A stretch of DNA of 64,000 bases from a phage. The notes below the pieces were generated by a model that was not told the origin of the DNA, did no database searches, and saw nothing but the letters and a program-made list of their open reading frames with translations. Position 1 is the first letter of the stretch; every line of letters begins with the position of its first letter. Below are positions 1 to 64,000 of the stretch, piece by piece. Location of the stretch: the NCBI GenBank assembly GCA_026066175.1, contig GCA_026066175.1_4721.1; one strand, written 5' to 3'. The translations under genes and the position numbers were made by a program.

Positions 1-559
1 AGAACTGATAGAAACTGTGGCATGCAGGAAGCGCCATATCGTCTAAATTGCCTACGTTCCATGCGCTAACGATAATCCGTCGAGAATCAGGATCTTCTTT
101 GAGTTGACGCATCACGTTTGCAATTTGGTCATGGTGTTTAACATACAAGAGATGTTTAACCATACCGTCGTTAACAATACCGCAATACTCATAACCGCGT
201 TGCATCAAAGTACGGGTACGTTCGGTGTCGTGCGGAACAACAACTTTGTAGTCGATCCATTCACGCCATTGTCTACCGTAAATCGGCCCTAGGTTCCCTT
301 CTTTATCAGCCCACTCATTCCAAATACGTACGCCGTTATCCTGAAGATACGCGACGTTCGTATCACCGTTAAGGAACCAGAGTAGTTCGTGAACAACGCT
401 CTTAAGGTGAATCTTCTTGGTGGTGACCAACGGAAACCCTTTCTTTAAGTCAAAATGCATTTGACGTCCGAATACCGAACGTGTGCCGGTACCGGTACGA
501 TCAGCTTTATCGCGACCGCTATCCATGATGTCTTGTAAGAGATCTAAGTACTGTTTCAT
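1..559 (-). CDS. thyA: Thymidylate synthase, N-terminal part; gene runs off the window start
   Basis: Minus-strand translation from ATG at 559..557 reads [31 protein letters not shown]...FPLVTTKK...[12 protein letters not shown]...[14 protein letters not shown]...[11 protein letters not shown], which matches conserved ThyA blocks. About 45 extra residues lie before the DPDSRR block relative to E. coli ThyA as recalled. No stop inside the window. Confidence 0.85.
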
Positions 560-768
560 TTCAATCCTCTAAACGCTTTAGGTAGTTCCTGAAGTTTGTC
601 ACGATATTTAGAATCGCTTAACGTGTAACAACAACCACGTAACACGTTGTATGCGTAATCAGCTTGTAAACCACGAACCATCGGATCCGACGATAGATTC
701 AATGGTACATCATCAAAAATCCACACTTCAACGTTCTTCTTGTGTTCCTTCGTTAACATCGTTTTCAC
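556..768 (-). CDS. Hypothetical protein (70 aa)
   Basis: ORF on the gene strand; its TGA overlaps the thyA ATG in an ATGA arrangement. Confidence 0.4.
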
Positions 769-828
769 CTCACGATAAAGTAAATAGGATTTGTCGAGAC
801 GCCCTATTCTTTTATCGTTGGTTTTCCA

Positions 829-1692
829 TTAGTAATAATATCTGATACGTTCGGGTTTTGCTAAAACACTCTGTTCGAATGGCCTTACATGTACGCAAAC
901 ATCGACAGAATAATAGATACTACCATCGCCACACCATCGCATTACCACACATCCCTTTCTTGTACGAATATGGTAAAACGTCCACTGTGTTTGCCAGTTA
1001 TCGTCTGTGGATTCTTCCGTTCTTTCTTCCGCATCAAGAATCTTTTCACCGACAATATCGCTTAAATCACCATCGATATCGCTGAGATATACCGTCTCGC
1101 AACACTCACGGCTGTGGTACATTTCTACCACGTTATCGTCTTCGCGATGAAAAAGGATAGCTTTACAGTATTCCAGCTGTTCCTCGGTTATTTCTGACGC
1201 GTTAAGTAATTCGTCGTTATCAGTCACCATCCAGATATTTTTGATTACATGCCCGTCGAGCTCCTCCATTGTAAATACCTCGATATTCGGACGAACGGGT
1301 TCAGGTTGAACAATCGGAATACGAACACAACCAATTAAGGCCATCCGTCCTTTCTTTGGTCTAACCGCAAGGTAAGGTGATTTTCTTGGGTGGTTATGCA
1401 GACGTATTTCTAATTCGTCGAATTTAATCCCGTATATACCTAAGAAACGATCGAACAACCGATGAAACTCATCTGTTGCTTCTTCCAACGTTATGGCGTC
1501 TACCGTGAGTTTATGTCCCCTGAACACTCTGGTTAAATCGATAACGTCCAGTGTCTTGAAATATATTTCCGTAAGGGGATGATTTGTATTTTCCAGGTAC
1601 GTAATGGTTCTTTGAACCCAGATTTTAGGCGCAGCGCCTTTAAAACGTTTCAGGTATTTAAAGCGATAACGGGTATGATCTGATGTTATCAT
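829..1692 (-). CDS. Hypothetical protein
   Basis: ORF track gives 829..1779, but the N-terminal extension is encoded by the hairpin at 1765..1789. Start trimmed to ATG 1692..1690, preceded by AGAGAGGAGG. Confidence 0.45.
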   Translation of the reverse strand: MITSDHTRYRFKYLKRFKGAAPKIWVQRTITYLENTNHPLTEIYFKTLDVIDLTRVFRGHKLTVDAITLEEATDEFHRLFDRFLGIYGIKFDELEIRLHNHPRKSPYLAVRPKKGRMALIGCVRIPIVQPEPVRPNIEVFTMEELDGHVIKNIWMVTDNDELLNASEITEEQLEYCKAILFHREDDNVVEMYHSRECCETVYLSDIDGDLSDIVGEKILDAEERTEESTDDNWQTQWTFYHIRTRKGCVVMRWCGDGSIYYSVDVCVHVRPFEQSVLAKPERIRYYY

Positions 1693-1764
1693 TTTAGCCT
1701 CCTCTCTTAGCTTCAGAGAATTCTCAAAATCCGTTAGTTTTGATAGACCGAGTAAGACGGCATA

Positions 1765-1789
1765 AAAGCCTCCCTCCATGGGAGGCTTT
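1765..1789. terminator. GC-rich intergenic hairpin (aaagcctccc / gggaggcttt), putative intrinsic terminator
   Basis: Perfect inverted repeat with a 5-nt loop, followed by T-rich sequence, just downstream of the stop of the 1801..2349 gene. Confidence 0.45.
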
Positions 1790-1800
1790 ATTACGATAAT

Positions 1801-2349
1801 TTACATTACGCGGACAGCGAATTCAAGGACGTATACGTCATCGGCGTCCATTGGGTTTGTGGTCGAATAACCAATGAAACAATACCCCATCGCTGAAACG
1901 AAATCTTCGAGTTTATCAATGCTATTTGCGAGAATGCGATCATCGATGCTCAAACGGCATTTACGCGTTATTTTGTTACCGCGCGGTACGGCGGATAACA
2001 AACACATGAAATGCGTGATGCGGTTGTTATGGATAAACTGCGAATAGACATCAGAAGGATTGAGACTCCCCATAACGTCCTGAATGTGTGCACGACGTCC
2101 AGGTGATACATATTCCGAGTATGCGAATGTCGCTACCGTACGACGATCTTCAGTGAAATACGTATTACCTTCAGGGTGGTAGCTCTCCACGGTTCCATCT
2201 TCGCGGGCGACGGTTACGATAGGTGCACCGTATTCGTCACGGCTGAAATCAACTTTGCATTTATCCGTGAGTGGTAGTATCGTGCACGGCTTCGCGGTGT
2301 TCTCATCCGGGAGATCATAACCACTCATCATTTTCAAGAACATAGACAT
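1801..2349 (-). CDS. Hypothetical protein, paralog of 2436..2975
   Basis: ATG with GAGGT Shine-Dalgarno. Shares the MS(M/V)(F/I)(L/V)KMM N-terminus, a KP(C/F)T(I/L) block and TVAT(F/Y)AYS with the neighbouring ORF. Confidence 0.5.
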   Translation of the reverse strand: MSMFLKMMSGYDLPDENTAKPCTILPLTDKCKVDFSRDEYGAPIVTVAREDGTVESYHPEGNTYFTEDRRTVATFAYSEYVSPGRRAHIQDVMGSLNPSDVYSQFIHNNRITHFMCLLSAVPRGNKITRKCRLSIDDRILANSIDKLEDFVSAMGYCFIGYSTTNPMDADDVYVLEFAVRVM

Positions 2350-2401
2350 AATAGAACCTCATGGTAATAGAAGATAGAGTTAATAGATACTACAACAGAT
2401 T

Positions 2402-2425
2402 GAGGGGGTATTATCCCACCCCCTC
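2402..2425. terminator. GC-rich hairpin (gagggggt / accccctc)
   Basis: Inverted repeat in the intergenic gap between the two paralogous genes. Confidence 0.4.
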
Positions 2426-2435
2426 GCAGGGATTA

Positions 2436-2975
2436 TTACTTCTTATAAGGCGTGACTCTAAAGACACCCTCATTCTGATCATAAACAACCACGAACTGTC
2501 CGGCGAATAGATGACGGAGTAATGAGTCGATATTGTTTATAAATTGACTGTCATTTATCTGTACAAAATCGATTACGCGATCTCGCTTCAAACTACGATC
2601 GATTAAGCGTATTTCAAGCAACGCCATGATAAGTTTATCGTTAAGATATCCGCCTGCCTCCAAGGCTTTTCCATAACTGACGTTTTTGATATCAGCACGC
2701 ATACGCTCGACGTCTACCATGGGGAAACCGCAAGAATACGCATATGTTGCGACAGTGTTACCGTTATCCATCACGTAGACGTTACCGCCGGGATAATCGA
2801 TAAAACGTTGGGTTTTGTCACCATGAACAGCGATTTCTAACGTCGGTTTACCCATCGAATTGCGGTTGAATTCGATGGTCGTCAAGCGATCCGGCACCAC
2901 ATGCAGTGTAAACGGTTTCGAGTTGTTTTGATCGCTGGTATCGCAGTTGCCCATCATTTTTACAATAACACTCAT
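2436..2975 (-). CDS. Hypothetical protein, paralog of 1801..2349
   Basis: ATG at 2975 preceded by TAAGGAG; shared sequence blocks with the 1801..2349 product. Confidence 0.5.
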   Translation of the reverse strand: MSVIVKMMGNCDTSDQNNSKPFTLHVVPDRLTTIEFNRNSMGKPTLEIAVHGDKTQRFIDYPGGNVYVMDNGNTVATYAYSCGFPMVDVERMRADIKNVSYGKALEAGGYLNDKLIMALLEIRLIDRSLKRDRVIDFVQINDSQFINNIDSLLRHLFAGQFVVVYDQNEGVFRVTPYKK

Positions 2976-3050
2976 GTTTAACTCCTTAGTAGTCCTAGTA
3001 GTAGTTAATGAGGGAGTTCACCTCATCAGATAACCTATACTGGTAAGATC

Positions 3051-3362
3051 TTACCGAAACGTTACGTGAAATGAAACAATGTAACCTTCTGGTTTGTCAG
3101 CCTTATATCGAGTACAGAAATAACCAAACTTCGTTAGGAATTCACACAACGCATCGGCCTGATATAACGGTATACGGTCGTCATCGAGTAACGAGCATTG
3201 ATGTGTAATCTTCTCCGAAGGATCGACACGACACAAATAAAGAAGGAATCCTACTATAGCCTGATTACTCGTAAAGTTGTCGAACTCGTCTTTGGCTTTA
3301 AACTCTTTAATGGACGTTAGCGTTTTCGTCAATCGCTCACGATCAAGCATGTTAACCTCCAT
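3051..3362 (-). CDS. Hypothetical protein (103 aa)
   Basis: ORF on the gene strand, flanked by hairpins. Confidence 0.4.
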   Translation of the reverse strand: MEVNMLDRERLTKTLTSIKEFKAKDEFDNFTSNQAIVGFLLYLCRVDPSEKITHQCSLLDDDRIPLYQADALCEFLTKFGYFCTRYKADKPEGYIVSFHVTFR

Positions 3363-3372
3363 ACAAACATAA

Positions 3373-3404
3373 CCCTCCTCCTTCCCTTACGGGTTGGAGG
3401 AGGG
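3373..3404. terminator. GC-rich hairpin (ccctcctcc / ggaggaggg)
   Basis: Inverted repeat between 3415..3729 and 3051..3362. Confidence 0.45.
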
Positions 3405-3414
3405 GATTATGCTG

Positions 3415-3729
3415 TTATTCTGTTTTAGGTGACGAACCGTTCTTCTTGAAGTCGGATTCGTATTTCACATTAGAATCGAGAACCTCACGAACGGTTTTAT
3501 CTGTACAACCGCGGGCGATATACGCGTTCAAATCGTCACGCAATTTACGCATCGTTGTTTTATCCACATCAGAAACATCTGACTTGGTAAGACGGAATGC
3601 AATCGCATCACGAATTTTATTCAACGTTGCTGGATTATTACGCTGCTCTGCAAATACCGCTTTGATGAAGGTACCGCTGTCTTTCGAAGCAACGGCAGCA
3701 TCAAGAATCTCAATATGCTTTTCAGACAT
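3415..3729 (-). CDS. Hypothetical protein (104 aa)
   Basis: ORF on the gene strand. Confidence 0.4.
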   Translation of the reverse strand: MSEKHIEILDAAVASKDSGTFIKAVFAEQRNNPATLNKIRDAIAFRLTKSDVSDVDKTTMRKLRDDLNAYIARGCTDKTVREVLDSNVKYESDFKKNGSSPKTE

Positions 3730-3780
3730 TTTCTTTCCTTTAATAAACGATCATCGTCATATTCATTGCGCAGGATACCG

Positions 3781-5094
3781 TCACTTAGACACCGCCATGC
3801 TTCGCGCTAACGCAACGTCGTACGCATCCATGATTGCGTCGCCGATAGCAGTATGACGAATCAACGGAATACCTACGTCTGGATACTCTTTGGTACCCAT
3901 GATCGATACCGGTTTGTCCTGATAGGCTGCGATCATCGAACGAATGTCCTGAACCTGGTTGTATCGGCAGATGGGTTTAAAGCCTGCTTTACGGAACCAA
4001 TACTCTAATTGAGGCCAATCGGTTTCACCGCGGGCAAGATAATAGAAGGTATCTTTACCGTAGTATTCTGTCATTTTGTCACGAATATTGTTAACGAACG
4101 CATTGACTTCAGCAATGGCTTCTTTATAGCCCATTACCTTACCATGCTGGAAACAATAATCACGTGCTTCTTTCGGTGCTTTGGTTTGCCACCACTCTAC
4201 CGTTGATTCGCTGATACGACCACCGTCAGCGATTTGACCGTGCACGTCAGGGAAGACATCAATACGCGGACCGTTAACGATGGATTCTGGATTAGCCAGA
4301 TCGAAGAACACGATACCGATTTCTAACAACACCCCGTTCTTTTCCAGACTAAGGTTCTCAACATCCAAACAGAATGCAGGCTTCTCTACCGCTAATGGCT
4401 CGAATGAATGGTTGCTGGTATCCGACTCAGCTTCGAGTTCGGTGGCGTCCAGATCGGTATCCGCAGGTTTCAGTTCTAATACAGCATTATCAAGCCCGGT
4501 TAACGAAAAATAGTCTTCGAAGAAATCGGGTACCGTCATGCCATGCAAATCGATACCACAATCTTCCATCCATTGTTTAAACTGGCACTCATCGACATCG
4601 ATCGCTAAACGGCATGGTCCGTAACGATTATCCAATGACGCATCAATCCAGAAGAAAGTGCGTATAAGTAAGTAAGGATTATGCTCCGCGATGATTTCTT
4701 GGCTAGCGTGAGCATCATACACCATTACCTGTATTATTTCCTTACGTGTGTTATACGGATCAACCATCAATCGCCGCACGACTTCTCCCAGGTATTCCAG
4801 CGCACGTGTGTACACGGTAGATCCAACTTGTCCGTACGCGCTTATACCCGTCAATAGTTCCTTATAAGACGCGTCTGAAAGCGAAGACGATAGCACACGC
4901 GCCAGCTCGGCATTGTATATACTGCATGATTTCTTCGGGGCGATAGCATCATGTAACGCTTTAATAAACGCTGGTCCATCAATATCAAACAACCATCCTT
5001 GGCGTCGGTGGGCGGTATATCGTAATAACGCACCGATAGCTGCCTGGGGTGGTGTATATTCTTTTTCGTTAATTTCAAACAGTAGTTCGCTCAT
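3781..5094 (-). CDS. Protein with a C-terminal DnaQ-like DEDDh 3'-5' exonuclease domain
   Basis: Motifs LDVENLSL (Exo I, D-x-E) and HTAIGDAIMDAYD (Exo III, H-x-A-x-x-D-A) in the translated ORF. Confidence 0.5.
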   Translation of the reverse strand: MSELLFEINEKEYTPPQAAIGALLRYTAHRRQGWLFDIDGPAFIKALHDAIAPKKSCSIYNAELARVLSSSLSDASYKELLTGISAYGQVGSTVYTRALEYLGEVVRRLMVDPYNTRKEIIQVMVYDAHASQEIIAEHNPYLLIRTFFWIDASLDNRYGPCRLAIDVDECQFKQWMEDCGIDLHGMTVPDFFEDYFSLTGLDNAVLELKPADTDLDATELEAESDTSNHSFEPLAVEKPAFCLDVENLSLEKNGVLLEIGIVFFDLANPESIVNGPRIDVFPDVHGQIADGGRISESTVEWWQTKAPKEARDYCFQHGKVMGYKEAIAEVNAFVNNIRDKMTEYYGKDTFYYLARGETDWPQLEYWFRKAGFKPICRYNQVQDIRSMIAAYQDKPVSIMGTKEYPDVGIPLIRHTAIGDAIMDAYDVALARSMAVSK

Positions 5095-5110
5095 TTTAAC
5101 ACCTTTTTTG

Positions 5111-5446
5111 TTATTCTGGTTTATCTGCTGACAGACCGAGACCCGCCAGTATTACGTAGTCGTACCACGCTTTTACTTTTGCTTTCGCGTCATCTAAACT
5201 GAATTCGGTGACGTAAGGAAATTCGCCGTTGACTTGGAAAGGCAGCTCGCAGGTGTAGCCGGTATGATCCTTCCAACCTTTCCATTCGATAATCAGAAGA
5301 CCAAAAACAGTCTCAGCGGTAACATGATTGTAGCGGCACGCTTCGTTTGGCGGATATTCTTCCGACCAGGTAATCTCCTGCTGTGCTAAAAGCTGTTGTA
5401 CGACCGCTAACGGTTGTTCCTCATTAAGTTCGATACTATCGATCAT
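5111..5446 (-). CDS. Hypothetical protein (111 aa)
   Basis: ORF on the gene strand; 4-nt overlap with the upstream gene. Confidence 0.4.
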   Translation of the reverse strand: MIDSIELNEEQPLAVVQQLLAQQEITWSEEYPPNEACRYNHVTAETVFGLLIIEWKGWKDHTGYTCELPFQVNGEFPYVTEFSLDDAKAKVKAWYDYVILAGLGLSADKPE

Positions 5447-6039
5447 CGGATACCCTCTTTCTCTTTATCGTAATCACTGCAAACATTAACGAATGCCGTA
5501 TTGCTGGATAGCACACTTACCATCTTACGGATTGCATCCAGCGGTTCAAGTTTAGGATCAATTAACGCACCGGTCAACACGCTGATTGCTCGTGCGATCT
5601 CAGCCAAATTAACATTTGGGTCTTTGTCGTCAATAATGAGCAAACTCTTTGCTGACTTCCGGCGACGCTTGACGATCAACAAGAACGTAATCAGGTTCTC
5701 ACGCCACGCATCAGAATCCAGATTACGTATCAGGGTTAATGCCCGACGTTCTTCTGCCCAGGATGGTTTCTCACGGATCACCGGCATGTAAGCTAATTGT
5801 TCGGCAAGTCCTTTCAGACTGACGCGGTTGGTCCCACCAGGATGTTCGCTGATCCTCAACATCTCGGTTAATATACGCACATATGCGGTTGTTGTTGATA
5901 CGCCACGTAGCGGCAAGAACAAATTATGTCCTGGAACACCATCATGGCTCAACGGTGCGATATAAGTCATGAACCAGCGAATATCATCGTCGGTTTGTTC
6001 TCCAACGACGAATGTAAACGCCTCACGTAAAACACTCAC
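5443..6039 (-). CDS. Hypothetical protein (198 aa)
   Basis: ORF on the gene strand. Confidence 0.4.
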   Translation of the reverse strand: MSVLREAFTFVVGEQTDDDIRWFMTYIAPLSHDGVPGHNLFLPLRGVSTTTAYVRILTEMLRISEHPGGTNRVSLKGLAEQLAYMPVIREKPSWAEERRALTLIRNLDSDAWRENLITFLLIVKRRRKSAKSLLIIDDKDPNVNLAEIARAISVLTGALIDPKLEPLDAIRKMVSVLSSNTAFVNVCSDYDKEKEGIR

Positions 6040-6325
6040 GATGAAATCTCCTTAACGCTTCTTGTATACGTAATCTCTTCGGTAGGTACAGACGTTTGTA
6101 CAAATCGATTAACAGATAACGCAACACTGACGCGACCACCAGGTACTCACCCTCGGATTCGGAATAGCGGATCATGTTAATCGGGTAATTCAAATAAGAA
6201 TAAGAAAAGAGATCATCGTTAGTAAGGCGATGATCCTCAAGATACTGACGAAATATGTTTGCTAAGGCATCGTACTCCATTCCGTAGTAACGCAACGACA
6301 CCTGTCTTGCAGACAGTCGTTTCAT
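6023..6325 (-). CDS. Hypothetical protein (100 aa)
   Basis: ORF on the gene strand; start may be internal. Confidence 0.35.
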   Translation of the reverse strand: MKRLSARQVSLRYYGMEYDALANIFRQYLEDHRLTNDDLFSYSYLNYPINMIRYSESEGEYLVVASVLRYLLIDLYKRLYLPKRLRIQEALRRFHRECFT

Positions 6326-7164
6326 GCTGGGTTACCTTTTAGTTTTTCGCGTATCGCTTCAACAACGCTTGAAGGATCAGTAATAATGGCCGCGATAAGA
6401 TAATCGATAGGTATGTCAAGAATGATTTTCTTCAATTGAAAGGTCGTATCTTTACGACGTACACCGTAAAACACACCATCCTTAAACACGACTTCGTATG
6501 AAATTGGGAGCTGGCTAATGATGGTATTGGCGTAATCCCCTAACCACATCGACCCCGCCATCAAGTGCGCACAAATTGCATGACTGATACGCACATCCTT
6601 GTTCTTCTGGCTGACATCTTTGATTTTAGCCATGGCGACCAGAAGTTCACCAACCTTATTCAGCATGTCGTCGTATACCCCGAAGAACTTAATCAACTGC
6701 CGCGTCCCTAACGACATATACGTCTCTCGAGGTAACACACAACACACCTGTGGTAACGTACCGACACCATAGACGCAACTGTGGGGTGATAACGGAAGCA
6801 GGTCAGCAACCGCATTTTTGATGTTGTTGTAAGCCGTGATATCGTTGAAGGGTGAAAGGCCTTTTGTCATTGGCTTATCGATCGCTACATCGAACTCGGC
6901 AAACGTCCATGCGGCTTTACGAAGTTGCCCCTTTTGGTAGGGCGGGGCCAATACCGCAACAACACGAAGACGGTACTCATGGGTATCACGCAATGTGAGT
7001 TGAATGCCTTCATCATCCCCTTTACGTACAAGCAGATAACGACTTGCGCATCCATCACACACCACCGTGGGTTCATGTTGACCGTACGCGGCGAGGATCG
7101 GTTTACTAAGATCTTTATCGCAGTGTTTACAATGATGATCTTGTTCCTGATAACAGATTTTCAC
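6322..7164 (-). CDS. Hypothetical protein with N-terminal Cys-rich (zinc-ribbon-like) segment
   Basis: HHCKHC ... CDGC spacing near the N-terminus. Confidence 0.4.
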   Translation of the reverse strand: MKICYQEQDHHCKHCDKDLSKPILAAYGQHEPTVVCDGCASRYLLVRKGDDEGIQLTLRDTHEYRLRVVAVLAPPYQKGQLRKAAWTFAEFDVAIDKPMTKGLSPFNDITAYNNIKNAVADLLPLSPHSCVYGVGTLPQVCCVLPRETYMSLGTRQLIKFFGVYDDMLNKVGELLVAMAKIKDVSQKNKDVRISHAICAHLMAGSMWLGDYANTIISQLPISYEVVFKDGVFYGVRRKDTTFQLKKIILDIPIDYLIAAIITDPSSVVEAIREKLKGNPA

Positions 7165-7178
7165 GATTAACCCCTCTG

Positions 7179-8135
7179 TTAATGTAAAACGCGATTTGCC
7201 GGAGCTACAACGGCGTTATCCATAGACAGATTCGTTGCTTTACGATCAGGACTGAATCGACGCGCATTTTCTTCGTGATGGTTAGCAGGGTTATCTTGTC
7301 CCATCAGTTCCTCTGCCTCACTGAACGAGAGTTCTCGAAAGCCTTTCGGATACAAGAACAACGGCTCATCAACATCCAACCCTTCGACAAATCCATGCGA
7401 TAACCAGACACTACCATCTACACTGTAAAGAATCGGTTCGATATCATAATCCAGAACGTACTGATACCAGTAGTTAAACAACTGGGCAATCCAACGGTTA
7501 CGCAGTAAGTAATCAATGACAATCGCGCTACGTACGCTGTGACACCAGCCGATTTTACCGTCAACTCTCTGCAGCAAGGTGCCGTCATTTGCTTGCCGGA
7601 TAACCGCATTAAACAGCCACACGAGATCGGTTGCGAAACTTGCCGCGTCTCGGATGTCGGGGATGTAACGCATGGGTATCGTCAGATGAGAACGGTATTT
7701 AGCCAATGCTTCTTCACCGTTGTCCCCTTCAACACAGAGAATACCATTCGCCGATAGATGACCTTGATTCAACGACTGGGCGATGTAAAGCTCGCCAATC
7801 TCGTTAACATGTTCGACTGTCCCTAGGGTTAACTCGGACATAAAACGGTCGAGATCAATAGGCATCGTCGTGCTCGCAATAAACGGATTCATAGGTCGGT
7901 TTTTATCCGAGAAAACGATCGACCAAACAGCTGCACATTTCTCATCGGTTGGCACAAACGAAACATGCCATTCCTTACGTTTATTCACCACGGACACTTT
8001 CGATGCTTTCCAGCAATGCGTACAAACATAACCGGTGTCTTGTAATGGCGTATCCGAAAACACATCGTAACGAATCGATGCAATTGCGATATCATGCCCG
8101 CAGTGAGGGCAGGTGGTATCAATAAGCGTTTTCAT
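7179..8135 (-). CDS. Hypothetical protein with N-terminal CxxC...CxxC zinc-ribbon-like segment
   Basis: Start trimmed from 8198 to ATG 8135..8133, preceded by AAGGA; CPHCGH ... CTHC. Confidence 0.4.
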   Translation of the reverse strand: MKTLIDTTCPHCGHDIAIASIRYDVFSDTPLQDTGYVCTHCWKASKVSVVNKRKEWHVSFVPTDEKCAAVWSIVFSDKNRPMNPFIASTTMPIDLDRFMSELTLGTVEHVNEIGELYIAQSLNQGHLSANGILCVEGDNGEEALAKYRSHLTIPMRYIPDIRDAASFATDLVWLFNAVIRQANDGTLLQRVDGKIGWCHSVRSAIVIDYLLRNRWIAQLFNYWYQYVLDYDIEPILYSVDGSVWLSHGFVEGLDVDEPLFLYPKGFRELSFSEAEELMGQDNPANHHEENARRFSPDRKATNLSMDNAVVAPANRVLH

Positions 8136-8139
8136 TTTG

Positions 8140-8400
8140 TTAAATTCCTTTTGATAAAAATACGTGGATGTCTGTAAGCTGTTCTTCGGGGATATCATCA
8201 GCTGCTGTTAGAACCTTGGGACCATGTTCGTTGAGGTAGGCTTCCCGCTGAAGCTGATGGAATCGATTGGCTTCTTGGAACTCGGTGTCCGTCATGTAAA
8301 CCAACTTGTACTTCGAACGTTTATTCGGATTATATCTCTTATTACGTTTCTTTGGTTTCTTCGCCATAATAGCCTCGTGAAGGTGGATGGCGCGTACCAT
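8140..8400 (-). CDS. Hypothetical small basic protein
   Basis: K/R-rich N-terminus (AKKPKKRNKRYNPNKRSK); start uncertain. Confidence 0.3.
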   Translation of the reverse strand: MVRAIHLHEAIMAKKPKKRNKRYNPNKRSKYKLVYMTDTEFQEANRFHQLQREAYLNEHGPKVLTAADDIPEEQLTDIHVFLSKGI

Positions 8401-8415
8401 CCACCTTCCTCCATG

Positions 8416-8946
8416 TTAAAGTGCGTTCAATTCTTCAGGTGTACGTACGGTACGGGTGTTAGGATCAACCATTGCCGGTGTGCCAGCAGGACATTTGCGA
8501 ACATCGATCCGCATCTCAGGTTCGATCGGACGAATACGGTATGTTTTACCGTCATCGGTTAATACCGAAATCGTCAACGCCTGGTTCAGTTCATTAACGA
8601 AGTTCACCAAACGTTGTTGACCTCCTTTCGCCCAGAAGTTAAGATCGGTTTCTCCATTGAAATAGCTGATCCCTTCAGCGGTGCCAATCGTGATCTTAAC
8701 GATGCCAGGATAATCACGAAGAAGAGGTGCTTGATAACCTTCGTCCTCTGTATCCAGTTTTACCCACGCACCACCTGTGGACAAGCAATTAACTTCTAAC
8801 GCGGTTGGTGCACTAACCTCCGCTGATGACCAGGTATACATGGTACCTAGTTTTGCGTGTCCGGTTTCCAGTTCGCTGTAATCCCAAGCCTGTGCTGACG
8901 CGGTAATAAAGAAAGCAGCAAGAAACAACTTTTTCATTCTTTTCAA
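8416..8946 (-). CDS. Putative secreted protein with N-terminal signal peptide
   Basis: N-terminus MKRMKKLFLAAFFITASAQA has a basic n-region, a hydrophobic core and an AxA-type cleavage site. Confidence 0.5.
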   Translation of the reverse strand: MKRMKKLFLAAFFITASAQAWDYSELETGHAKLGTMYTWSSAEVSAPTALEVNCLSTGGAWVKLDTEDEGYQAPLLRDYPGIVKITIGTAEGISYFNGETDLNFWAKGGQQRLVNFVNELNQALTISVLTDDGKTYRIRPIEPEMRIDVRKCPAGTPAMVDPNTRTVRTPEELNAL

Positions 8947-8991
8947 TTCCTATTAGAGTGACCGATTATAGTGGTCGAGATTGCTAATAAC

Positions 8992-9426
8992 TTAATTCTG
9001 GTATTGTTTTCGTAATGCGCGATTACGTTTGCGTTCTTGGTTTTTAACGGTACCAAGAAACAGCTTCAATTCTGACGGTTTAAGCGTACCCTCACGTACC
9101 GCACCGTTTTGTTCGATGTGGTACGTCCAATGATCAACTTCCGCGGTTAAGACTAACGTGGTAGGTTGTTCGTCAGGTAGCGCACGCGGCGAGAAAATAA
9201 ACAACAACTCAAAAGGCGTTTCTCGGCTAATAACAGGACGGATGCTCACATCGAGACCCTCCCATCGCTGGGGTTTAAGCATACCGCCAGCAGCACTGAT
9301 CGTTTCCGAACGTTGATCTACAAACTCAGCGAGTTCCCGATCGTCATTAAAGTAGATCTCATGCAAGATATCCGTGTCGATATAAAACCCGCGTTTAAAA
9401 TCGTGACGAACAATTGAATTCTTCAT
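8992..9426 (-). CDS. Hypothetical protein (144 aa)
   Basis: ORF on the gene strand. Confidence 0.4.
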   Translation of the reverse strand: MKNSIVRHDFKRGFYIDTDILHEIYFNDDRELAEFVDQRSETISAAGGMLKPQRWEGLDVSIRPVISRETPFELLFIFSPRALPDEQPTTLVLTAEVDHWTYHIEQNGAVREGTLKPSELKLFLGTVKNQERKRNRALRKQYQN

Positions 9427-9478
9427 TTTAACGCCTTTTGTTGTTTGCTATCATGTCCTATACGAACATGAAAAATCG

Positions 9479-9754
9479 TTAATCTTTACCGTTGAACGTA
9501 ACGCCACGGCCGGTTACCGACGAAGGAACCTTGAGATAATAGAAGTAAATGTAATTGTCGCGATGGCTAAAATGGTTTTTGCAAGCATAGTACTCTCCAG
9601 CTCCAATGAATGATTTAATACGTGTAATTTGAGGGTGTCGTGCAAGCAACGCACGTATCACGATTTCCATCTGATGGTCATTCAAACCCGGTCGTGCGTC
9701 GACGTGGAAATGAAGGTCCTTGAGGAACCGTTTCCAGGGATCAGGCTTTGACAT
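9479..9754 (-). CDS. Hypothetical protein
   Basis: Start trimmed to ATG 9754..9752, preceded by AAAGGAGGTG. Confidence 0.4.
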   Translation of the reverse strand: MSKPDPWKRFLKDLHFHVDARPGLNDHQMEIVIRALLARHPQITRIKSFIGAGEYYACKNHFSHRDNYIYFYYLKVPSSVTGRGVTFNGKD

Positions 9755-9794
9755 CGTCACCTCCTTTAATAAGTAGCAGGAATGCGGCATAGAA

Positions 9795-9812
9795 CCCTCC
9801 CCGGAGGGAGGG
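9795..9812. terminator. GC-rich hairpin (ccctccc / gggaggg)
   Basis: Inverted repeat in the intergenic gap. Confidence 0.4.
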
Positions 9813-9821
9813 TATGTAATG

Positions 9822-10379
9822 TTATTCCATCCAGACTTCTTCGTCGTAATGGTTCTCTATTGCGTTGCGCCAGAAGCGAACGGTATCCAAACTGATCGGC
9901 GTATAGAAATGTTGATCAACACCGACGTTGAGTCCGTTTGCTTTCGCTAACATACAACGATGGATATGTCCAAACAGATTGAAATACCCTGGGTTTCTTT
10001 CACTGGGTTTATGGCATAACCAATAAGACTCGTCGTTATTGATCGGCAATACCAACGGATGTTCATAAACCGCAGCAAATCCCATATCAAGGAGCTTGTC
10101 GCGGAAAGCATCAAAACTCAACCCGCTCGCCTTGCAGGCGTCCTCGTCCCAATTCCCGAGTACTAACTGAACCTGGATATCAGAACGAATGGCTTCAATG
10201 AACTCGAACTTGCCCCAATCGCCCAGATGCCACAACACGCTGTTCTTAGGGAGATTGTTGATGGCTTTCAGCATGTGTTGGTTCATGTCAGCCACGCTTG
10301 CAAACGGACGACGTGAATACACCCGGGTGCGTTCGCTGTCAAAATGCGTATCTGAAGTAAAGAAGATAGATGGGATCAT
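9822..10379 (-). CDS. Calcineurin-like metallophosphoesterase
   Basis: Motifs SDTHFD, HLGDWG, VLGNWDED and GHIH in the expected order. Confidence 0.55.
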   Translation of the reverse strand: MIPSIFFTSDTHFDSERTRVYSRRPFASVADMNQHMLKAINNLPKNSVLWHLGDWGKFEFIEAIRSDIQVQLVLGNWDEDACKASGLSFDAFRDKLLDMGFAAVYEHPLVLPINNDESYWLCHKPSERNPGYFNLFGHIHRCMLAKANGLNVGVDQHFYTPISLDTVRFWRNAIENHYDEEVWME

Positions 10380-10858
10380 CGATCTAATTGCTCCAGAAAT
10401 GCACGCCCTGATTTACTTGCACGCAAATGTTGTTCTGCGGAAGTCAGCAGCACGTCGGTTGGCGTATAGGCTACACTGCCTTTCCACTCCGTCTTCAGCT
10501 TACCCTCTTCGATGCTGAACTGAATCAGTTGTTGGGTGCCAAAATTAAGCGTGTTGGTTGCTGCGCTGAATACACCACCCATCATGCTGTAACCAAAGAC
10601 TTTCGCATCTTCTGCATAGAAGTCGTTGTCGATCAATTTGTTCTGTAGTTCCAGCTGATCGGACGGCAGCAGTCCACCATCAAAGACACTTAGAATACCG
10701 GCTAAGCGATAAATACTCACCTTTCCTGAAACACCCACCACGTAATTGCCGTATGGTGTTTCCTCAAGCTTCGCGACGACGGTGCGATCATCGGAGGTTT
10801 TCATTGAAACCTCAATGCCATCATCGATTTCCGTTAATGTTAAATCAACAATACTCAT
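10376..10858 (-). CDS. Hypothetical protein (160 aa)
   Basis: ORF on the gene strand; 4-nt overlap with the downstream gene. Confidence 0.4.
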   Translation of the reverse strand: MSIVDLTLTEIDDGIEVSMKTSDDRTVVAKLEETPYGNYVVGVSGKVSIYRLAGILSVFDGGLLPSDQLELQNKLIDNDFYAEDAKVFGYSMMGGVFSAATNTLNFGTQQLIQFSIEEGKLKTEWKGSVAYTPTDVLLTSAEQHLRASKSGRAFLEQLDR

Positions 10859-10879
10859 TTGTTTTCTCCGCGTTCATGT

Positions 10880-11566
10880 TTAACACATGATTTCACCATG
10901 TTTCTTTTCAACATACGTATAAACATCATCCAAATAAGCGATGAGTTTATCACGATTCGCACAAAGCGATTTGATCGTTGCAATCTCTTTCGTATAAAGC
11001 TGCTGGCCCAGGGCTGGATAAGTAATCCAAGCATAACCATCAGGTGCGAACTTAGAGATAAGGTAATCGGCGGTTTCCTGTAATGCGAACTCCTTGCTCA
11101 TCTGGCCGTAGCGGTGTTCGATAGCACGAATACCAAAACGTTCACTATCAAGACGACCCATATCCGCCAAACGAAGAACCTGAGAAGCCACAGAACTACG
11201 TGGACCGGAATACGAAGCACGATGTTCAGCAATGAGTACGCGTATCTCCTCGATATCTTCCGGTGTGAAAATATGTTGCTCATTACGAAGTAAGATAATC
11301 GACGCGCGAATACCGCCAATAAGGTGGTGGTATGTTCTGTTCTCATGACAAGCGATATCATGCATGAACGCTGCGGTTAACAGACGACGGCGTTCAACCG
11401 GTCGAATGATACCAACCACATCAGCAAGTTCATTTGCCAGTTCGACAACAGCAAGGACATGTTCTTCTTGATGGGCAAGATCGTTCTTTTTAATGTTATC
11501 AATAACTTCAGTGCGTGTTTCCTGAGATAAGAAATTTAAGCAGTCTAACGAAAATAAAGATTTCAT
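10880..11566 (-). CDS. HD-domain phosphohydrolase-like protein
   Basis: An N-terminal H (EEHVLAV) followed by the HD dyad in AAFMHDIACHE; ATG preceded by AAAGAGGT. Confidence 0.5.
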   Translation of the reverse strand: MKSLFSLDCLNFLSQETRTEVIDNIKKNDLAHQEEHVLAVVELANELADVVGIIRPVERRRLLTAAFMHDIACHENRTYHHLIGGIRASIILLRNEQHIFTPEDIEEIRVLIAEHRASYSGPRSSVASQVLRLADMGRLDSERFGIRAIEHRYGQMSKEFALQETADYLISKFAPDGYAWITYPALGQQLYTKEIATIKSLCANRDKLIAYLDDVYTYVEKKHGEIMC

Positions 11567-11604
11567 CGTACGTACCTCTTTGACTGTATTAATAAATCGT
11601 GTTT

Positions 11605-11645
11605 ACTCACGTAAGTAATATAGCCGTGAAAGGATTTGTATTGGC
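11605..11645 (-). promoter_or_regulatory. Candidate phage early promoter, copy A (minus-strand TTTCACGGCTATATTACTTACGTG)
   Basis: One of four copies of a conserved motif with a TATATTAC core, each 50 to 100 nt upstream of a minus-strand start codon. Confidence 0.4.
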
Positions 11646-11772
11646 ACGTTCGACGTTCATCGTATTTTATGGATTGTCGAATGACGTCATTTTAAGGGAC
11701 ATCCCCGGCCTCCTCCCCAGGAAAGGTGTGGGGAGGAGTTTTTACCAGACTTTTATTAATTCGAGTGCGAGT

Positions 11773-13854
11773 ATGTTAGATAGAATAAATCGCCTAATGA
11801 ACCGGATAACGGTTAAAAATCAAAGCAACAATACCGTGCATGTTGGGGGTATCGATGCCTGGCGTCTTTCGGACGATATCCAGCGAATCTGGGGTACCTC
11901 TCGGTTTATGAAATATATGTTTCGTAACTTCTCTTCCAGCGGTCTTAGCATTCACAACTTCTATCTGCCTGATTTCGTTTATATTCTTGAAACGATCATT
12001 GATGCAAAGAACACCCGCAGCAACAAGCGGATGCTAAAACGCCTTGTTGAAGTCTTGTTAGAAGAAACCTGGCTGCAAAATACCACCATCGAACAGCCAG
12101 CCATTCTTGATAAAGCGCGCATGAAGAAAATGATGACGCTTTCTTTGTTCGATTATCAAGATGAGTATCTCGACATTTATAACCGCAACGTTCCGAAATA
12201 TCGATTAAAAGGCCATGTGTGTGCGATGGGTGCCGGGGCGGGTAAAACAATTACCGCGTTGGCGTTAAGCGCTGCCTTGGGTGTTGACGTCTTCGTGGCA
12301 TGCTGTCCTAAGAACACCATGCGTTCGGCATGGCAATCAGATTTACATAAAGCGCTTGTGGATCCTGCAACCGAATCCGCATTCTGGTCTGATGTGATGC
12401 CCCCAACCCAGTTACAGAAAAGCGATAAATATTACTTCCTGCATTACGAGCAGATGGGATTGTTAAACGAGATCATGCTCAAGCATAAACGCACAGCAAA
12501 ACGTGTGTTGATCGTTGTCGATGAAAGCCATAACTTCAACGATAAGAACAGTCAACGTTCTCAGCGTTTGGTTGATCTGGTACAGACGATGCGTCAAACC
12601 ATGAATGCGGACATACATGTCTTATTTATGTCGGGTACGCCTGTTAAACAGATGGGTTCTGAAATGATCCCATGTTTAGGTTGCATTGACCCGATGTTCC
12701 AAGGCCAGGTGGTTGATAGCTTCAAGTCGATTTACGGTTTAACCAGCAGTCGTGCTAATGATATCTTAAGGCATCGTCTTGGATTCATGATGCATGTCGT
12801 ACCCAAAGAAGCTTACCGTAAGACACGGCCTGAGGTTCAGGACGTATACGTGAAACTGCCTAACGGTAGTGATTACACCATCTCAAGTATCCGTGACGAT
12901 ATGGCGGTGTTTGTGCGTGACCGTGCAAAATACTACAAAGATAACTGGGGGCATTACCGGAAGATTTTCGATGATGCGCTGGATTTCTATCGTCGGACCA
13001 TACGGACGGAAGGTGAGCGTAAAGAACTGTCTCGTTATGAATCCATCGTCGCCCGCTTTCAGAAAGGTTACGATCCTGTCAGGGATAAAGAAGACGCCAT
13101 GTTCTGCAACGTGTTCGAGAAACGAGCGATCATGCCGATTCTTCCTCCCGATTTACGGATTGCGTTCAAAGACGCCAAAAGCGTCATCAAGTACGTCGGA
13201 TTGAAGATTCAAGGGGAAGCCTTGGCAAGGGTTCTTGGCGCAGCGCGCATTCAATGCCACGTTGATATGGTCGAGTATATCGATTTTGAAGGGTATATCA
13301 ACAATGCTGAAGCCAAAGTGCTGATCTTCACGTCATACGTTCAGGTAGTTGAACGCGTTGATAACCTGCTTCGCGATGCGGGCTTCTTACCAGAACCGAT
13401 CTACGGGAAGACCAACAAGAACATTAACCAGATCCTCGCGCGATTACGCGATGATCCTGACAGCGGTCCCGCTATCGCAACCTTTGATAGTTTAGCGGAA
13501 GGGGTTCCTATGTTAATGTGTAACGTCGGCCTTTTCTTAAATAACCCCTGGCGTTCCTCCGATGAGATCCAAGCCATCAGTCGTCTCGACCGTGTTGGTC
13601 AAACCCAACCTGTTCGTATCTATCGTTTCATGCTGGATACTGGCAGCGAAGGTAACGTTTCAACACGAAGCCAAGAGATCATGGAGTTAAGTCGTCAGCT
13701 GGTTGAAGAAATCACAGGTGTTAAATACAATGTGAATAAACAAGCCGACGTTAACCTACAAGAAACGCTGGCTATGGAAGGGTACGATAGATACTTGACG
13801 ATTAATACCCCTGGGTTTGAAATCAAACCGCGTTCCACGTTCTTAGAATGGTAA
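11773..13854 (+). CDS. SNF2/Rad54-family helicase-like ATPase
   Basis: Walker A GAGAGKT, DExH box VVDESHN, motif VI QAISRLDRVGQ. ORF track start 11599 is GTG and reads through an intergenic hairpin and the promoter motif; first ATG after them is 11773. Confidence 0.55.
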   Translation: MLDRINRLMNRITVKNQSNNTVHVGGIDAWRLSDDIQRIWGTSRFMKYMFRNFSSSGLSIHNFYLPDFVYILETIIDAKNTRSNKRMLKRLVEVLLEETWLQNTTIEQPAILDKARMKKMMTLSLFDYQDEYLDIYNRNVPKYRLKGHVCAMGAGAGKTITALALSAALGVDVFVACCPKNTMRSAWQSDLHKALVDPATESAFWSDVMPPTQLQKSDKYYFLHYEQMGLLNEIMLKHKRTAKRVLIVVDESHNFNDKNSQRSQRLVDLVQTMRQTMNADIHVLFMSGTPVKQMGSEMIPCLGCIDPMFQGQVVDSFKSIYGLTSSRANDILRHRLGFMMHVVPKEAYRKTRPEVQDVYVKLPNGSDYTISSIRDDMAVFVRDRAKYYKDNWGHYRKIFDDALDFYRRTIRTEGERKELSRYESIVARFQKGYDPVRDKEDAMFCNVFEKRAIMPILPPDLRIAFKDAKSVIKYVGLKIQGEALARVLGAARIQCHVDMVEYIDFEGYINNAEAKVLIFTSYVQVVERVDNLLRDAGFLPEPIYGKTNKNINQILARLRDDPDSGPAIATFDSLAEGVPMLMCNVGLFLNNPWRSSDEIQAISRLDRVGQTQPVRIYRFMLDTGSEGNVSTRSQEIMELSRQLVEEITGVKYNVNKQADVNLQETLAMEGYDRYLTINTPGFEIKPRSTFLEW

Positions 13855-13860
13855 TTAAGA

Positions 13861-13882
13861 AGCTCTGCCCGAAGGCAGAGCT
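13861..13882. terminator. Hairpin (agctctgcc / ggcagagct) followed by T-tract
   Basis: Immediately downstream of the stop of the plus-strand helicase gene. Confidence 0.5.
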
Positions 13883-13948
13883 TTATGCCGGATTTACCAC
13901 GAAATCGTATGACGCGATATGCGTCTTTAATTAAAGGAAAAGCGCGAA

Positions 13949-15403
13949 ATGAAAATCAAACAAAGCTGGAAAGACGAATTACTTGCATTAGTTAACAGCA
14001 AAAACAGTTTACAACTGACATTAGACGACGTAAAGTTTGAATTAACCGAACCGGTAAGCGAAGTGCCCGGAACGGTCGTTGTTACAATCAAACCGAACGA
14101 TAATAGTCGCTACTTTAACGAGCAGTCTCTGACCTACGTCCGTCGAGACATTGCTAAAAACTTCACCGGGATTCCGTTACGGGTTATCGTTAAGCAAGAT
14201 ACCGCTGTAAGGGATATCATCAATACGATTGCTGAACGTTACGGATTGGTATTTGACACAACCGTCGACTTCCTCGAATCAGAGCTGAATAAACAAATTA
14301 CTTTCGCAGACACCGGTATTAAAGACGTTACTGTTCCGGTTGCAAACACGTCTTATGTTTGGGCTGGTAATCTTCAGTTCAATATTGCGAACGATACGTT
14401 AAGCTTGATTACTATCATCAAGAAAACCAATCTTACGAATCTGGTTTATCTGGATGGTGTTGAAGCTGACACATCGGGGTCGTTACTGTTAGCCACCACA
14501 GCACTTGTTAACGATAGCGTAAATAAGCCGATGGTTGAAAACGAAGATATCGTCGATGAATTCTACAACGTTCTTAATGCTCTAGCCAAATATGGTGACA
14601 TAACTGGCGATGAATTAAATGCCGCCTTACATGCGTACGATGAAGCAGAAAACAGGAATAAAACCACGGTAATAACTCTTGGTGATATCCAGTGTGTTGC
14701 AACAGAAAAAGACGATTGGGAAATTGGACGTTTACGCGGTCAGATGGTTCTCGCGCTCAAATCCGACAAACAACCTGAGCGCGAGAACACGTTAAGGTTG
14801 TTTACGAATGGCGGTGACGTCTCACTAACGTTAAACACAATGAAAGATATCAGTATCGATTGGGGTGATGGGAATAAAGTAACGTTGGATGCTGAAGAAA
14901 GATACGCGCACCACACATACGCCGACAATAACCAGTACCAAATCGAAATTGTGTCTCGTACGGACCCAGATGTGCTGCGACCAAATTATATTTCTGGGAG
15001 TGAGATAACCGAAGTAATTCACTGGGCTACTACTTCAACAATAGCTCTGAATTTTGTTGGATGCGATAATTTAGCGACTGTTCCAGATGAGATCCCAACT
15101 TCGTGGACAACGTTGGACAGCATGTTTGAAAGTTGTACGAATTTGAATGATCCGTCTATCTCTAACTGGAATACAAGTAACATCACATCAATGAATGGTA
15201 TGTTCGGCGGATGCACTAAATTTAACCAACCTTTAGCTGCCTGGGATGTCAGCTCAGTAACTGACATTGGTGGTATGTTTGTCGGATGTGACAGTTTTAA
15301 CCAAGATTTAAGTGGGTGGCGATTACCGTCAGGAGTAAACCACACCAATTACGATGATGGTGCTTTCTCGTGGCAGACGGAACATAAACCGACATTCCAG
15401 TAA
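13949..15403 (+). CDS. Protein with C-terminal DUF285/BspA-like repeats
   Basis: Repeated units TSMFESCTNLN...WNTSNITSMNGMFGGCTKFNQPL..WDVSSVTDIGGMFVGCDSFNQDLSGW; ATG preceded by AAAGGAAAAG. Confidence 0.5.
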   Translation: MKIKQSWKDELLALVNSKNSLQLTLDDVKFELTEPVSEVPGTVVVTIKPNDNSRYFNEQSLTYVRRDIAKNFTGIPLRVIVKQDTAVRDIINTIAERYGLVFDTTVDFLESELNKQITFADTGIKDVTVPVANTSYVWAGNLQFNIANDTLSLITIIKKTNLTNLVYLDGVEADTSGSLLLATTALVNDSVNKPMVENEDIVDEFYNVLNALAKYGDITGDELNAALHAYDEAENRNKTTVITLGDIQCVATEKDDWEIGRLRGQMVLALKSDKQPERENTLRLFTNGGDVSLTLNTMKDISIDWGDGNKVTLDAEERYAHHTYADNNQYQIEIVSRTDPDVLRPNYISGSEITEVIHWATTSTIALNFVGCDNLATVPDEIPTSWTTLDSMFESCTNLNDPSISNWNTSNITSMNGMFGGCTKFNQPLAAWDVSSVTDIGGMFVGCDSFNQDLSGWRLPSGVNHTNYDDGAFSWQTEHKPTFQ

Positions 15404-15422
15404 AAAAAAATAGTTAGCATAA

Positions 15423-15456
15423 CTTCCTCCCTACCCATAACGGGCGGGGAGGAAGG
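15423..15456. terminator. GC-rich hairpin (cttcctccc / ggggaggaagg), bidirectional position
   Basis: Lies between the convergent genes 13949..15403 (+) and 15473..15811 (-). Confidence 0.5.
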
Positions 15457-15472
15457 TTTATGTGGTTATGAC

Positions 15473-15811
15473 TTAGAACCAGAGTTCTTTCATGAAGTAG
15501 GCTTCCATATCGTAAATAAGCCACTCATCTGGGATTTCTAAAGGATCGTCTTCGGTTAAGGTGAGCATGTGCAGGGCGAACGCACGCTTAATATCTTCCA
15601 ACAGCTTATCATCACCGTAACCTTCGGGTAGTTTACGGTCAACCAGCTGGGTTTGTTTATAGACATCGCGGAACGCTTCAGGATTATGTTTATCCATCGG
15701 GAATTGTTCAGCAGCCTGAACCATCGAAAGCGTCCAGCTTACAACATTGTAACGCTCACCGTTAATTTCACTGAACTTATCATCGATTAAACAGATTTGT
15801 TGTATATTCAT
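15473..15811 (-). CDS. Hypothetical protein (112 aa)
   Basis: ORF on the gene strand. Confidence 0.4.
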   Translation of the reverse strand: MNIQQICLIDDKFSEINGERYNVVSWTLSMVQAAEQFPMDKHNPEAFRDVYKQTQLVDRKLPEGYGDDKLLEDIKRAFALHMLTLTEDDPLEIPDEWLIYDMEAYFMKELWF

Positions 15812-16701
15812 ACATTTTCTCCATTCTTATCTTGGCCGCAATCACACTCTTCGGTGTCTTTCTTACTTAAACGTAAGACACCGAGTGCGGCATGCTTGAG
15901 TTCTTGCAAAGCGCTTTTCAGCTGACCTTCTTCATCGAAATCAAAATACTTCTCGTTGTAGCTTAATGCTGGAATCATATTTACGAGAGGTTCGATGGCA
16001 GGCATCAGCATCTCAATCACAACCTTAGGATCAACGAAACGTTCGAACCCTTCAGGAAGTTTACTGGTGATAACTTTGTCGTTCTTGATGAAGAATTTAT
16101 TCTTGAACAGATCGTCAAGGATAGCATTCTCTTCATCGGTACGTTCAGCGTAAGGCCGATCGATCATCTGTACGAAAACACCGTTAAGGGCTTCAGGCAT
16201 TGCGGGGTTCTCACGAAGGTTAAACCCTGCTGGGATTTCGATATCGATCTTCGCCCAGTCGATAACCTGATGGTCTCGCGTATAGATGACGTCAACCTCC
16301 CACGCCAAGCCATCGGTACCTTCTACGGTATAACGTGTTTTAGCTTGACCTTCTGGTGCCATACGCTCGATAGCATCGAACATCTCGACCGGAATTTCCA
16401 CTTCGCTTTCCATGGCATCCCCTGGACCGCGATAAACCTTCGTGGTCATGAAGTACTTCGGTTCTTCGTTGTCGATCTGGATTGCTCGAGCACGTACCTG
16501 GCCTTTAACACCACCCACCGACGTGTTATCGTACAACCACTGGTGTTGCACCATGTGTTCAATTTTCGTGGCGTTCTGACGTAGGATATCTACACCGTCT
16601 TCAGCCAGTTTACCAAAGAAGACCAGCTCACGTTCCTGCTGTGTCTCTCCGCTCAACATCATTAAATTGGCGATTTGTCTCACGCCTTTTACTTTCGACA
16701 T
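15808..16701 (-). CDS. Hypothetical protein (297 aa)
   Basis: ORF on the gene strand; 4-nt overlap with the downstream gene. Confidence 0.45.
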   Translation of the reverse strand: MSKVKGVRQIANLMMLSGETQQERELVFFGKLAEDGVDILRQNATKIEHMVQHQWLYDNTSVGGVKGQVRARAIQIDNEEPKYFMTTKVYRGPGDAMESEVEIPVEMFDAIERMAPEGQAKTRYTVEGTDGLAWEVDVIYTRDHQVIDWAKIDIEIPAGFNLRENPAMPEALNGVFVQMIDRPYAERTDEENAILDDLFKNKFFIKNDKVITSKLPEGFERFVDPKVVIEMLMPAIEPLVNMIPALSYNEKYFDFDEEGQLKSALQELKHAALGVLRLSKKDTEECDCGQDKNGENV

Positions 16702-16716
16702 ACATGCTCCGGTTAC

Positions 16717-16738
16717 AAGGGCTTCATCGGAAGCCCTT
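16717..16738. terminator. Hairpin (aagggcttc / gaagccctt)
   Basis: Inverted repeat downstream of the helicase gene. Confidence 0.45.
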
Positions 16739-16749
16739 CTGCTTTAATA

Positions 16750-19011
16750 TTACAATTCGAAATCTTCATCGATAACGCGTTGGGTTAGCACCTTGTCGCT
16801 GAAGAACTCCACCTTACGTTGATGGTATTTCCGATGTGCTTCAATCGACGTACACACCAGATACCAGAACGTGGGTGTCATACCCTCGAACTTCCCTTTC
16901 AGCTGACGTAGTCGACCTAACACCTGAATGTTACCAGTTCTCGACCCCATCGCTAACGTCATGAACGTCATCACCAAGTCAGGAAGATCGATTCCTGTAC
17001 CAGCCGATTTTACCGTTGTCACACTGATATCATTATCCAGTAACACCATGAAATCTTCTTCAGCGGTATAAGGACCTATCTCCAACTCAGGGATACGTTC
17101 ACTTAAGTAATGCGATAACGACTTGCACATATCAACGGTTGCACAATACACCAACATCTTCATGCCTTCCTGATATTGGTTCATGAAACCTTTGATAATA
17201 ACCGTATAGATAAAGTTGAAATAGGCGAGTTTGAGTTGCTTATTCTTCATGATAGACTGTTCGAATACCGTGTGAGAATAAGAACCTCCAAAGCCTTTGT
17301 ATCGGACTTTATCCGTACTGCGTAGTCGATACGTCACCGCATTTACCGCGATGTATTTCTTGTATTCACATTTCGCATAACGTGCTTCTTTCGGATACAT
17401 CAAATACAGCATCCGCTCGATGAACGGATCGTCAGACACCGCCGTTGCCGACAGATAAATGATTTCCGGAATATTCGCGTAACACTTCACTTTGAACAAG
17501 AAATGCAGAGCTTCGTGACATTCATCGTGGATTAACAATCCAATGCCTGTTTTCTCCCAGAACTCGACTGGATGGAAAACATAAGGTGCGACACAGTTGT
17601 TCTTTTCATAATCGGTTATATAACGCTGAAACATGTTCAGTGAGAATAACGCAATTTTGAAATCCAACTCACCTTGTTCTACCAACGTCTGAAATTCCAA
17701 CATGCTGTAACGAGGAATGTCGGGATGCGGTGGGTCAGACTGGGCTGTACCACGTATCTCGATAACATCACCTGGTTCCATACCGAAGAAACTTAGCAGT
17801 GAGCTACGCCATCCAGGCATGTACCTCGGTGACAGAATGATGCCCGTCCGTACACCACGTCGGAAGGTGATCTCCTGCGACATTGCGGTGTTGTGCGTGA
17901 CGATATGGTCTTTAATAACATAAAGGCTTTCGTCGTTGTCCACCGTGATGCAACGTGCCTTCGCTTTCACCGTCGGCACGATGCCGCCAATCGCTAAACC
18001 AGGAAGCGTGTTAACGGGAAGATCATCTGGAATCTCAATGCCGTCAGGAATAAGCTTAAGCAAATCGGAATGGTAAATTAATGTCTCCATCGTGTAACTA
18101 TTGATGGGGCATTTATACGCGATTCCCCCTAACCGATAAGCCAACTCCCAGACCTCGGTCATTATCTGCGAATCGGTGGTTCTGACCGCAAGGTGAGCCC
18201 ACCCTTCTTCAACACGCAGCACGCAACGATCTTTGATGAGTTCTCTGAAACGATCAAGACCCACGAGTTCTTTCGGTTCGTAAAGTCGGATTCTTACCGG
18301 ACGAGATCGTGACGATCTGTCATTAAGACGTTCCATGATTTCACTCGTGCTGAGCACCTTGTCAGGATCCGTGCATTGCCAGAGATGATCACCACACGCT
18401 TCAACCATTCGTCCATCTTCAAAGAAGACAGCGTAAAGCTGAATATCGTCATGATCAAAGATAGCAGTTACGTTCGTCGGTAAACCATCCGCGCCGATGA
18501 CCTCATCACCCACCTGGAGCTCACCAATCGGCTTCCAACCGCTTGGAACCTTAACGGGTGTATGGAGAGCCAATGCTTTCCCAGACCCCGTGCCTGCGGT
18601 GTTTAGGCTCATTCTGAAAGGGGTATCCTTACCCCCATCCATGTACTCCAACCATTCTTGCTGATCTTCACGCCACGGAAACTTCCAGTTCTTCACAAAC
18701 TCCACTTCCTTACCTGGAACCGGATCGTGGTAAACGATTTCCAACCACTCCTTTCGAATTCCTCGAGAAAAGATAAAATCCAAAAACGACTTCAGCTGTT
18801 CACGAAGTAAGTAGACCTCGCTATAATCGCTTCTTGCTGCGGCGTAGGTGTTGATGGTATCGGTGACCATTCTCCGTGTACGAGGGTCGCGTCGTTTCCG
18901 TAGATGCAAACAACGGTCTCGAAGGTAATGGCCAATCAAATGGGCAAATCGAAGTCCGTATCCGCTCAGCTTCATGCCATGCGAGAAGACGTCGATACGA
19001 GCTAACTTCAT
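16750..19011 (-). CDS. DExH-box helicase with an intein-like insertion in the Walker A motif
   Basis: GTGSGK is followed by a 229-residue insert ending VTHN, then T; removing the insert gives GTGSGKT. Downstream DExH box LLIHDECHEAL. Confidence 0.55.
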   Translation of the reverse strand: MKLARIDVFSHGMKLSGYGLRFAHLIGHYLRDRCLHLRKRRDPRTRRMVTDTINTYAAARSDYSEVYLLREQLKSFLDFIFSRGIRKEWLEIVYHDPVPGKEVEFVKNWKFPWREDQQEWLEYMDGGKDTPFRMSLNTAGTGSGKALALHTPVKVPSGWKPIGELQVGDEVIGADGLPTNVTAIFDHDDIQLYAVFFEDGRMVEACGDHLWQCTDPDKVLSTSEIMERLNDRSSRSRPVRIRLYEPKELVGLDRFRELIKDRCVLRVEEGWAHLAVRTTDSQIMTEVWELAYRLGGIAYKCPINSYTMETLIYHSDLLKLIPDGIEIPDDLPVNTLPGLAIGGIVPTVKAKARCITVDNDESLYVIKDHIVTHNTAMSQEITFRRGVRTGIILSPRYMPGWRSSLLSFFGMEPGDVIEIRGTAQSDPPHPDIPRYSMLEFQTLVEQGELDFKIALFSLNMFQRYITDYEKNNCVAPYVFHPVEFWEKTGIGLLIHDECHEALHFLFKVKCYANIPEIIYLSATAVSDDPFIERMLYLMYPKEARYAKCEYKKYIAVNAVTYRLRSTDKVRYKGFGGSYSHTVFEQSIMKNKQLKLAYFNFIYTVIIKGFMNQYQEGMKMLVYCATVDMCKSLSHYLSERIPELEIGPYTAEEDFMVLLDNDISVTTVKSAGTGIDLPDLVMTFMTLAMGSRTGNIQVLGRLRQLKGKFEGMTPTFWYLVCTSIEAHRKYHQRKVEFFSDKVLTQRVIDEDFEL
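17890..18576 (-). other. Putative intein (229 codons, Ala1 ... His-Asn, +1 Thr)
   Basis: Hint-like blocks GELQVGDEVIGADG near the N-terminus and CITVDNDESLYVIKDHIVTHN at the C-terminus; sits exactly inside the P-loop. Confidence 0.5.
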
Positions 19012-21047
19012 AACGTGATTACATCCTCCGGTTTAGGTTCTTTACGCGGTAGAAGCATGTAGTCGATCGGATGATCTGGCTTCATGGTTGGGATATAACT
19101 GTTCGGGTTTTGGAACGCATCCAGTTGCTCTTGGTGAGCGAACTTCATACTCAAGGAGCGCATGTTCATGTTCTTCTTGAAGGTACTGAAATAACGAGTC
19201 GTTCCCTGTTTCGGCATGCGGTAATCTTTCGTGTGTGGTGAACGAATCATACTCGCGTAGAGAATAACGTCCAGATGCGATAGATTCATTCGTAAACGTT
19301 GCGCACACAGACGATGCCAATAATACAGTACGTTGGCTACTTCTTCTGGTGTCGCTTCATCTTCCGAAAGGAATCCTGCACTGAACGAACCTTTCCCGAA
19401 TTTGAATTCACGTTCGATTTCTTTTGCGTATTCCATCATGTTTTTATGGATGAGTGGCATCTGGAATAGCGTCCGTGAATTGTCCCAATGTTTCAAGTCG
19501 AAGATCACAATCCCGTCTGCTGTTACTTCCCAGCTATGGCGTTTGAGATAACGGATAAACGCTTTGCTTGGTACAACAGGACGTCCACAGAAATCGAAAT
19601 TGACTTTGAGTTTACGATAGCTCTCATCTTTCCTGTCGTAAATCTCCATATCGCAAAGCGTCATGTTGAACAGACGTTGCGGGATAAGCGAACTGATCTC
19701 TTCCGCTTCAGCTACATCGTACAACATGTTCGCCAGACCGAGTTTCATCTTAATCAGCACGTGTTTGCCTTTCAGCTCACGGGCTAATTTGATGTCGTTC
19801 ATGTTCTGGCTGTAACGAAGGATATGTTGATATTCCGGCGGGATTGGTGACGTAGACACGGTGGACGAACCATCGTGATGTTTGGTCGAAAGAATGTTCT
19901 GGGTAACCTGTTGTGAACCTGTACGTGCTGAGCAGTCTCCGATGTTGTCGGTCAATGCAAAGTTATGGCTTAATTCACCATAGCACGTTGCACAGACACC
20001 AGCAGGATCAGAATGATGACAGTAACAAACGGAACGCATGTTCACAATGGTACCGATCAATTCTTTCATGTGAGGCTGTATCGACAACAGCGAACCATCT
20101 TCACGTAAGATGAATCGACCGTGGAAACCTTTAAGATCGGTTTCATCACGTATCGGCATCGGAATGGTTTCTCTGCTTCCACAATCACCAGGATGCAGAC
20201 GTTGTACAACCGCCGTTGCGATTTGCAGCTCACGTCCGAAATATTCTGACTTCTTAATCTGCTCCTTGTTGAACAACAAAGATTTTGCCGCAGAGCGACT
20301 TTCTTTTAAGCTGTCCGGAAGCGAGATCAAGCCTGCTGCATACGAGCGCATCACTGGGTCACGGAAGATCTCCGAGTTGATATCGGTTAAGAAACCACGC
20401 ATCCCAATACACTGCAATACCTGTCCGATTGACACGTGTTCGGTTCTTACCGCACGTGCGATCGGGTTGGCATGCAATGTTTTATCGGTACTTAAAACTT
20501 TTGTTAGTTTCTTGTATGCGCTCTCAATACCTTCGCGGGTGGGTTCCGCTTCAGCGATGATTTTCTTCACTTCGGGATGTACGGTAATCTGATAAAAATC
20601 ATCCGCACAGATGGTCGTTACGTATTCCTCCAACGCATACGTAAAGAAGTTATAAACGTGGTTAAACATATCGAACAACGCTTTCCAGAGAACCTCACGA
20701 TTCTCTTGCGGATACGCATACATGCATTGACGATAGGCTGCGCTTTGTAATGCAACGGAAGAACCTGCCGTAAACTTGCGTTTATCCACCAGGTTCTCTT
20801 TCGTTAACGGTGTCTCAGGATACATGCGATGTAAAGACCAATGCATGTAGCTAAAGAAAATGCGTCGCGCACGCAATTCATGAACACCATCGTCCATCTC
20901 GATATACACACGGTCATTAGGCTGTGCCCACTCGAACACCTCATCAACCGGCCAATGCATAAGCTCTCGCGCCCGTACACGGCGTTTCGTGGTGATCGTC
21001 TGTACTGTATTCATTATTTTTACTTTCCGATTAAGTGGTTTTATCAT
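19008..21047 (-). CDS. Large hypothetical protein (679 aa), Cys-cluster containing; possibly a polymerase subunit
   Basis: ATGA overlap with the helicase start; contains CYCHHSDPAGVCATC. Function not assignable from sequence alone. Confidence 0.4.
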   Translation of the reverse strand: MIKPLNRKVKIMNTVQTITTKRRVRARELMHWPVDEVFEWAQPNDRVYIEMDDGVHELRARRIFFSYMHWSLHRMYPETPLTKENLVDKRKFTAGSSVALQSAAYRQCMYAYPQENREVLWKALFDMFNHVYNFFTYALEEYVTTICADDFYQITVHPEVKKIIAEAEPTREGIESAYKKLTKVLSTDKTLHANPIARAVRTEHVSIGQVLQCIGMRGFLTDINSEIFRDPVMRSYAAGLISLPDSLKESRSAAKSLLFNKEQIKKSEYFGRELQIATAVVQRLHPGDCGSRETIPMPIRDETDLKGFHGRFILREDGSLLSIQPHMKELIGTIVNMRSVCYCHHSDPAGVCATCYGELSHNFALTDNIGDCSARTGSQQVTQNILSTKHHDGSSTVSTSPIPPEYQHILRYSQNMNDIKLARELKGKHVLIKMKLGLANMLYDVAEAEEISSLIPQRLFNMTLCDMEIYDRKDESYRKLKVNFDFCGRPVVPSKAFIRYLKRHSWEVTADGIVIFDLKHWDNSRTLFQMPLIHKNMMEYAKEIEREFKFGKGSFSAGFLSEDEATPEEVANVLYYWHRLCAQRLRMNLSHLDVILYASMIRSPHTKDYRMPKQGTTRYFSTFKKNMNMRSLSMKFAHQEQLDAFQNPNSYIPTMKPDHPIDYMLLPRKEPKPEDVITL

Positions 21048-21122
21048 ACAGTGTATTCATTCCGTTGGAATTTACTCCGGGAGTCCCTTCCCTTAGGTTA
21101 TATAGGTGTTAATATATCTCGG

Positions 21123-21608
21123 TTATCCTGCTTTCTTCTGAAGGCTATAAGGATCCATCGCATCGGAGCGGTCGGCAACGATGGTAAGAATGAAGCCTTT
21201 TATCTGTCTCACTTCGGTAACCCGGAGTCCCCTATCGTTACGATAAACATTTTCTTCGCCGACCAGTTTTGGTCGAATAACATAAACCCCATCAACGAAC
21301 GGAAACGTTGAATACGGATAAATACCAATACGAATAATATTCGGATGATCACCTCGAGGGTCACGTCCAAACACATCAACTCTACCGTAAATCGTGCCGT
21401 CCGCACCTTCCACTTCAATAAGGTCGTTGCGAATATCCTGAAACAGTTGTTCTAAGGTCTCTACGGGATATGTATAAGCGACGCCTAATGCAACATCCTC
21501 AATGGTCTTAACGCTAAATCCGTTAAGCCAAATAATCCGATCATCTGTCCATGTTTCTTCATACGCTGTTAATCCGTCGCCGTATATGTTGGCGTGTGCT
21601 ATCTCCAT
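21123..21608 (-). CDS. Hypothetical protein (161 aa)
   Basis: ORF on the gene strand. Confidence 0.4.
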   Translation of the reverse strand: MEIAHANIYGDGLTAYEETWTDDRIIWLNGFSVKTIEDVALGVAYTYPVETLEQLFQDIRNDLIEVEGADGTIYGRVDVFGRDPRGDHPNIIRIGIYPYSTFPFVDGVYVIRPKLVGEENVYRNDRGLRVTEVRQIKGFILTIVADRSDAMDPYSLQKKAG

Positions 21609-21720
21609 AATCTCATTTCCTCTTCTCTGTTAGGATAAATGACATGCTGGATAACGTTGCCTTTGCATATATTGCTTTATTTCCGTCAGAAATAACGGAA
21701 AATAAAAACAACGGCATAAA

Positions 21721-21751
21721 CCCCTCCCACCTCCACATGGGAGAGGGAGGG
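21721..21751. terminator. GC-rich hairpin (cccctccc ... gggaggg)
   Basis: Inverted repeat in the intergenic gap. Confidence 0.45.
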
Positions 21752-21757
21752 TGTATG

Positions 21758-22120
21758 TTATTCTACATTATCTTCTACGGCTTCGGATTCATCCGCTTCT
21801 GCGAAGCTTTCCTGAACCGCAGTGGTATCCCAGTTCGCTGCGTAATCAGCCATGGCTTCGCGCAGCGCTTCTTCACCCGCATCACCAGCCAGGTCAAGTA
21901 CAACCAACCCTTGTGCGACGTTCTGCGCTACGGTATCGATAACCGTTGCATCCTCTTCAAAGCTACGTACCGGTTCAATGGTACCAACATCAACAGCGTA
22001 GTTCGTGGTTGCGGTAAGGACAGCAACCTGTAATGCGTTGCTGTCTTCGTCATGAAGTGCTGCTTCAATACCGATTGGACGGGCCAGTTCTTGCAGTGTC
22101 AATTTACGAATTAAGTTCAT
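21758..22120 (-). CDS. Small highly acidic protein (120 aa)
   Basis: Very D/E-rich throughout, especially the C-terminus (ESFAEADESEAVEDNVE). Confidence 0.4.
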   Translation of the reverse strand: MNLIRKLTLQELARPIGIEAALHDEDSNALQVAVLTATTNYAVDVGTIEPVRSFEEDATVIDTVAQNVAQGLVVLDLAGDAGEEALREAMADYAANWDTTAVQESFAEADESEAVEDNVE

Positions 22121-22143
22121 TATGTCTTTTCCTCAGGTGAATG

Positions 22144-22572
22144 TTAGCAATCGTTTAAAACTTTTTCGATACGATGGTTGACAAGCTCATTGAACGACTC
22201 TTCTGCTTGTTCGATAATTTCATCAACGTCAATATCTAATCGTTGGGGTTGGATGACGTGCTCTTTCATGGTTTCCAGCCAGTATTCGGCTTTAATCATG
22301 ACGTTAACAACATGTTCAACCTGACTGCGTAGGTCGATAATCTGGCAATCAGGATTATTAATATCGATGACGTGTCCGTGGTGGTTGATAAACCCAAGCT
22401 TATTCGATGCTTTTACGGCATCGCGAGTAAGTTCTTGCAGGATTAACGCATTTACGTAATTCACTGCGACGGAACGATTTTCTTTATCACTCATACCAGG
22501 GATCCTCTTTAAGTGTTCACATTCTAGTGTTAAGCAGTTAAAATAAACCGTTCCTTTAATCAGCATAAGCAT
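22144..22572 (-). CDS. Hypothetical protein (142 aa)
   Basis: ORF on the gene strand. Confidence 0.4.
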   Translation of the reverse strand: MLMLIKGTVYFNCLTLECEHLKRIPGMSDKENRSVAVNYVNALILQELTRDAVKASNKLGFINHHGHVIDINNPDCQIIDLRSQVEHVVNVMIKAEYWLETMKEHVIQPQRLDIDVDEIIEQAEESFNELVNHRIEKVLNDC

Positions 22573-22601
22573 CCTCCTCCCACCGCACGGGCAGGAGGAG
22601 G
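22573..22601. terminator. GC-rich hairpin (cctcctcc / ggaggagg)
   Basis: Inverted repeat in the intergenic gap. Confidence 0.45.
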
Positions 22602-22612
22602 CGTAATATGCG

Positions 22613-23080
22613 TCAGAAAGGAAGACGATCTTTATATTCTAACAACGTATCTTCGAAGCAGGCTGCTAGCTCAGACTGCAATTCGATTCGACCTTGTTCA
22701 CCAAACAACTCCAACAGCATCAATCCACGCGCTGTTTTCGTTGCGACCTCTTCACAAATACAAAGGTCGTGTGCAACGTCATCACCAACATCCTTACGTA
22801 ACTGTGCTGCAATGGGCTTAAGATTGCCGTCCTCGTCGTATTCGTCACGAAACGCATCATAAGCCGCATCAATGTTCGCCGTCCGCGTCAATCCTTCGGA
22901 ATCTCGCCAGTCTCGATAGAGTCCAAGCAGACGATTGTGATTCTTCGTCTTGACGTTAGGTGCTGGAAGATTGCGCAATAGATGCGGAGTAATCAATGCA
23001 ATCACGCTGTCTGAATGATCCATATCTACCTCGTTAGCTTTCGCAATCATCCGCATCGATGATCTGACCACCAGCAACAT
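22613..23080 (-). CDS. Hypothetical protein
   Basis: ORF on the gene strand; start uncertain because it overlaps the 3' end of the upstream gene. Confidence 0.35.
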   Translation of the reverse strand: MLLVVRSSMRMIAKANEVDMDHSDSVIALITPHLLRNLPAPNVKTKNHNRLLGLYRDWRDSEGLTRTANIDAAYDAFRDEYDEDGNLKPIAAQLRKDVGDDVAHDLCICEEVATKTARGLMLLELFGEQGRIELQSELAACFEDTLLEYKDRLPF

Positions 23081-25202
23081 TCAACTGGTGATACAATATC
23101 CTCAACGCACGGTTACCCCCAATGGGATACTTCTCGAAGTTGGTCGCAATCGGAATCGCAGAGGGTTTGTCGGTTGCATAGATGCTTTCCGTGATGCTAT
23201 CCACCTGTTTCGGGTTGTTCGCGTAATCCATGAATACGCTTGCGAACCATCCACCGGCGAAGGCGGTGACTTCGCGATGTTCAGATTCACCACAATAACG
23301 TGTTGGTTGCTCTTTACCAGGAGAACTGTACTTATCACTGTTGCTGAGTTTCGACGGCAAACCATGTGCTTGCAGTTTAGGAATACCTACCGCAGACCAA
23401 TCGTTTGCTGTCTTCTCCAACATCATGATGTACGTATCACCAATCGCAATATCGTTCTTGGTGGTTCGCCATTGACCAGAACGACCACGATAGCGTACAG
23501 GGCCTTTCTTCAACGGGAACTCTCGAATCAGGTTCTCCATACGCTCCGAGCCTGCTGCGATACTGTCTGTCGGGATATAGACTTCTGTACCATGGCGTTG
23601 TACGTAACGTAGATGGTCCCATTTATCGTCATCTGTGATACAATGTTTCTCAACAACCTGCTCCACAAACTCAGGACTAACGATATAGTAGTAACGCATC
23701 AATGTGTTCCATGCGGTTTCCAGATCGCCTGCATCCATTACCGGTTTCAGTTCACGCATGATCTGGTCGCCAACACCATTGATATACGGTGCGTTAACAC
23801 GACTTAAACTCATCCTTTTAATTACCGTGCTGTCGTCGAACATAAAGTCCGCAACATTCCCCCATTGGTCTACGGGCATCTCGTCATCTTCCATGATATC
23901 CGTTACGACGAATTTATCACCCGCCATACCGGTAAATTTAAATCCGATACCAGGGACCACATCGTAGGTATACGTGATGGTCACACGCCAGTCATCAAGA
24001 TTCTCCTTACGATAATCACGGGTCGGCAACACATGACGTAGCTGACCGTTCGGATTGCGAATGTCAATACCATGCTCAGCATCAGCGAGGTTCAACCACC
24101 ACATCACCGTCTGATGATGTCTGATGGGTGTACCAGCACGTTCACGTTCGTATTTACGCACCGCATCCTGAATACGGGTATACAGCAGACCGATGGCGTT
24201 TTCATATTTCAGGAATTGACGATACGGAGGACGCATCTTCTCTTCCATCATAATCGCACGCTCGCGGGCTTGACATCCAGAACGACGATGTCGATCGCTG
24301 ACAACATCGATATCCGTTACACGCGCATTCGGCTCAGCGTAAGTGAGATCATCGTAAACATAATCCACACGCTGAAGATTGCACGTCATCATGTCAACGA
24401 CGCTGAGGATAGGATCGATTTCGCGTGTTGCTGCAAGTAACCCATCTTTACGAATACGCTCACCGTTCTCGGGTATTGCTTGATATACCTCGTCATCACC
24501 GTAGAGATTGATTGGGTATCGCGATTTACCTGATGTAATTGTTCGCTTCTCAATACCGGTACTGGTGAAATGCTTCAATACACCACGACGAGCAACACCA
24601 CCATCTTCAATACACTGGTAGAAGCTACCGAAACACACCTTGCAATCGCGACCGTAACCCCACTCGCGTGTTTCTTGATTGATCGCTGGGCTTTCCATCA
24701 AACGAGAATATCGCGGTACAATCTGGCCTCGACGAAGGGAATGGAACAAGTTGGTTGGTCGAAAACGGAAACCGTACTGCTGATGCATGATGTGATGCTC
24801 AGGCACTTCAAGCAAGCGTAGCTCGTGACGGTTACCATCCTCTTGGTTTTCATACAGCACGTAATGCATCGTGTTTGTTTTGATGCTGTTTGCTGTATGT
24901 CCTGGTTGAAACCGCGGAATGATATCTATGATGCGAGATTCAACTGGAAACTCTACTGACCAAGTGTTCTGTCCGTACTGGTATTCAATCCCCGTCGTTA
25001 ATCGGGACGGCTTCGCATCTTTGATAACCAACGCTTGGCTAAGATGTCCACCAAACATCGCAGCGCGCTGTGCTGAGTTATAATGCAATAGCCCGTTAAG
25101 TCCAGTCCCTACACCCGTATACTCCTGTTTAATGGGAATGATTTTACCTTCAGCGATTGCCTGCTTCACAGATTCATAAAGAGGTTTTTCTTTATAATGC
25201 AT
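23034..25202 (-). CDS. Multisubunit RNA polymerase beta-subunit-like protein (C-terminal beta motifs)
   Basis: FTGMAGDKFVVTDIMEDDEMPVDQWGNVADFMFD resembles the beta GDKxAGRHGNKGV...ED.P...G.P.D region. Start trimmed from 25367 to ATG 25202..25200, preceded by AGGAAG. Confidence 0.5.
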   Translation of the reverse strand: MHYKEKPLYESVKQAIAEGKIIPIKQEYTGVGTGLNGLLHYNSAQRAAMFGGHLSQALVIKDAKPSRLTTGIEYQYGQNTWSVEFPVESRIIDIIPRFQPGHTANSIKTNTMHYVLYENQEDGNRHELRLLEVPEHHIMHQQYGFRFRPTNLFHSLRRGQIVPRYSRLMESPAINQETREWGYGRDCKVCFGSFYQCIEDGGVARRGVLKHFTSTGIEKRTITSGKSRYPINLYGDDEVYQAIPENGERIRKDGLLAATREIDPILSVVDMMTCNLQRVDYVYDDLTYAEPNARVTDIDVVSDRHRRSGCQARERAIMMEEKMRPPYRQFLKYENAIGLLYTRIQDAVRKYERERAGTPIRHHQTVMWWLNLADAEHGIDIRNPNGQLRHVLPTRDYRKENLDDWRVTITYTYDVVPGIGFKFTGMAGDKFVVTDIMEDDEMPVDQWGNVADFMFDDSTVIKRMSLSRVNAPYINGVGDQIMRELKPVMDAGDLETAWNTLMRYYYIVSPEFVEQVVEKHCITDDDKWDHLRYVQRHGTEVYIPTDSIAAGSERMENLIREFPLKKGPVRYRGRSGQWRTTKNDIAIGDTYIMMLEKTANDWSAVGIPKLQAHGLPSKLSNSDKYSSPGKEQPTRYCGESEHREVTAFAGGWFASVFMDYANNPKQVDSITESIYATDKPSAIPIATNFEKYPIGGNRALRILYHQLNVAGGQIIDADDCES

Positions 25203-25233
25203 AGGACTTCCTATTATCGAATTGAGGTACGTC

Positions 25234-25587
25234 ATGTCTAATACGCCCCTGAACGACTTTCTTAAGACAAACCCCGATGACCTCATCCACAACCTTGATT
25301 TCAGGAACGTTGTTGAGATGCATCTGGAATATTTCAAAAATGCCGGTTTGGTTTCTACGATAGACATACCACCCGAACGCGCCTACGAATTCGATGGTAA
25401 CTTTTATGGATTATGTCGGGTTATGCTTGGCGAAGGCAGTGAACCTATGCACTGGGTTACCCTAAGAATCAACGGTTATCGTGATCCTACGGAATACACC
25501 GCCGATGTCCTAACGATGAAGATTGTCGATTCAAGCGCCATCAACACGTTAAAACAGCAATATCGCACAATCCACTACAGCGCTTAA
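25234..25587 (+). CDS. Hypothetical protein
   Basis: Track start 25222 is TTG; first ATG at 25234 is preceded by GAGGT. Followed by a hairpin. Confidence 0.4.
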   Translation: MSNTPLNDFLKTNPDDLIHNLDFRNVVEMHLEYFKNAGLVSTIDIPPERAYEFDGNFYGLCRVMLGEGSEPMHWVTLRINGYRDPTEYTADVLTMKIVDSSAINTLKQQYRTIHYSA

Positions 25588-25592
25588 GATAA

Positions 25593-25621
25593 CCCTCCCA
25601 CGGCGTAAAGCGGCGGGAGGG
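25593..25621. terminator. GC-rich hairpin (ccctccc / gggaggg)
   Basis: Lies between convergent genes. Confidence 0.45.
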
Positions 25622-25653
25622 CATTTATGCCGTCGTTCGATGCTTTTAGCGCA

Positions 25654-26934
25654 TCAGAAGCGATTTACAGGACGACCTGTCCACGCGTTCAGGATAGTGT
25701 TACGTTCCATCTCAGCGCGACGACGCAGCCCGTTCGGCGTCTGCGGTGCTGGTGGCATCCCCCATCCTGCAGGTTGCGCACCCATGCCTGGCCAAGCCCC
25801 AGTATTGAACATCGTACCGTTACGTTCCGCTACACGGTTCATCAGCATATCGAACGTACTATTACCTCCTGGTTGGTTAGCACCTCCTTCCCACGGATTA
25901 GGTTGAACCGGCGCGGTCTTACCTAACAGGTTATCGATGACATTACCTGATGCAGTAGGACGTGGTTGCATACCTTCATGTGCGGCGGCTGATGGATTTG
26001 GCTTAACCGTAGGTTGCGGTCGACTGTTGAGCGTTACACCCATGTTGTATTTCGCTGGAGGAATCTGTCCGCGATGCTGATTAATCGGTTCAAAGTCCTC
26101 AACCCAGGTAACGTCGCAATACCCATTCTCTTTACCGTCGTACTTATCACCAAACAGTTTGATGAGGTTATTCAACGGTTCCATCAGCTTAGCGAAGCTG
26201 TGGATAAGGCAATCGAAATACGGTGCATGCGGATCGCTTGACCCAGCGTTATACGTTTCACTGACTTCGCTTGCGTGCGGGATAACATACTCAACCAGGT
26301 TTCTCAGCATGTTAAGATCTTTCTTGGAGATCTCAACACCACACCAGTACGTTTTCTTATCTTTCGTGCTGATGTGTTCTTCTTCCATGAACGGGAAAGT
26401 AACAACGGCAACACGGGTCATCTTCTTACCCATGTAGGTTGCACCAGTACGACGAAGATAGATTTTAGACAGCGTATACGGTGTATCACGTTTCAGCCAA
26501 ACGGTAACCAGTTTACCCAGGGTCGTTAACGTCTTATCGCTGGCGTCCGCAAGGATGTTGAAGAACTCTTTCTGCTTCGGACCGAAACGTTTTGCTTCTT
26601 TCGGGTTGATCGCGGTTTCAACCATCCAAATCAGCATGGAGCACAGCGTAGCGTTAAAACGGACAACCATCGCACGACGCAGGAACTGCAGCACTTCCGA
26701 TTCGCCGTTCATCACGTCTTCACTTAACGGATGGAACAGCACACGTTCGGCAAGATGGCTTCCTGTACGCACTTCGGTAACCGGCATCAGCAACGGCATG
26801 CTTTCCACGGTAGCGGCAACTGCAACAACCTTACCATCACCATCTGTAAAGCGGTACTCTAACTCATGAGCATCGTTTTCAAAATAGTTAACGCTTTGTA
26901 GCGCTTTACGATAAGCTTCAATAAGCTTCGACAT
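25654..26934 (-). CDS. Hypothetical protein (426 aa)
   Basis: ORF on the gene strand; Pro/Gly-rich C-terminal tail. Confidence 0.45.
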   Translation of the reverse strand: MSKLIEAYRKALQSVNYFENDAHELEYRFTDGDGKVVAVAATVESMPLLMPVTEVRTGSHLAERVLFHPLSEDVMNGESEVLQFLRRAMVVRFNATLCSMLIWMVETAINPKEAKRFGPKQKEFFNILADASDKTLTTLGKLVTVWLKRDTPYTLSKIYLRRTGATYMGKKMTRVAVVTFPFMEEEHISTKDKKTYWCGVEISKKDLNMLRNLVEYVIPHASEVSETYNAGSSDPHAPYFDCLIHSFAKLMEPLNNLIKLFGDKYDGKENGYCDVTWVEDFEPINQHRGQIPPAKYNMGVTLNSRPQPTVKPNPSAAAHEGMQPRPTASGNVIDNLLGKTAPVQPNPWEGGANQPGGNSTFDMLMNRVAERNGTMFNTGAWPGMGAQPAGWGMPPAPQTPNGLRRRAEMERNTILNAWTGRPVNRF

Positions 26935-26962
26935 ATTGTATTTCCTTTTCTTTTACGACAAT

Positions 26963-26983
26963 GGTCCCCCATGACAGGGGACC
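26963..26983. terminator. Hairpin (ggtcccc / ggggacc)
   Basis: Inverted repeat in the intergenic gap. Confidence 0.4.
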
Positions 26984-26989
26984 TATGGA

Positions 26990-28576
26990 TTAGAAGTTGC
27001 CTTTGGTGGTTACAGCATCAACCAGGTTGAACAAATCGATGCTCAGCTTATACACTTCCTGCTGGCTACGGTTAAGCAGCGGGCTATAAGCAGAAGGGTT
27101 GATGTTCGGCATGGTGTATGGAATCGGGGCAGAGCCATCAACGCTGATCTTGAACTGGCTATCCAGGAACAGGTTAATTGCGCCACTTACCATAACCGCA
27201 TTCGGGTTGTTCCCTAACATCGACGGTAAGATGTTGATGATCATATCGGAACGCATCTGCTCAGCAGCACGGTTACAGTCGTAGCCTTTAATGAACGGTA
27301 CCGCATCGGTAACCGCAACCGCCCACTGGCCTGGCATGATGCCCAGCTCTGGGTGACCGTGGTTGTCTGCAATGAAACGGAACGATTCCAGCATGCGATA
27401 CGTCATCGCCGCAGGCATCATGGACGCCAGCGAGGAGCAATAGATCGTTGGATAATCGATCACATCCCAGCTTTGGCTATCCGTTGGCATCCAACCGAAT
27501 TCGGTGGTTGCTGATGTACCGCGACGGGCTTCCACATACGGGAACAGCGTCAGGACATCACGGATATGTTCACCGAAATGCCGTTTCATTTCACCCCAGC
27601 TCAGGCTACCGTTAAACGAAAAGCCCTCATCACGCATGATCTCATTGAACATCGTGTGCGCAACCAGCGGTTGTTCACGGACGTATTGAGAAGCCTCAAC
27701 GTAAACATCCTCGTTGTTGGCCTCGCCGGGATGAGAACCTAGCTCGAAGGTCTGACGAACGGTACCCACGCTATCGAACGCTTTCTTCAGATAGATGGTT
27801 GGGATATTTGTATCGATGCTGGCGGGTTTTACCTTCTCTGTTGCAAAACACAGCGCAGCATCCATACCACGAACAACCGGTTCCTGTTGTGGTCGGTATG
27901 TTGAGTGGTTCACGACGTCCGCATACATCGGGTCGAACTGTTGCATCACGTTCTGCATCGAAGGATCCATGAACTGATTGTCCATACCACCATTACCGAG
28001 CCAACGTGCAGTCGATGCGTAGGTCAGCGTATCCTGCACACGGGTACTGAACTGAACGTCGTTGTTCATTGGGTCATACGCCCCGGTAAGCAGATGGATA
28101 GCATCTTGAGGAGCTGCACGTACAACCTGTTTACCGAACATATCAACGGTGGTTGTTTCCAGCACGATAATGACGTTGGTGAAGAAGAACTGCAATTCGT
28201 TCGGTAGATCTTGTACGCGGGTTGTGTATGCATCCAACGGAACAGAATAATCGGTGTATCCAGACACGTAATGAACACGTTTGCTTCCTGGAGCTAACGC
28301 AACCGATTCTTCTGCTGCCATCATGAAATGGAAACGACGGGTACCCCAACCATTAGCAATCTCTGAAACCCCTTCCGGCTGTGCGGTTTGCTCTAACATC
28401 CCGGCAGCCAGTTTATTGATCGCTGATGGTGTTGTCGCGGTGCCGAATCGCGTTGTGTTAATAAACTCTTCCAGGCTATGCATGCTGTCAGCGTGGAACT
28501 GAATTGGACGACGGTGCACATTGTTGTATGGTGCGGTTTCAACCATCAGGATTTCACGAACATTCATCGATACCAT
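26990..28576 (-). CDS. Hypothetical protein (528 aa)
   Basis: Long ORF with consistent coding composition. Confidence 0.45.
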   Translation of the reverse strand: MVSMNVREILMVETAPYNNVHRRPIQFHADSMHSLEEFINTTRFGTATTPSAINKLAAGMLEQTAQPEGVSEIANGWGTRRFHFMMAAEESVALAPGSKRVHYVSGYTDYSVPLDAYTTRVQDLPNELQFFFTNVIIVLETTTVDMFGKQVVRAAPQDAIHLLTGAYDPMNNDVQFSTRVQDTLTYASTARWLGNGGMDNQFMDPSMQNVMQQFDPMYADVVNHSTYRPQQEPVVRGMDAALCFATEKVKPASIDTNIPTIYLKKAFDSVGTVRQTFELGSHPGEANNEDVYVEASQYVREQPLVAHTMFNEIMRDEGFSFNGSLSWGEMKRHFGEHIRDVLTLFPYVEARRGTSATTEFGWMPTDSQSWDVIDYPTIYCSSLASMMPAAMTYRMLESFRFIADNHGHPELGIMPGQWAVAVTDAVPFIKGYDCNRAAEQMRSDMIINILPSMLGNNPNAVMVSGAINLFLDSQFKISVDGSAPIPYTMPNINPSAYSPLLNRSQQEVYKLSIDLFNLVDAVTTKGNF

Positions 28577-28577
28577 T

Positions 28578-30164
28578 TTATTTTTTTCCTCTTAAATTTA
28601 CTACATGTTCATTTAATCGAACAACTAATTGCACAAGCTGCTGACGGATATCTGCTGGGCAAAGCATCAATCCTTTACGATCAGCGGGGACTTTCTCAAG
28701 GATTTCAGGGCCTGCTGCTGAAACATCCCAATCCCATTCACAAAACGCATCGGCTACCATGTTAATACCGACAACCGGTAAAGTTGTACGTTCATCTTCA
28801 TACATGGCATGCGGATACAATTTATTGACGGTAATAATCTCCTGTGGTTTTAATTGGTGGATAATCTGATAAACATCATCACGTTTAACCTGGATGCCTA
28901 CGGTTAATGCGGCCAGTTGAGGGAAACCCCAATGGTCTAACAAGCATGCCGCAATCGCTAACGCTTTTGCCTGATGCACGGCTTCAATCGGTGCCAGACT
29001 TCTCGCCGGAAGATGGCTGTCCAACAACCATTGCGCCAGTGCTCGGCATCCGCGATTGATCGGTTTTAACTCAACGGTATCATCATGCTTCGCGTAGGTG
29101 TATCCGTCGTAACGTTTTGCGATACGCGCATACATGTCTTCAACCTTACCGTACGGTGCGGTTTCATCAACGTCGTGTAACACCCGTTCCATCTGGGTAA
29201 GATAAGCGATATCAAGAATGAGTACACGTGGTGAACGTTTATCTTTCACCATCAGCGCATCAATCACACCTTGGCTATCTTCATCTTGCGCATTCCCTCG
29301 CGGAGTTTTCTCACGTATGGGTCCGCTGAAACGACGTTCCGTACAGAGGTTATTCACATAACTGAAAATCAGCGTCACCAGATGCGTACAACTGACCAAC
29401 ACCCCATCTTTAACGACGGGCTGCACGGCTTGGTCCAAATCACGTACCGCAAGGCGTCTGACGATGGCTTGCGAACGCAACCAACCCGGCACTTTTTCTG
29501 TTGACATGTAATCCACGGTCATCGACAACGTGATCTTTTTATCGCCTGTCTGTGCACGGATATAGTCTTCCAGTCGGTCATAAGCTGCGATATCATGAAT
29601 GCGTGTTTTATACATCAGCGACATCGCCACTTCTTCTTTACGTACTGTCCCGTACGTTTTCCCCGCATCAATCAGGAACTCAGCCCAGATAGGCACCATC
29701 AAACGAACGTAAATCGCTAACGCGGTTAACTCAACATAATCGTTTCGTAAATAGGTTTTCTCTGGGATATCATCCTCGCCTAATGTCGTTTTCATATCCG
29801 GCGGTAATTTTACCCAACCTGGGGTATTACACAACGCCAGAATCTCTTCGTATACAACAGGTTTGTAGATTTCACCAACAGCGCGGCTCAGCTCCTCCAT
29901 TTGTTGTTGTGGCGCAATGTAATTATCCATCGCTTCACGTGCTTTAACGAACCCTTCAAAGATATCATCGGTTCGACGTGGGTTCTTTTGCTCTATCCAG
30001 GCAAGATACTTGTTAATCTCTCGCATCTGATTGCTGGCCATATCCCCATCGATCTTGATATACCCTTGGCCTGAAAATTCCACGGTACGTCCATCACGAT
30101 GTTTGATAAGATAATGGTCTAGCTTTTCTTTGCCTTGCGTCGTAATGACGGGCACAATGTGCAT
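28578..30164 (-). CDS. Hypothetical protein (528 aa)
   Basis: Long ORF; promoter motif copy D lies about 55 nt upstream. Confidence 0.45.
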   Translation of the reverse strand: MHIVPVITTQGKEKLDHYLIKHRDGRTVEFSGQGYIKIDGDMASNQMREINKYLAWIEQKNPRRTDDIFEGFVKAREAMDNYIAPQQQMEELSRAVGEIYKPVVYEEILALCNTPGWVKLPPDMKTTLGEDDIPEKTYLRNDYVELTALAIYVRLMVPIWAEFLIDAGKTYGTVRKEEVAMSLMYKTRIHDIAAYDRLEDYIRAQTGDKKITLSMTVDYMSTEKVPGWLRSQAIVRRLAVRDLDQAVQPVVKDGVLVSCTHLVTLIFSYVNNLCTERRFSGPIREKTPRGNAQDEDSQGVIDALMVKDKRSPRVLILDIAYLTQMERVLHDVDETAPYGKVEDMYARIAKRYDGYTYAKHDDTVELKPINRGCRALAQWLLDSHLPARSLAPIEAVHQAKALAIAACLLDHWGFPQLAALTVGIQVKRDDVYQIIHQLKPQEIITVNKLYPHAMYEDERTTLPVVGINMVADAFCEWDWDVSAAGPEILEKVPADRKGLMLCPADIRQQLVQLVVRLNEHVVNLRGKK

Positions 30165-30210
30165 AACAACCTCTTTTCGCGGTTCCCTGTTAAACGTTTT
30201 CTATAACGCC

Positions 30211-30248
30211 ATCAAGGAGGTAATATAAGCGTGAATAATTTTGGATTC
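30211..30248 (-). promoter_or_regulatory. Candidate phage early promoter, copy D
   Basis: Plus-strand ggaggtaatataagcgtgaataatt matches the motif shared with copies A to C. Confidence 0.35.
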
Positions 30249-30366
30249 CTGCTGAGTCATCGCTCAGCATGCAAGGCATCCCGCCGAAGCGAGACACCTT
30301 GCACTAACGGAAAATACTCGCGTTACCTTCTGAATCGAAGACCCAGAATGCGATACTAAAGCATCA

Positions 30367-31155
30367 TTAGAATGCTAAGCCATCAAAGGCGATTGACGGA
30401 TCATCATCGTCATTTGCGCTAGGCGCGTCCCAACGCGTGTCAGGGGCTGCTGGAGCCGAACTTGAGGCATTAGAGTTACCGTTGTACTGGCCGTTACCAG
30501 CATTACGGTTACCGCCACCGTTGTTATTGTTACGATTGTAGCTGTTGTTACCATTACTTACGCTACGGCTTTCACCGTCAAAGTTGGTTGCGAGGATGCT
30601 TGGTAACACCGCACGATGAATACGTACGAATTCCAGCGCACAAAGCGGAGAAACAACACCGATCTGCAAAGGTTGTCCAGACTCATCAACCAAAGCGTGG
30701 AAACGCGGTGGTTTGAACACGAATTGGATGTTCGGTTTTTGGTATGCGGTTACCGCGATGTACACCGAACCATCGTCATTCTTACCGACCCACGTTGTGC
30801 TCTCGGTAATCTGCTTTTTCTTACCTGGGTTATTGCGATCATCGATAACCTTTTCGTTCTTCATCGCAAAGCGTTGACCAGGTTTACCCTTAGCAACCTG
30901 CTCAAGGATCGCCAGTAGGTTATAGAACGCGTATGAACTCATACGTGCCCAAATGCTTTCAGCACGACCCTGTTGGTCTTTACGTCCTGTATAAACCGTA
31001 ATACGTGGTTGATTTTTAGCGACGCTAATTTTCAATGATGGAATTGAATTACCGCCCTCAACCTTCTCGTCCGCCCACAGTTTCCAGTTGTTGTCGTCAT
31101 AAGCCGTAGGAATGATATTTCCTTGTGGTTTACTGCCCGAATTCCAATTGCTCAT
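30367..31155 (-). CDS. Putative ssDNA-binding-like protein with Gly/Asn-rich linker and acidic C-terminal tip
   Basis: C-terminus ...NGGGNRNAGNGQYNGNSNASSS...DDDDPSIAFDGLAF resembles the disordered linker and acidic tail of bacterial and phage SSBs. Confidence 0.3.
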   Translation of the reverse strand: MSNWNSGSKPQGNIIPTAYDDNNWKLWADEKVEGGNSIPSLKISVAKNQPRITVYTGRKDQQGRAESIWARMSSYAFYNLLAILEQVAKGKPGQRFAMKNEKVIDDRNNPGKKKQITESTTWVGKNDDGSVYIAVTAYQKPNIQFVFKPPRFHALVDESGQPLQIGVVSPLCALEFVRIHRAVLPSILATNFDGESRSVSNGNNSYNRNNNNGGGNRNAGNGQYNGNSNASSSAPAAPDTRWDAPSANDDDDPSIAFDGLAF

Positions 31156-31229
31156 TTTCAGCCTCGTTACGTAGTGTGAATCAATTTCTGACTTCAGATG
31201 ATAGTCAATATTAGTTAAAAATTACAGCC

Positions 31230-32018
31230 TCAACGAAACATGTCCAACAGAAAACGTTTCGCAAACGGGTCTCGTAATTGGTTAACGCCGAAGCGGGTAC
31301 GGTCTTCCGTGGTTAACGGATTCCATTGACTTTGTTTCGCAAGGTCTAATAACATCCTTTTTACTTTCACCGGTCCGCTATTGAACTGTACCGCTTGGTC
31401 ACCGAACGTACCCAGGGTCATTTTCGTAAAGGGGAGGTTCGCAACCTCTGGACGATCACCCCCCGTCAGTTTGGTTGACCATTGATGTTTTCGTTTCAAA
31501 GTTCCGGTATGGCTCTCTACCAAAATAAGTTCACCAAAACCGGTTCTTGCTAACAGGTCAGAAACATAATGGGTGGTGATATACGACGTCTTGGTTATCG
31601 TGGGTAATTTACAATCCATTGATTCGATATTCGGAAACTTCTCTACCGACGATAGCAACCCATGATAAAGTGCTGCAAGCCCTTTTTGTTTTTCGGTATG
31701 CGGCTCCTTGTGTATGGCGTGCGGATAAACACGCTTGATCGATGCGTAGGTTGGCGCATAAATCCGTAAACGAATATGCGGGATAACTTCGTTAGCCAGT
31801 TGCCGTAATTGCGACAATTCGTTTTGGAAATCACCAGCAATCATTGACACCGGTAATCGGTGCTGCTCAACATCCTCGTAGCTTTCAACGAAGTTACGTG
31901 CTAACGTACGCAGGTTAAAAAGCCAATCCATCGGCGTCTCCGGCTGTTGCTGTATTGCCGTGAGTGTTACCGACGTCCCTACCGATAACGGATAATCACC
32001 TAACGAGCGGGTGTACAT
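31230..32018 (-). CDS. Hypothetical protein (262 aa)
   Basis: ORF on the gene strand. Confidence 0.4.
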   Translation of the reverse strand: MYTRSLGDYPLSVGTSVTLTAIQQQPETPMDWLFNLRTLARNFVESYEDVEQHRLPVSMIAGDFQNELSQLRQLANEVIPHIRLRIYAPTYASIKRVYPHAIHKEPHTEKQKGLAALYHGLLSSVEKFPNIESMDCKLPTITKTSYITTHYVSDLLARTGFGELILVESHTGTLKRKHQWSTKLTGGDRPEVANLPFTKMTLGTFGDQAVQFNSGPVKVKRMLLDLAKQSQWNPLTTEDRTRFGVNQLRDPFAKRFLLDMFR

Positions 32019-32029
32019 ATCACTCCCTC

Positions 32030-33175
32030 TTATAGCGGTAACGTATCAAGCCATGCAGAAACCTTCAGGGCATCAACGTTCGGATATTTATTGCGTACAC
32101 GTTCAACCAATAAACGCTTCACGTTGTCTTTTGTCAAGTCCCCACCTTTCTCGATAACGTTGTTAACAAAACTGTTCTTTAATAACGATTGGTTATTTTT
32201 GGCATCGGTTTTAATCGACCAAATGAAACCTGGGTATAAAGCAGGAATAGAACGGAACGTTTTCGCTGCATCATCTTCCTTATCGCAACGGATTCGGATA
32301 TGATCCCCTTTTTTCAATGAGGCAAGTTCCCGTTCCAAAACACGTACGATTTCATCGCCAACAAGACCATGCAATTTTATCGTCTTGTAGACATCGGCTT
32401 TCTTGTTCTCAACGAACTCCCATTGGTCATTGAACGATTCGGTTAATGCGTATCGAAGATAACCTTTCGGACCTTCTTCTCCATGCGCAAGACGTCCGAA
32501 CGAACCTCCCACCATGATACGCCCTTTCTGCGACTGTAAGTGAATATGCCCACTTACAATCCATCCTTGCGTTTTCTCCACCATCACGTTATACGCATCG
32601 CTGCTATGCACACATGTTGCTTTTAACGCTTCGGGTGGTAGTTGATACTCAAACGCACCGTGCATCAGAATAAAGTCGGGCGATCCTTTCTCATCAATGA
32701 GTTTGTTCACAGCTGCTAACGTCACGTCTGGGTCATGGCTGTAGTTATCAGGAAGATAAAGCACTTTCAACCCGAAGTCTTCATCGACCATGCAGAGATC
32801 GTCATAGTAACGAACTTTCGCACCGATTTCCATGACTTCATTCTGTTCCACAAACCACTGGCTTTGCTTCTGATCGTGTAAGTTGGTGCCCTCAAGAAAG
32901 ATCAACGTAATATCGTGTTTTCTTGCGTATCTTAACAGCCAGGTACCCCAGGCACGAACAGCAACCACATCGCTTGTTACAAAGGTCGTAATACGGTCGA
33001 AGACATCACCACTGAATGTAATCACGTCGAGTAACGCCGGGTCCTCTTTCGTGATGTAATAACGCAGCTGGCTAATCAGGTTTACCGTTGGCGTTTGACG
33101 ATGGATAAAATGAATATCCGATAAATTGATTCCTCGTAATACCCCAGGCGTTTTATTTCGGCTGAAGTCTCGCAT
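32030..33175 (-). CDS. Calcineurin-like metallophosphoesterase, Mre11/SbcD-like nuclease candidate
   Basis: Ordered motifs LSDIHF, FSGDVFD, EGTNLHD, LMHGAF and VSGHIHL. Confidence 0.45.
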   Translation of the reverse strand: MRDFSRNKTPGVLRGINLSDIHFIHRQTPTVNLISQLRYYITKEDPALLDVITFSGDVFDRITTFVTSDVVAVRAWGTWLLRYARKHDITLIFLEGTNLHDQKQSQWFVEQNEVMEIGAKVRYYDDLCMVDEDFGLKVLYLPDNYSHDPDVTLAAVNKLIDEKGSPDFILMHGAFEYQLPPEALKATCVHSSDAYNVMVEKTQGWIVSGHIHLQSQKGRIMVGGSFGRLAHGEEGPKGYLRYALTESFNDQWEFVENKKADVYKTIKLHGLVGDEIVRVLERELASLKKGDHIRIRCDKEDDAAKTFRSIPALYPGFIWSIKTDAKNNQSLLKNSFVNNVIEKGGDLTKDNVKRLLVERVRNKYPNVDALKVSAWLDTLPL

Positions 33176-33951
33176 TAGAATTCCTCTAAATCGTTGCTGC
33201 TGATCGTCCCGGTTGTCGACGGAATATTGCTACGACCTGCTGTTGTCGAAGCCGGTGCGGCCAGGTTCAGTCCGTTCAATAACCCACGCTCTTTTACCGT
33301 ACGACGTGAGCCGTCACGAACATCATAAAGAGGTACGTTATAATGGTCGAAAATCCGAAGCCATTGTACGTAATCCGCAACCACATGTTCTTTGCTCTCG
33401 TTCGGCGCAAAACGATCGAGTTGGTGGTCAACGTAAGCTTTTGCGCTTTCAGGATTGAAATTGTACTGTCGGCGGGCCTTGTCCACCATCGCAAGAAAAC
33501 AGGTGTTAGGGTCGCGGTTGATATACGAACGCGTTCTGATGAAAATCGCTGGGACCGTAAACAGAACCTTGTTGTTATTTCCATCAGCAACAATGTTAAC
33601 AGCACGGTGTGGCTGACCGGCGATTTTACACCAGTCGTGAACGATGGTACTATTACTCAACATCTCTGCGTATTCAGGGTCCTGCGAAAACATGCCTGCG
33701 AACGGATGCAGGAAATGTCTCACGAACAACGATTCAGGCAGGATGTTGGGACGCGTCATCTCCTGTAACCCTTTTCGTAGAAGCTCGCTGTTGTCGACTA
33801 ACTCCTGCCATATGTCCGGTCGTGTTTTCGGAATAGAAGGATCCTGAGCGCGGCGGATACGTTCTTCCTCGTTTACCACCACTACCCCAGCCGGATACCC
33901 TAGTAAATCCGTTCCTTCGTTAACGTTGCTGTTAGTTTGGCGCGCCTTCAT
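33175..33951 (-). CDS. Hypothetical protein (258 aa)
   Basis: ORF on the gene strand. Confidence 0.4.
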   Translation of the reverse strand: MKARQTNSNVNEGTDLLGYPAGVVVVNEEERIRRAQDPSIPKTRPDIWQELVDNSELLRKGLQEMTRPNILPESLFVRHFLHPFAGMFSQDPEYAEMLSNSTIVHDWCKIAGQPHRAVNIVADGNNNKVLFTVPAIFIRTRSYINRDPNTCFLAMVDKARRQYNFNPESAKAYVDHQLDRFAPNESKEHVVADYVQWLRIFDHYNVPLYDVRDGSRRTVKERGLLNGLNLAAPASTTAGRSNIPSTTGTISSNDLEEF

Positions 33952-34339
33952 TTACTTCCTCCTGCCATTTAACAAAGTTACCGCGTTCAGATCGCAAAAC
34001 ACCGCTTAAATCGTACGACATGCCTTTCTCTGTGACAATCCCTCCAATCTGGAGATCGACACGTTCCGTCGTTGAATCAATATACTTAACACGGACTTTT
34101 AGTTCCACGCGATCATAATACCGCATTAAATAGTCGTACAACATTCGATACGTCGCATCTTCTAATTTAGGTGCGCTGTATTGCGATGTTGCAATCAGGT
34201 ACGGTAATGAAACGATGGAACCTTGGTAACAATACGATTGGGAGTAGTTCGATATTGCAAAATTGGTCATGAGTCCATCTAGCTTCTTACCTGACGCTGT
34301 TAAAAAGCTTGATAGTCCTGGTAATGGATTCGACGCCAT
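33932..34339 (-). CDS. Hypothetical protein
   Basis: Start trimmed to ATG 34339..34337, preceded by GAGGAG; this removes the apparent overlap with 34353..34805. Confidence 0.4.
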   Translation of the reverse strand: MASNPLPGLSSFLTASGKKLDGLMTNFAISNYSQSYCYQGSIVSLPYLIATSQYSAPKLEDATYRMLYDYLMRYYDRVELKVRVKYIDSTTERVDLQIGGIVTEKGMSYDLSGVLRSERGNFVKWQEEVNEGAPN

Positions 34340-34352
34340 GAGGAACTCCTCG

Positions 34353-34805
34353 TTATTTTCGGTTGAGCGCTGCCAGCGTTTCGTAATCAGGCATGTGCCC
34401 CAATTGAAGATCAACAGGAACAGATGTTTGTGCCGCTGGTCCGTGGAATATTCGTTTATGCATATCGATATACCCGCATTCCAAACAAACAACATCAGCC
34501 AATTCCGACGGGTGATGTGGCGGGTCAATCCGTAAACGTTTATAATATTCCAACTGCCACCAGGCATGGAAATAGTTGTTGTATGCTGCTGACTTCTGGT
34601 TCGCGCATTTAAGTCCGTAAAGCACCCAAAGCTCAGCCATGAATTTCTTCATGTTTTCAATCGCGGGTACATCAGGTTTCATCACGGTAGAAATAAAAAG
34701 CAATGGTGAGTTATTATCACCAAAACAACCTTGTAGTGTATTACCAAAACGTTCAATATCCAGGCAAAGATACTCGCTTGATTTACCCTCAAAATGAACC
34801 GTCAT
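34353..34805 (-). CDS. Hypothetical protein (150 aa)
   Basis: ORF on the gene strand. Confidence 0.4.
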   Translation of the reverse strand: MTVHFEGKSSEYLCLDIERFGNTLQGCFGDNNSPLLFISTVMKPDVPAIENMKKFMAELWVLYGLKCANQKSAAYNNYFHAWWQLEYYKRLRIDPPHHPSELADVVCLECGYIDMHKRIFHGPAAQTSVPVDLQLGHMPDYETLAALNRK

Positions 34806-34929
34806 CGATATCTCCCATTAAAAACGTTTTCTATTTCATAGAGTGCTGGAAATTCGTAGAAAATTACAAAAAGAAAAAGAAGGGCGCGGCCCCTCCCCAC
34901 CCGAGGGCAGGGAGAAACCGCAGATATCA

Positions 34930-35394
34930 TTAAACCAGCGCCGCGATAACGTCGTTGACGTTGCGACCGCGCAGCTCAGCCGCTAAGCGAATCACTTCAT
35001 CCAGGGAACGCGTTGTACGAATCTTGGCCACTTTCCAATTTTCAGGATACTGTTCGAAGTTCAGCAGCCAGGTCATGACTTTCGCTTGTTCCACACCGTT
35101 CAGCTTGATGGTCGTACGCGGATTGGCTTTAAACCACTTCTTGCTTAACTGTGCCATACGGCGAACAGGGTAAGCATAAGCGCGAGTCCAGTCTTTGGAC
35201 AGATTGTCGAGTAATTCACGATAGCTGCTGTCGTAGTCTTTGTTAATACGACGTAACAGCCAGTTGGCGGTCATCTGGTAGAGTTTATCGTCTTCACGTA
35301 AACGCATACCTGCCATCGCTAAATAAACAATAAGGCCCGCACCCATAATCAGAGACAGGATAAACAGAATTTGAGTTTCTTGAGCTAATGTCAT
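34930..35394 (-). CDS. Putative membrane protein with one N-terminal transmembrane helix
   Basis: ILFILSLIMGAGLIVYLAMAG hydrophobic segment; start trimmed to ATG 35394, preceded by GAGGAT. Confidence 0.4.
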   Translation of the reverse strand: MTLAQETQILFILSLIMGAGLIVYLAMAGMRLREDDKLYQMTANWLLRRINKDYDSSYRELLDNLSKDWTRAYAYPVRRMAQLSKKWFKANPRTTIKLNGVEQAKVMTWLLNFEQYPENWKVAKIRTTRSLDEVIRLAAELRGRNVNDVIAALV

Positions 35395-35485
35395 TTTACT
35401 ATCCTCGGATTTATTAGGATTTGATTTCCAATATAAGGACAACGCCTTATACAGTCGATTGATGTTGTACATCGCATCTGTGATG

Positions 35486-35525
35486 TATCACAGAAGTAAT
35501 ATAGCCGTGAAAATTATTGTATTAA
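35486..35525 (-). promoter_or_regulatory. Candidate phage early promoter, copy B
   Basis: Plus-strand cagaagtaatatagccgtgaaaattattgtatt is nearly identical to copy A. Confidence 0.4.
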
Positions 35526-36361
35526 CGTGTTCTCCTGTCACGATGGGTATATGACTGTAATCCGATGTCCATATGCGGTAACGTCAATGTTTGCCAGATC
35601 TGTTGTGCGTAGCGATCGAGTGTGTAGTCGTTGGTAACGCAGTCAACAGGTTCAATGAGATGCGTCGTATATTGACTTTTCTCTGAAAACGGATCAACGT
35701 TAGCAGTATCTCCTAGTCCGCTTTTCACCGTGAAAACAAGACGAGTAACCACCATCGCTTTACGTTGTTGCTCGTTATAACGAAGGCCACGATAAATCGC
35801 ATAGCTCGCGCCTTTCAGGCTTCGGGTATAACGAAGGTCAGATGTTGTCCCGCCAATTTGATGCAACATCCAGTCTAATGTATCCCGCCAGTATTTATCA
35901 TCCGTGTCAGGTACCTCGATACCGTAACGGGTGGGAAGCATATCCAGAAGCAGTTTGTAGAGTCCACGACGCAAGCCGTGTTCTTCTGTTTCTGATAACA
36001 TCTTTCCTCCAACATAACGAGAAATACGTGTTCGTAAATACGCACGAATAAACATGCACGTCATTACTGTTTTCGAGTGGCTGGTGATGTCTTCAAAAGT
36101 ATCAACACTGAAACTCGTTTCGATCAACCGTCCGTTAAAGTACAATGCAGCTACATACATCGCGCTACTGCTGTCTCGGTCGATGTTCAAACGACCGCAG
36201 ATATTGGCTGCGTCGTTCATGGTAAATTCGAGTTTGTCGTGTTCAATACGGTAGATAATATCTTCTTGGGTTGCCAGGCTCGCAATACGACGATAGCCTG
36301 GAGTAGTACGTTTAACGCTCATAATGGTCCTCGATTTCAATTTTAGGATTACAGACGGCAT
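35522..36361 (-). CDS. Hypothetical protein (279 aa)
   Basis: ORF on the gene strand. Confidence 0.4.
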   Translation of the reverse strand: MPSVILKLKSRTIMSVKRTTPGYRRIASLATQEDIIYRIEHDKLEFTMNDAANICGRLNIDRDSSSAMYVAALYFNGRLIETSFSVDTFEDITSHSKTVMTCMFIRAYLRTRISRYVGGKMLSETEEHGLRRGLYKLLLDMLPTRYGIEVPDTDDKYWRDTLDWMLHQIGGTTSDLRYTRSLKGASYAIYRGLRYNEQQRKAMVVTRLVFTVKSGLGDTANVDPFSEKSQYTTHLIEPVDCVTNDYTLDRYAQQIWQTLTLPHMDIGLQSYTHRDRRTR

Positions 36362-36364
36362 AAA

Positions 36365-36390
36365 CCCTCCCCGCGCTATGCAGGGAGGGT
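36365..36390. terminator. GC-rich hairpin (ccctcccc / gggagggt)
   Basis: Inverted repeat in the intergenic gap. Confidence 0.45.
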
Positions 36391-36412
36391 AGCCATTGGT
36401 TGTCTTCGCCGG

Positions 36413-37051
36413 TTAGCCTAATTTACCTCCGGCGATGTTCGTGAAGTCTTCACCATCAGGGACCTGCAACAGAATACGTGCCATGTCCCAGTTGGTCAAT
36501 GTGATTGCTTTATCATCGATACTCAGTTCTGGTAGGTCGAGCTCATGATCATCGAACTCGTAGGAAATGCTCCATGTTTCATCAGTTTTAGGATCAGTTA
36601 TCAGCACACCGTCTGTTACACGCATGTAATCAGGGTGCAGCTCATTACTGAACGTGCTGAACGGATCGGTGTAACATTCAGCATAACCCTCGATCTGCTG
36701 ACGCTGTGCCTTCGTACGTAACTCAGGACACGCCATGATCAGCTGTCGGGAAATGCCGTTAGCCGCTCGGAAATCTTCCACGGTGATGCACGGCATCACC
36801 ACATCGTCATGGAAGATATTCTCCGACTGTCTCAACAAGGTCTTACGAAGTTCAGTATAGTTGATCTGATTGAACGTATCGAATGTTGCTAACGATTCCG
36901 CGTAAAAATGCTTTACGTGTTCGTTTGCGCCACCGAGACTGTTCATCAGCTTATGACCATACTCCATAAAGCTTTTATCGAGCCCAGTATTCATTTCTCC
37001 GAACCGTAGTGCACGATAGCTGTCTCGTCCACCTGTAAATATTTGCGCCAT
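36413..37051 (-). CDS. Hypothetical protein (212 aa)
   Basis: Immediately downstream of the beta-prime gene; N-terminus TGGRDSYRALRFGEM...FMEYG loosely recalls the beta GGQRFGEME...EAYG block. Confidence 0.4.
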   Translation of the reverse strand: MAQIFTGGRDSYRALRFGEMNTGLDKSFMEYGHKLMNSLGGANEHVKHFYAESLATFDTFNQINYTELRKTLLRQSENIFHDDVVMPCITVEDFRAANGISRQLIMACPELRTKAQRQQIEGYAECYTDPFSTFSNELHPDYMRVTDGVLITDPKTDETWSISYEFDDHELDLPELSIDDKAITLTNWDMARILLQVPDGEDFTNIAGGKLG

Positions 37052-37066
37052 TACAGGCGTCCTCCT

Positions 37067-37304
37067 TTAGCATTGGTTATTGATTGCTTCTATTTCATCG
37101 ATATACGGTTCTACGTCATCGCCCTCCACGAATTCGTTGAACCAACAGTCAATCGTTGAGATAACCGGTGACTGATGTTCACATTTCTTAGATACCTTAA
37201 ACGGAACGTTGTTATCCATCATACCGAGTTCGGGTCGGAATCGCCCGAAATGTTTCGCAGTCCAAATGTCTGGGACGATATGGTTGTTCATAGCGTCTCC
37301 GTCG
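37067..37304 (-). CDS. RNA polymerase beta-prime N-terminal subunit, exon 3
   Basis: Frame is open upstream of the track ATG back to the proposed 3' splice site; the exon begins c-gac-gga-gac (xDGD) and continues AMNNHIVP...LGMMDNN, which aligns with beta-prime DGDQMAVHVP...LMMSTNN. Confidence 0.6.
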
Positions 37305-37683
37305 CTGTTTGTCGACTATATCTTCATCTTCATTGCGAAGAGACTCTCGTTTGGGTTTGTGTTTAACAAAGCCTACTCTACTCAACATCGCGTCTTTCGA
37401 TAGTCTGTGAGCACACATCTTAACGAATATTCGTGGGTTCCTACAGACAGGTGAATATTCTTGTTGAGATGCTTCGCTGCGGATTATTCCCGTCCTACCT
37501 CTTTTACCATACCCAGTTCATTACGCTGGCCCTCATCGATGTCACCATGATGAGTTGGTGTGTAGTCCGATTACAGAAACTTCCCGTCAATTAGAGAGTT
37601 TTAACTATGCTCCTGTTACCAGGAACCAGATCCCGACGGCATCAATAAATCAACGTAAGTTATTGATTTAATTGAAAAAACTG
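37305..37683 (-). ncRNA. Group I intron 2 (about 379 nt)
   Basis: Minus-strand core elements AAUUGACGGGAAG (P), AAUAAUCCGCAGCG (Q), GCUCACAGACUAUCG (R) and GAAGAUAUAGUCG (S). Preceding exon ends in U, intron ends in G, and an internal GAUCUG can pair with exon CAGAUU. Confidence 0.6.
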
Positions 37684-37702
37684 AAATCTGCATTATCTAA
37701 AC
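37684..37702 (-). CDS. RNA polymerase beta-prime, 19-nt mini-exon (exon 2)
   Basis: gtttagataatgcagattt supplies (C)LDNADF when joined to the flanking exons. Confidence 0.55.
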
Positions 37703-38071
37703 CTTCGATATGGTTCGCTACGCCATACCCGCACATACGTGCAGCTTACGTCTTTCACGTAAGAAGAGACTATATCTTTCACCCTCAGCTTTACCTGTTA
37801 GGGGCTCCCATTTCGGCGGTCGTTTGACCGGTGGTTTCCCACGCCGCTTGGCCCTAACGCCCGTAAGCGATAGTCGTTGAGCACATCTCCGTTCTGGAGA
37901 CTTCGCTGCGGATTCCCCAATCCTTACTGCTTTTACCGTACCTGAATGATTAGTTCAGCCCCATGCTCTGTTCCCAGGCATGGTTGGTGAGCAAGGCTCT
38001 AAGTAGGTTCCCGCTATTAGAGAGTTCCTCGTGATAGCATTACTGTGTCACTGGGCCTAATGACCCTTTCA
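37703..38071 (-). ncRNA. Group I intron 1 (about 369 nt)
   Basis: Minus-strand core elements AAUAGCGGGAAC (P), GGAAUCCGCAGCG (Q), GCUCAACGACUAUCG (R) and GAAAGAUAUAGUC (S). Proposed P1 pairs exon AUGAUCU with GGGUCAU across a UGAAA loop; intron ends in G. Confidence 0.55.
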
Positions 38072-39305
38072 AGATCATCACGCTTAACCCGATGGTATTA
38101 TCCTGCGGGTCGCGTTTAACCTTGGTGATTTCAAGACATTGGTTACTGCTACGGTCAAGTGATGGATTTCGAACAAAGCCACACACAATCCCATCGAACG
38201 GTGTATCAGCAATAAGCTCGTCATGCAGCTCGCTCATCATCGGATGATAATTGCGGACATGCTCTGCAACGAACGCACGGGCTGCTCTTGGTGAATAACC
38301 ACGATGGAATAACTTGGATTGGATATGTTCTTTATTGGTTAGTGTAAATGGTGCGTACGGAAAATGCAGATGATAATAACGATGGTTTGCTGTTATCGAA
38401 CTGATGACCGTACGTGTGGTGAATGGATGTAATGTACCTAATATGTTCTTACGTGTGATCCCTTTCTTCTTACCAATGAACTCATCGAAAATCGCCGAGT
38501 GATACTGCAACAGCTTCAATTGCACTTTCGCCATCCAGTTTTCTTTCTTTCTGGCGCTTAGTGGCGTGGTTGGATGATAGATGCTATTCAATGTTCCGAT
38601 GGCGTCTATCGCACCTTCCATTTTGCTGTCAGCGTAACGTCCTGTTGGCGTGTTCTCGATCACGAACATCATGGCTGCAGGAAAGCTGATGTACTGACTG
38701 AAGAATTTATCCCGATGAATACGGATGAATTCGCGTAGCGTATCAACCTTCTCCATGTTCTTCGGTCCACGTAGTGTTGGGCCTTTATACAAGATCTCCA
38801 TGATACGATCGAAGTTCTGTATAAAGCTATTTATACCGCGTCGTATTCCGAATACATCGAATTGCTGTTCCAGATAGTTCTTAAGTTCGATCGGTCGTTT
38901 TACGTTCGGACGGTAACTGGCATCAATGAGCCACGTCATCGTTTCAAAGCTTTTGATATTCAACTCGCTTGCCAGCACGAGATGGACCAACGGGTTAATG
39001 AACGCATCGATACCTTCCGGTACGCGCGCCCAGACCGTTGAACGAATCTCTTGTTCTGCTGGATAAGTGACAACCGTTTTACAGTTCGGGCACACCGTCC
39101 CTAATAACTCACCGCGATTATAGAAACCACAACCGCATTGCGGGGTGATATCCAAGGTATCGCTAGAGTAAACACGGGTGATGAAACTGTTTAATTTCTT
39201 CTTCTCTTCCACGACCTTCGTATCATAATCGTTCAACAATATCGGCGTAAAAGGAAGTTCTGCGAGCTGTCTATCGAAACTGACGATATCGAGCATGATG
39301 GCCAT
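38072..39305 (-). CDS. RNA polymerase beta-prime N-terminal subunit, exon 1
   Basis: N-terminal zinc-binding CGCGFYNRGELLGTVCPNC and RNPSLDRSSNQCLE matching beta-prime RQPTLHRLGIQAFE. The track ORF continues to a stop at 38040 through intron sequence (LKGSLGPVTQ). Confidence 0.6.
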
Positions 39306-39347
39306 GGGGTATCTCCTGCAAATGAAAAAGAACGTTAGGACGTATAA

Positions 39348-39371
39348 GGGAGGGAGGTTGCCCTCCCTCCC
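39348..39371. terminator. GC-rich hairpin (gggagggagg / cctccctccc)
   Basis: Immediately downstream of the stop of the 39398..41296 gene. Confidence 0.5.
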
Positions 39372-39397
39372 GTCAGTTTACATCGAACGTTCTTCCA

Positions 39398-41296
39398 TTA
39401 GAACAGGTTGAATGCCCCGCCCATGCCGTTACCGCCCACATTCGGACGATCGTTACGTGCGTAGATGTTACCGCTGATGGTACCCAGACCACGAGCACGT
39501 GCTGCCATGTTACCACGAACAGCGGTACCTGCCAGATGCTGGATGTTCTCAGGACGGATGGTGAAGCCTGCTTCAGCAGCCGCTTCAATCAGTGCCTGCA
39601 GCGCCAGCGGATCGAAATCATAACGCATCGCCCAGCCAGTTTGTTCCCAGCTACCAGACAGAACGCGGTCGATGATTTCGTGACGAGCAACCACACGCTG
39701 AGACATCGACATATCGGTACGGTCGAAGCTGTCTTCCCAAGCTTCTACGGTATCCGGGTTAGTGATGTTCATCATGTACAGATCGTCCATATCACGAATA
39801 TCGTGACGGTTACCGTCCTGGTGGTTGTAGTGACCCAGCGGGATACGGTTACCGGTCGCGTAGACCAGCGGTGAGCCGTACGGATATTTCTTGCTGAAGC
39901 AACCCAGGGTAACATCATCGAACGCACGGAAGAGGGCTTTGTAGCCTTCGGAGTATTCCTGTACGTCCCCTTCAACATTACCCGAGAAGATCTTCTCAGC
40001 CGCCGGGATCATACGCAGCAGCCAGCTGTACTCACCTTCTTCTGGTACGTCGATAGAGATCAGCAGAGACGGATACAGAACCTGTTGCAGGAACTTGTAA
40101 ATCTGCTCGTTGGTTTGCGTAGACAGATCCAGCGGTGCAGTCACTTCAGGATCCAGCACCATCGCCAGAGCACCTGGGTTATGCGGACCAATACCACGAG
40201 CTGCGTTGCTGATTAAAGACTGCGCCCACGCCATGCCGCTGTTCAGCGTAGCGATGGTACCAATCAGACCCAGCACGAAGCTGTTCGGCGTGAACGCATC
40301 CAGTTCCAGCGGATACATGCTGGTCATTACGTAGCGCGGTTGGTACTGTACAGTTGGCGGTACCGGATAACCGTTAACCAGAACAGGACCTTGCTGGAAG
40401 GTCGGGTTCTGCGGGCTGTAGGTCAGATCGATATAACCGGTGGATGCAACCAGACGCTGCTGGCTATCGTAATCGCCCATCGCTTGACGGATGCGGTTAG
40501 AGATAGTTACAGTAATGTCGGAGCGTACCGGGTTACCCGCGATATCGCTATCCTGCATGCCGCTGGTGTTATACTGAACGCTACTGATCGGCTGATCGCT
40601 TGCCATCATACCCAGGTTGAACTGAGGCAGGCCCAGTCTGTCAGCAAAACGCATTTCGGTTGCCGTCTGGATCGCGTTATCCGCTGCGGAAAGCAGGGTG
40701 GTTGCCAGATGCGCAGATTCAGCAGTGATTTCATTGGTCACAACAGCCAGACCAGCGATACGTACCGTACCGTTAGCTTTACCACCGATAGCCGCATACA
40801 TCGCTGCCATGACTTCGTTGATGAACGTGCCGTTCAGGTTATCCACCCAAGTACATGGTACCAGGATGTTACCGTGAGGACCACGTTCTTCACGACGTGG
40901 CAGCGGAGCCAGGCCAGCAACCAGCGGAAGGACGTAACCGAAGAAGTGGTTATGATCACCCACTTTTACACCGCTCATCACAACCAGAGTCGGATACGGT
41001 ACGCTGTACTGATTCGGGTCAACCGCAACAAAGATGAAGTCGTCTTTGAACTGGGTATCTTCCAGATATTTCTCCATCAGACGACGGAGATTCAGTACCT
41101 GCTCGGAGCCGGTATTACGGCTGATACGACGGCTCAGTGTACGGTTAATCGTACGCATCGTATGAGTTACTTTAGGACGGTCAGCAAAATCTGCAGCGGT
41201 TTCGACCGCCTCGTTAGCATGCTGCGCCGTGCGGGTTTCAGCCACGCGGATGTCTACGTTATCGTTACCGTTATTGTTACGTACGTCTAAGCCCAT
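39398..41296 (-). CDS. Candidate chimallin-like phage nucleus shell protein (632 aa); major capsid protein not excluded
   Basis: Size of about 70 kDa, high-expression-like codon choice, its own promoter motif and terminator, and proximity to a PhuZ-like tubulin and phage RNA polymerase genes. Confidence 0.45.
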   Translation of the reverse strand: MGLDVRNNNGNDNVDIRVAETRTAQHANEAVETAADFADRPKVTHTMRTINRTLSRRISRNTGSEQVLNLRRLMEKYLEDTQFKDDFIFVAVDPNQYSVPYPTLVVMSGVKVGDHNHFFGYVLPLVAGLAPLPRREERGPHGNILVPCTWVDNLNGTFINEVMAAMYAAIGGKANGTVRIAGLAVVTNEITAESAHLATTLLSAADNAIQTATEMRFADRLGLPQFNLGMMASDQPISSVQYNTSGMQDSDIAGNPVRSDITVTISNRIRQAMGDYDSQQRLVASTGYIDLTYSPQNPTFQQGPVLVNGYPVPPTVQYQPRYVMTSMYPLELDAFTPNSFVLGLIGTIATLNSGMAWAQSLISNAARGIGPHNPGALAMVLDPEVTAPLDLSTQTNEQIYKFLQQVLYPSLLISIDVPEEGEYSWLLRMIPAAEKIFSGNVEGDVQEYSEGYKALFRAFDDVTLGCFSKKYPYGSPLVYATGNRIPLGHYNHQDGNRHDIRDMDDLYMMNITNPDTVEAWEDSFDRTDMSMSQRVVARHEIIDRVLSGSWEQTGWAMRYDFDPLALQALIEAAAEAGFTIRPENIQHLAGTAVRGNMAARARGLGTISGNIYARNDRPNVGGNGMGGAFNLF

Positions 41297-41356
41297 TTGG
41301 GAATCCTCTTTTTCTTAACTTTTAAATGACGTCATTGAATCAGCTTTTTCTCGCTC

Positions 41357-41395
41357 ATTCACCTAGGTAATATAACCCTGAAATTTTTTTCAATA
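41357..41395 (-). promoter_or_regulatory. Candidate phage early promoter, copy C (upstream of the chimallin-like gene)
   Basis: Plus-strand cacctaggtaatataaccctgaaattttttt matches copies A, B and D. Confidence 0.4.
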
Positions 41396-41534
41396 TTGGT
41401 GCAACCTTATTGAACGATATAAACCCCCAGGTGAATGCTGCCGAGAAGCAACATTCTATCTACATATAATCAGGATATGTCTGTAAACTTTTACTTCTCG
41501 TCATATCCGTTTACTATCTTCTTACGGAGTTCGT

Positions 41535-42629
41535 ATGTTTCGTGTTTTAAATAACCTCCCGCGAACATCATCGGGTGTGCAACCCATCCCTCAGAAAGAC
41601 TACCTAATACGCGAAGTTCAAAGAAACCTACAGACAATCCAGAACCACTATCAAGGTTTTACCTTCGCGGTTCAGAGCGATCACATCCTTGCATTGCTGC
41701 TCGCACAGCTCCCTATGAGATACGACATCTCAGTACAAACTTACTACGACATGATCGCTGACCTTACACCAGAATTGGGGAATCGCGTTAAGCTAACAAC
41801 AGCGCGATACGCGGGTAAGTTATTTAACGGTGCGTTCTATCCAGGATTGCATGAAGCGATCATCGCAACCAGCGAAAGCCGTCTTATATCGCGTGACGTT
41901 CTCGATAACTGGCGTAACTGGTCTCCGGTCAGAATCGTGACACACCCCTACGCGAATCTTCGTTATATCCCTCTGCATCAAAAGCCGGTTGAAGAAGGAC
42001 GGGGTTTTGCAGTTATCATGATCGATGTTCCTTTATTAGCATTGCAGTATCGCATGTGGTCATTGGTCATGGGTCACAACGTCGATGGTAAATGGGTGGT
42101 TAAAGAACCCGTTACAAGTTTCATTGCCAGTTTTCCTTTGGTCAATGCGTTATATACACACAACGACGTGGCTATCCGCAATCGTTGCTTATGGGTACCT
42201 CCGGCTAAGAATCCGCTCAAGTCACCGATTTACGTCAACGATCTGGATAACGTTTTCAGTCAAGTGGTGCTGACCGTCCAACATCAGCTATTACGAAGAA
42301 AACGTAGTTACACCGACATGTTGAAACAGATACCGAGTTTATACGAGGATCAATTTCAAGCAACACGCATGGGTTACACGATCGATCTTCGACAAACACG
42401 GTGGGCAAGGGATCTCGGATGTTTGTCTTTATGGCAACAGCTTGTTACCTTGCAAAACGTTTCAGAAAGCGTCGGCTTCAGTAGTCAAACCGATAACGAC
42501 TTATATCGTGCAGCCGATCGAAGTCTAAAAGAAGGGAACTGGGAATCGTCTCCTTTACCCGGTGATCTACGACGTGAGGTTACCGCACAGGTTGCTGATC
42601 TTTTAAAAATTCTTCCCGCTGGTGTATAA
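41535..42629 (+). CDS. Hypothetical protein (364 aa)
   Basis: ATG preceded by GGAG; diverges from the chimallin-like gene; followed by a hairpin. Confidence 0.45.
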   Translation: MFRVLNNLPRTSSGVQPIPQKDYLIREVQRNLQTIQNHYQGFTFAVQSDHILALLLAQLPMRYDISVQTYYDMIADLTPELGNRVKLTTARYAGKLFNGAFYPGLHEAIIATSESRLISRDVLDNWRNWSPVRIVTHPYANLRYIPLHQKPVEEGRGFAVIMIDVPLLALQYRMWSLVMGHNVDGKWVVKEPVTSFIASFPLVNALYTHNDVAIRNRCLWVPPAKNPLKSPIYVNDLDNVFSQVVLTVQHQLLRRKRSYTDMLKQIPSLYEDQFQATRMGYTIDLRQTRWARDLGCLSLWQQLVTLQNVSESVGFSSQTDNDLYRAADRSLKEGNWESSPLPGDLRREVTAQVADLLKILPAGV

Positions 42630-42631
42630 TC

Positions 42632-42663
42632 CCCTCCTCCTTCCCTGATGGGTTGGAGGAGGG
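42632..42663. terminator. GC-rich hairpin (ccctcctcc / ggaggaggg)
   Basis: Lies between convergent genes. Confidence 0.45.
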
Positions 42664-42668
42664 TTATG

Positions 42669-44822
42669 TTACTCTGCGGTTTCTTTTTTCGGTTGGTAGC
42701 TTGCAGCGATATCTTGGGCTAACAGTGTGTTGTTTTTATTCGAAATGAAAATACCGTAACTTTCCATTAATGCGTAATACGAGCGAACGAGTGTAGAAAT
42801 CAATCGACGAATATCCATACCTTGGATGAAAATATCGGGAAGCCCAGAGGCTTCGATCACCGGTAATGGTATCGTTAAATTGCTTATCGTTTTCTTATCG
42901 TTACGTACAATCCAATCACGGAAACGTTGTTGTAACCCTTTATCCTCCCAGGAATCAATCCAATCATTAAGAAGCGTTTTGTTCTTCGTTGCCAATGGTA
43001 CACGAACCCCAACATAAGGCGGTTCAGGGCAATGGCCGTACGATTGCGCAAACACCTCTTCCCACATGTCGTACGACTGCTTGGTAACCGCAACATGGGG
43101 TTTTACTTTAACGCGTGTTAAGAAATCAGGATCGCCGCGTTTCATCGATTCCACGATTTCGTTTTCTAACGCGATGATATCATCAAGTACCAATCTGATA
43201 CTGATCTTCTCGTTACGTAACAGTTTATCCATGATACCGCACATCATGCGCTCAACACGTTGTACGATCATTTTTGGTGCTGATGCGTCACGCATAACGG
43301 GACCTTTCAATTCCAGTTTCGGCGGATTGATTGGAACCCCTTCACGCATGGTCATGTAACCGTAATAGTTTTTACCCATTGAAGTCAACGACAGAATCAA
43401 GAACATATACTCGTTCTTCATTTCCATCACGTACATATGCTCTTTCGCGACGCCGATATTACCCGAACACATTGCCATCAGATGAACCGTAATCTGCGTA
43501 ACCAGGTAGATAAGCGTATTCGCTAAGCGCGTTGAAATCGGATTGATCTCCATGTTGCCAAACCGCCACTGAACCCACTCCTGACAGGTAAATACCGTTG
43601 AGTCGGTATCAGACAACACACCCACTTCACGGATGGCTGACGGAAACGCATAAACACCAGCGGGTTGGTTCTCGGTACGCCAGAACGCCATAATCAGGTC
43701 AGCGTAACTCTGGATACGCTGCAACATTAACTTTGTCGTGGCTGCGGTGAGACGATAACCCAGTTCGTTGCCTTTTTCTAACGCAACGTAAATCGCTTCA
43801 CCATTTAAGAACTCGGTACACTGTGCTGTAATCCAGGCAACCGTGTTATTATCCATGGATGCAATAATGGCTTTCGCCTCTTCCATCGTTTCAACAGGTT
43901 CGGTGGCCAATTCACATAACGAATCAAGGAACCCACGAACAAACTCAGGGTTCAGTTCGCGTAACGAATACAAGTTGTTGCTATACATGTAACAAGCACG
44001 TTCCAACGGCGTTAAGCCGTTAATCAACTCCTGAATGACCAGTTCTTTTTCCGGGTCGAAAATATAGCGATGCAGGCATTTTGATACATTAGCCCAAACC
44101 TCTTCCGGTGTCGGGTAATGTAGCTGGTATTTTACCATCACCTGCTCAATGGCTTTACGGTCGCTGTTACGGACAATGCTTACGATATTTTCAATCGCGA
44201 TATCACAATCGTAATAATGAAAATTACCTGCCAGGAACCGTTCGTTATTCGCATTCGCTGAACCGGAAGCGCATCGGCATGTCGTGGTTAAACTCGGGTG
44301 TGCGATCGGGTTATAAAAAGGATTGAATTTAGATGCCTGTGTTCCCGACAAACTGTTGTTGTCTAACTTGGTATTGGTCTGTCGTTTATCATGCAGTTCC
44401 GCTTCGTCTTTACGTCCATGCGCTTGTGCAATAGACATCTGTTTCTTTTGTTTCTTACGCAGCTTACCGTTTTCAACCGCAAAGTCGCTTAACACGCTGG
44501 AACGTGTTTCACGTGGATAACAGTTCGCCCATACCGGGGTAATGATTAAATTATTTTCTTTGATATCGTTGATATACTGACTGAACTTAATAAGTTCTTT
44601 TTCGCGGTTCCCTTCTGTACGTTGTGTTAAAACAAGACAGTCGGGATCGACCATCCCATGTGCACCACCTGGCTTGATGGTATCAAGTACGAACCGTAAT
44701 GCTTCTTGTTGAGAAATACCACGCATGCGCATTAAGAACAGGGTATAATCCTGCACCGCTTCTTTGGTCATATCCAACGTACGACCGTATCCGTTTTCGT
44801 CGTAAAAGAACGGATTTTCCAT
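42669..44822 (-). CDS. Large hypothetical protein (717 aa)
   Basis: Long ORF; an isolated LSDTDS is reminiscent of polymerase motif C but not sufficient for a call. Confidence 0.4.
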   Translation of the reverse strand: MENPFFYDENGYGRTLDMTKEAVQDYTLFLMRMRGISQQEALRFVLDTIKPGGAHGMVDPDCLVLTQRTEGNREKELIKFSQYINDIKENNLIITPVWANCYPRETRSSVLSDFAVENGKLRKKQKKQMSIAQAHGRKDEAELHDKRQTNTKLDNNSLSGTQASKFNPFYNPIAHPSLTTTCRCASGSANANNERFLAGNFHYYDCDIAIENIVSIVRNSDRKAIEQVMVKYQLHYPTPEEVWANVSKCLHRYIFDPEKELVIQELINGLTPLERACYMYSNNLYSLRELNPEFVRGFLDSLCELATEPVETMEEAKAIIASMDNNTVAWITAQCTEFLNGEAIYVALEKGNELGYRLTAATTKLMLQRIQSYADLIMAFWRTENQPAGVYAFPSAIREVGVLSDTDSTVFTCQEWVQWRFGNMEINPISTRLANTLIYLVTQITVHLMAMCSGNIGVAKEHMYVMEMKNEYMFLILSLTSMGKNYYGYMTMREGVPINPPKLELKGPVMRDASAPKMIVQRVERMMCGIMDKLLRNEKISIRLVLDDIIALENEIVESMKRGDPDFLTRVKVKPHVAVTKQSYDMWEEVFAQSYGHCPEPPYVGVRVPLATKNKTLLNDWIDSWEDKGLQQRFRDWIVRNDKKTISNLTIPLPVIEASGLPDIFIQGMDIRRLISTLVRSYYALMESYGIFISNKNNTLLAQDIAASYQPKKETAE

Positions 44823-45131
44823 AAACCCTCCAAAAGTCGTGTAGCCTATCTACATCATCTCGTATATCTGTTAAAAAAGAAAGACGGCATAAAAAAGAAC
44901 CGATCCAGCCGAAGCCAGATCGGTTGAAAGGATATTAATAACAGGGAAATGAAAGTGTGACTGAAAGATATCGATGATGTTCGTGAAATAAGATCTCTCG
45001 TATACAGTGATGCCAGATCAGAGGGAGGTTGTAAACGAGAGACGGTTCACTAAAGGAGTAACAAACGCGAACCTATCTTATTTCACCGATGGCGCTAACC
45101 ACTCAAAATATATAGTGCTGTATGTAAAAGT

Positions 45132-45545
45132 TTACTGATTAATCAAGTCGTTAGCAACGATCTTGGTGTAGCCTGCTTGATTAAGAATCTGATTAATTTT
45201 TGTTACATCTGTCGCATCATCAATAACGATGCTGGGTTTATAAATCAACGTCTTGGTAACAACGATCGTACTCTCCTTAATCCAGGGAATCCCTAGGATC
45301 ACATACTCGCCATCAGCGGTGATGACCTCAACGTAGTTATATTTCGTTGGATCATTCGGAACGCTAGACGGAAGCCGGGAATAGATCTGCTGATGGATAG
45401 CGTCAACATCACGGCCGTTACGTACAGCGGTACGGTAGTTGTATACCGCACTAATTTCCACTCCGTTGAAGTTAACCCCAAGTTCTGAGGCGTACACATC
45501 AAAACTCACAACAGAGCCAATCTTTTCTAAATCAGAAGCTGGCAT
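45132..45545 (-). CDS. Hypothetical protein (137 aa)
   Basis: ORF on the gene strand. Confidence 0.4.
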   Translation of the reverse strand: MPASDLEKIGSVVSFDVYASELGVNFNGVEISAVYNYRTAVRNGRDVDAIHQQIYSRLPSSVPNDPTKYNYVEVITADGEYVILGIPWIKESTIVVTKTLIYKPSIVIDDATDVTKINQILNQAGYTKIVANDLINQ

Positions 45546-45556
45546 AATAGCATCCT

Positions 45557-45955
45557 TTATTCAAAAATGTATTCGTATCCGAACGTTGTCGCTGACCAAA
45601 CTCGGATAGATGATAATGTTCCGCCACGATAAAACGTTTTTGTAAATTCCATATCCTGGACAACACGATAATAAACACGTGCGATGATACGTACAACGAG
45701 ATTTCGTGATAACGATCTCTCTTCGCAGTATTCGTCGATAAAGTCATCGTCGATATCCGATAAGACAACATCTGCGATTTCTTGCAGGAGATTCCTCATC
45801 AGCATCTGCTTTCCTTCGATACCCCATCCCGACAAACAGTAATCGTCTTCTGCCTGACTGTAGATGTCATAGACCGCCTGTTCAAGCAGTTGCTCAAGAT
45901 AGTGATCATCGCGTTTTATAACATGGCGACGGCGCTCAGAGGCGTATTTTTCCAT
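45557..45955 (-). CDS. Hypothetical protein (132 aa)
   Basis: ORF on the gene strand. Confidence 0.35.
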   Translation of the reverse strand: MEKYASERRRHVIKRDDHYLEQLLEQAVYDIYSQAEDDYCLSGWGIEGKQMLMRNLLQEIADVVLSDIDDDFIDEYCEERSLSRNLVVRIIARVYYRVVQDMEFTKTFYRGGTLSSIRVWSATTFGYEYIFE

Positions 45956-46398
45956 CCTGTGTTTCTCTTGTTAGGCGTATGTATTAACGACGCCACCGTC
46001 TTTTCTGGATCATCCCATAATGCGCGACGAAAACTGGACACCACCATAACGGTAGGATAGATCTGTACAACCTCCCAACCGTAACGATGTGCATTCGTCG
46101 TGCGCCCAACATTGAACAAACACAATTGATTCAAGAAACAGAGCTGCATCTTCGTAAACAATAGCGTGTCTTCACGTTTCACGTAACCGAGGATATAGGC
46201 GTTCTCGAACGCTTCACGTGCTAAGACAGGACGGTTAAGATAACGTAGCGACAACACCAACAACGCGGTGATACGCAACGGATCTTCGGGTCCTTTTAAA
46301 TCATTCAGCTCATTCTGCAACCAATCCGGAATCGCCACCGTTAGGCGATAGGTGTCTGTTCCACGATCAACCACATTTAATGTTGAAAAAGGCAACAT
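45916..46398 (-). CDS. Hypothetical protein
   Basis: ORF on the gene strand; start uncertain. Confidence 0.35.
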   Translation of the reverse strand: MLPFSTLNVVDRGTDTYRLTVAIPDWLQNELNDLKGPEDPLRITALLVLSLRYLNRPVLAREAFENAYILGYVKREDTLLFTKMQLCFLNQLCLFNVGRTTNAHRYGWEVVQIYPTVMVVSSFRRALWDDPEKTVASLIHTPNKRNTGWKNTPLSAVAML

Positions 46399-46990
46399 AC
46401 CCGTGAATTCCTTCTAACTCGAGGTCGTTCTCGTCGGTTTTCGGTAAAAGTCCGTTAGCTGTCAGCATCCTTGTCATCGCGCCATCGAAGCACGGGAAGA
46501 TAAGGTTAATAGTTTCATTAATCGCATCAACGTAGCTATACACCGCTTCGAAGTAATCGCCGTCATGATCGATACTCACCAGATCCTGGCATAGGTCTTC
46601 AGCAATCGTTTCATATACCGGCGGATACCACGAATGAAACGGTCGCTGCATACGTAACGACCAATACTCATACGTCGTATACTGAAGCACGTCATAGGCT
46701 GATACGTTAATGCGGTCAAAGAAAGCATACGTGTCCATGTGTTGGTACAACATCGCCAACACGGTTTCCAAACACACAGCTATCCGCACGCCATCATCTT
46801 TCCCGTTAAGGAAATTCGGTTTCTGCCGGTAACGCACGAATGCCGATGGCCTTGATTGTACTATTCCACCACCAACCATAATGTCATACTCGTATCTAAC
46901 GTGAAATTGAAATGCCACCAATCTTCCACGCGTGGAATCCAGGTGCGGAGGATCTGATGAACCTCGCTTCGCATCACGGACAACCGACAA
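46367..46990 (-). CDS. Hypothetical protein
   Basis: Overlaps neighbours in other frames; start uncertain. Confidence 0.35.
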   Translation of the reverse strand: MSVVRDAKRGSSDPPHLDSTRGRLVAFQFHVRYEYDIMVGGGIVQSRPSAFVRYRQKPNFLNGKDDGVRIAVCLETVLAMLYQHMDTYAFFDRINVSAYDVLQYTTYEYWSLRMQRPFHSWYPPVYETIAEDLCQDLVSIDHDGDYFEAVYSYVDAINETINLIFPCFDGAMTRMLTANGLLPKTDENDLELEGIHGYVAFFNIKCG

Positions 46991-47418
46991 CGGAAATCAA
47001 ACTTCTCATCACGACCATAGTCTTCATGCAGGAAAACCTCATCCAAAACAAACTCAAGTTGTGTATCGACATCACGACCCGAGATATTTCGTTTGTACAG
47101 ATACAGTTCGATCGTGTCATAAAGCAACGTATGGATATCGTAATTGCCATTCGGTGAGAAATAAGGTAAGCGTTCATCGAACATCAAAAACAGATATTCA
47201 CTGTAGTTTAAGAACGGGATGATGTACCGACGTCCTGTCTGTGGTGCGCGAATATGTATCGAAACCTGACCTGGACGCGGAATCGCCGACGGTTTAGCAT
47301 CGTCTCTCTGAAATTGCTCTAAAGATCGCAACAAAGGTGGCCGCATTGTAACTCTCCAACGCCCAATTGTAAGGCCCTTCCAACATGTGTTCCCATACGT
47401 GAATAAACTCACTACCAA
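46861..47418 (-). CDS. Hypothetical protein
   Basis: N-terminal part looks like low-quality extension; start uncertain. Confidence 0.3.
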   Translation of the reverse strand: MVVSLFTYGNTCWKGLTIGRWRVTMRPPLLRSLEQFQRDDAKPSAIPRPGQVSIHIRAPQTGRRYIIPFLNYSEYLFLMFDERLPYFSPNGNYDIHTLLYDTIELYLYKRNISGRDVDTQLEFVLDEVFLHEDYGRDEKFDFRCRLSVMRSEVHQILRTWIPRVEDWWHFNFTLDTSMTLWLVVE

Positions 47419-47923
47419 AAACCGGTTCTAACGTCATCGTAAGATGCGTAAGTTCAGAAGCTGCAGCGTGATACGCGTCCACGTGTCTTTCCATCGAAGG
47501 TTCGTCTTCGTTGAAAATACGCTCGGTATCACCAGCACGTTCAATAAGTTCGGTAATGAGATCGATCCAAGTTTCGTGGCATGTCAGTGTTTCCTGTTCT
47601 CGACTTTGTATGCCGATGTCTGCGTGTACGCTGGACTCGAACCGGTCGAAAAGGACCCGAAGAACGTGCACCTTGTCGATGTATTTCACCGTTATCCAGG
47701 AAAGCGGTTGCCATCGACTCAACATCCATCCGGTGCTCGGGAACCCCAAACTCATATAGTACGGGTTGCACGGGGCCAAGGACGGAACGGCGTTGTTTGT
47801 AGCGTTCCTTAACGGCGAGGCCTTGTTTGACATAAATGGGTTCATTGGCGAGTTCTGCGGCTTTTCGTTTTGCGTGGGCCAATCGAAGTTCTTCCAATTG
47901 TCCAAGCCATTCAAATTGTTCAT
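47294..47923 (-). CDS. Hypothetical protein
   Basis: Overlaps 47541..48518 by about 380 nt in another frame; true start is probably internal. Confidence 0.3.
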   Translation of the reverse strand: MNNLNGLDNWKNFDWPTQNEKPQNSPMNPFMSNKASPLRNATNNAVPSLAPCNPYYMSLGFPSTGWMLSRWQPLSWITVKYIDKVHVLRVLFDRFESSVHADIGIQSREQETLTCHETWIDLITELIERAGDTERIFNEDEPSMERHVDAYHAAASELTHLTMTLEPVFGSEFIHVWEHMLEGPYNWALESYNAATFVAIFRAISERRC

Positions 47924-48518
47924 CTGTTAGCTCCTGGGGACGTTCAACAACCACGCCCGATGGGCAGACATTGATCGTAATGTTAATTGATGGCATCGCC
48001 ATCACTCGAGGATTACTATTACGTACACGGATAACATGTTCGGTTGCTGATTTACGATCAACGCAATATTCTGTCTCCTGAAACTCAAATGCTTTTAACG
48101 GTGCTGGTTTTGTTTGACGTTTTGGAACACGGCCAAGATCAACAATATAGGCATAATCGCACACACGTTCTATTCCGTAAATACGGTTATCCGACCAATT
48201 CTTACCAAACAGCTTGTTGTGATGATAAGACAAATATTCGGTTACCATACCCTGGACAACATCGAAGTCTTCTCGAAATTCAGGTTGGTACCAAATCGGG
48301 CCGAGAATATCTGCGAACGATTCATGACGATAGCGGCAATCATGCCGTGTCCAGGTCATCCTCTGATTAAGATCGAAATCAACCAGCAACTCAGTTAATT
48401 GCAGTTTTGCCTTCGGAGAAAGCTGGCGTTGATGATGCAAACTCAGGCAATCGATAAGCGGTAACGAAACCCACGACGCTAACGTATACAAATCGATCCT
48501 GGCTAATCTCTTGGTCAT
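47541..48518 (-). CDS. Hypothetical protein
   Basis: Long ORF; C-terminal Arg-rich tail may be spurious read-through. Confidence 0.4.
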   Translation of the reverse strand: MTKRLARIDLYTLASWVSLPLIDCLSLHHQRQLSPKAKLQLTELLVDFDLNQRMTWTRHDCRYRHESFADILGPIWYQPEFREDFDVVQGMVTEYLSYHHNKLFGKNWSDNRIYGIERVCDYAYIVDLGRVPKRQTKPAPLKAFEFQETEYCVDRKSATEHVIRVRNSNPRVMAMPSINITINVCPSGVVVERPQELTDEQFEWLGQLEELRLAHAKRKAAELANEPIYVKQGLAVKERYKQRRSVLGPVQPVLYEFGVPEHRMDVESMATAFLDNGEIHRQGARSSGPFRPVRVQRTRRHRHTKSRTGNTDMPRNLDRSHYRTY

Positions 48519-48609
48519 ACTCTTTTCCTAAGTCCCCATTGTTTATACACACGATATCTGGGAATAGTTAAAATATACGGCGTAAAACGAAACAGGAGAG
48601 TTTCTCGCG

Positions 48610-48930
48610 TTATTTTCTTCCTCTTTTGATACAACCGATACCCCTCTCATTTAAAGCCTCCCAGGCGCGGTTTATTTCATCTTCGGTTGCTCGCGTATCT
48701 CGCGGAACCACCATCACGCAGTCTTCTATCGGCCAATGCGTAGGACGAGGAGCAGCAAATAAATCGTCCCATTCAAACGTCCATTTCTTCTTCGAACGGT
48801 TATAGTAAAGTGTGAGGTACGTACGCGTATACGCTGGGTAGCCTTGTAACACGGCGAAGTCTTTTCGATCTTGATGTGCTTGATTCCATTCGTTAAAACG
48901 GTTTCTTATTCTTGTCCACCATTTTCCCAT
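48610..48930 (-). CDS. Hypothetical protein (106 aa)
   Basis: ORF on the gene strand. Confidence 0.4.
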   Translation of the reverse strand: MGKWWTRIRNRFNEWNQAHQDRKDFAVLQGYPAYTRTYLTLYYNRSKKKWTFEWDDLFAAPRPTHWPIEDCVMVVPRDTRATEDEINRAWEALNERGIGCIKRGRK

Positions 48931-48987
48931 AAACTCTCCTACACGGCATAAAAGCCTGCCCCGAAGGACAGGCTCATCATGATACTT

Positions 48988-49185
48988 TTAACCTTCCATC
49001 TTCAATGAGGGATGGTTGACGATATGTGCATGTTTGGTTGGGTCATACGACTGATAAGGGAAATAGCCATGCCATTGACGGCCTTGACATTTCGTACACA
49101 GGAACTGACCATCACGGCGTTGATGCTCGTATGCCAATTCAGTGCTATCAACGTGACCGCAACGTTCGCAGATAAACAGCGACAT
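48988..49185 (-). CDS. Small zinc-ribbon protein (65 aa)
   Basis: CERCGH ... CTKC spacing. Confidence 0.4.
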   Translation of the reverse strand: MSLFICERCGHVDSTELAYEHQRRDGQFLCTKCQGRQWHGYFPYQSYDPTKHAHIVNHPSLKMEG

Positions 49186-49201
49186 AGCGCATCTCCATGA
49201 A

Positions 49202-50182
49202 TTAGAAAAGCAAGAAACCGCTGTTCTTCGCTTCCGCTACGGTTTCATCACCCACCTTCGGTGCTTGTTGACGTGCGTTACGATGTTCAACAAAACGTTT
49301 TGCTTCGTCCGCGATTTGTTTGATAATACCCCCTAAACGATCGGTGCTTAATACGAACGATGTCGCTTCACGAATCGGGCTGCTTTCCGGCACAAAACCA
49401 TCACAGCTATAAATAGCATTAACACCCATGACTTTTGTTGCATCTTTCGGATACAACGTACAGAAAGCAATCGGGCTATCATGCTCTTTGGTCCACTCGT
49501 ATCCCATGAACGTGTTCAATTCGGTGATGGTCGGTTCCAAACCGGTAACACGAGGATGGTTTAAGAAGTTCTCCAGATCAGCGCTATCCAAGCGACGGTT
49601 CTCACCAGAGAACAACACACAGAGTTGGCTGATAACGATCTGGACATCCAGGTTAACGTCTTGCTCCGATTTCCCGTTTTCGCCATTCATGTGGTAGCTG
49701 ACAATCACAGGACGTTTCAACCCTTCTGCGGCTGCCATCAGTCCTTTGAACGTACGGTCAGCATTGATGGTCTGACGTTCATCGTCGAAGGAGGCAACGA
49801 TACAACAGACGACACGCTCACCGCGTTCCAGCAGGTTAGCGACCAGCGCAGGGCCTGCAACGGAACCCGAACCACCGCTTAAGCTGAAGACGACGATGTT
49901 GAATTTACCTGGCGTATGCTTATTAAGAATACCTGGGATTTGTGAGCAGATCAGTTCAGCATTCTCATCGCGTTTCTTACCGGAACCATCAAGCTCGCGG
50001 CCTGCTGCATCTTTAAAGATGTAAATGTGATCATCGTCCAGTGCGCTATCACGTAGGTTAGCACGGCTGGTATCAACATACGTCATGCTGTGTAATCCTT
50101 TCGCGACTTCGCCTTCAAATGCTGAGCCGATTTCGCCGCCACAACCACCAACCGCCCAAATATGTACTTGGTTCTCTTGCAT
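49202..50182 (-). CDS. phuZ: Tubulin/FtsZ-like GTPase, PhuZ-like
   Basis: N-terminal WAVGGCGGEIG and the tubulin-signature-like SLSGGSGSVAGP; size of 326 aa; ATG preceded by TTAGGAG. Confidence 0.55.
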   Translation of the reverse strand: MQENQVHIWAVGGCGGEIGSAFEGEVAKGLHSMTYVDTSRANLRDSALDDDHIYIFKDAAGRELDGSGKKRDENAELICSQIPGILNKHTPGKFNIVVFSLSGGSGSVAGPALVANLLERGERVVCCIVASFDDERQTINADRTFKGLMAAAEGLKRPVIVSYHMNGENGKSEQDVNLDVQIVISQLCVLFSGENRRLDSADLENFLNHPRVTGLEPTITELNTFMGYEWTKEHDSPIAFCTLYPKDATKVMGVNAIYSCDGFVPESSPIREATSFVLSTDRLGGIIKQIADEAKRFVEHRNARQQAPKVGDETVAEAKNSGFLLF

Positions 50183-50246
50183 GTGAACTCCTAACTTGAT
50201 ATGTATTTAACGCACAATGAATCTTTCTTTACTAAAGGGGTGACCC

Positions 50247-51089
50247 ATGGGTGCTATTGACTACAGTGTCGATCGTATCTGCCGTACAATACCGGCAGAT
50301 ATTCTACAGTATTGCTATATCGATCGTTACGATTGGCGTAACCGCTATCCGCGTTCCGTTGAAGATATCATTACCGATTGGGTAATCCGTAAACGGGTTA
50401 TCGGAGACATCGATATCTACGGGGGGCTACAGACCGTTATTCCTCTTGATGATGCAGGCGTTACGATTGAAGAAGTCACCATTAACTGTTATGTTTTCCA
50501 TATTCCGCTGGAAGCGACACAAGGACGTTATATCACGTCAGCCTTGTCGATTATCTCTGGGAGCGTGAATAACTACGGAATCAACTATAACGGTCAATGG
50601 GGGGCGTTCAACCAAACCCAGTTCCAACGACAGCTTTGCGGATGGAACCCCGCAAGCAACGCATTGCAACAAGGGATGAATGCATTCGGTCCGGTGAACA
50701 TCCTCAGTACTGCTAACGTTGACATCATCGCACCTAACACCATCATGGTGAACAACGTCACACCGGTTCAATTCCCGTTGAGCTTACGCTGTTTCCTTGC
50801 CCATGATCCAGAACTAACCAACCTCAGCATGGAAGTCTGGAACGACTTTTACAAGCTCTGTTTATACGCCACACAAAGTGACATCTATAACAGAACCGTT
50901 ATTCGTCTCGATCGTGGTGTTACCGCACAAGGTCAAGAAGTCGGTGCATTCAAGGAATACATCGATCGCTTCGCTGATGCGGAAAACACCTACCAGGAAT
51001 TCCTGAACGAGACGTGGGCAGGCGTTGCTGCATGGAACGACCCACAAACGAAACGTCGGGCAATACGTCTGCAAACCGGTTACTTCTGA
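50247..51089 (+). CDS. Hypothetical protein (280 aa)
   Basis: ATG preceded by AAAGGGG; followed by a hairpin. Confidence 0.45.
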   Translation: MGAIDYSVDRICRTIPADILQYCYIDRYDWRNRYPRSVEDIITDWVIRKRVIGDIDIYGGLQTVIPLDDAGVTIEEVTINCYVFHIPLEATQGRYITSALSIISGSVNNYGINYNGQWGAFNQTQFQRQLCGWNPASNALQQGMNAFGPVNILSTANVDIIAPNTIMVNNVTPVQFPLSLRCFLAHDPELTNLSMEVWNDFYKLCLYATQSDIYNRTVIRLDRGVTAQGQEVGAFKEYIDRFADAENTYQEFLNETWAGVAAWNDPQTKRRAIRLQTGYF

Positions 51090-51590
51090 TTATCTGTGGT
51101 TCCCTCCCTCGGCGAGTTCGAGGGAGGTCTCAACAAAGCCAGCAGCAACACCACTCGCCGATATCTGTAAGGTATCGTTGAAGATAAGATCGTCAGGTAA
51201 ACAATCGAAGTAAATACCATATTGCGTGTTTGTCGTATTAATGATCAATGACGGCGTCGGTCGCGTTTTCTTAATGTCGGTGATATACAAACGTAAGAAC
51301 GTTTCACCGTCTTCGCTATCCGTAAAACGATACGCGTTACCAGAAAACTCGACACGTGGCGTAACGATAAACTGCACGCGATCGTCAGCCGGATGGATAT
51401 TTAGCCACCGTGCGATATCATCTGTGTTCACGTTGTGCATACTCAGCACGGTATACGCAAACAACGTAGCATGATGTTTGGAATAATGCAGTACATAAGC
51501 CGCATCTTTCTTTTTGTGAACCCCTTCAACGTATTCTATTGTCGTGTAGCCTGATTTATAAAGCTTTACTTGCGGTTTCTCATTCATCAT
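51090..51590 (-). CDS. Hypothetical protein
   Basis: Track start 51671 is TTG; first ATG at 51590 forms an ATGA overlap with the stop of 51587..51886. Confidence 0.4.
   Translation of the reverse strand: MMNEKPQVKLYKSGYTTIEYVEGVHKKKDAAYVLHYSKHHATLFAYTVLSMHNVNTDDIARWLNIHPADDRVQFIVTPRVEFSGNAYRFTDSEDGETFLRLYITDIKKTRPTPSLIINTTNTQYGIYFDCLPDDLIFNDTLQISASGVAAGFVETSLELAEGGNHR
51102..51127. terminator. GC-rich hairpin (ccctccctc / cgagggagg)
   Basis: Downstream of the plus-strand gene 50247..51089; overlaps the 3' end of the minus-strand ORF. Confidence 0.4.
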
Positions 51591-51886
51591 AACAACCCTT
51601 CCCGTTTCATCGCAGAACGCATACTTGCGTAAAGCGCATTCTTCATTGCACCTGGACGTAACGGATAACAAATCTCATATCGACGTCCTTGTTTTACAGC
51701 GATCTTCCTTCCATTCAAAAACAACGTTCCATTATCCAGCAAGAGCTCACCTTGCAATACCATGAGCCCTGCCTTAACATGCCGTCCTTCTTCTTTGGTT
51801 AACACTTTGTAGCCGTGTTTATCCAATAACCACAACTCGTAAATACCGTGCGCAGCCTTCGGTGTTACTTTCTTTTTCGTCGTCAT
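51587..51886 (-). CDS. Hypothetical protein (99 aa)
   Basis: ORF on the gene strand. Confidence 0.4.
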   Translation of the reverse strand: MTTKKKVTPKAAHGIYELWLLDKHGYKVLTKEEGRHVKAGLMVLQGELLLDNGTLFLNGRKIAVKQGRRYEICYPLRPGAMKNALYASMRSAMKREGLL

Positions 51887-51898
51887 GATCGATACTCC

Positions 51899-52279
51899 TT
51901 AAACTCCTTGTCGGATCATCACCAACCGGAGCATATTGTATTCCAACGTGGCGCTTTCTAATTCGAATTCATATCGATACCAGAAATTCGGCTCCAATTG
52001 GTTTACAATACAACAACGCACCTCCGTTTGCACCTTCCTTGACAGCTCACGTAAGAAACGGGTTACCTCCGGTTTGAAGTAGTGCGCCAAACCTAACCGA
52101 TCGGAATAAAACAGGCCGCTGTCATTCGCAGCCTGCAGGATAACATATTCGACCATCAGATGACGTACATTCGGTTCAGGTACCGACGAACATAACGCAA
52201 GATCCAACACATCAACGATCGGACCAACGTACACGGCAGCACGGTATTCACGAATAACATCAACGTTATCCATGGCCAC
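51899..52279 (-). CDS. Hypothetical protein (126 aa)
   Basis: ORF on the gene strand. Confidence 0.4.
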   Translation of the reverse strand: MAMDNVDVIREYRAAVYVGPIVDVLDLALCSSVPEPNVRHLMVEYVILQAANDSGLFYSDRLGLAHYFKPEVTRFLRELSRKVQTEVRCCIVNQLEPNFWYRYEFELESATLEYNMLRLVMIRQGV

Positions 52280-52286
52280 CTACTGA

Positions 52287-53111
52287 TTAGTTGTTGCTTT
52301 CCGATAGGTTGATATAGTCAAACGCACGATCGCGTAAACAGGCATAACGAGGCAACGCGCTAAGGATAATCATCTTCAGCTGCATCGCAAGCGACATGCG
52401 TTCTTCCTCGGTCGCATCATCCCCCCATTTACCCGGTTTAACCTGGATGGGTTCCTGAGGATCCTGCGGAAAGATAAAACTCAACAGCAGGTAATCCGTG
52501 CGGAATTCCCATACCTCCCGTCCATCGCTATTGGTTTCTTTACGCAACGTGAACGGCTGACGCTCCGTGGTAGGATCCAACATCAGTGGACGACCACGAA
52601 CAACCTCAAGTTTACGTGGGCTGACGAACGTTGTTCGTTCTGGAAGATGCTTTTCAACCTCGTCGGTATCTAACAAGAACAAAATGATATCATCAAAATG
52701 CTCGGGTGCGAACGTGTGTATTGGCTCACCGTCGGTGTAGGAACAGATCGCCTGGAGTATGGGTGTTTTATCCGAGAAGCTCTGGCATGACCCGCGCGTG
52801 ATCGGTAAGGTATTCCAAAGATGTTCTGTAGACAACTCCACCGGCACCAACGGCTGATCATCGATGAACACCACGCAGGTCATCCCAACAGGAATATGTC
52901 CGTCGTTATTCGGTTCGAAGACCAAGCGAAGTTTACCGGTGATCAATGCTAACTCATCCGGCAGTAAACGATTCGCTGAACGCGCCAAACGGAATCCGGT
53001 TGCTTGGTGATATGGTTCGGGTTTATAACCACGGACAATAAGGGAAACCTCCGCAAGTTCGATGCTTACGAAGGCGTTTTTGATGTCCTTATTGTTCATC
53101 GTTAACGTCAT
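52287..53111 (-). CDS. Hypothetical protein (274 aa)
   Basis: ORF on the gene strand. Confidence 0.4.
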   Translation of the reverse strand: MTLTMNNKDIKNAFVSIELAEVSLIVRGYKPEPYHQATGFRLARSANRLLPDELALITGKLRLVFEPNNDGHIPVGMTCVVFIDDQPLVPVELSTEHLWNTLPITRGSCQSFSDKTPILQAICSYTDGEPIHTFAPEHFDDIILFLLDTDEVEKHLPERTTFVSPRKLEVVRGRPLMLDPTTERQPFTLRKETNSDGREVWEFRTDYLLLSFIFPQDPQEPIQVKPGKWGDDATEEERMSLAMQLKMIILSALPRYACLRDRAFDYINLSESNN

Positions 53112-54126
53112 TGTTCATTTTCTCCGTTGCAACAAATCGTTCAAGTTCATTCAGTAAACGTGCTTTTAACGTCGCATCCACGTCTGGTGCATGTTTATCA
53201 CGGTACCATTCTGTTCCGTTGTACTGTAAACTTACATGCCATGTGCCTAATGGACTATCTTCTGCCGCTGCGATGAAGTTCTTAACACCGGTTTTGGTTG
53301 GATACTCCATGATCGGCATGGCTTTATCTGGATCCATCAGCGTAAGATCCTGGAAGTTATAATCCAGAAGTGTCAACATGCGTTGCTTACGTAGTAACAC
53401 TCCGCATTGCAGGATGGTAAAATCGATTCCCCAGAAACGGAGTTTACCGCCCACGCCTATTGGCGTATGCCCACGATAAACCGCAAGATAGATTTCCCCT
53501 TTATCGGTTTCTTTGTTGTAGCCTGCGATGAACGCTGCGGTGATCAACGGCTGTTCGCCTTTCGCTAAAAAAGCAGGATGGCTACGATACAACCAATCGC
53601 TACGAATCAAATCGGTAACCTGACCTAAACGTGCGGTGGGTACCATCGTTGACCCTAAGGTTTCATCAACCGGGATCTGATAATACTCGAACAGAACCCC
53701 ATCGACTTCTTCGGTTGCATAAGGCGTACGCTCTGGATCGTTAAGTACCTTACGAAGTTTCTCATCGATTTCGTTTACACGATCGTCATGCGCTTTCTCA
53801 CGGCTTCCAACAACGAAAGCAACCAGATTGCGTACACTTACGAAGACGTCATCTTTTTCGGTCTCGGTAAGATCTTCCGCATCAGGCATCGTTGTCCAGT
53901 GCAAAGGACCTTCTACCACCTTAAGCCACTTATCTTCACGTTCAGGATAAACAAACGGTTTATGAACAGGAACATCCGTGTGTTGAACACGTAACAGTAA
54001 ATTGCATAACGGAGGTAATGTTTTCTCTAACGGTGGAACAATACCTGATGTAACAGCAATGACATAACGGTTAAGAACAAGAGAAGCGGAATAGGTAATG
54101 TTATCTAATCCTGGTAATTGATCCAT
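53089..54126 (-). CDS. Hypothetical protein (345 aa)
   Basis: ORF on the gene strand; an AT-rich region lies upstream. Confidence 0.4.
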   Translation of the reverse strand: MDQLPGLDNITYSASLVLNRYVIAVTSGIVPPLEKTLPPLCNLLLRVQHTDVPVHKPFVYPEREDKWLKVVEGPLHWTTMPDAEDLTETEKDDVFVSVRNLVAFVVGSREKAHDDRVNEIDEKLRKVLNDPERTPYATEEVDGVLFEYYQIPVDETLGSTMVPTARLGQVTDLIRSDWLYRSHPAFLAKGEQPLITAAFIAGYNKETDKGEIYLAVYRGHTPIGVGGKLRFWGIDFTILQCGVLLRKQRMLTLLDYNFQDLTLMDPDKAMPIMEYPTKTGVKNFIAAAEDSPLGTWHVSLQYNGTEWYRDKHAPDVDATLKARLLNELERFVATEKMNNDVNDEQ

Positions 54127-54129
54127 GAT

Positions 54130-54330
54130 AGAAATCCTTATTGGTTTTGATCTGTTGTTTAATTAACATATTAAGTTTTAAAGAGGTTATGTTTTACGTC
54201 ATATTCGATGTTTGTATTGATGAATTAGAATACTTGTATTTTTAAGCGAGTATAATAATAGTAATAAACCTAAATTAATCTCTGTTACTTACTGTTCTAT
54301 CTAAAGATAGTAAACTGATATAATGCTCCC
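54130..54330. promoter_or_regulatory. AT-rich non-coding region, candidate promoter cluster or other regulatory element
   Basis: About 200 nt of markedly AT-rich sequence with no ORF, containing tataataatagtaataaa and the palindrome ctatctaaagatag, followed by a hairpin near 54370..54388. Confidence 0.3.
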
Positions 54331-54463
54331 CACCACCCCATTCTCCCAAGTAATACTGGCCTACCGGCCCTCTCCTTTTTAGGGAGAGAGGTAAGCATTC
54401 AGTATTGCTCAAATGAATAAGCAAAGCTGTAGAGATTTACTGCCGCTTTACCTCTCTTATCTA

Positions 54464-54814
54464 TCAACACCCTATCTCTGCATAAACCTTCAATGCTTCG
54501 AATGCATCTCCCTTCTTTGTCATCGTCTTGTACAGACGTGATTGAGCAATGATTTTTACCCATTGCTTAGGATCATGAAAATTCACGTTTTCAAAATGAG
54601 GTGTGTGATCATCATTGAATTTGATGTACCCTAAAAGCAATCCGGTATGAGAACCTCGACGGAGTTCGATATGGGGTTTGAAGAAGATACGATTGTCTGG
54701 TGGATACCAGCTTACCGTGTAGTAATGGTTTCCCGAAACAACGATTTCATGAACCTGTTTTGTTTCGTCATCGATAACCGCGTTCACGCAAGGAATCATT
54801 AATTTTTGAAGCAT
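54464..54814 (-). CDS. Hypothetical protein (116 aa)
   Basis: ORF on the gene strand. Confidence 0.4.
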   Translation of the reverse strand: MLQKLMIPCVNAVIDDETKQVHEIVVSGNHYYTVSWYPPDNRIFFKPHIELRRGSHTGLLLGYIKFNDDHTPHFENVNFHDPKQWVKIIAQSRLYKTMTKKGDAFEALKVYAEIGC

Positions 54815-55398
54815 GGGACATAAACCTCCATCAACATCGCATAAAGCGCACCAAGCCCGTGTAGGACTCGGTTAGGGGCAAAGGTAGGTGTATAGCAGAC
54901 TTGTTCAGTGGGCGCTTGCTGACGCAGATCGAGAGGATCCCCGTTGATAAGCATTTGTAGAAGATCGGTGTCGTCCTGTAAGGTATCTTCATCGATATAC
55001 GCATCAACACAGAGCAGTCGATGTAACTGTTCGGGTTTAATTGAGATGCCGACAACCATGCAGTTGTTGTAGGTCGCGTTGTCCAGAAAGAAGTGAATAA
55101 CCCCTGCTTGCGGATCGCCGCTGTAATGCAGCCATTGAGTAAAACCCGCCGACATCATCCACAACGGGTTATGTTGCAATGCGCCGACAACACGGGTTTC
55201 GAATTCCAAACCGAACTTCTGGAAGATCGCGCCCATCTGGAAACGATCTTCATCCAAACGGTAACGGAAGATACAGGCATCAGAGCCTGTTGAGTTATCA
55301 TACACCGAAAGATACCCACGATGGATTTCCACGGTAACGTTGTTATCATTAAGCGTAGCGCTTGCGACGCCGTTAGCAAAGGTTGGTACAAAGCTCAT
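54799..55398 (-). CDS. Hypothetical protein (199 aa)
   Basis: ORF on the gene strand. Confidence 0.4.
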   Translation of the reverse strand: MSFVPTFANGVASATLNDNNVTVEIHRGYLSVYDNSTGSDACIFRYRLDEDRFQMGAIFQKFGLEFETRVVGALQHNPLWMMSAGFTQWLHYSGDPQAGVIHFFLDNATYNNCMVVGISIKPEQLHRLLCVDAYIDEDTLQDDTDLLQMLINGDPLDLRQQAPTEQVCYTPTFAPNRVLHGLGALYAMLMEVYVPCFKN

Positions 55399-55973
55399 CT
55401 TGTAATCCTTAATTTACCTGAATGAATGATTGTTGTTGGGTCGACGACGCGACCGTATTTCGCGTTACGTAGTACACGATGCCCAAAGAAGTCAGCGGTT
55501 TCTAACACAACCGTATAACAACCCAGTTGATGTTGGTGCCCCCAAAACCGCTCAATGGGAATCCAGCATGGTGTCATGCCTTTATGTCGCCAATCGGTAA
55601 CGCAACCAAATTCAGCAAACTGCTCAGTAAACCACTCGTCGATATCGGTATCCGTAAAGAGAAAGACATGATCTCTAACCAGATAAGCGAATCCAGGATA
55701 AAAAAGCTGCGGGTCGTCAGCGTCACGAAGATAGACACGAAGTTTATCTAACGTGCCCTCGATAACGATCGTATCGGGTAATCCTGGCGGTGTGAATCGA
55801 AGTTGGAAATTATCCTCGTTTGCTGAAGCGTTAACCAAATACCCCAATTGAAGAGGTCGATGCAATTCGAAGAGATTGAACGTTAGTGCATATTCGATAT
55901 ACTCTAATCCTATATTCATGTTTGACCTATGTGGTATGGATGACATTACGTTGCCTTCCGCGGATATAATCAT
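55395..55973 (-). CDS. Hypothetical protein (192 aa)
   Basis: ORF on the gene strand; 4-nt overlap with the downstream gene. Confidence 0.4.
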   Translation of the reverse strand: MIISAEGNVMSSIPHRSNMNIGLEYIEYALTFNLFELHRPLQLGYLVNASANEDNFQLRFTPPGLPDTIVIEGTLDKLRVYLRDADDPQLFYPGFAYLVRDHVFLFTDTDIDEWFTEQFAEFGCVTDWRHKGMTPCWIPIERFWGHQHQLGCYTVVLETADFFGHRVLRNAKYGRVVDPTTIIHSGKLRITR

Positions 55974-56057
55974 GAAGGTAATGTAGGTTTATTTTAATCT
56001 CCATTTCGCGATGATATGACAGTCTTTATTACGTTTACCATCTGAGGGAGCATGCTC

Positions 56058-57296
56058 ATGTCTTCTATTTTACAGGTGTTTAATGCGCATGCGGAAGGCA
56101 TTGACATCGACGAGTATTTTGTTAATCAGGTTATCCGTTACGCAACACGCTTCCGTACGCAAGACCAAGAACACATGCGTTTTTTCGGTGGGGTTTTATT
56201 AGGCGTACAGAAAATCCGATTCACAACAAGACATAACGATATGTGGTTTTCCGACGTCTTGATGATGGATGAAGAAAGCTTACGACGCGATTTAAGTAAA
56301 CTGCCCTTTTACAACACGCAAACCAACCGTGTTGCGTCAAATGCGTTTAACCTTAGCTGCTGTTGGTTGCTTCATGCGATTTTCCACAGCAAACAGATCA
56401 AAAAAGAAAAGGTTCGTGAAGCCGGGATGCTTGCAGCAATGCAAGTCCTTCATTATAAATTCATTTGTGGCCTGGTGGCACGCCGTTATCCGTACAACGC
56501 TGATCCAGCGATTGCTATTAAGGCGTATGATGAGTTGACCCTCAAATCAGGCATCAAGCGCATGAACAGCTGGAACGAGTATATCGATGAACGCTGTAAT
56601 GCTATCATCGCACGTAATAGCACCCACTTCAGTCGTTGGTCGACCTTAGAACCGGATAGCGTTGCTGAGCGTTTCGTACGTGACGTGAATACCGGGATTC
56701 GTAAAGTAATCAACCGTATCACCGACACCTATTACGCGATGTATGAAGAAGGTAAGAAAATCGGCACGTCATCACAAACCGTAGAATTAGATGACGGTCT
56801 CGCTGTTCGCGACATTAAACGTAACGAAACCACCTACCGGCAATACCTGTTCGAAATCGCTTATGACCGAACAAGTTTCGTTAAACGCGAACTAATGGTG
56901 GTTATCCTCGACGTGCATCATACAACCAACCTCCTGTCTCTTGAACGCGCATTAAGCTATATCAGCGCTAATGTAGAACGTCCAACGAAAGACGGAAAAC
57001 AGGTCTCTCAAATGCTGCGGCTTGTAATGGAACATGCGATCGAATACATCATCTTGAATAAAGTCGATATGCGTGACTTAACGTTCTTATTCTACATGCG
57101 TAACGTCTACACGTCTAACCGTACCAGCAACCCGAAACTGTTAGAACTTCGTAAGATCGGCTCTGAAGTCATTAAGAAAGCAACCAACGCAAGAAACGAT
57201 GCTGAAGCAGCAGCAACCCGCACCGGGGTCTTTCTGTATATCCTGCTTCGTGTGTTTAGCCGTAATTACTATGTTCGTCGTGCGATGTCTCGGTAA
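56058..57296 (+). CDS. Hypothetical protein (about 412 aa)
   Basis: Two ATGs at 56052 and 56058; the second has better spacing from GAGGGAG. Confidence 0.45.
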   Translation: MSSILQVFNAHAEGIDIDEYFVNQVIRYATRFRTQDQEHMRFFGGVLLGVQKIRFTTRHNDMWFSDVLMMDEESLRRDLSKLPFYNTQTNRVASNAFNLSCCWLLHAIFHSKQIKKEKVREAGMLAAMQVLHYKFICGLVARRYPYNADPAIAIKAYDELTLKSGIKRMNSWNEYIDERCNAIIARNSTHFSRWSTLEPDSVAERFVRDVNTGIRKVINRITDTYYAMYEEGKKIGTSSQTVELDDGLAVRDIKRNETTYRQYLFEIAYDRTSFVKRELMVVILDVHHTTNLLSLERALSYISANVERPTKDGKQVSQMLRLVMEHAIEYIILNKVDMRDLTFLFYMRNVYTSNRTSNPKLLELRKIGSEVIKKATNARNDAEAAATRTGVFLYILLRVFSRNYYVRRAMSR

Positions 57297-57435
57297 AGTT
57301 TTACTGCTGTTGGTTATTATTTGAAGCATAGGGCTTCACCCAGGAGTACCATCCCTTTAAGCCATTTGTCCTCTCCTGGTTAACTGTCGTTCTCTCACAG
57401 TGCTCGACAGACCAAAAATGCTCAGGCCCCATAGT

Positions 57436-57464
57436 CCTCCTCTGGGAATGGAACCCAGAGGAGG
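57436..57464. terminator. GC-rich hairpin (cctcctctggg / cccagaggagg)
   Basis: Eleven-bp stem downstream of the plus-strand gene. Confidence 0.5.
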
Positions 57465-57484
57465 CTATGTTTATTATGCTGTCT

Positions 57485-57805
57485 TTAAAACTCAATTCGA
57501 CCTTTTGTGGTAAATAATACACCTCTTTGCCAACAGAAAAGATCCTCCGATTGCGCACATACACGAATACCGGCATCGAACAAATGTTTTGTTCTGGCGC
57601 TTAAACAATCTGAATCTTCTACGTACAACAGAAGACGTTGACATTTATTCTGAATGCGTTCAACAAGAATGTTCTTATCGCTTAAAATAGAATGCGCGTT
57701 ATCCGTTAAGTTATCGTCTGTTTCCAGCTGTTTAACAAGTTTGATTAAAATACGTAATTGCTCGAGTGTGTCATGATCAAGTGAATCGCCCATGGCGTAC
57801 CTCAA
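57485..57805 (-). CDS. Hypothetical protein (106 aa)
   Basis: ORF on the gene strand. Confidence 0.35.
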   Translation of the reverse strand: MRYAMGDSLDHDTLEQLRILIKLVKQLETDDNLTDNAHSILSDKNILVERIQNKCQRLLLYVEDSDCLSARTKHLFDAGIRVCAQSEDLFCWQRGVLFTTKGRIEF

Positions 57806-57835
57806 CGTTATACGTCGTTCGTATTATAATACTTA

Positions 57836-57863
57836 GACTCCCCATCGGAATTAACGGGGAGTC
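57836..57863. terminator. Hairpin (gactcccc / ggggagtc)
   Basis: Immediately downstream of the terminase gene stop. Confidence 0.45.
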
Positions 57864-57875
57864 TGCAAATCGTGC

Positions 57876-60107
57876 TTAGAAAAAACCTCCCGGACGATAT
57901 TGTCCCATCGTCATCCACGCGTTACGAGAAATATTCCGTTCGTTTGAGGAGCGGCTTATTTGACGATACGTGTTCGCGCGTTCTTCCCTTGCTTTCGTGA
58001 TCATCGCGTCAATAGAAACAGACGCTGAATCCTCCCCACGTATCTTCCCTTTATACGTAAGAAGCTCTGCCTCCAAACGATCCAAAATGAGGCCGTTGGT
58101 TTCGGTTTTGAGCAGCTCATAGATTTCAGCAACACGTTGACGTAACTTCGCCTGCTGTTGGTTCAGATACGCTTCGTAGGGGTCTATTTCACCGGTCACC
58201 GATGCCGGTAAACGACTCATGACTTTAAGGGGATCGATACCATAATGGATCTGTTTCTTAGCACGCTTAATGAACCACATCGCCAACATCCACGCAAAGG
58301 TCATGTCGTCGTGCATTCCATCCTGGTGGTCGACACGTCCGTCTTTAATCACCAAGCCGAGAATCTCAGAACACAGCATCTTGTCGCGTAATTGTCCACG
58401 CGTTTCTACAATACCTTCCATCAAGATGTCGGAATATAATTCCATACGTTTGCGCGCATCCGTGGTGAAACCCAGATGCTTCTTACGTTGTGCGTACCAG
58501 CTTTCATCACGCATGCTTAACGGTAATTTCAAGTCTTCAAACATCGCCGGGTTGTCAGCATGTCTGTCCACAATGGTGTTATAGACACGTTTGAATACAT
58601 CGATACCCGCTTGTCTTAGGAACTCCTCGATCGCGTCTAACAGCATAATCGCACTGCTTTTACGTTCAGGAATCAACGTCACATTTTTATATCGCATCAG
58701 GAAGTTCGCTATCCAGCGCGCAAATGAAAGCAAGCTTAACTTATTAAAACGACCTGTCGCCACAACCTCTGCTGTTTCCACGTCAACCATGACCAGACCG
58801 ATAGCATCTCGACCAATCGCATCACTGGTATCCAAACCCGCAACCACCTTATTGTTCTGCATGTAGGTTTCGATCTGACCTCGAGGGATATACCAGTTAA
58901 CGCAGTAGCCTTCAGGTGAAATCTCAATGTGGTCGATTTCACGTTGTCCCGCCATGATCATTTCAACCATCTCAGCGGTTAACGGGCTTTCTGCTGAACC
59001 GTTGGTCCAGATGTTCATGTAGTCGCGGTCTTTCTGGAGTTTGTCACCTTCCGTTTCGTTCATGGTTTTCGCTAACCATTCATCACTGAATCCCAGCTGG
59101 GCATGGTTCCATTGCGCACCAATCCTGACGGTCGCCTTGCTAAGTTCGCACGGTACATTGTTCAATACCGTTTGATGTAAATGTTTTTCGTTACGGCAAT
59201 CAAAGAAACTTTCAGAGAACGGCGCTGAACGCATGAAAACTTCATACGCCCATTTTCCTTCACGTTTATCCAATTCCCCAGCCGTTGTTGTGTAGATGAT
59301 ACTGGTTAAGTCACCGTTACTTAACGCTTCATCACGTGCCGCACCCATCGCACCGATACCGGCAGGAACAATGATTTCAATGTATTTCGTAAACGCGGTT
59401 TCGTCGCTATGGAATATCGGGGTGGTTAGACCACGGCCGATGTTCGTGGCTTGTTTCTTATCCGAACGCGGAATCTTCACCGAAAGCTTGTTCTTAAAAC
59501 GTGTGTAGGTGACGTTTTCTTTGTTCGATGAGTCACGGCTATCCAGCGTCCAGAGATACGCCGGTAACAGATCACGGATACTACGCACGTCTTCTACTGT
59601 TTTCGTACGCGCATCACCGTCTTTTGTTAGCTGGATGACTTCGGTGTTACGACTGCGTACATACGTCAGATAGCAAAACAAACCTAACATGGTCATGGAT
59701 TTACCAGTCTGACGTATCTGTATCTGATACCAGTTCGTTCGTGTGAATATCCCCCACAGCATCGGAATATTACCGCGGTTAGCACGGAATGAGATTTTGT
59801 TGTCACCCGCTTTTGCTGGGACACGCATCACTTCACGGAAGAAGTACCATGGATTGAGGTAACATTCTGCACTGATCATCTGAATCTGTTCAGACGTCAA
59901 ATTCGGCGCATGAGGATCCACACCAATCAATCTTGGATTCAACAACGCCATGAAGAACGCGGAGTTACGAACGCCGAATTCACGACGGTATAAAATCGCT
60001 AAATCACGCCAACTTGTGTTTGTTGTTTCCCAGTGCGGAACCGCTTGAGGAAAATAATCCCAATCCTCCTCAAACAGAATGATTTTCTTCGGATCAACAA
60101 TCGACAT
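57876..60107 (-). CDS. terL: Terminase large subunit
   Basis: Walker A-like IQIRQTGKSMTMLG in the N-terminal ATPase region and an acidic DHQDGMHDDMTFAW segment in the C-terminal nuclease-like region; size 743 aa. Confidence 0.55.
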   Translation of the reverse strand: MSIVDPKKIILFEEDWDYFPQAVPHWETTNTSWRDLAILYRREFGVRNSAFFMALLNPRLIGVDPHAPNLTSEQIQMISAECYLNPWYFFREVMRVPAKAGDNKISFRANRGNIPMLWGIFTRTNWYQIQIRQTGKSMTMLGLFCYLTYVRSRNTEVIQLTKDGDARTKTVEDVRSIRDLLPAYLWTLDSRDSSNKENVTYTRFKNKLSVKIPRSDKKQATNIGRGLTTPIFHSDETAFTKYIEIIVPAGIGAMGAARDEALSNGDLTSIIYTTTAGELDKREGKWAYEVFMRSAPFSESFFDCRNEKHLHQTVLNNVPCELSKATVRIGAQWNHAQLGFSDEWLAKTMNETEGDKLQKDRDYMNIWTNGSAESPLTAEMVEMIMAGQREIDHIEISPEGYCVNWYIPRGQIETYMQNNKVVAGLDTSDAIGRDAIGLVMVDVETAEVVATGRFNKLSLLSFARWIANFLMRYKNVTLIPERKSSAIMLLDAIEEFLRQAGIDVFKRVYNTIVDRHADNPAMFEDLKLPLSMRDESWYAQRKKHLGFTTDARKRMELYSDILMEGIVETRGQLRDKMLCSEILGLVIKDGRVDHQDGMHDDMTFAWMLAMWFIKRAKKQIHYGIDPLKVMSRLPASVTGEIDPYEAYLNQQQAKLRQRVAEIYELLKTETNGLILDRLEAELLTYKGKIRGEDSASVSIDAMITKAREERANTYRQISRSSNERNISRNAWMTMGQYRPGGFF

Positions 60108-60119
60108 ATAAACTCCTCC

Positions 60120-60146
60120 GATGGAGGGTGCCGAGCACCCTCCATC
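60120..60146. terminator. Strong hairpin (gatggagggtgc / gcaccctccatc)
   Basis: Twelve-bp stem between 60158..61897 and the terminase gene. Confidence 0.5.
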
Positions 60147-60157
60147 GTTGTATTACC

Positions 60158-61897
60158 TTATGCGACTTTACTAATAACGACGGCAGTGATACCGAGATGG
60201 AGGTCAACGCCGTTCTGTACTTTAATCCAGCGGATATACAGGTTAGCGTTATCCTGTCCCGTACCACCTGGGACGTTATTGTTCTTATTCCATTGTGAGA
60301 TTTCGAAACGTTTCTGCACGTTAGGGCCAACCATGATTTCAAAGTGGGTTGGTTCTGGTGCTTTCGATTCCGTCTTCTCAAGATAAAGCGGATGGGTTGA
60401 GTAGTAAAGCTGATTCAACCATTCACCCAGGTCTGAGTGTTTGTTCGTCAAGTCAACGTACGCGTTACCGGCAACGTCGTAAGAGAACAACGCTTTCGTA
60501 TTACGGCCGTATACATCCGTTGTTGTTGGGGTGGTCTGCGAACTGAAGGTAACTGTCCAGTAATCACCGGATGTTGCCGAACCGGCTTGCAGCAACGTCA
60601 TGCGAATCGTCTGTGTATGACGTACACGTTTGTAAACGGTAGGGTCGACTTCATCCAGCCAGATGTTGTACGCAAACTCTTGAGGTTGTCCGTATTTCTT
60701 CGGACTGAACTCAGGACTGTTCAACGCTAATTGGACTTTGTCGGTGACGTTGTAATACCGTTCACGGTCAACGTTATACAGCCAGAACACCAGCTCGTAA
60801 CCCACAGCGTCAGATACCCATTGCGGATAACAGAACAGCTTAACGCTATACGCGCCCTTCGCTTCTTTCGAAACGACGGTGTATGGAACACTGATGTGTT
60901 TCACTGCACCTGGTAATGCGTAGGAGGTATCTTCATCATCATCCAGGTAGTAGTGCAGCGCCAGTGGGTGTTTGCTGTTAATGACCTGAGACGTGAAGAC
61001 GTTAAGACCATCCAACACAACCTTGTTCCCGGTAACAGGCCAGTACTTGATAGAACCGTCGCTGTACGTGACTTCTGCCTGAAGGTCGACGGAGTCCAAG
61101 TTGACGTTGATTGGTAGCTCAAGGAGTTTGGAATCGCTGCTGCTAAGCCAGGTCGATTTCAGTCGTACTCCGTCTTCCAGGATGTACTTAATACCTTGGT
61201 CTGGTGTACGGACATAATCAGTAATACGAACGATCATGCGTTTCATCGACAACGGTTGTGGACCATCACCGTAACCGACCACCATCACTTGTTCGAAGTC
61301 TTCTACAGGTTTAATGCAGTAGCCTTCACGGGGTGCCCAGATGGCTTTGTTCGTTCCGTCTTTATAAGCGATAAGCTGACAGGGAATAAAATCGCTGATC
61401 TTATTACCGCTATTGTCATACATCGCACTGATGATTTCGCCGTTAGCGCTGATATCAGAACCACGGAAGACCGCAATACGTCGAATATCCGAACCGTGTA
61501 GATGGAAACGACGGTCAATGTTCATCGTTGCTGGAATGGTGTTCGTATTAATCAATACCCGCCAGGTATCGTACGACCAGGTTGGATCGATCCCTTCAAA
61601 GGTCGTTGTTTCATCACCTTGACCATCGAAGGGTGCTGACAATTGACCGATGAGCTTAAGGGTACTCAGTTTCGTTCTGTCATCAACAGCGATAACCCGG
61701 TACACCGCGTTGGTGTCCCAGTCTTCAACTTTATCATCCACGTTGGGAACATAAAGCTTCCAGTCTTCTTCAACACCATTGTAGATCTCTTTATACGCAT
61801 ATGTGGTATAGCGTCTGTCGAGATCCTGAATAGCGAGTTTATCCGGATGCTGTTGTGCGTAAAGCACCGGATTGGTAATCTCTCTTCCCATTATCAC
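60158..61897 (-). CDS. Hypothetical protein (579 aa), possibly virion-associated
   Basis: Long ORF adjacent to the terminase gene; ATGA overlap with the upstream gene. Confidence 0.4.
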   Translation of the reverse strand: MIMGREITNPVLYAQQHPDKLAIQDLDRRYTTYAYKEIYNGVEEDWKLYVPNVDDKVEDWDTNAVYRVIAVDDRTKLSTLKLIGQLSAPFDGQGDETTTFEGIDPTWSYDTWRVLINTNTIPATMNIDRRFHLHGSDIRRIAVFRGSDISANGEIISAMYDNSGNKISDFIPCQLIAYKDGTNKAIWAPREGYCIKPVEDFEQVMVVGYGDGPQPLSMKRMIVRITDYVRTPDQGIKYILEDGVRLKSTWLSSSDSKLLELPINVNLDSVDLQAEVTYSDGSIKYWPVTGNKVVLDGLNVFTSQVINSKHPLALHYYLDDDEDTSYALPGAVKHISVPYTVVSKEAKGAYSVKLFCYPQWVSDAVGYELVFWLYNVDRERYYNVTDKVQLALNSPEFSPKKYGQPQEFAYNIWLDEVDPTVYKRVRHTQTIRMTLLQAGSATSGDYWTVTFSSQTTPTTTDVYGRNTKALFSYDVAGNAYVDLTNKHSDLGEWLNQLYYSTHPLYLEKTESKAPEPTHFEIMVGPNVQKRFEISQWNKNNNVPGGTGQDNANLYIRWIKVQNGVDLHLGITAVVISKVA

Positions 61898-63987
61898 TCA
61901 CCTTTGATTGTGTAAAACTTCGTGAAGTCCACGCGATCTTTCAAGAACTCACGACTGACACGTTCTAAGAACCGCAACTGTTTAACTGTTACTTCAAGCG
62001 GTCTCCAACTGTCGTGTGGATGAATAGAAACCATCCGCCAATCGTAATTGCGTAACGCAGGATCGTAATCATAGAACCATTTATACGGTTTCATGAAGTC
62101 CATCAACTTAACGTCCTGCATATCGGGATCGGGATCGATAACACCGTTGATAAGATCGTACGTTACCGCCATCAGCGTTGGACTGATCAGCTGATATTTG
62201 TTTTCGATCGTGACCGGCGTATCGTACTTCACGCGAGGGAAATACAATGACATATAGTCTTCAACGCGTTTGTCGGTTTCAAGACTTTTGTCGCGTAGAT
62301 AATACGTGTCTGTGTTCACGAGACCACGGATAGGGGCAATAACATGGTAAATCGCATAAGGCACCCCATCGTTGACTTTGATGTCGGCAGGGTATTGCGT
62401 GTCCTCTGCGGTAACCACTTCGCTACGATCGTAAATACGTCCACCAACCACAATACGAACAACATGGTCGTCACGAACATTAAACACGTCGTCGTAAGAA
62501 AGCTGATTATGCATCGTCCAACCGGTATCGTAAACGGTTTCACCGGTTAAGTCCGTACGTGGGAAACCGGTGCATCTCACGGTAACCGTGTGCGTGTTCC
62601 CTTCACTGAAATACCGTTTCGCGTTGATCATGATCGTTGGCCATTTTACGATATAATCGATATCGCGTACCAAGCTGTAGCTTTTGGTTGCTCGCTCGTC
62701 ACCTAACCATACTTCGATTTGACCAGGTTCGAAAGGCAGCGGATATTCAACATCAATACCCGTCGTAACATCCAACCATACGGTGTGGTTACGATGTTGT
62801 ATTGTGGTCTTATACGCTAAGAAGTAGGTGTCGAACAATACCAACCCGGTTTGTTTTCTTCCATCCAACGACCACTTAATCACACCGCTCTCTTCCGTTA
62901 CCACTGAAGCATCGTCGGTAACATCCTTCCATGTGTTTGCGACAGGTTGTCCGTTACGAAGATTGACGCTATAGCAACGATAGCTTGCCCATTCACGAAC
63001 AGGTACGTCGGCAACACCCTTCACGTAATCAAGCGTTCTTCCGCCGACGCCTGAACGACCCTCAACATACGACGTTGTTGGGTATTGCGGATAGAAATAG
63101 CGTCCAGCAGGATGTTGGGTAATCCCTAATAAAAGACCGCTACTGTCATATTCGAAGAACGTTGCGTTTGCACGCAGCCCCCACGGGACTTCAGCAGCCG
63201 GTGTACCCATATCGTCGGTAACACGTTGTGGGCTATCCGCAACCAGTTTCGCCATCGCGTTATACCCGTAAGCAGAAGTCACCATGTCGATCGTGATATT
63301 GCTTTCCTTATTACGCATGATGCGTGTATAATTGCTGGCTTCAAGTGTGCGTGCAAAGAACTCGGGTATATTCGCGTTCTGTTCTAACATCGCACCGACA
63401 ATGACATCGTCAGGAAGTTTATACAACTCGTGGATGCGATTATGCTCGAAGGTCAAATGCGTTTTCAAGCCGCTATCACGGACAATAACTTCCAACGTTA
63501 AATCGCGAAGTGATTCAGCACCATCAGCACGTTCAACGAAATAGCTGACGTAATCAACAGGAATCCCGTAATCACGATGCGTAAGCATGCGGATACTATT
63601 TTCCTGGTTGGTGTGGTAGTAACGTCCTTTTCCGTTAGGGCCTTTCACGTAAATATCGACATCATCACGATACTGAATCTTAATATCTTTCTCATCTTTC
63701 GGTGGATGAATCAGATACTTCACTTTCTTGTCCAGATCGCTGTTATACGTTTTAAGGTCTTCGACACGGAAACTGTAACGATGGACAACCGTACCGTCGT
63801 AAACGACCTGAATGCTATCACCGATCTTAAAACTTGACGGCGGGATATCTTCAACCGCTTCACCGTTGATGCTACAATGCGTCCAACCGATTCCGGTTTC
63901 CTGGATCTTTTTACGCCATGCGTATAGCTGACGTTGCCACTGCAGAACCTGTGTGGAACTCGTCACGATACCGCCCAGGATATGCAC
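61894..63987 (-). CDS. Hypothetical protein (at least 697 aa), possibly virion-associated
   Basis: Long ORF; the reading frame may continue beyond the window end, so the true start may lie outside. Confidence 0.4.
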   Translation of the reverse strand: MHILGGIVTSSTQVLQWQRQLYAWRKKIQETGIGWTHCSINGEAVEDIPPSSFKIGDSIQVVYDGTVVHRYSFRVEDLKTYNSDLDKKVKYLIHPPKDEKDIKIQYRDDVDIYVKGPNGKGRYYHTNQENSIRMLTHRDYGIPVDYVSYFVERADGAESLRDLTLEVIVRDSGLKTHLTFEHNRIHELYKLPDDVIVGAMLEQNANIPEFFARTLEASNYTRIMRNKESNITIDMVTSAYGYNAMAKLVADSPQRVTDDMGTPAAEVPWGLRANATFFEYDSSGLLLGITQHPAGRYFYPQYPTTSYVEGRSGVGGRTLDYVKGVADVPVREWASYRCYSVNLRNGQPVANTWKDVTDDASVVTEESGVIKWSLDGRKQTGLVLFDTYFLAYKTTIQHRNHTVWLDVTTGIDVEYPLPFEPGQIEVWLGDERATKSYSLVRDIDYIVKWPTIMINAKRYFSEGNTHTVTVRCTGFPRTDLTGETVYDTGWTMHNQLSYDDVFNVRDDHVVRIVVGGRIYDRSEVVTAEDTQYPADIKVNDGVPYAIYHVIAPIRGLVNTDTYYLRDKSLETDKRVEDYMSLYFPRVKYDTPVTIENKYQLISPTLMAVTYDLINGVIDPDPDMQDVKLMDFMKPYKWFYDYDPALRNYDWRMVSIHPHDSWRPLEVTVKQLRFLERVSREFLKDRVDFTKFYTIKGE

Positions 63988-64000
63988 TTCACGACCCGTC

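Follow-up and report, generated by a model that had tools for sequence, protein, structure and literature searches.

A 632-codon open reading frame on the minus strand of a phage DNA stretch of 64,000 nucleotides (hereafter the window) raises two questions, namely which protein it encodes and whether it is expressed as a unit with its own promoter and terminator. A first-pass annotation had named the product a chimallin-like nucleus shell protein from its size and genomic context. The reading frame (39398..41296) starts with ATG, and its product was computed to be an acidic protein (pI 5.1) of 632 aa and 69.6 kDa, agreeing with the about 70 kDa given before; plus-strand reading frames within it, e.g. 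40340..41290 (316 aa), were rejected as antisense artefacts. By homology the gene is identified here as chmA, encoding chimallin (ChmA), the major phage-nucleus shell protein. We consider it nearly certain that the model as a whole applies, i.e. that the gene is chmA, that it would be expressed early by the virion RNA polymerase, that its product would serve as the shell, and that its transcription would terminate at a hairpin with some read-through.

The identification as chmA is based on a full-length structural match, a close orthologue, the only family profiles matched and the gene order of phage Goslar. The 632-aa protein was aligned end to end with the Goslar chimallin of PDB 7SQT (94% identity, 1345 bits), and 591/632 residues are identical to Goslar gp246, which is labelled 'nuclear shell protein' in RefSeq. 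It matched Pfam PF25677 (Chimallin_Phikzvirus; E = 8e-26, 90.7 bits against a cut-off of 27), with residues 21-596 aligned to profile positions 11-591 of 627, and PHROG 4795 (phrog_4795, 'nuclear shell protein'; E = 1.6e-53, residues 25-630), so that the profile comparison with chimallins proposed in the first-pass annotation bore out what size and context had suggested. No other family, and no capsid family, was matched in the Pfam and PHROGs searches; that annotation had looked to an HK97-fold capsid or another unrelated family as the contrary outcome, and chimallin families alone were found. Weaker PDB matches were to the chimallin chains of phiPA3 and 201phi2-1 and to 8igg (deposited as 'Chimallin'). 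With 94% identity to 7SQT and one single-residue gap, the chimallin protomer fold, an N-terminal domain and an acetyltransferase-like C-terminal domain, is predicted from sequence alone.

The genomic neighbourhood conforms to the core gene context of Chimalliviridae, which comprises multisubunit virion and non-virion RNA polymerases and often the tubulin PhuZ. A PhuZ gene (49202..50182, minus strand) was recognised by PHROG 4733 ('tubulin PhuZ', E = 2e-68) and by the PDB entries 9pm9 (722 bits) and 3zbp (phiKZ PhuZ, E = 3e-29), while its Pfam Tubulin score of 30.2 bits stayed under the cut-off of 33; it lies 7.9 kb from the chimallin start, as the earlier estimate of about 8 kb had it. The multisubunit RNA polymerase attributed to the phage was likewise found, with three subunit genes in the window: two of beta type (19008..21047, and 23034..25367 on the minus strand, 777 aa), and the reading frame of the non-virion RNA polymerase (nvRNAP) beta' subunit (38040..39305, minus strand), which adjoins chmA. 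Gene order is that of Goslar, i.e. nvRNAP beta' downstream of chmA, the divergent gp245 upstream, then a divergent family B DNA polymerase gene and PhuZ. In the phage collection the window DNA matched Goslar alone, with 91% identity over the gene region, and the two are collinear, at 86-88% nucleotide identity, over positions 20088..61654, which is as far as the Goslar stretch compared reaches. The gene is thereby assigned, on homology, to a Goslar-like jumbo phage of E. coli (genus Goslarvirus, Chimalliviridae).

The Goslar chimallin (YP_009820873.1, locus tag gp246, termed 'gp189' in Laughlin et al. 2022; PDB 7SQT, 7SQU and 7SQV) resembles the window protein over its full length at the 94% identity given above, with one extra Asn near the N-terminus, and the flanking genes, the promoter motif and the hairpin described below are the same. 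It differs by 40 substitutions, which lie mostly in the disordered N-tail and in the linker of the C-terminal segments, by 9.4% nucleotide divergence in the gene, and by a 14-nt deletion in the intergenic region upstream of the window's chmA. At this position in the chmA/gp245 intergenic DNA (~41493..41494), the window is without 14 nt (ATTACTCTCAATAA or TTTACTCTCAATAA) that are present in three other Goslarviruses. The chimallins of Pseudomonas phages, i.e. 201phi2-1 gp105 (7SQQ), phiPA3 gp53/PhuN (8FNE) and phiKZ gp54, belong to the same family (phmmer E = 9e-11 to 2e-20, residues 63-615), and the Pfam entry matched above was built on them, but they come from another host genus and share very low sequence identity with it, and 19% identity was reported between the Goslar and 201phi2-1 chimallins (Laughlin et al., PMC9365700). 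The phiKZ neighbourhood is alike in two respects: a TATATTAC-type early promoter serves gene 54, and chmA is followed by the gene of a phiKZ gp55 homologue, gene 55 adjoining gene 54 as far as the gene numbering tells.

As to expression, chmA stands apart from the rest of the window in codon usage. Its E. coli-type codon adaptation index (CAI; Sharp & Li E. coli weights) is 0.61, against a median of 0.28 and a next highest value of 0.42 among 52 window ORFs (z = 6), which upholds the high-expression-type codons noticed before. CTG serves 45 of the 51 Leu codons and CGT or CGC 38 of the 39 Arg codons, and the G+C content of the window peaks at chmA. A Shine-Dalgarno sequence AGAGGA was read at 41304..41309 (minus strand), 7 nt 5′ of the ATG. 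This good ribosome-binding site and the strongly E. coli-optimised codons would allow fast and abundant ChmA synthesis by host ribosomes.

Upstream of the gene a putative early promoter motif of the chimallivirus type was located at 41358..41395 (minus strand), composed of an A-rich run followed by TTTCAGGGTTATATTACCTAGGTGAA. Its core 18-mer TTCAGGGTTATATTACCT (41365..41382, minus strand) lies 70 nt 5′ of the chmA ATG and includes the 8-mer TATATTAC (41367..41374, minus strand). The early-promoter motif claimed earlier was thus recovered, and it may be the 'copy C' named there. The 18-nt motif TTCAsGGyTATATTACyT occurs in four window copies at ≤1 mismatch, all on the minus strand and each 23-70 nt 5′ of a minus-strand gene start. 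The chmA copy is the fourth by coordinate, and the other three (TTCACGGyTATATTACyT, minus strand) are at 11613..11630, 30218..30235 and 35494..35511, upstream of the genes 10880..11566, 28578..30164 and 34930..35472, respectively. At ≤3 mismatches, five matches were observed in the window versus 0.25 expected by chance, again all on the minus strand, the additional weak copy (46390..46407, 3 mismatches) overlapping the start of 45916..46398. The bare 8-mer TATATTAC is not enriched in the window (4 found versus 2.4 expected), so the enrichment is that of the extended 18-mer alone.

Conservation among the motif copies reaches well beyond a -10 hexamer (TTCAsGG...ACyT..GTGA), and the chmA motif, its A-rich run and the downstream GTGAA align with the early-promoter consensuses published for chimalliviruses, which are ...TTTRARR_BTATATTACDWHDGTG in 201phi2-1, ...TTTCARRYAKATATTATYWAAGTG in OBP and N1M2, and TATATTAC in phiKZ (PMC7058600, Table 2). 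The TATATTAC core, the upstream T/A-rich element and the downstream GTG are shared with phiKZ-type promoters, from which the Goslarvirus motifs differ by flanks of their own (TTCAsGGy...). Such motifs lie around -10, and the polymerase packaged in the virion is taken to recognise them (PMC7598289). In phiKZ, the primary start site of gene 54 is of the early type with a TATATTAC-type promoter, and a secondary middle promoter was mapped too (PMC8244752). The chmA motif is unchanged in four Goslarviruses (the window, Goslar and two IMG/VR contigs) despite a dS of 0.36 in the gene. Together with the hairpin, which is unchanged as well, this shows constraint.

Downstream of chmA, a terminator-type hairpin was located at 39344..39371 (minus strand), with a 10-bp G/C stem, a GCAA loop and a following TTAT. 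The stem-loop proper, GGGAGGGAGG-GCAA-CCTCCCTCCC (39348..39371, minus strand), lies 26 nt past the stop codon and is enclosed by a weaker outer stem (~39321..39399) that ends in a T-rich run. The extended hairpin folds at -40.7 kcal/mol (z = -7.3), and none of 200 shuffled sequences folded as well, so the strong hairpin described before stands. A custom scan for a G/C-rich stem followed by TTAT returned 8 window sites versus 0.43 expected, the others being one palindromic hairpin counted on two strands (1762..1788, minus; 1767..1791, plus), 13861..13886 (plus), and 21716..21746, 36360..36390, 48948..48975 and 52106..52136 (all minus). This hairpin family provides candidate Goslarvirus terminators. 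Most of the sites carry the tail TTATGCCGT, of which the chmA tail TTATACGT is a variant. The architecture of the chmA hairpin is that of the motif shared by 61 mapped phiKZ terminators, BCCYCCCCHWWDGGGRRGGBYTTATKYYGT (PMC10914365); like those it has a G/C-run stem-loop followed by TTAT, and it differs by a G-run in the 5′ arm and by TTATACGT in place of TTATKYYGT. A simple terminator scan of the window did not call the chmA hairpin, because the T's do not follow the stem directly, and no terminator is annotated at this position in the Goslar record. The hairpin is invariant among the same four Goslarviruses and hence offers no covariation evidence.

We favour the reading in which the G/C hairpin and TTAT would form an intrinsic terminator of the chimallivirus type that ends most chmA transcripts, with some read-through supplying the adjacent nvRNAP beta' gene. 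This gene, encoding the beta'-N subunit (phiKZ gp55/56.1 homologue; 37067..39305, minus strand), is the next one downstream and the probable target of read-through. The intergenic DNA between the two genes is 92 nt long and contains the hairpin, and no early-promoter motif belonging to the beta' gene was found in the 18-mer scan of the window, which makes read-through likely and the hairpin perhaps leaky rather than a full stop. The earlier claim that chmA has its own promoter and terminator thus stands for both as motifs of known classes, their activity being presumed, and is softened for the terminator.

Alternatively, the hairpin might stabilise a 3′-end or processing site, or be a weak attenuator, so that chmA and nvRNAP beta' would make up one early operon in which chmA has no terminator of its own. 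We regard this as possible but doubtful. It would account for a beta' gene that starts 39 nt past the hairpin motif without an early-promoter motif, and for a hairpin tail that deviates from the TTATGCCGT consensus of the other sites. It would also agree with relatives: in 201phi2-1 no promoter was found for the nvRNAP beta' gene gp107, and the only early one near it is situated about 3 kb upstream (PMC11512511), which by gene numbers would be the region of the chimallin gene gp105, and phiKZ gene 54 was described within a six-gene operon (PMC8244752). The same stem-plus-TTAT architecture, however, is found at mapped phiKZ termination sites (PMC10914365), the stem is very stable, and the gap in CAI between chmA and the neighbouring genes is in keeping with widely different levels of expression. 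A tentative proposal, to which we give a minor chance, is that chmA and nvRNAP beta' form one early transcription unit in which the hairpin with its tail TTATACGT is a tuned leaky terminator. If true, one virion-polymerase promoter would serve both genes, with the leaky hairpin fixing the shell protein at a high ratio to the polymerase subunit, and the hairpin could be a dosage device conserved in chimalliviruses, given that phiKZ genes 54 and 55 are adjacent by numbering and that gp105 is followed by gp107 in 201phi2-1.

Transcription of phiKZ is independent of the host RNA polymerase. In our preferred reading of the chmA upstream region, the phage RNA polymerase packaged in the virion would initiate, after injection, at the TATATTAC-type promoter ~60-70 nt 5′ of the ATG. 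Early promoter activity is presumed here from the motifs and from the published relatives, and what the sequence itself offers for early, abundant expression by the virion polymerase is the recurring motif of early-promoter type and the extreme codon adaptation. Reading of the motif by the host sigma-70 RNA polymerase instead, with TATATT as the -10 box, seems very unlikely. TATATT does agree with TATAAT at 5 of 6 positions and a TTGAAA occurs upstream, yet the 13 nt that separate them are too few for sigma-70, and a sigma-70 consensus scan of the upstream intergenic region called no sigma-70-like site. Moreover, the conservation exceeds the -10 hexamer and matches chimallivirus early promoters, and in these phages the virion polymerase transcribes the earliest genes, 'particularly chmA and the nvRNAP', with ChmA ranking among the most abundant early proteins (PMC12908238).

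A comparison with the Goslar gene yielded dS = 0.36 and dN = 0.034 (dN/dS = 0.09), and the 40 amino-acid substitutions, R148C among them, were unevenly distributed. They affect 7 of the 40 N-tail residues (17.5%) and 3 of the 12 residues of the linker between the C-terminal segments (25%), as against 1 of 30 in the stretch resembling C-terminal segment 1 (CTS1); no change falls in the stretch resembling the N-terminal segment (NTS; residues 41-62) or in the last 8 residues. The NTS, CTS1 and CTS2 boundaries were transferred approximately from the 201phi2-1 numbering, with the definitions of PMC9365700, and all three interacting segments were recognised, the changes being concentrated in the tail and linker, which are disordered. 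In the work of Laughlin et al., protomers were shown to be joined inside the tetramer by the N-terminal segment, and tetramers to one another by CTS1 and CTS2; segment deletion abolished self-assembly in vitro, and disorder was shown for the tail and linkers (PMC9365700). This is the substitution pattern to be expected from that chimallin structure. The dN/dS of 0.09, the placement of changes in the N-tail and linker and the retention of the assembly segments together point to functional constraint on chmA. Being 94% identical to the solved Goslar chimallin, the product would form tetramers through its N-terminal segment, and these would be tied together by the two C-terminal segments. The flexible square lattice so formed would be the phage nucleus shell, surrounding the replicating genome and excluding host nucleases.

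That chmA could be a chimallin copy in decay or put to another use, present as inert DNA in an E. coli assembly, is highly improbable: the source record does read 'hypothetical protein' and comes from a bacterial assembly, but the frame is intact, the selection and segment data speak of maintenance, the 64-kb window is collinear with Goslar wherever compared, and the Goslarvirus genomes met with in bacterial assemblies have been described as complete genomes of lytic phages (PMC12768965). An HK97-fold major capsid protein or another abundant structural protein, which the size and the high-expression codons would fit as they would any abundant protein, has practically no chance, being already refuted by the Pfam, PHROGs, PDB and gp246 matches, with no capsid family among them and the full-length 94% match being to an experimentally solved chimallin.

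The exact protein is deposited at NCBI as EKC0517742.1, a 'hypothetical protein' on a 159-kb contig of an E. coli O157 assembly, and the exact chimallin sequence is present in Logan run SRR22175737 as well. Clustering at 90% identity places it among 249 members, from assemblies of E. coli and Salmonella isolates with contigs of ~235-241 kb. This occurrence is consistent with the 'bacterial assembly-associated phage sequences' of the literature, through which Goslarvirus grew from 1 genome to 237, recovered from bacterial assemblies (PMC12768965). Searches of complete E. coli genomes and of PLSDB plasmids with the chmA region returned no match, so that finished genomes give no sign of a stable episome. 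The deposited O157 protein is the shell protein of a Goslarvirus co-assembled with the bacterium. As a close orthologue of a characterised protein of the same genus, whose structure, assembly and role have been worked out in Goslar itself, chmA is in most respects already known, its family, fold, assembly, timing and assembly-borne phages all having been published; what is new is limited to the annotation of one 'hypothetical protein', and it has little significance beyond that correction. Of use beyond this are a clean collection of early-promoter and terminator candidates for the Goslarviruses, for which we found no description of transcription signals in a literature search, and natural sequence variation placed on the solved chimallin structure.

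The beta' gene downstream matched PHROG 2987 and PDB 7ogp_A (E = 9e-60), and its annotated reading frame ends early because the gene is split by introns. Relative to Goslar, it has one insertion and one deletion. Rfam returned two tandem group I intron matches at an E-value threshold (49.1 and 27.9 bits) and nothing in the window at the gathering threshold, the gathering score being 50. By canonical borders, with a U before the 5′ splice site and the intron ending in G, intron A (38062..37697, 366 nt) and intron B (37683..37305, 379 nt), both on the minus strand, flank a mini-exon of 13 nt (37696..37684), with the proposed junctions GGGU|AUAAUGCAGAUUU|CGACGG. The two introns thus interrupt, 13 nt apart, the codons of the catalytic motif YNADFDGD. 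In-silico splicing gives a beta' of 497 aa reading ...MILKGYNADFDGDAMNNH..., which matches the exon sequence of relatives, and predicted splicing restores the universal catalytic NADFDGD motif. Intron A borders taken from BLAST breakpoints (ILKGLDNADF) were wrong, the relatives giving canonical borders and ILKGYNADFDGD; even with slightly wrong intron A borders, splicing moved the end of the phiKZ alignment from residue 414 to 477 and raised its score from 206 to 251 bits.

Intron content of this beta' stretch varies among the relatives. The window has introns A and B, its B being without an HNH gene. Goslar, in contrast, is devoid of A and carries a B with an HNH endonuclease gene plus a further intron D, while one IMG/VR contig (L004) has A, B and D, and the other (L005) has C, at a fourth site, and D′. 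Taken together, the four phages use 4 or more insertion sites in a stretch of about 30 nt. The pattern fits the homing introns known from chimallivirus polymerase genes, for which competition between intron endonucleases has been reviewed (PMC12908238), and the density and the 13-nt mini-exons are striking.

Two further reading frames of the window drew attention. The RNA polymerase frame 23034..25367 exceeds Goslar gp171 (722 aa) by 55 aa, its match in PHROGs begins at residue 79, and the start codon chosen mechanically as the first is probably too far upstream. The protein of 16750..19011 (minus strand, 753 aa), which had no Pfam match at E ≤ 0.001, matches a DNA helicase (phrog_16) in its C-terminal half, and its residues ~115-242 match terminase, primase and DnaC-like loader families simultaneously; these residues might be an inserted mobile domain such as an intein.

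Follow-up and report, generated by a model that had tools for sequence, protein, structure and literature searches.

The DNA analysed, a window of 64 000 nt, derives from a Goslar-like, nucleus-forming jumbo phage of E. coli, a chimallivirus. An ORF-free gap of 309 nt (44823-45131) lies between two minus-strand ORFs, one of 137 aa, encoding an SH3-fold protein associated with phage DNA polymerases (SH3DP), and one of 717 aa, encoding a divergent family-B DNA polymerase with 97% identity to the Goslar gp244 product (table 1). Crude ORF-based gene calls gave 73 gaps in the window with a median length of 40 nt; only four measured at least 250 nt, and 44823-45131 was among the two longest. The initial annotation, which had described an ORF-free gap of about 300 nt, longer than most intergenic regions, was correct on both counts.

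Table 1. Coordinates of the genes and of the observed and predicted elements at the SH3DP/polymerase junction.
Feature	Coordinates	Strand	Basis or description
SH3DP gene (upstream)	45132..45545	-	Pfam PF20287, E = 4.3e-36; homolog of Goslar gp243
SH3DP stop codon TAA	45134-45132	-	
P1, phage middle-type promoter-like element	45102..45135	-	GTAAAnnTTTAC-N17-TTTTG motif, overlaps SH3DP stop codon
P1 palindrome GTAAACTTTTAC	45135-45124	-	12 bp, includes stop codon
P1 downstream block TATATATTTTGAG	45114-45102	-	after variable spacer
Predicted non-coding RNA unit, ~213 nt	44891..45104	-	no ORF, no Rfam or tRNA match, folding z, low divergence
5'-terminal hairpin GUGGU-UAGC-GCCAU	45089..45102	-	in 9-sequence consensus fold; pairs invariant, loop alone varies
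Y-shaped three-way junction, 104 nt	44983..45086	-	predicted fold
Y closing stem, 12 bp	45086-45075 with 44994-44983	-	
Y hairpin 2	45073-45044	-	
Y hairpin 3	45041-44995	-	
CCUCCCUC, anti-Shine-Dalgarno-like, in ~27-nt loop of hairpin 3	45021..45028	-	alignment
Linker, mostly single-stranded, U/C-rich	44926..44982	-	alignment, unpaired probability 0.67-0.77
Intrinsic terminator	44891..44925	-	terminator scan; 12-bp stem and UUCG loop (44925-44898), C, U6 (44896-44891)
P2, promoter-like element for polymerase gene	44853..44880	-	T-run and AAC (44878-44870), spacer, GATGATG
Polymerase 5' leader, ~31 nt	44823..44852	-	read from sequence; Shine-Dalgarno GGAGGG (44831-44826)
Polymerase ATG	44822-44820	-	
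Polymerase gene, 717 aa (downstream)	42669..44822	-	Pfam PF20286, E = 1.3e-202

Scanning of the gap alone yielded no ORF of at least 12 codons on either strand. The only plus-strand ORFs touching it were two short ones, 45007..45138 (GTG start, 43 aa) and 44699..44824. Upstream of the terminator no ATG was read on the sense strand, no short ORF was conserved in the gaps of relatives, and gap indels between close relatives were of 1, 2 and 3 nt, i.e. also non-multiples of three. The combination of conserved ORF, start codon and ribosome-binding site that marks a small protein-coding gene was absent from the gap. No tRNA or tmRNA gene was detected by ARAGORN in the whole window, in agreement with the earlier reading that the gap holds no tRNA-like sequence.

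The hairpin noted previously in the gap (aaccgatc..gatcggtt) was present and corresponds to a minus-strand intrinsic terminator, AACCGATCTGGC-TTCG-GCTGGATCGGTT followed by CTTTTTTATG, with 12 pairs of which six are G-C; the plus-strand A-rich tracts noted with it correspond to the U-run of this terminator and to a second T-run at 44878-44873. The hairpin had not been recognised as a terminator, which lies ~75 nt ahead of the polymerase start. Judged by its sequence, the element has the expected composition of an intrinsic terminator, a G+C-rich stem-loop with a U-run downstream of a gene. A terminator is annotated at the matching place in Goslar, and the AUG after U6 completes the UAUG found after terminators in this phage family. 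In the ensemble, the terminator pairs had probabilities of 0.97-1.0 with no competing fold. The terminator was identical in nine genomes, five of which were retrieved by an exact-match scan with 24 nt of the stem-loop and are therefore invariant at the query by construction. By its position it divides the gap in two, with a non-coding unit on the upstream side and the putative promoter and the leader on the downstream side.

Upstream, the initiation site of P1 is predicted from its sequence at G45104, which matches position 176,737 of Goslar. The string GTAAANNTTTAC was counted three times in the window, where 0.10 occurrences would be expected, and a relaxed form of the P1 motif occurred four times in the window and five times in Goslar against 0.27 expected. 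These copies (4-5 per genome) were located at the distal promoter of the chimallin (nuclear-shell) gene and before other non-coding stretches, two of them in the window. The same element was found upstream of the chimallin gene in four Goslar-clade lineages (this window, Goslar, L005 and L006) and in a looser form in Ea35-70, SA002, Proteus phage 10 and phiKZ, and the chimallin distal promoter carried a P1-type element in every chimallivirus examined (8 phages). Across nine genomes, variation in P1 was confined to the spacer. Searching of the IMG/VR viral contigs retrieved the motif from Goslar-type genomes only, together with six AT-rich matches resembling chance.

For the phiKZ shell gene PHIKZ054 two start sites are described: an early, primary one and a secondary one with a middle motif, in which TACT lies ~22 nt upstream of the start and is preceded by A-rich sequence (PMC8244752, Wicke et al.). 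P1 agrees with this published description: the A-rich tract and the TAC(T) expected ~20 nt upstream of the start of a middle-type promoter are represented by GTAAA and then TTTAC, ~20 nt upstream of a T-W-T-G start (GTAAACTTTTAC-17 nt-TTTTG). P1 is thus promoter-like and, by sequence analogy with phiKZ, may be classed as a chimallivirus middle-type promoter. It differs in that the strict form of the Goslar clade is a 12-bp palindrome with 4-5 copies per genome, mostly before non-coding sequence, whereas phiKZ has ~30 middle promoters. No sigma-70 promoter (TTGACA, 16-18 nt, TATAAT, at least 9 of 12 matches) was found in the gap, the single site in 44000-46000 being 45712-45684, and the AT-rich early (virion RNA polymerase) promoter block, which in this clade reads tttcacGGcTATATTACyTAnGTGA, was likewise absent from the gap; eight good copies of this early motif were found in Goslar, the proximal chimallin promoter among them.

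Downstream of the terminator, the T-run and AAC of P2 are followed by a portion reading GATG-TAGATAG, and a start at about G44853 is predicted from the sequence. P2 was invariant in nine Goslar-like genomes, with variation in the leader downstream of it. In sequence it is similar to the distal promoter of the chimallin gene, TTTAC-AGACATATCC..TATATG-TAGATAG, and a T-run after the terminator was present at the SH3DP/polymerase junction of all chimalliviruses examined.

The stretch between P1 and the end of the terminator was predicted to be strongly structured, with folding z = -4.6 for the 217-nt unit and -5.95 for the Y-shaped part alone, relative to a background of 60 random minus-strand segments of the window (mean -0.84, s.d. 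1.13); values in all three lineages were -4.3 to -4.9. Pair probabilities of the Y stems in the ensemble were ~1.0. RNAalifold, run on nine sequences, returned one consensus fold including the same Y, with 99.7% of cells paired and one cell broken. Seven pairs vary in this fold, one as G-C/G-U/A-U and the others as G-U wobbles, and these changes keep pairing; every wobble is of the G-U type when read on the minus strand, in keeping with an RNA transcribed from that strand. Covariation was weak, with one two-sided change in nine closely related sequences, and not significant, 164 of 500 shuffles reaching the observed value.

Two segments of the predicted fold are exposed. In the loop of hairpin 3, CCUCCCUC had a mean unpaired probability of 0.74, and its core, CCUCCCUCUGAUCU, was invariant in nine genomes. 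The pattern CCUC[CU][CU] recurs in two further candidate units of the window (units B and C), in the L005 and L006 gaps and in a phiKZ mini-unit at the matching junction, the significance of this recurrence having been judged post hoc. In the linker, the first 26 nt (GAACAUCAUCGAUAUCUUUCAGUCA) were nearly invariant and the 3' half carried a ~19-nt indel in Goslar-type genomes. With the U6 tail, this mostly unpaired linker would provide the 3' module of an Hfq-type sRNA. A riboswitch or attenuator working by mutually exclusive folds was rejected, as the terminator and all Y stems formed at ~1 with no competing helix and no riboswitch family matched. An 8-nt repeat, GAUCUGGC, shared by the hairpin-3 loop and the 5' arm of the terminator, was rejected as an antiterminator; it was not conserved in Goslar and had no ensemble support.

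Comparison of the gap with Goslar gave 24 differences in 291 aligned bases (~8%), distributed as 1/27 in P1, 14/122 in the 5' hairpin and Y, 2/39 in the linker, 0/38 in the terminator and 7/65 in P2 and the leader. Four-fold degenerate sites of two flanking genes differed at 35-40%, and the gap is therefore under purifying selection; the RNA body diverges 4-5 times more slowly than these sites. L005 and L006 are more distant clade members, with polymerases 64% and 58% identical, respectively; promoter and terminator apart, they shared no k-mers of at least 8 with the unit. A covariance model of the 5' hairpin and Y matched only itself and Goslar, and with filters off its best match in the L005 gap scored 5.9 bits (E = 5.7). 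Since the RNA body is unrecognisable in L005 and L006, any function would be lineage-specific or tied to very short motifs. At the SH3DP/polymerase junction of distant chimalliviruses only a terminator, T-run and leader were found, the terminator directly following the SH3DP stop codon, from which it follows that the polymerase needs no extra 200 nt. At the matching junction, an extra small ORF lies between two terminators in 201phi2-1, and the mini-unit of phiKZ (~70 nt) is likewise placed between two terminators.

Searching of the whole window against Rfam release 15 at gathering thresholds gave no match; this RNA-family check, which had been proposed at the outset, shows only that the unit belongs to no curated family. 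With E up to 10, the gap matched only MicF, VrrA and SraG, with 16-17 bits where the gathering scores are 50-79, and these sub-threshold matches were mostly carried by the terminator hairpin. The best target pairing was that of the linker with codons 2-9 of the ORF starting at 28576 (-23.1 kcal/mol; the per-shuffle minima of 60 shuffles had a mean of -18.7 and a best value of -22.3 kcal/mol). This candidate was not convincing: it was only marginally better than the shuffles, it was only partly conserved (13 + 9 nt in the window, 12 + 6 nt in Goslar) and it resembles common codon strings. A cluster of k-mer complementarity on one RNA segment was discarded, its complement looking like a common codon string (D-D-V-R-E). 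The hairpin-3 loop had no targets better than shuffles, and E. coli genomes showed no similarity and no long complementarity to the unit. Across these searches of translation starts, k-mers and E. coli genomes, no convincing target was found.

Taken as a whole, the 309-nt gap is conserved regulatory DNA and appears to combine a phage promoter, a folded non-coding RNA of ~210 nt, a strong terminator and a polymerase promoter. The reading preferred here, with a probability of roughly 60%, is that of a compact minus-strand transcription junction composed of P1, a stand-alone non-coding RNA, the terminator and P2. P1, a rare 'middle'-type phage promoter lying over the SH3DP stop codon, would fire at about G45104 and give rise to a ~213-nt RNA consisting of the 5' hairpin, the 104-nt Y, whose third loop would expose CCUCCCUCUGAUCU, and the single-stranded U/C-rich linker. 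The strong terminator (44925-44898 and U6) would end this RNA and also read-through from the upstream operon, so that the sequence of the unit would double as the 3' UTR of the operon. P2, immediately after the terminator, would start the polymerase mRNA at about 44853, with a leader of ~31 nt and a strong Shine-Dalgarno sequence. The conserved rare promoter motif, the strong conserved structure and purifying selection speak for a small-RNA unit ahead of the terminator. The earlier suggestion that the gap could supply the large gene with a promoter, or house a small RNA, would fit in both of its parts, as the sequence favours each of them and the two together. Our best guess at a function is a stand-alone regulatory or protein-binding sRNA acting via the two conserved single-stranded segments; action of the RNA in trans is a tentative proposal, with the odds somewhat against it.

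The strongest competitor, considered unlikely but to be taken seriously, is that P1 is inactive and that the 200 nt form, at the end of the SH3DP operon, a structured 3' UTR that stabilises or insulates its mRNA, the polymerase promoter being the sole promoter of the gap. As the SH3DP stop codon is followed by no terminator before 44925, operon transcripts must cover the unit, and structured 3' ends are known to protect mRNAs. Processed 3'-UTR RNAs are reported from phages, namely ncRNA1 and ncRNA2 of PAK_P3 (PMC10914365), and were counted for this explanation. It leaves unaccounted for a P1 motif that is conserved as well as the terminator, with only the spacer varying, and that, with very few copies per genome, turns up again at the distal promoter of the chimallin gene; the distant relatives, moreover, with a terminator right after the SH3DP stop codon, do without such a UTR.

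A polymerase leader with attenuation was rated lower again, as quite improbable. In such an arrangement P1 would produce a polymerase mRNA with a ~280-nt leader, in which a conditional terminator would release a short abortive RNA and tune polymerase dosage; antitermination would depend on a factor, perhaps a protein, or stage, a pattern equal to that of the phiKZ '5'-UTR premature termination' units. A promoter, fewer than 250 nt and a terminator before a gene is the layout of 34 of 42 terminators within phage 5' UTRs, with two transcript modes (PMC10914365), and 8 of 11 small RNAs of 201phi2-1 are of this type (PMC11512511). The terminator of the present gap, however, forms at ~1 with no alternative antiterminator fold, and a separate conserved promoter-like element, P2, lies downstream of it. 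Unit B, which has the same promoter type as P1, lies between convergent genes with no downstream gene in the same orientation and cannot therefore be a leader.

An element acting at the DNA level, either a replication origin or R-loop primer site by the polymerase gene or an operator for a protein recognising the GTAAAnnTTTAC palindrome, was considered very improbable. Sequence conservation by itself would fit such an element too and fails to separate RNA from DNA function, and the 12-bp palindrome resembles a dimer-binding site and is strongly over-represented. Replication at oriF and oriG of T4 is primed by a middle-mode promoter transcript; to our knowledge, replication origins of chimalliviruses are undefined. 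Against a DNA-level role, the cumulative GC skew of Goslar has no inflection near 176.5 kb, with its minimum at 215 kb, the stem substitutions are G-U wobbles that maintain pairing in the minus-strand RNA only, and the antisense strand folds less well than the sense strand (z = -2.9 versus -3.9). The weakest explanation, a decayed moron whose promoter and terminator were kept after an inserted small gene lost its function, draws on the inserts in 201phi2-1 and phiKZ, from which it follows that the site accepts insertions, and on an RNA body wholly different between lineages, but has scarcely any prospect beside the slow divergence of that body, its exceptional structure in three lineages and stem changes that keep pairing.

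With the stand-alone RNA retained as the preferred reading, a wider and rather speculative proposal, itself unlikely, is that Goslar-like phages carry a set of conserved structured non-coding RNAs on one rare promoter class, an RNA regulon co-switched with shell production. The proposed set comprises unit A (44891..45104), units B and C of the same window and one RNA in an 854-nt gap near 15.7 kb of Goslar. Outside this set, the promoter class would serve solely the distal transcript of the nuclear-shell gene. As each RNA of the set has the anti-Shine-Dalgarno-like CCUC[CU][CU], these RNAs could be translational regulators or sponges; possible partners are phage or host mRNAs, or RNA-binding proteins.

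At the level of annotation, a terminator, promoters and an unannotated non-coding unit are an ordinary result. Goslar is the E. coli model of nucleus-forming jumbo phages, and a time course of its RNA-seq covering 5-60 min has been published (bioRxiv 10.1101/2023.09.20.558163). Little of the RNA biology of these phages has been charted, whether the export of transcripts from their nucleus, the promoters that the non-virion RNA polymerase uses at particular stages or their non-coding RNAs. If expressed, unit A would be a conserved structured phage RNA next to replication genes and, if the same is true of units B and C, one of a small set sharing the promoter class of the shell gene. The candidates are easily testable, since this phage family already has RNA-seq data and knock-down by antisense oligomers and dCas13d. 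In addition, two working promoter motifs of the Goslar clade were gained, the early motif and the rare GTAAAnnTTTAC type.

Type I 3'-UTR sRNAs of enterobacteria, such as DapZ and MicL, have their own promoter at or over the end of the upstream coding sequence and share the terminator of the mRNA; their transcription depends on sigma factors of the host, Hfq binds them, and their seed-target pairs are known. The present unit is similar in the position of its putative promoter over the upstream coding end, in the shared intrinsic terminator and in the U-rich single strand with a U-tailed hairpin, and differs in its putative promoter, which is specific to the phage (the scan gave no sigma-70 match), and in that the searches yielded no convincing target. 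In T4 and RB69, the DNA polymerase gp43 binds a hairpin in its own leader, and the T4 operator overlaps the polymerase ribosome-binding site. Here, too, a predicted structured RNA element lies directly upstream of a phage DNA polymerase gene; unlike the T4 operator, it has a strong terminator and a putative promoter between itself and the polymerase leader, and would therefore be present in polymerase mRNA only after read-through. As with phage morons, a self-contained cassette is placed between two core genes, at a junction that holds other inserts in 201phi2-1 and phiKZ, but the cargo at 44891..45104 is non-coding in place of the gene between promoter and terminator of a moron.

The closest likeness is to short RNAs of the same virus family. 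In phiKZ, transcript mapping has revealed promoter-to-terminator RNAs of less than 250 nt, and northern blots confirmed two (PMC10914365); short RNAs of this kind have been mapped in 201phi2-1 too (PMC11512511); examples detected by ONT-cappable-seq are the 141-nt TU237 RNA of phiKZ upstream of PHIKZ302 and the 201phi2-1 sRNA005/phiKZ 'sRNAgp182' (PMC10914365, PMC11512511). Common to these and, as predicted, to the present unit are a phage promoter, a structured RNA of less than 250 nt and a terminator just before a gene, as well as conservation among close relatives. The phiKZ and 201phi2-1 RNAs lie at other loci, have no detected similarity to the unit in sequence or structure and were seen experimentally, whereas the unit is known from sequence. 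Promoter-to-terminator RNA units are thus already known from related phages, and 44891..45104 would add one more.

The window derives from a phage closely related to Escherichia phage Goslar (Chimalliviridae; a jumbo phage that forms a nucleus), to which the 600 bases around the gap at 44823-45131 were 88.5% identical; no other match to these bases was found in the phage collection searched. Gene order in Goslar is identical, and the corresponding gap (298 nt) carries a 'putative terminator' as its sole annotation. The extent given in the initial annotation was borne out (309 nt), and the gap is, as had been proposed, longer than most, ranking in the top two of 73 by length (median intergenic distance 40 nt, from crude gene calls). 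It likewise contained no ORF of at least 12 codons and no tRNA; no ATG precedes the terminator on its sense strand, and Rfam gave no hit at gathering thresholds, relaxation of the cut-off to E = 10 bringing up just sub-threshold matches driven by the terminator. The hairpin described earlier is real and, read on the coding strand, is an intrinsic terminator; the plus-strand 'A-rich tracts' are present and turned out to be its U-run and a second T-run 12 nt beyond. The observation of the gap is real and well above chance. Its interpretation as a promoter for the large gene or a small RNA was right in part: judged from its sequence, the gap is a conserved terminator-and-promoter junction enclosing an unannotated structured non-coding unit (unit A) that is probably transcribed.

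Features of the gap, its neighbours and related elements (positions in the window unless Goslar is named)
Feature	Coordinates	Strand	Description
SH3DP gene	45132-45545	minus	SH3-fold protein associated with phage DNA polymerases; PF20287, E = 4e-36
DNA polymerase gene	42669-44822	minus	Divergent family B; PF20286, E = 1e-202
Chimallin gene	39398-41296	minus	Nuclear-shell protein
Palindrome GTAAACTTTTAC	45135-45124	minus	12 bp, SH3DP stop codon embedded
TATATATTTTGAG	17 bases after palindrome GTAAACTTTTAC	minus	
Small hairpin	between TATATATTTTGAG and the Y	minus	
Three-way junction (the Y)	45086-44983	minus	Predicted; 104 nt, perfect 12-bp closing stem and two hairpins
Terminator	44925-44898	minus	Textbook intrinsic terminator; hairpin AACCGAUCUGGC-UUCG-GCUGGAUCGGUU, then CUUUUUUAUG
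Downstream half of gap		minus	In order: TATG, T-run ending AAC, GATGATG-TAGATAGG, strong Shine-Dalgarno GGAGGG, ATG
Unit B	57293-~57475	plus	Second candidate small RNA, P1-type promoter, between convergent genes
Unit C	54439-54275	minus	TAAATCTCTAC-N16-TTTGAG, then ~135-nt core
Distal chimallin motif GTAAAAGTTTAC...TATATG-TAG	41483-41494 (palindrome)		
Proximal chimallin early motif GGTTATATTACCTAGGTGA	within 41297-41534		Preceded by A/T-rich run
Early-motif copies in Goslar (e.g.)	226695, 201944, 172978, 166069, 160791, 142800, 113797, 2567	minus	

From the terminator it is 75 nt down to the polymerase start and 206 nt back up to the SH3DP stop codon, so that the gap falls into two halves. 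In the upstream half, CCUCCCUCUGAUCU lies inside the loop of the second Y hairpin (hairpin 3 of unit A), and the 57-nt U/C-rich stretch between the Y and the terminator (the linker) is predicted to be mostly unpaired.

The neutral yardstick was the divergence between window and Goslar at four-fold degenerate sites of both flanking genes, 35-40%. Differences from Goslar amounted to 1/27 in the block of P1 (the promoter-like element before unit A), 14/122 in the 5' hairpin and Y, 2/39 and one indel in the linker, 0/38 in the terminator and 7/65 in the polymerase-proximal part; because this divergence is far below that at four-fold degenerate sites, the whole gap is, by this sequence comparison, under purifying selection, which argues strongly against unit A being a decaying remnant.

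Predicted folding was exceptional, with z = -4.6 for unit A and -5.95 for the Y alone, against a background of 60 random segments of the same strand (mean -0.84, sd 1.13; 1/60 below -3.8), and the antisense strand of the gap folds less well than the sense strand. Nine distinct sequences were compared, five of which came from searching metagenome contigs for exact matches to the terminator sequence, and RNAalifold returned an identical Y-shaped fold across all nine. Seven of the 36 pairs vary, one appearing as G-C, G-U and A-U and the remainder alternating between Watson-Crick and G-U, with one broken cell at a helix end; in hairpin 3, where one side has gained a G, the position facing it has changed from U to C. 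Pairing was kept in 8/9 substitution events (rough estimate p ~0.004 if the chance is ~0.4 each). Because the shuffle control was not significant (observed value reached in 164/500 shuffles), the sequences being too similar to one another, the predicted fold was graded 'conserved and consistent', short of proven. Read on the minus strand, all wobbles are of the G-U type, consistent with an RNA that shares the orientation of the genes. Most of the variation falls in the hairpin 2 loop, at the junctions and in the linker's 3' half; hardly any change is seen in the core of the hairpin-3 loop or over the linker's first 26 nt. The five added by that search are near-complete Goslar-like genomes in public metagenome contigs of 209-249 kb, and the gap of one (JACXXQ010000003.1) is nearly identical to that of the window.

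By where it lies and by its sequence, P1 can be read as a phage promoter of the middle type that would start transcription near G45104; it has no sigma-70 resemblance. Its variation in nine genomes was confined to the spacer, as expected for a two-part promoter. Three copies of GTAAANNTTTAC were present in the window versus 0.10 expected (0/100 shuffles reached three), and a relaxed motif including the start-site half had four copies in the window and five in Goslar (237 kb), versus 0.27 expected. One copy lies ~190 nt upstream of the chimallin gene and is kept in 4/4 clade lineages as GTAA(A/G)NNTTTAC-N-TATATG-TAG; a looser form (A-rich, TAC, 15-20 nt, TATG-TAG) precedes that gene in Ea35-70, SA002, Proteus phage 10 and phiKZ. 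All these phages also have a proximal early motif upstream of chimallin, with the apparent Goslar-clade consensus tttcacGGcTATATTACyTAnGTGA; Goslar has eight good copies, every one of them on the minus strand, and none lies within the gap. The divergent region 41297-41534 upstream of chimallin carries the two motifs stacked and conserved across chimalliviruses. Their arrangement agrees with the published dual starts of phiKZ PHIKZ054, where differential RNA-seq detected a primary start with the early motif and a secondary start with a 'middle' motif, TACT ~22 nt upstream and A-rich sequence before it (PMC8244752). The polymerases of two more distant Goslar-clade members (L005 and L006; 64% and 58% identical) are each also preceded by a ~300-nt gap, which opens with TAA-N3-TTTAC-N16-TTGAG and closes with a terminator, then TATG and a T-run; the interiors (170-190 nt) are unrelated in sequence, yet equally structured (z = -4.5 and -4.3).

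P2, the promoter-like element for the polymerase gene (T-run, AAC, AGATATACGAGATGATG-TAGATAGG after the terminator), parallels the chimallin distal promoter TTTAC-AGACATATCCTGATTATATG-TAGATAG and is invariant in nine genomes; the ~30 nt past the predicted start vary. A terminator hairpin followed by a T-run was present at the SH3DP-polymerase junction of every chimallivirus examined, with '(T)TATG' between them in most of those checked. Nothing beyond these elements was found in SA002, Proteus phage 10 and Ea35-70 (gaps of 104-125 nt), and therefore, by comparison of the junctions, the polymerase has conserved putative start signals of its own and the extra 200 nt are a Goslar-clade-specific addition. 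Inserts elsewhere at this junction are a small ORF between two terminators in 201phi2-1 and, in phiKZ, a ~70-nt mini-unit between two terminators, beginning after TTTAC-N17-TAATG. The 201phi2-1 stretch (L008 1433-1976; 544 nt from the SH3DP homolog to the polymerase gene) is annotated as gp82 on the minus strand; a plus-strand ORF of ~107 aa with Shine-Dalgarno GGAGTG and two flanking terminators seems the better reading. A near-identical terminator hairpin, CC(C/T)TCCTCCTTCCCTTACGGGTTGGAGGAGGG, usually followed by TTATG, occurs at eight Goslar sites (e.g. 134604, 72009, 27765 and 4168, minus strand); its 3' arm with the ATG resembles a strong ribosome-binding site and start codon.

As no terminator stops transcription of the upstream operon ahead of 44925, the structured region is, from the sequence, at the least the 3' UTR of that operon's transcripts. 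P1 would in addition produce an independent ~213-nt transcript ending at the operon's terminator, and P2 would start the polymerase mRNA. Unit A might instead be a leader or attenuator of the polymerase; a stand-alone RNA is favoured by sequence and structure prediction because ensemble probabilities are near 1 for the terminator and all Y stems, with no alternative fold, because P2 is a separate promoter-like element after the terminator, and because unit B, with its P1-type promoter, sits between convergent genes and cannot be a leader. The most interesting lead is the rare promoter class common to the chimallin gene and other non-coding stretches.

In unit B, GTAAAGTTTTAC-N-TTATTATTTG directly follows the stop codon of ORF 56052-57296 and precedes ~150 nt of non-coding structured sequence (z = -3.9) with hairpin 57436-57464 as its last element; divergence from Goslar is ~5% versus 35-40% at neutral sites. 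Unit C lies within a ~350-nt gap upstream of an ORF starting near 54125; its core, containing the hairpin CCUCUCUCCCU-AAAAA-GGAGAGGG, is almost invariant relative to Goslar, and no intrinsic terminator was found for it. Outside the window, an 854-nt unannotated gap (Goslar 14972-15825) opens with the rare motif GTAAAAGTTTAC...TATTTG at 15717 (minus strand), followed by G+C-rich structured sequence (GGCCCCUUCGGGGGACGGGGGAGGAGCG...), and may hold a leader or a non-coding RNA of greater length. At Goslar 81190-83288, the GTAAAAGTTTAC palindrome directly follows gp068, a 'DNA polymerase' exonuclease-domain gene; 3' of it lie a NUMOD1/HNH endonuclease gene and then an 819-nt unannotated gap, and the whole could be an intron or homing-endonuclease arrangement.

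The 3' module of unit A (U/C-rich single strand and hairpin with U6 tail) resembles Hfq-type small RNAs by analogy, and its two conserved segments that are unpaired in the model are candidate interaction sites. Unit A had no match in E. coli genomes, and target searches gave no solid target. In the best phage target, codons 2-9 of the ORF that starts at 28576 pair with the linker (13+9 nt, one bulge, -23.1 kcal/mol); this pairing beat 60/60 shuffles only narrowly, is reduced to 12+6 nt in Goslar and involves a stretch of common codons. CCUC[CU][CU], a motif of little information noticed after the fact, is shared by units A, B and C, the gaps of L005 and L006 and the phiKZ mini-unit, and could pair with the strong GGAGG ribosome-binding sites of the phage.

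Short structured promoter-terminator RNAs, intergenic or 5'-UTR, have been mapped as 17 candidates in phiKZ, two of them northern-confirmed (PMC10914365), and as 11 candidates in 201phi2-1 (PMC11512511), with no function assigned to any (PMC10914365, PMC11512511). No homology of unit A to these RNAs or to any Rfam family was detectable; as a candidate RNA it is of their kind, from another genus and another locus. The T4 gp43 operator differs from it in lying on the ribosome-binding site of the polymerase's own mRNA, and the layout of unit A matches that of enterobacterial 3'-UTR small RNAs with their own promoter.

Follow-up and report, generated by a model that had tools for sequence, protein, structure and literature searches.

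A PhuZ tubulin gene of the Goslar type in an assembly-associated Goslarvirus

The phuZ locus and its surroundings

The window analysed here is a stretch of 64,000 nucleotides from a phage contig (GCA_026066175.1_4721.1). Positions 49202-50182 are filled exactly by a minus-strand open reading frame of 326 codons, from ATG to stop; on the plus strand the frame is full of stops over the same interval. The first-pass annotation had claimed a 326-aa product here without giving a strand; it is present as an intact ORF, and the two motifs that had been quoted from it, AVGGCGGEIG and SGGSGSVAGP, are both found in the translation. The features of the locus and of the wider window are collected in Table 1.

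Table 1. Coordinates of the phuZ gene, its sequence elements, its neighbours and related features in the 64,000-nt window
Feature	Position	Strand	Remarks
PhuZ coding sequence (326 aa + stop)	49202..50182	-	ortholog of Goslar gp234 / YP_009820885
Ribosome-binding site AGGAG	50188..50192	-	read off the sequence; 6-10 nt upstream of the PhuZ ATG
T1 nucleotide-binding loop AVGGCGGEIG (aa 10-19)	50126..50155	-	G12, G13, G15 nearly invariant
T4 tubulin-signature loop SGGSGSVAGP (aa 102-111)	49850..49879	-	G103, G104, V108 invariant
T7 loop / start of H8, D199-S-A-D202	49577..49588	-	D199, D202 invariant in 23 sequences
C-terminal tail (aa 306-326), ends ...VGDETVAEAKNSGFLLF	49205..49267	-	G322 and hydrophobic terminus conserved family-wide
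64-bp intergenic region, phuZ / divergent adaptor gene	50183..50246	.	between the two start codons
DUF7484 gene, portal adaptor, Goslar gp233 ortholog	50247..51089	+	Pfam PF24302, E 6e-87; 98.9% identity to Goslar
65-aa four-cysteine zinc-ribbon ORF, Goslar gp235 ortholog	48988..49185	-	begins 16 nt past the PhuZ stop
GC-rich hairpin + T-run, intrinsic-terminator-like	48948..48974	-	closes the PhuZ/zinc-ribbon unit; overlaps TTTATGCCGTG motif at 48942-48952
Chimallin (nuclear shell protein), Goslar gp246 ortholog	39398..41296	-	PHROG 4795, E 1.6e-53; Goslar annotation
Three multisubunit RNA polymerase beta/beta' fragments	38040-39305, 23034-25367, 19008-21047 (span 19008..39305)	-	PHROGs
DNA polymerase	42669-44822		
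Large terminase	57876-60107		
Hairpin-TTTATGCCGTC cassette motifs	1756-1766(-), 13882-13892(+), 21710-21720(-), 25624-25634(+), 36354-36364(-), 44883-44893(-), 48942-48952(-)		

The short intergenic region upstream of phuZ is identical to that of Escherichia phage vB_EcoM_Goslar at 61 of 64 positions, against about 87% identity in the surrounding region, and both divergent promoters are presumed to lie in it. A sigma-70 promoter scan around phuZ did no better than shuffled sequence and identified no promoter. A generic terminator scan around phuZ was likewise no better than shuffles and missed the hairpin downstream of the zinc-ribbon ORF, which was spotted by eye and then folded (dG -20.7 kcal/mol, z -3.7; none of 200 shuffled sequences folded as stably). 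Because the two ORFs are separated by only 16 nt and are followed by this hairpin and T-run where Goslar has an annotated terminator, phuZ and the zinc-ribbon ORF probably form a two-gene, co-transcribed unit that ends at the hairpin.

The divergent DUF7484 gene (T4 gp13-like) is the only plus-strand gene within a minus-strand run. Its Goslar counterpart gp233 is the dodecameric portal adaptor in the virion cryoEM structure (bioRxiv 10.64898/2026.04.21.720040). The divergent adaptor/PhuZ arrangement is kept in SA002, AH06, PhiEaH1, the Xanthomonas phages and metagenomic loci, and was not seen in the PhiKZ-like phage checked. We considered DUF7484 as a partner of PhuZ and dropped it, as it is a virion portal adaptor and more widespread than PhuZ (249 versus 176 phage records).

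The terminator hairpin belongs to a wider set. Seven intergenic cassettes in the window consist of a GC-rich hairpin directly followed by TTTATGCCGTC, with four exact copies against about 0.03 expected by chance; the one at 48942-48952(-) closes the PhuZ unit. Their make-up suggests a terminator hairpin joined to a conserved TATG-containing motif that resembles a promoter or start site. A TATG motif is carried by PhiKZ late promoters.

Apart from a few indels, the window aligns collinearly to Goslar positions 132-190 kb (78-91% identity), and the chimallin, RNA polymerase, DNA polymerase and terminase genes all lie in the collinear order. The RNA polymerase fragments match PHROGs 2987, 3295 and 3015 (E 1e-113 to 6e-181). 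A nucleus-forming lifestyle had been proposed in the first-pass annotation from PhuZ together with the chimallin candidate and RNA polymerase genes, and chimallin and RNA polymerase genes are indeed present; the reading is supported because chimallin, the RNA polymerase fragments, DNA polymerase and terminase share the window with PhuZ. Neither an Rfam search at gathering thresholds nor a scan for tRNAs returned anything in the window.

Several segments of the window differ from Goslar. The DNA helicase ORF (16750-19011, minus strand) encodes 753 aa, compared with 524 aa in Goslar gp164, owing to a 228-aa insertion at 17893-18576 with both sides 98-99% identical to gp164. The insertion lies inside the Walker A loop (GSGK/T), starts with ALALHTPV and ends with VTHN followed by Thr, all of them hallmarks of an intein, here one that has Ala at position 1 and no counterpart in Goslar. 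It has no Pfam match, and PHROG matches over it are partial, to terminase, primase and helicase-loader families. In the beta' region (37291-38083, minus strand) the window is without a 1.4-kb HNH segment of Goslar, whose beta' gene has one group I intron with an HNH endonuclease ORF (gp186). The group I intron core is retained at 37305-37674, where Rfam RF00028 scores 49.1 bits, narrowly below its cutoff of 50. Goslar has no counterpart of another group-I-like element, some 356 nt long, at ~37709-38064 (27.9 bits, E 1e-4), which would make a tandem of two introns with about 35-70 nt between them. A 316-aa ORF at 829-1779 (minus strand) with a DUF7448 domain (E 3e-18; PHROG 2650, function unknown) sits in an insertion of about 880 bp missing from Goslar at junction 132925/132928. 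Finally, positions 4391-5107, near an exoribonuclease gene, and 14499-15158, at the 3' end of a BspA-like leucine-rich-repeat gene (13949-15403), have no detectable nucleotide similarity to collinear Goslar; since their flanks are 78-87% identical, these are local replacement or hypervariable segments.

PhuZ sequence and predicted fold

The only PHROGs match of the ORF is PHROG 4733, annotated as tubulin PhuZ (E 2.1e-68 over residues 1-323 of 326). The sole Pfam match is the Tubulin/FtsZ GTPase domain PF00091 (E 6.9e-7), whose score of 30.2 bits is below the curated gathering cutoff of 33; the domain is matched by all 23 members of our PhuZ family alignment. An NCBIfam search gave no match and holds no model for the protein. 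The phage tubulin C-terminal domain PF22334 (TubZ_C_2) is matched in 19 of the 23 aligned sequences and is not matched by the window PhuZ, as in the Goslar clade; in the precomputed Pfam columns, P0001-P0003, P0006, P0014, P0015 and P0022 are likewise without it. Relative to the PF22334 model, the window PhuZ is diverged in sequence and conserved in fold.

Searching the PDB by sequence returned 9pm9 and 9pmk as best matches (E 6.5e-217, about 98% identity), with PhiKZ gp039 (2.6e-29) and the PhuZ of 201phi2-1 (6e-15) next in rank. A profile built from the family alignment reaches the PhuZ proteins of PhiKZ (2e-67) and 201phi2-1 (1e-58), both end to end, and extends to TubZ, CetZ and FtsZ. By megablast, the 4 kb around phuZ correspond to Goslar at 88% identity, and the Goslar counterpart is named tubulin PhuZ in RefSeq (HOV27_gp234, YP_009820885). 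The two proteins are equal in length and identical at 319 of 326 residues (97.9%). The seven substitutions (T47A, G49D, V182I, N234H, S255N, Y297F and I298V) are conservative or surface-type, and none falls in an invariant or nearly invariant column of the 23-sequence alignment. At the nucleotide level 103 of 981 positions differ (about 10.5%), almost all of them synonymous sites; the 88 synonymous to 7 non-synonymous codon differences indicate strong purifying selection on PhuZ. Given the E values to PHROG 4733 and 9pm9 and this 88:7 ratio of codon changes, the identification lies far beyond chance.

Both GTP-binding loops have the residues expected of the superfamily: the G-G-x-G pattern of T1 is found as GGCGG (12-16) and the (S/G)GG(T/S)GS pattern of T4 as SGGSGS (102-107). 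In addition to the positions listed in Table 1, S105, G106, S107 and P111 of the T4 loop are nearly invariant in the family. The invariant columns (D37-T38-S39, N42, G66, G68, R71, G103-G104, N140, Y163, N166, D199, D202 and G262) span the nucleotide-binding loops and the T7 loop. The acidic T7-loop residue whose presence the first-pass annotation had proposed to check is there, with both D199 and D202 invariant. D202 aligns with D190 of 201phi2-1 PhuZ in the PDB sequence alignment and is, by this homology, the predicted catalytic T7-loop aspartate of the window PhuZ.

An AlphaFold2 model built on the 23-sequence alignment (mean pLDDT 87, pTM 0.86, disorder limited to the last few residues) has the two-domain tubulin/FtsZ fold and is nearest to the solved PhuZ structures. 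Foldseek against the PDB ranks 9pm9 first (TM 0.92), then PhiKZ TubZ/PhuZ 3zbq (0.84) and 201phi2-1 PhuZ 3r4v (0.81), with phage c-st TubZ, CetZ and many FtsZ at lower ranks (TM 0.53-0.69). The entry 9pm9 is titled 'PhuZ Tubulin from phage Goslar (locally refined monomer)' and was released together with 9pmk on 2025-12-24 (PDB). Thus the tests of family and fold named in the first-pass annotation came out in its favour: the profile searches connect the ORF to the PhuZ family over its full length and to the tubulin/FtsZ domain below its cutoff, and a tubulin/FtsZ fold, the absence of which was to count against the call, is predicted with the solved Goslar PhuZ as its best match. In the model, D202 lies where the T7 loop meets H8, and the helices on either side are 173-190 and 200-207. 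Ahead of the tail comes a long C-terminal helix (283-305); the tail ends in NSGFLLF, a glycine plus hydrophobic motif found family-wide, and three of the last 22 residues of the protein are acidic. In PhiKZ and 201phi2-1 the tail ('acidic knuckle') orders on the next subunit and approximately doubles the longitudinal interface (PMC3678025); the low tail pLDDT in our monomer model is consistent with a tail that would become ordered only in the filament (PMC3678025).

The zinc-ribbon gene downstream of phuZ

The 65-aa ORF that follows phuZ has only weak, sub-threshold zinc-ribbon matches in Pfam, no PHROG match, and no mention found in the literature searched. Its homologs share the invariant residues C6, C9, C30, C33, W38 and H39. 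In Goslar, in two metagenomic relatives (PhuZ 55-60% identical) and in the Xanthomonas phages RTH11 and LucasX, the ORF comes directly after PhuZ and on its strand; in RTH11 it is unannotated. Among the sampled metagenomic homologs it directly follows PhuZ in five of six, and one gene intervenes in the sixth. In the Xanthomonas phages and these six metagenomic loci PhuZ is only 32-35% identical, compared with 40-48% for the better-conserved zinc-ribbon protein. Altogether, some twelve distant loci of chimallivirus-like type (L007-L010 and L015-L022) have the ORF after PhuZ.

This distribution raises the question of a functional connection. Reviews state that the factors that choose between vortex and spindle are unknown, and the 65-aa protein could be a hitherto overlooked factor that works with PhuZ, perhaps as a nucleator, an anchor or a regulator, and helps to set filament organisation, although we regard this as unlikely. 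The stronger idea of an obligate PhuZ cofactor was weakened by the phages that have one gene and not the other: no zinc-ribbon ORF was found downstream of PhuZ in OMKO1 (PhiKZ-like), PhiEaH1, SA002 and AH06, and in Xanthomonas phage Xoo-sp14 the locus still has the adaptor and zinc-ribbon genes but no PhuZ, and this phage is absent from the phage records matching PhuZ. Together with Pseudomonas phage DT01, where four genes separate PhuZ from the zinc-ribbon ORF, these cases weaken a dedicated partnership. The linkage is real and may be no more than conserved synteny; the PhuZ-adjacent zinc-ribbon gene is possibly the only new point of this analysis.

Filament function, relatives and distribution

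Much of what the window PhuZ is likely to do can be read from Goslar, where GTP-dependent dynamic filaments that move the phage nucleus have been demonstrated (PMC9891218). Goslar PhuZ filaments are arranged as a vortex, which rotates the nucleus; the nucleus is not centred, and the filaments take no part in positioning it (PMC9891218; PMC12908238). Rotation proceeds at about 50 nm/s, the filaments push on the membrane, and rotation is thought to distribute capsids (PMC9891218; PMC12908238); this benefit is, in the literature, a model only. The Goslar D202A mutant polymerises at much lower expression than the wild type and is dominant negative (PMC9891218). It abolishes the vortex and lowers the proportion of cells with rotating nuclei from 97% to 29%, leaving nucleus position unchanged (PMC9891218; review PMC12908238). 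PhuZ is a non-core gene (PMC12908238; PMC12768965), non-essential and accessory, and is missing from about a third of chimalliviruses (PMC12908238). A paper on Avs5 that mentions PhuZ, Goslar and cryo-EM proved irrelevant, as the activator is a different protein.

We are highly confident that the ORF encodes PhuZ, a tubulin/FtsZ-superfamily GTPase of a Goslar-related Goslarvirus, for which we infer a Goslar-type mechanism. The steps are drawn from the 98%-identical Goslar protein, from the PhuZ proteins of PhiKZ and 201phi2-1, and from established tubulin/FtsZ biochemistry. GTP-bound monomers would polymerise head to tail, each subunit contributing D202 of its T7 loop to complete the GTPase site of the next, and the C-terminal tail clamping the neighbouring subunit. 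GTP hydrolysis would make the filaments dynamic. A vortex of such filaments would wrap the chimallin-bounded phage nucleus and push on the cell membrane, so that the nucleus rotates, and rotation would spread capsids over the shell for DNA packaging. In this scheme phuZ would be an accessory efficiency factor rather than an essential gene.

The closest relative agrees with the window in its neighbours, the 64-bp upstream region, the place of the terminator and D202. The Goslar phage itself differs as a species-level lineage, with about 87-88% DNA identity and a genome of 237 kb versus about 245-248 kb. More distant are the Pseudomonas phage proteins. PhiKZ PhuZ/TubZ (gp039; 3zbp, 3zbq) shares with the window protein the family, the fold, the GTP loops and the T7 aspartate, and has a subunit-binding C-terminal tail, but is only 26-28% identical and builds a bipolar centring spindle; at the locus, the PhiKZ-like phage OMKO1 lacks both the downstream zinc-ribbon ORF and an adaptor gene within 1.5 kb. 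The 201phi2-1 protein (gp59; 3r4v, 3j5v) is alike in fold and in D190, the counterpart of D202, and forms dynamic GTP-dependent filaments (PMC12908238). It differs in identity (23%), in its three-stranded filaments within a centring spindle, and in an acidic knuckle that is more pronounced than the three acidic residues of the window tail.

Could the window PhuZ nevertheless centre the nucleus at midcell in the manner of PhiKZ or 201phi2-1, with a bipolar spindle anchored to the poles of the cell? The family and fold are the same, and in Pseudomonas phages PhuZ is classically a centring protein (PMC12908238). Identity to those proteins is however 26-28%, against 98% to Goslar PhuZ, which forms a vortex and whose D202A mutant leaves nucleus position unaltered (PMC9891218), and we judge a centring spindle very improbable. 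The first-pass annotation had described a spindle protein that centres the nucleus; its PhuZ assignment stands, whereas the centring role belongs to the Pseudomonas relatives and gives way to vortex-driven rotation, as in the Goslar clade.

Rotation by a Goslar-type vortex is also to be weighed against DNA segregation. TubZ (Clostridium phage c-st, Bacillus pBtoxis), CetZ and FtsZ have the tubulin/FtsZ GTPase fold in common with the window protein, but are 12-16% identical to it and have other roles (DNA partition, cell shape and division) and other partners; the window PhuZ is a member of none of these three families. A TubZ-type partition tubulin, which would use a TubR/tubC centromere complex to segregate the DNA of a phage or plasmid, might be suggested by the detectable match to c-st TubZ (TM 0.66-0.67, E 1e-10), yet the PhuZ matches are 50 to 100 orders of magnitude stronger and the genome is that of a lytic chimallivirus. 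A domain search of the flanking genes revealed no TubR-like gene adjoining phuZ: the neighbours are the portal adaptor and the zinc-ribbon ORF, neither with a DNA-binding-domain match suggestive of TubR. We give a partition function next to no credence. Decay into an inactive accessory gene, conceivable for a non-core, non-essential gene that a third of chimalliviruses have lost (PMC12908238; PMC12768965), is just as implausible in view of the intact frame, the full conservation of the catalytic motifs, the synonymous excess of 88:7 and the recurrence of the exact sequence on dozens of contigs.

Public sequences already include the exact 326-aa PhuZ: it was found by reading 23 contigs, the index of the collection lists it in 53 blocks, and its 90% cluster has 111 members. 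It occurs in metagenomes and in assemblies of E. coli O157, Shigella sonnei and Salmonella, where it is labelled 'hypothetical protein'; the contigs include one of 244.6 kb in GCA_041342935.1 and reach 248 kb in length. Complete E. coli RefSeq genomes hold no copy. In the phage-genome collection the nearest entry is the 88% relative Goslar, and the window phage itself is not among the entries. The genus Goslarvirus was expanded in 2025 from one to 237 genomes in 38 species, described as 'bacterial assembly-associated' (PMC12768965), and the window phage belongs to this assembly-associated lineage of E. coli/Shigella/Salmonella chimalliviruses.

The PhuZ call is correct but already known, as the cell biology of the Goslar ortholog was published in 2022 and its structure entered the PDB in 2025. 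The gene can be renamed PhuZ with confidence in the assemblies that now call it 'hypothetical protein', and it marks such contigs as nucleus-forming Goslarviruses. The natural variants, from the seven substitutions relative to Goslar to the 111 sequences of the 90% cluster, could be used to map the filament interfaces mutationally.
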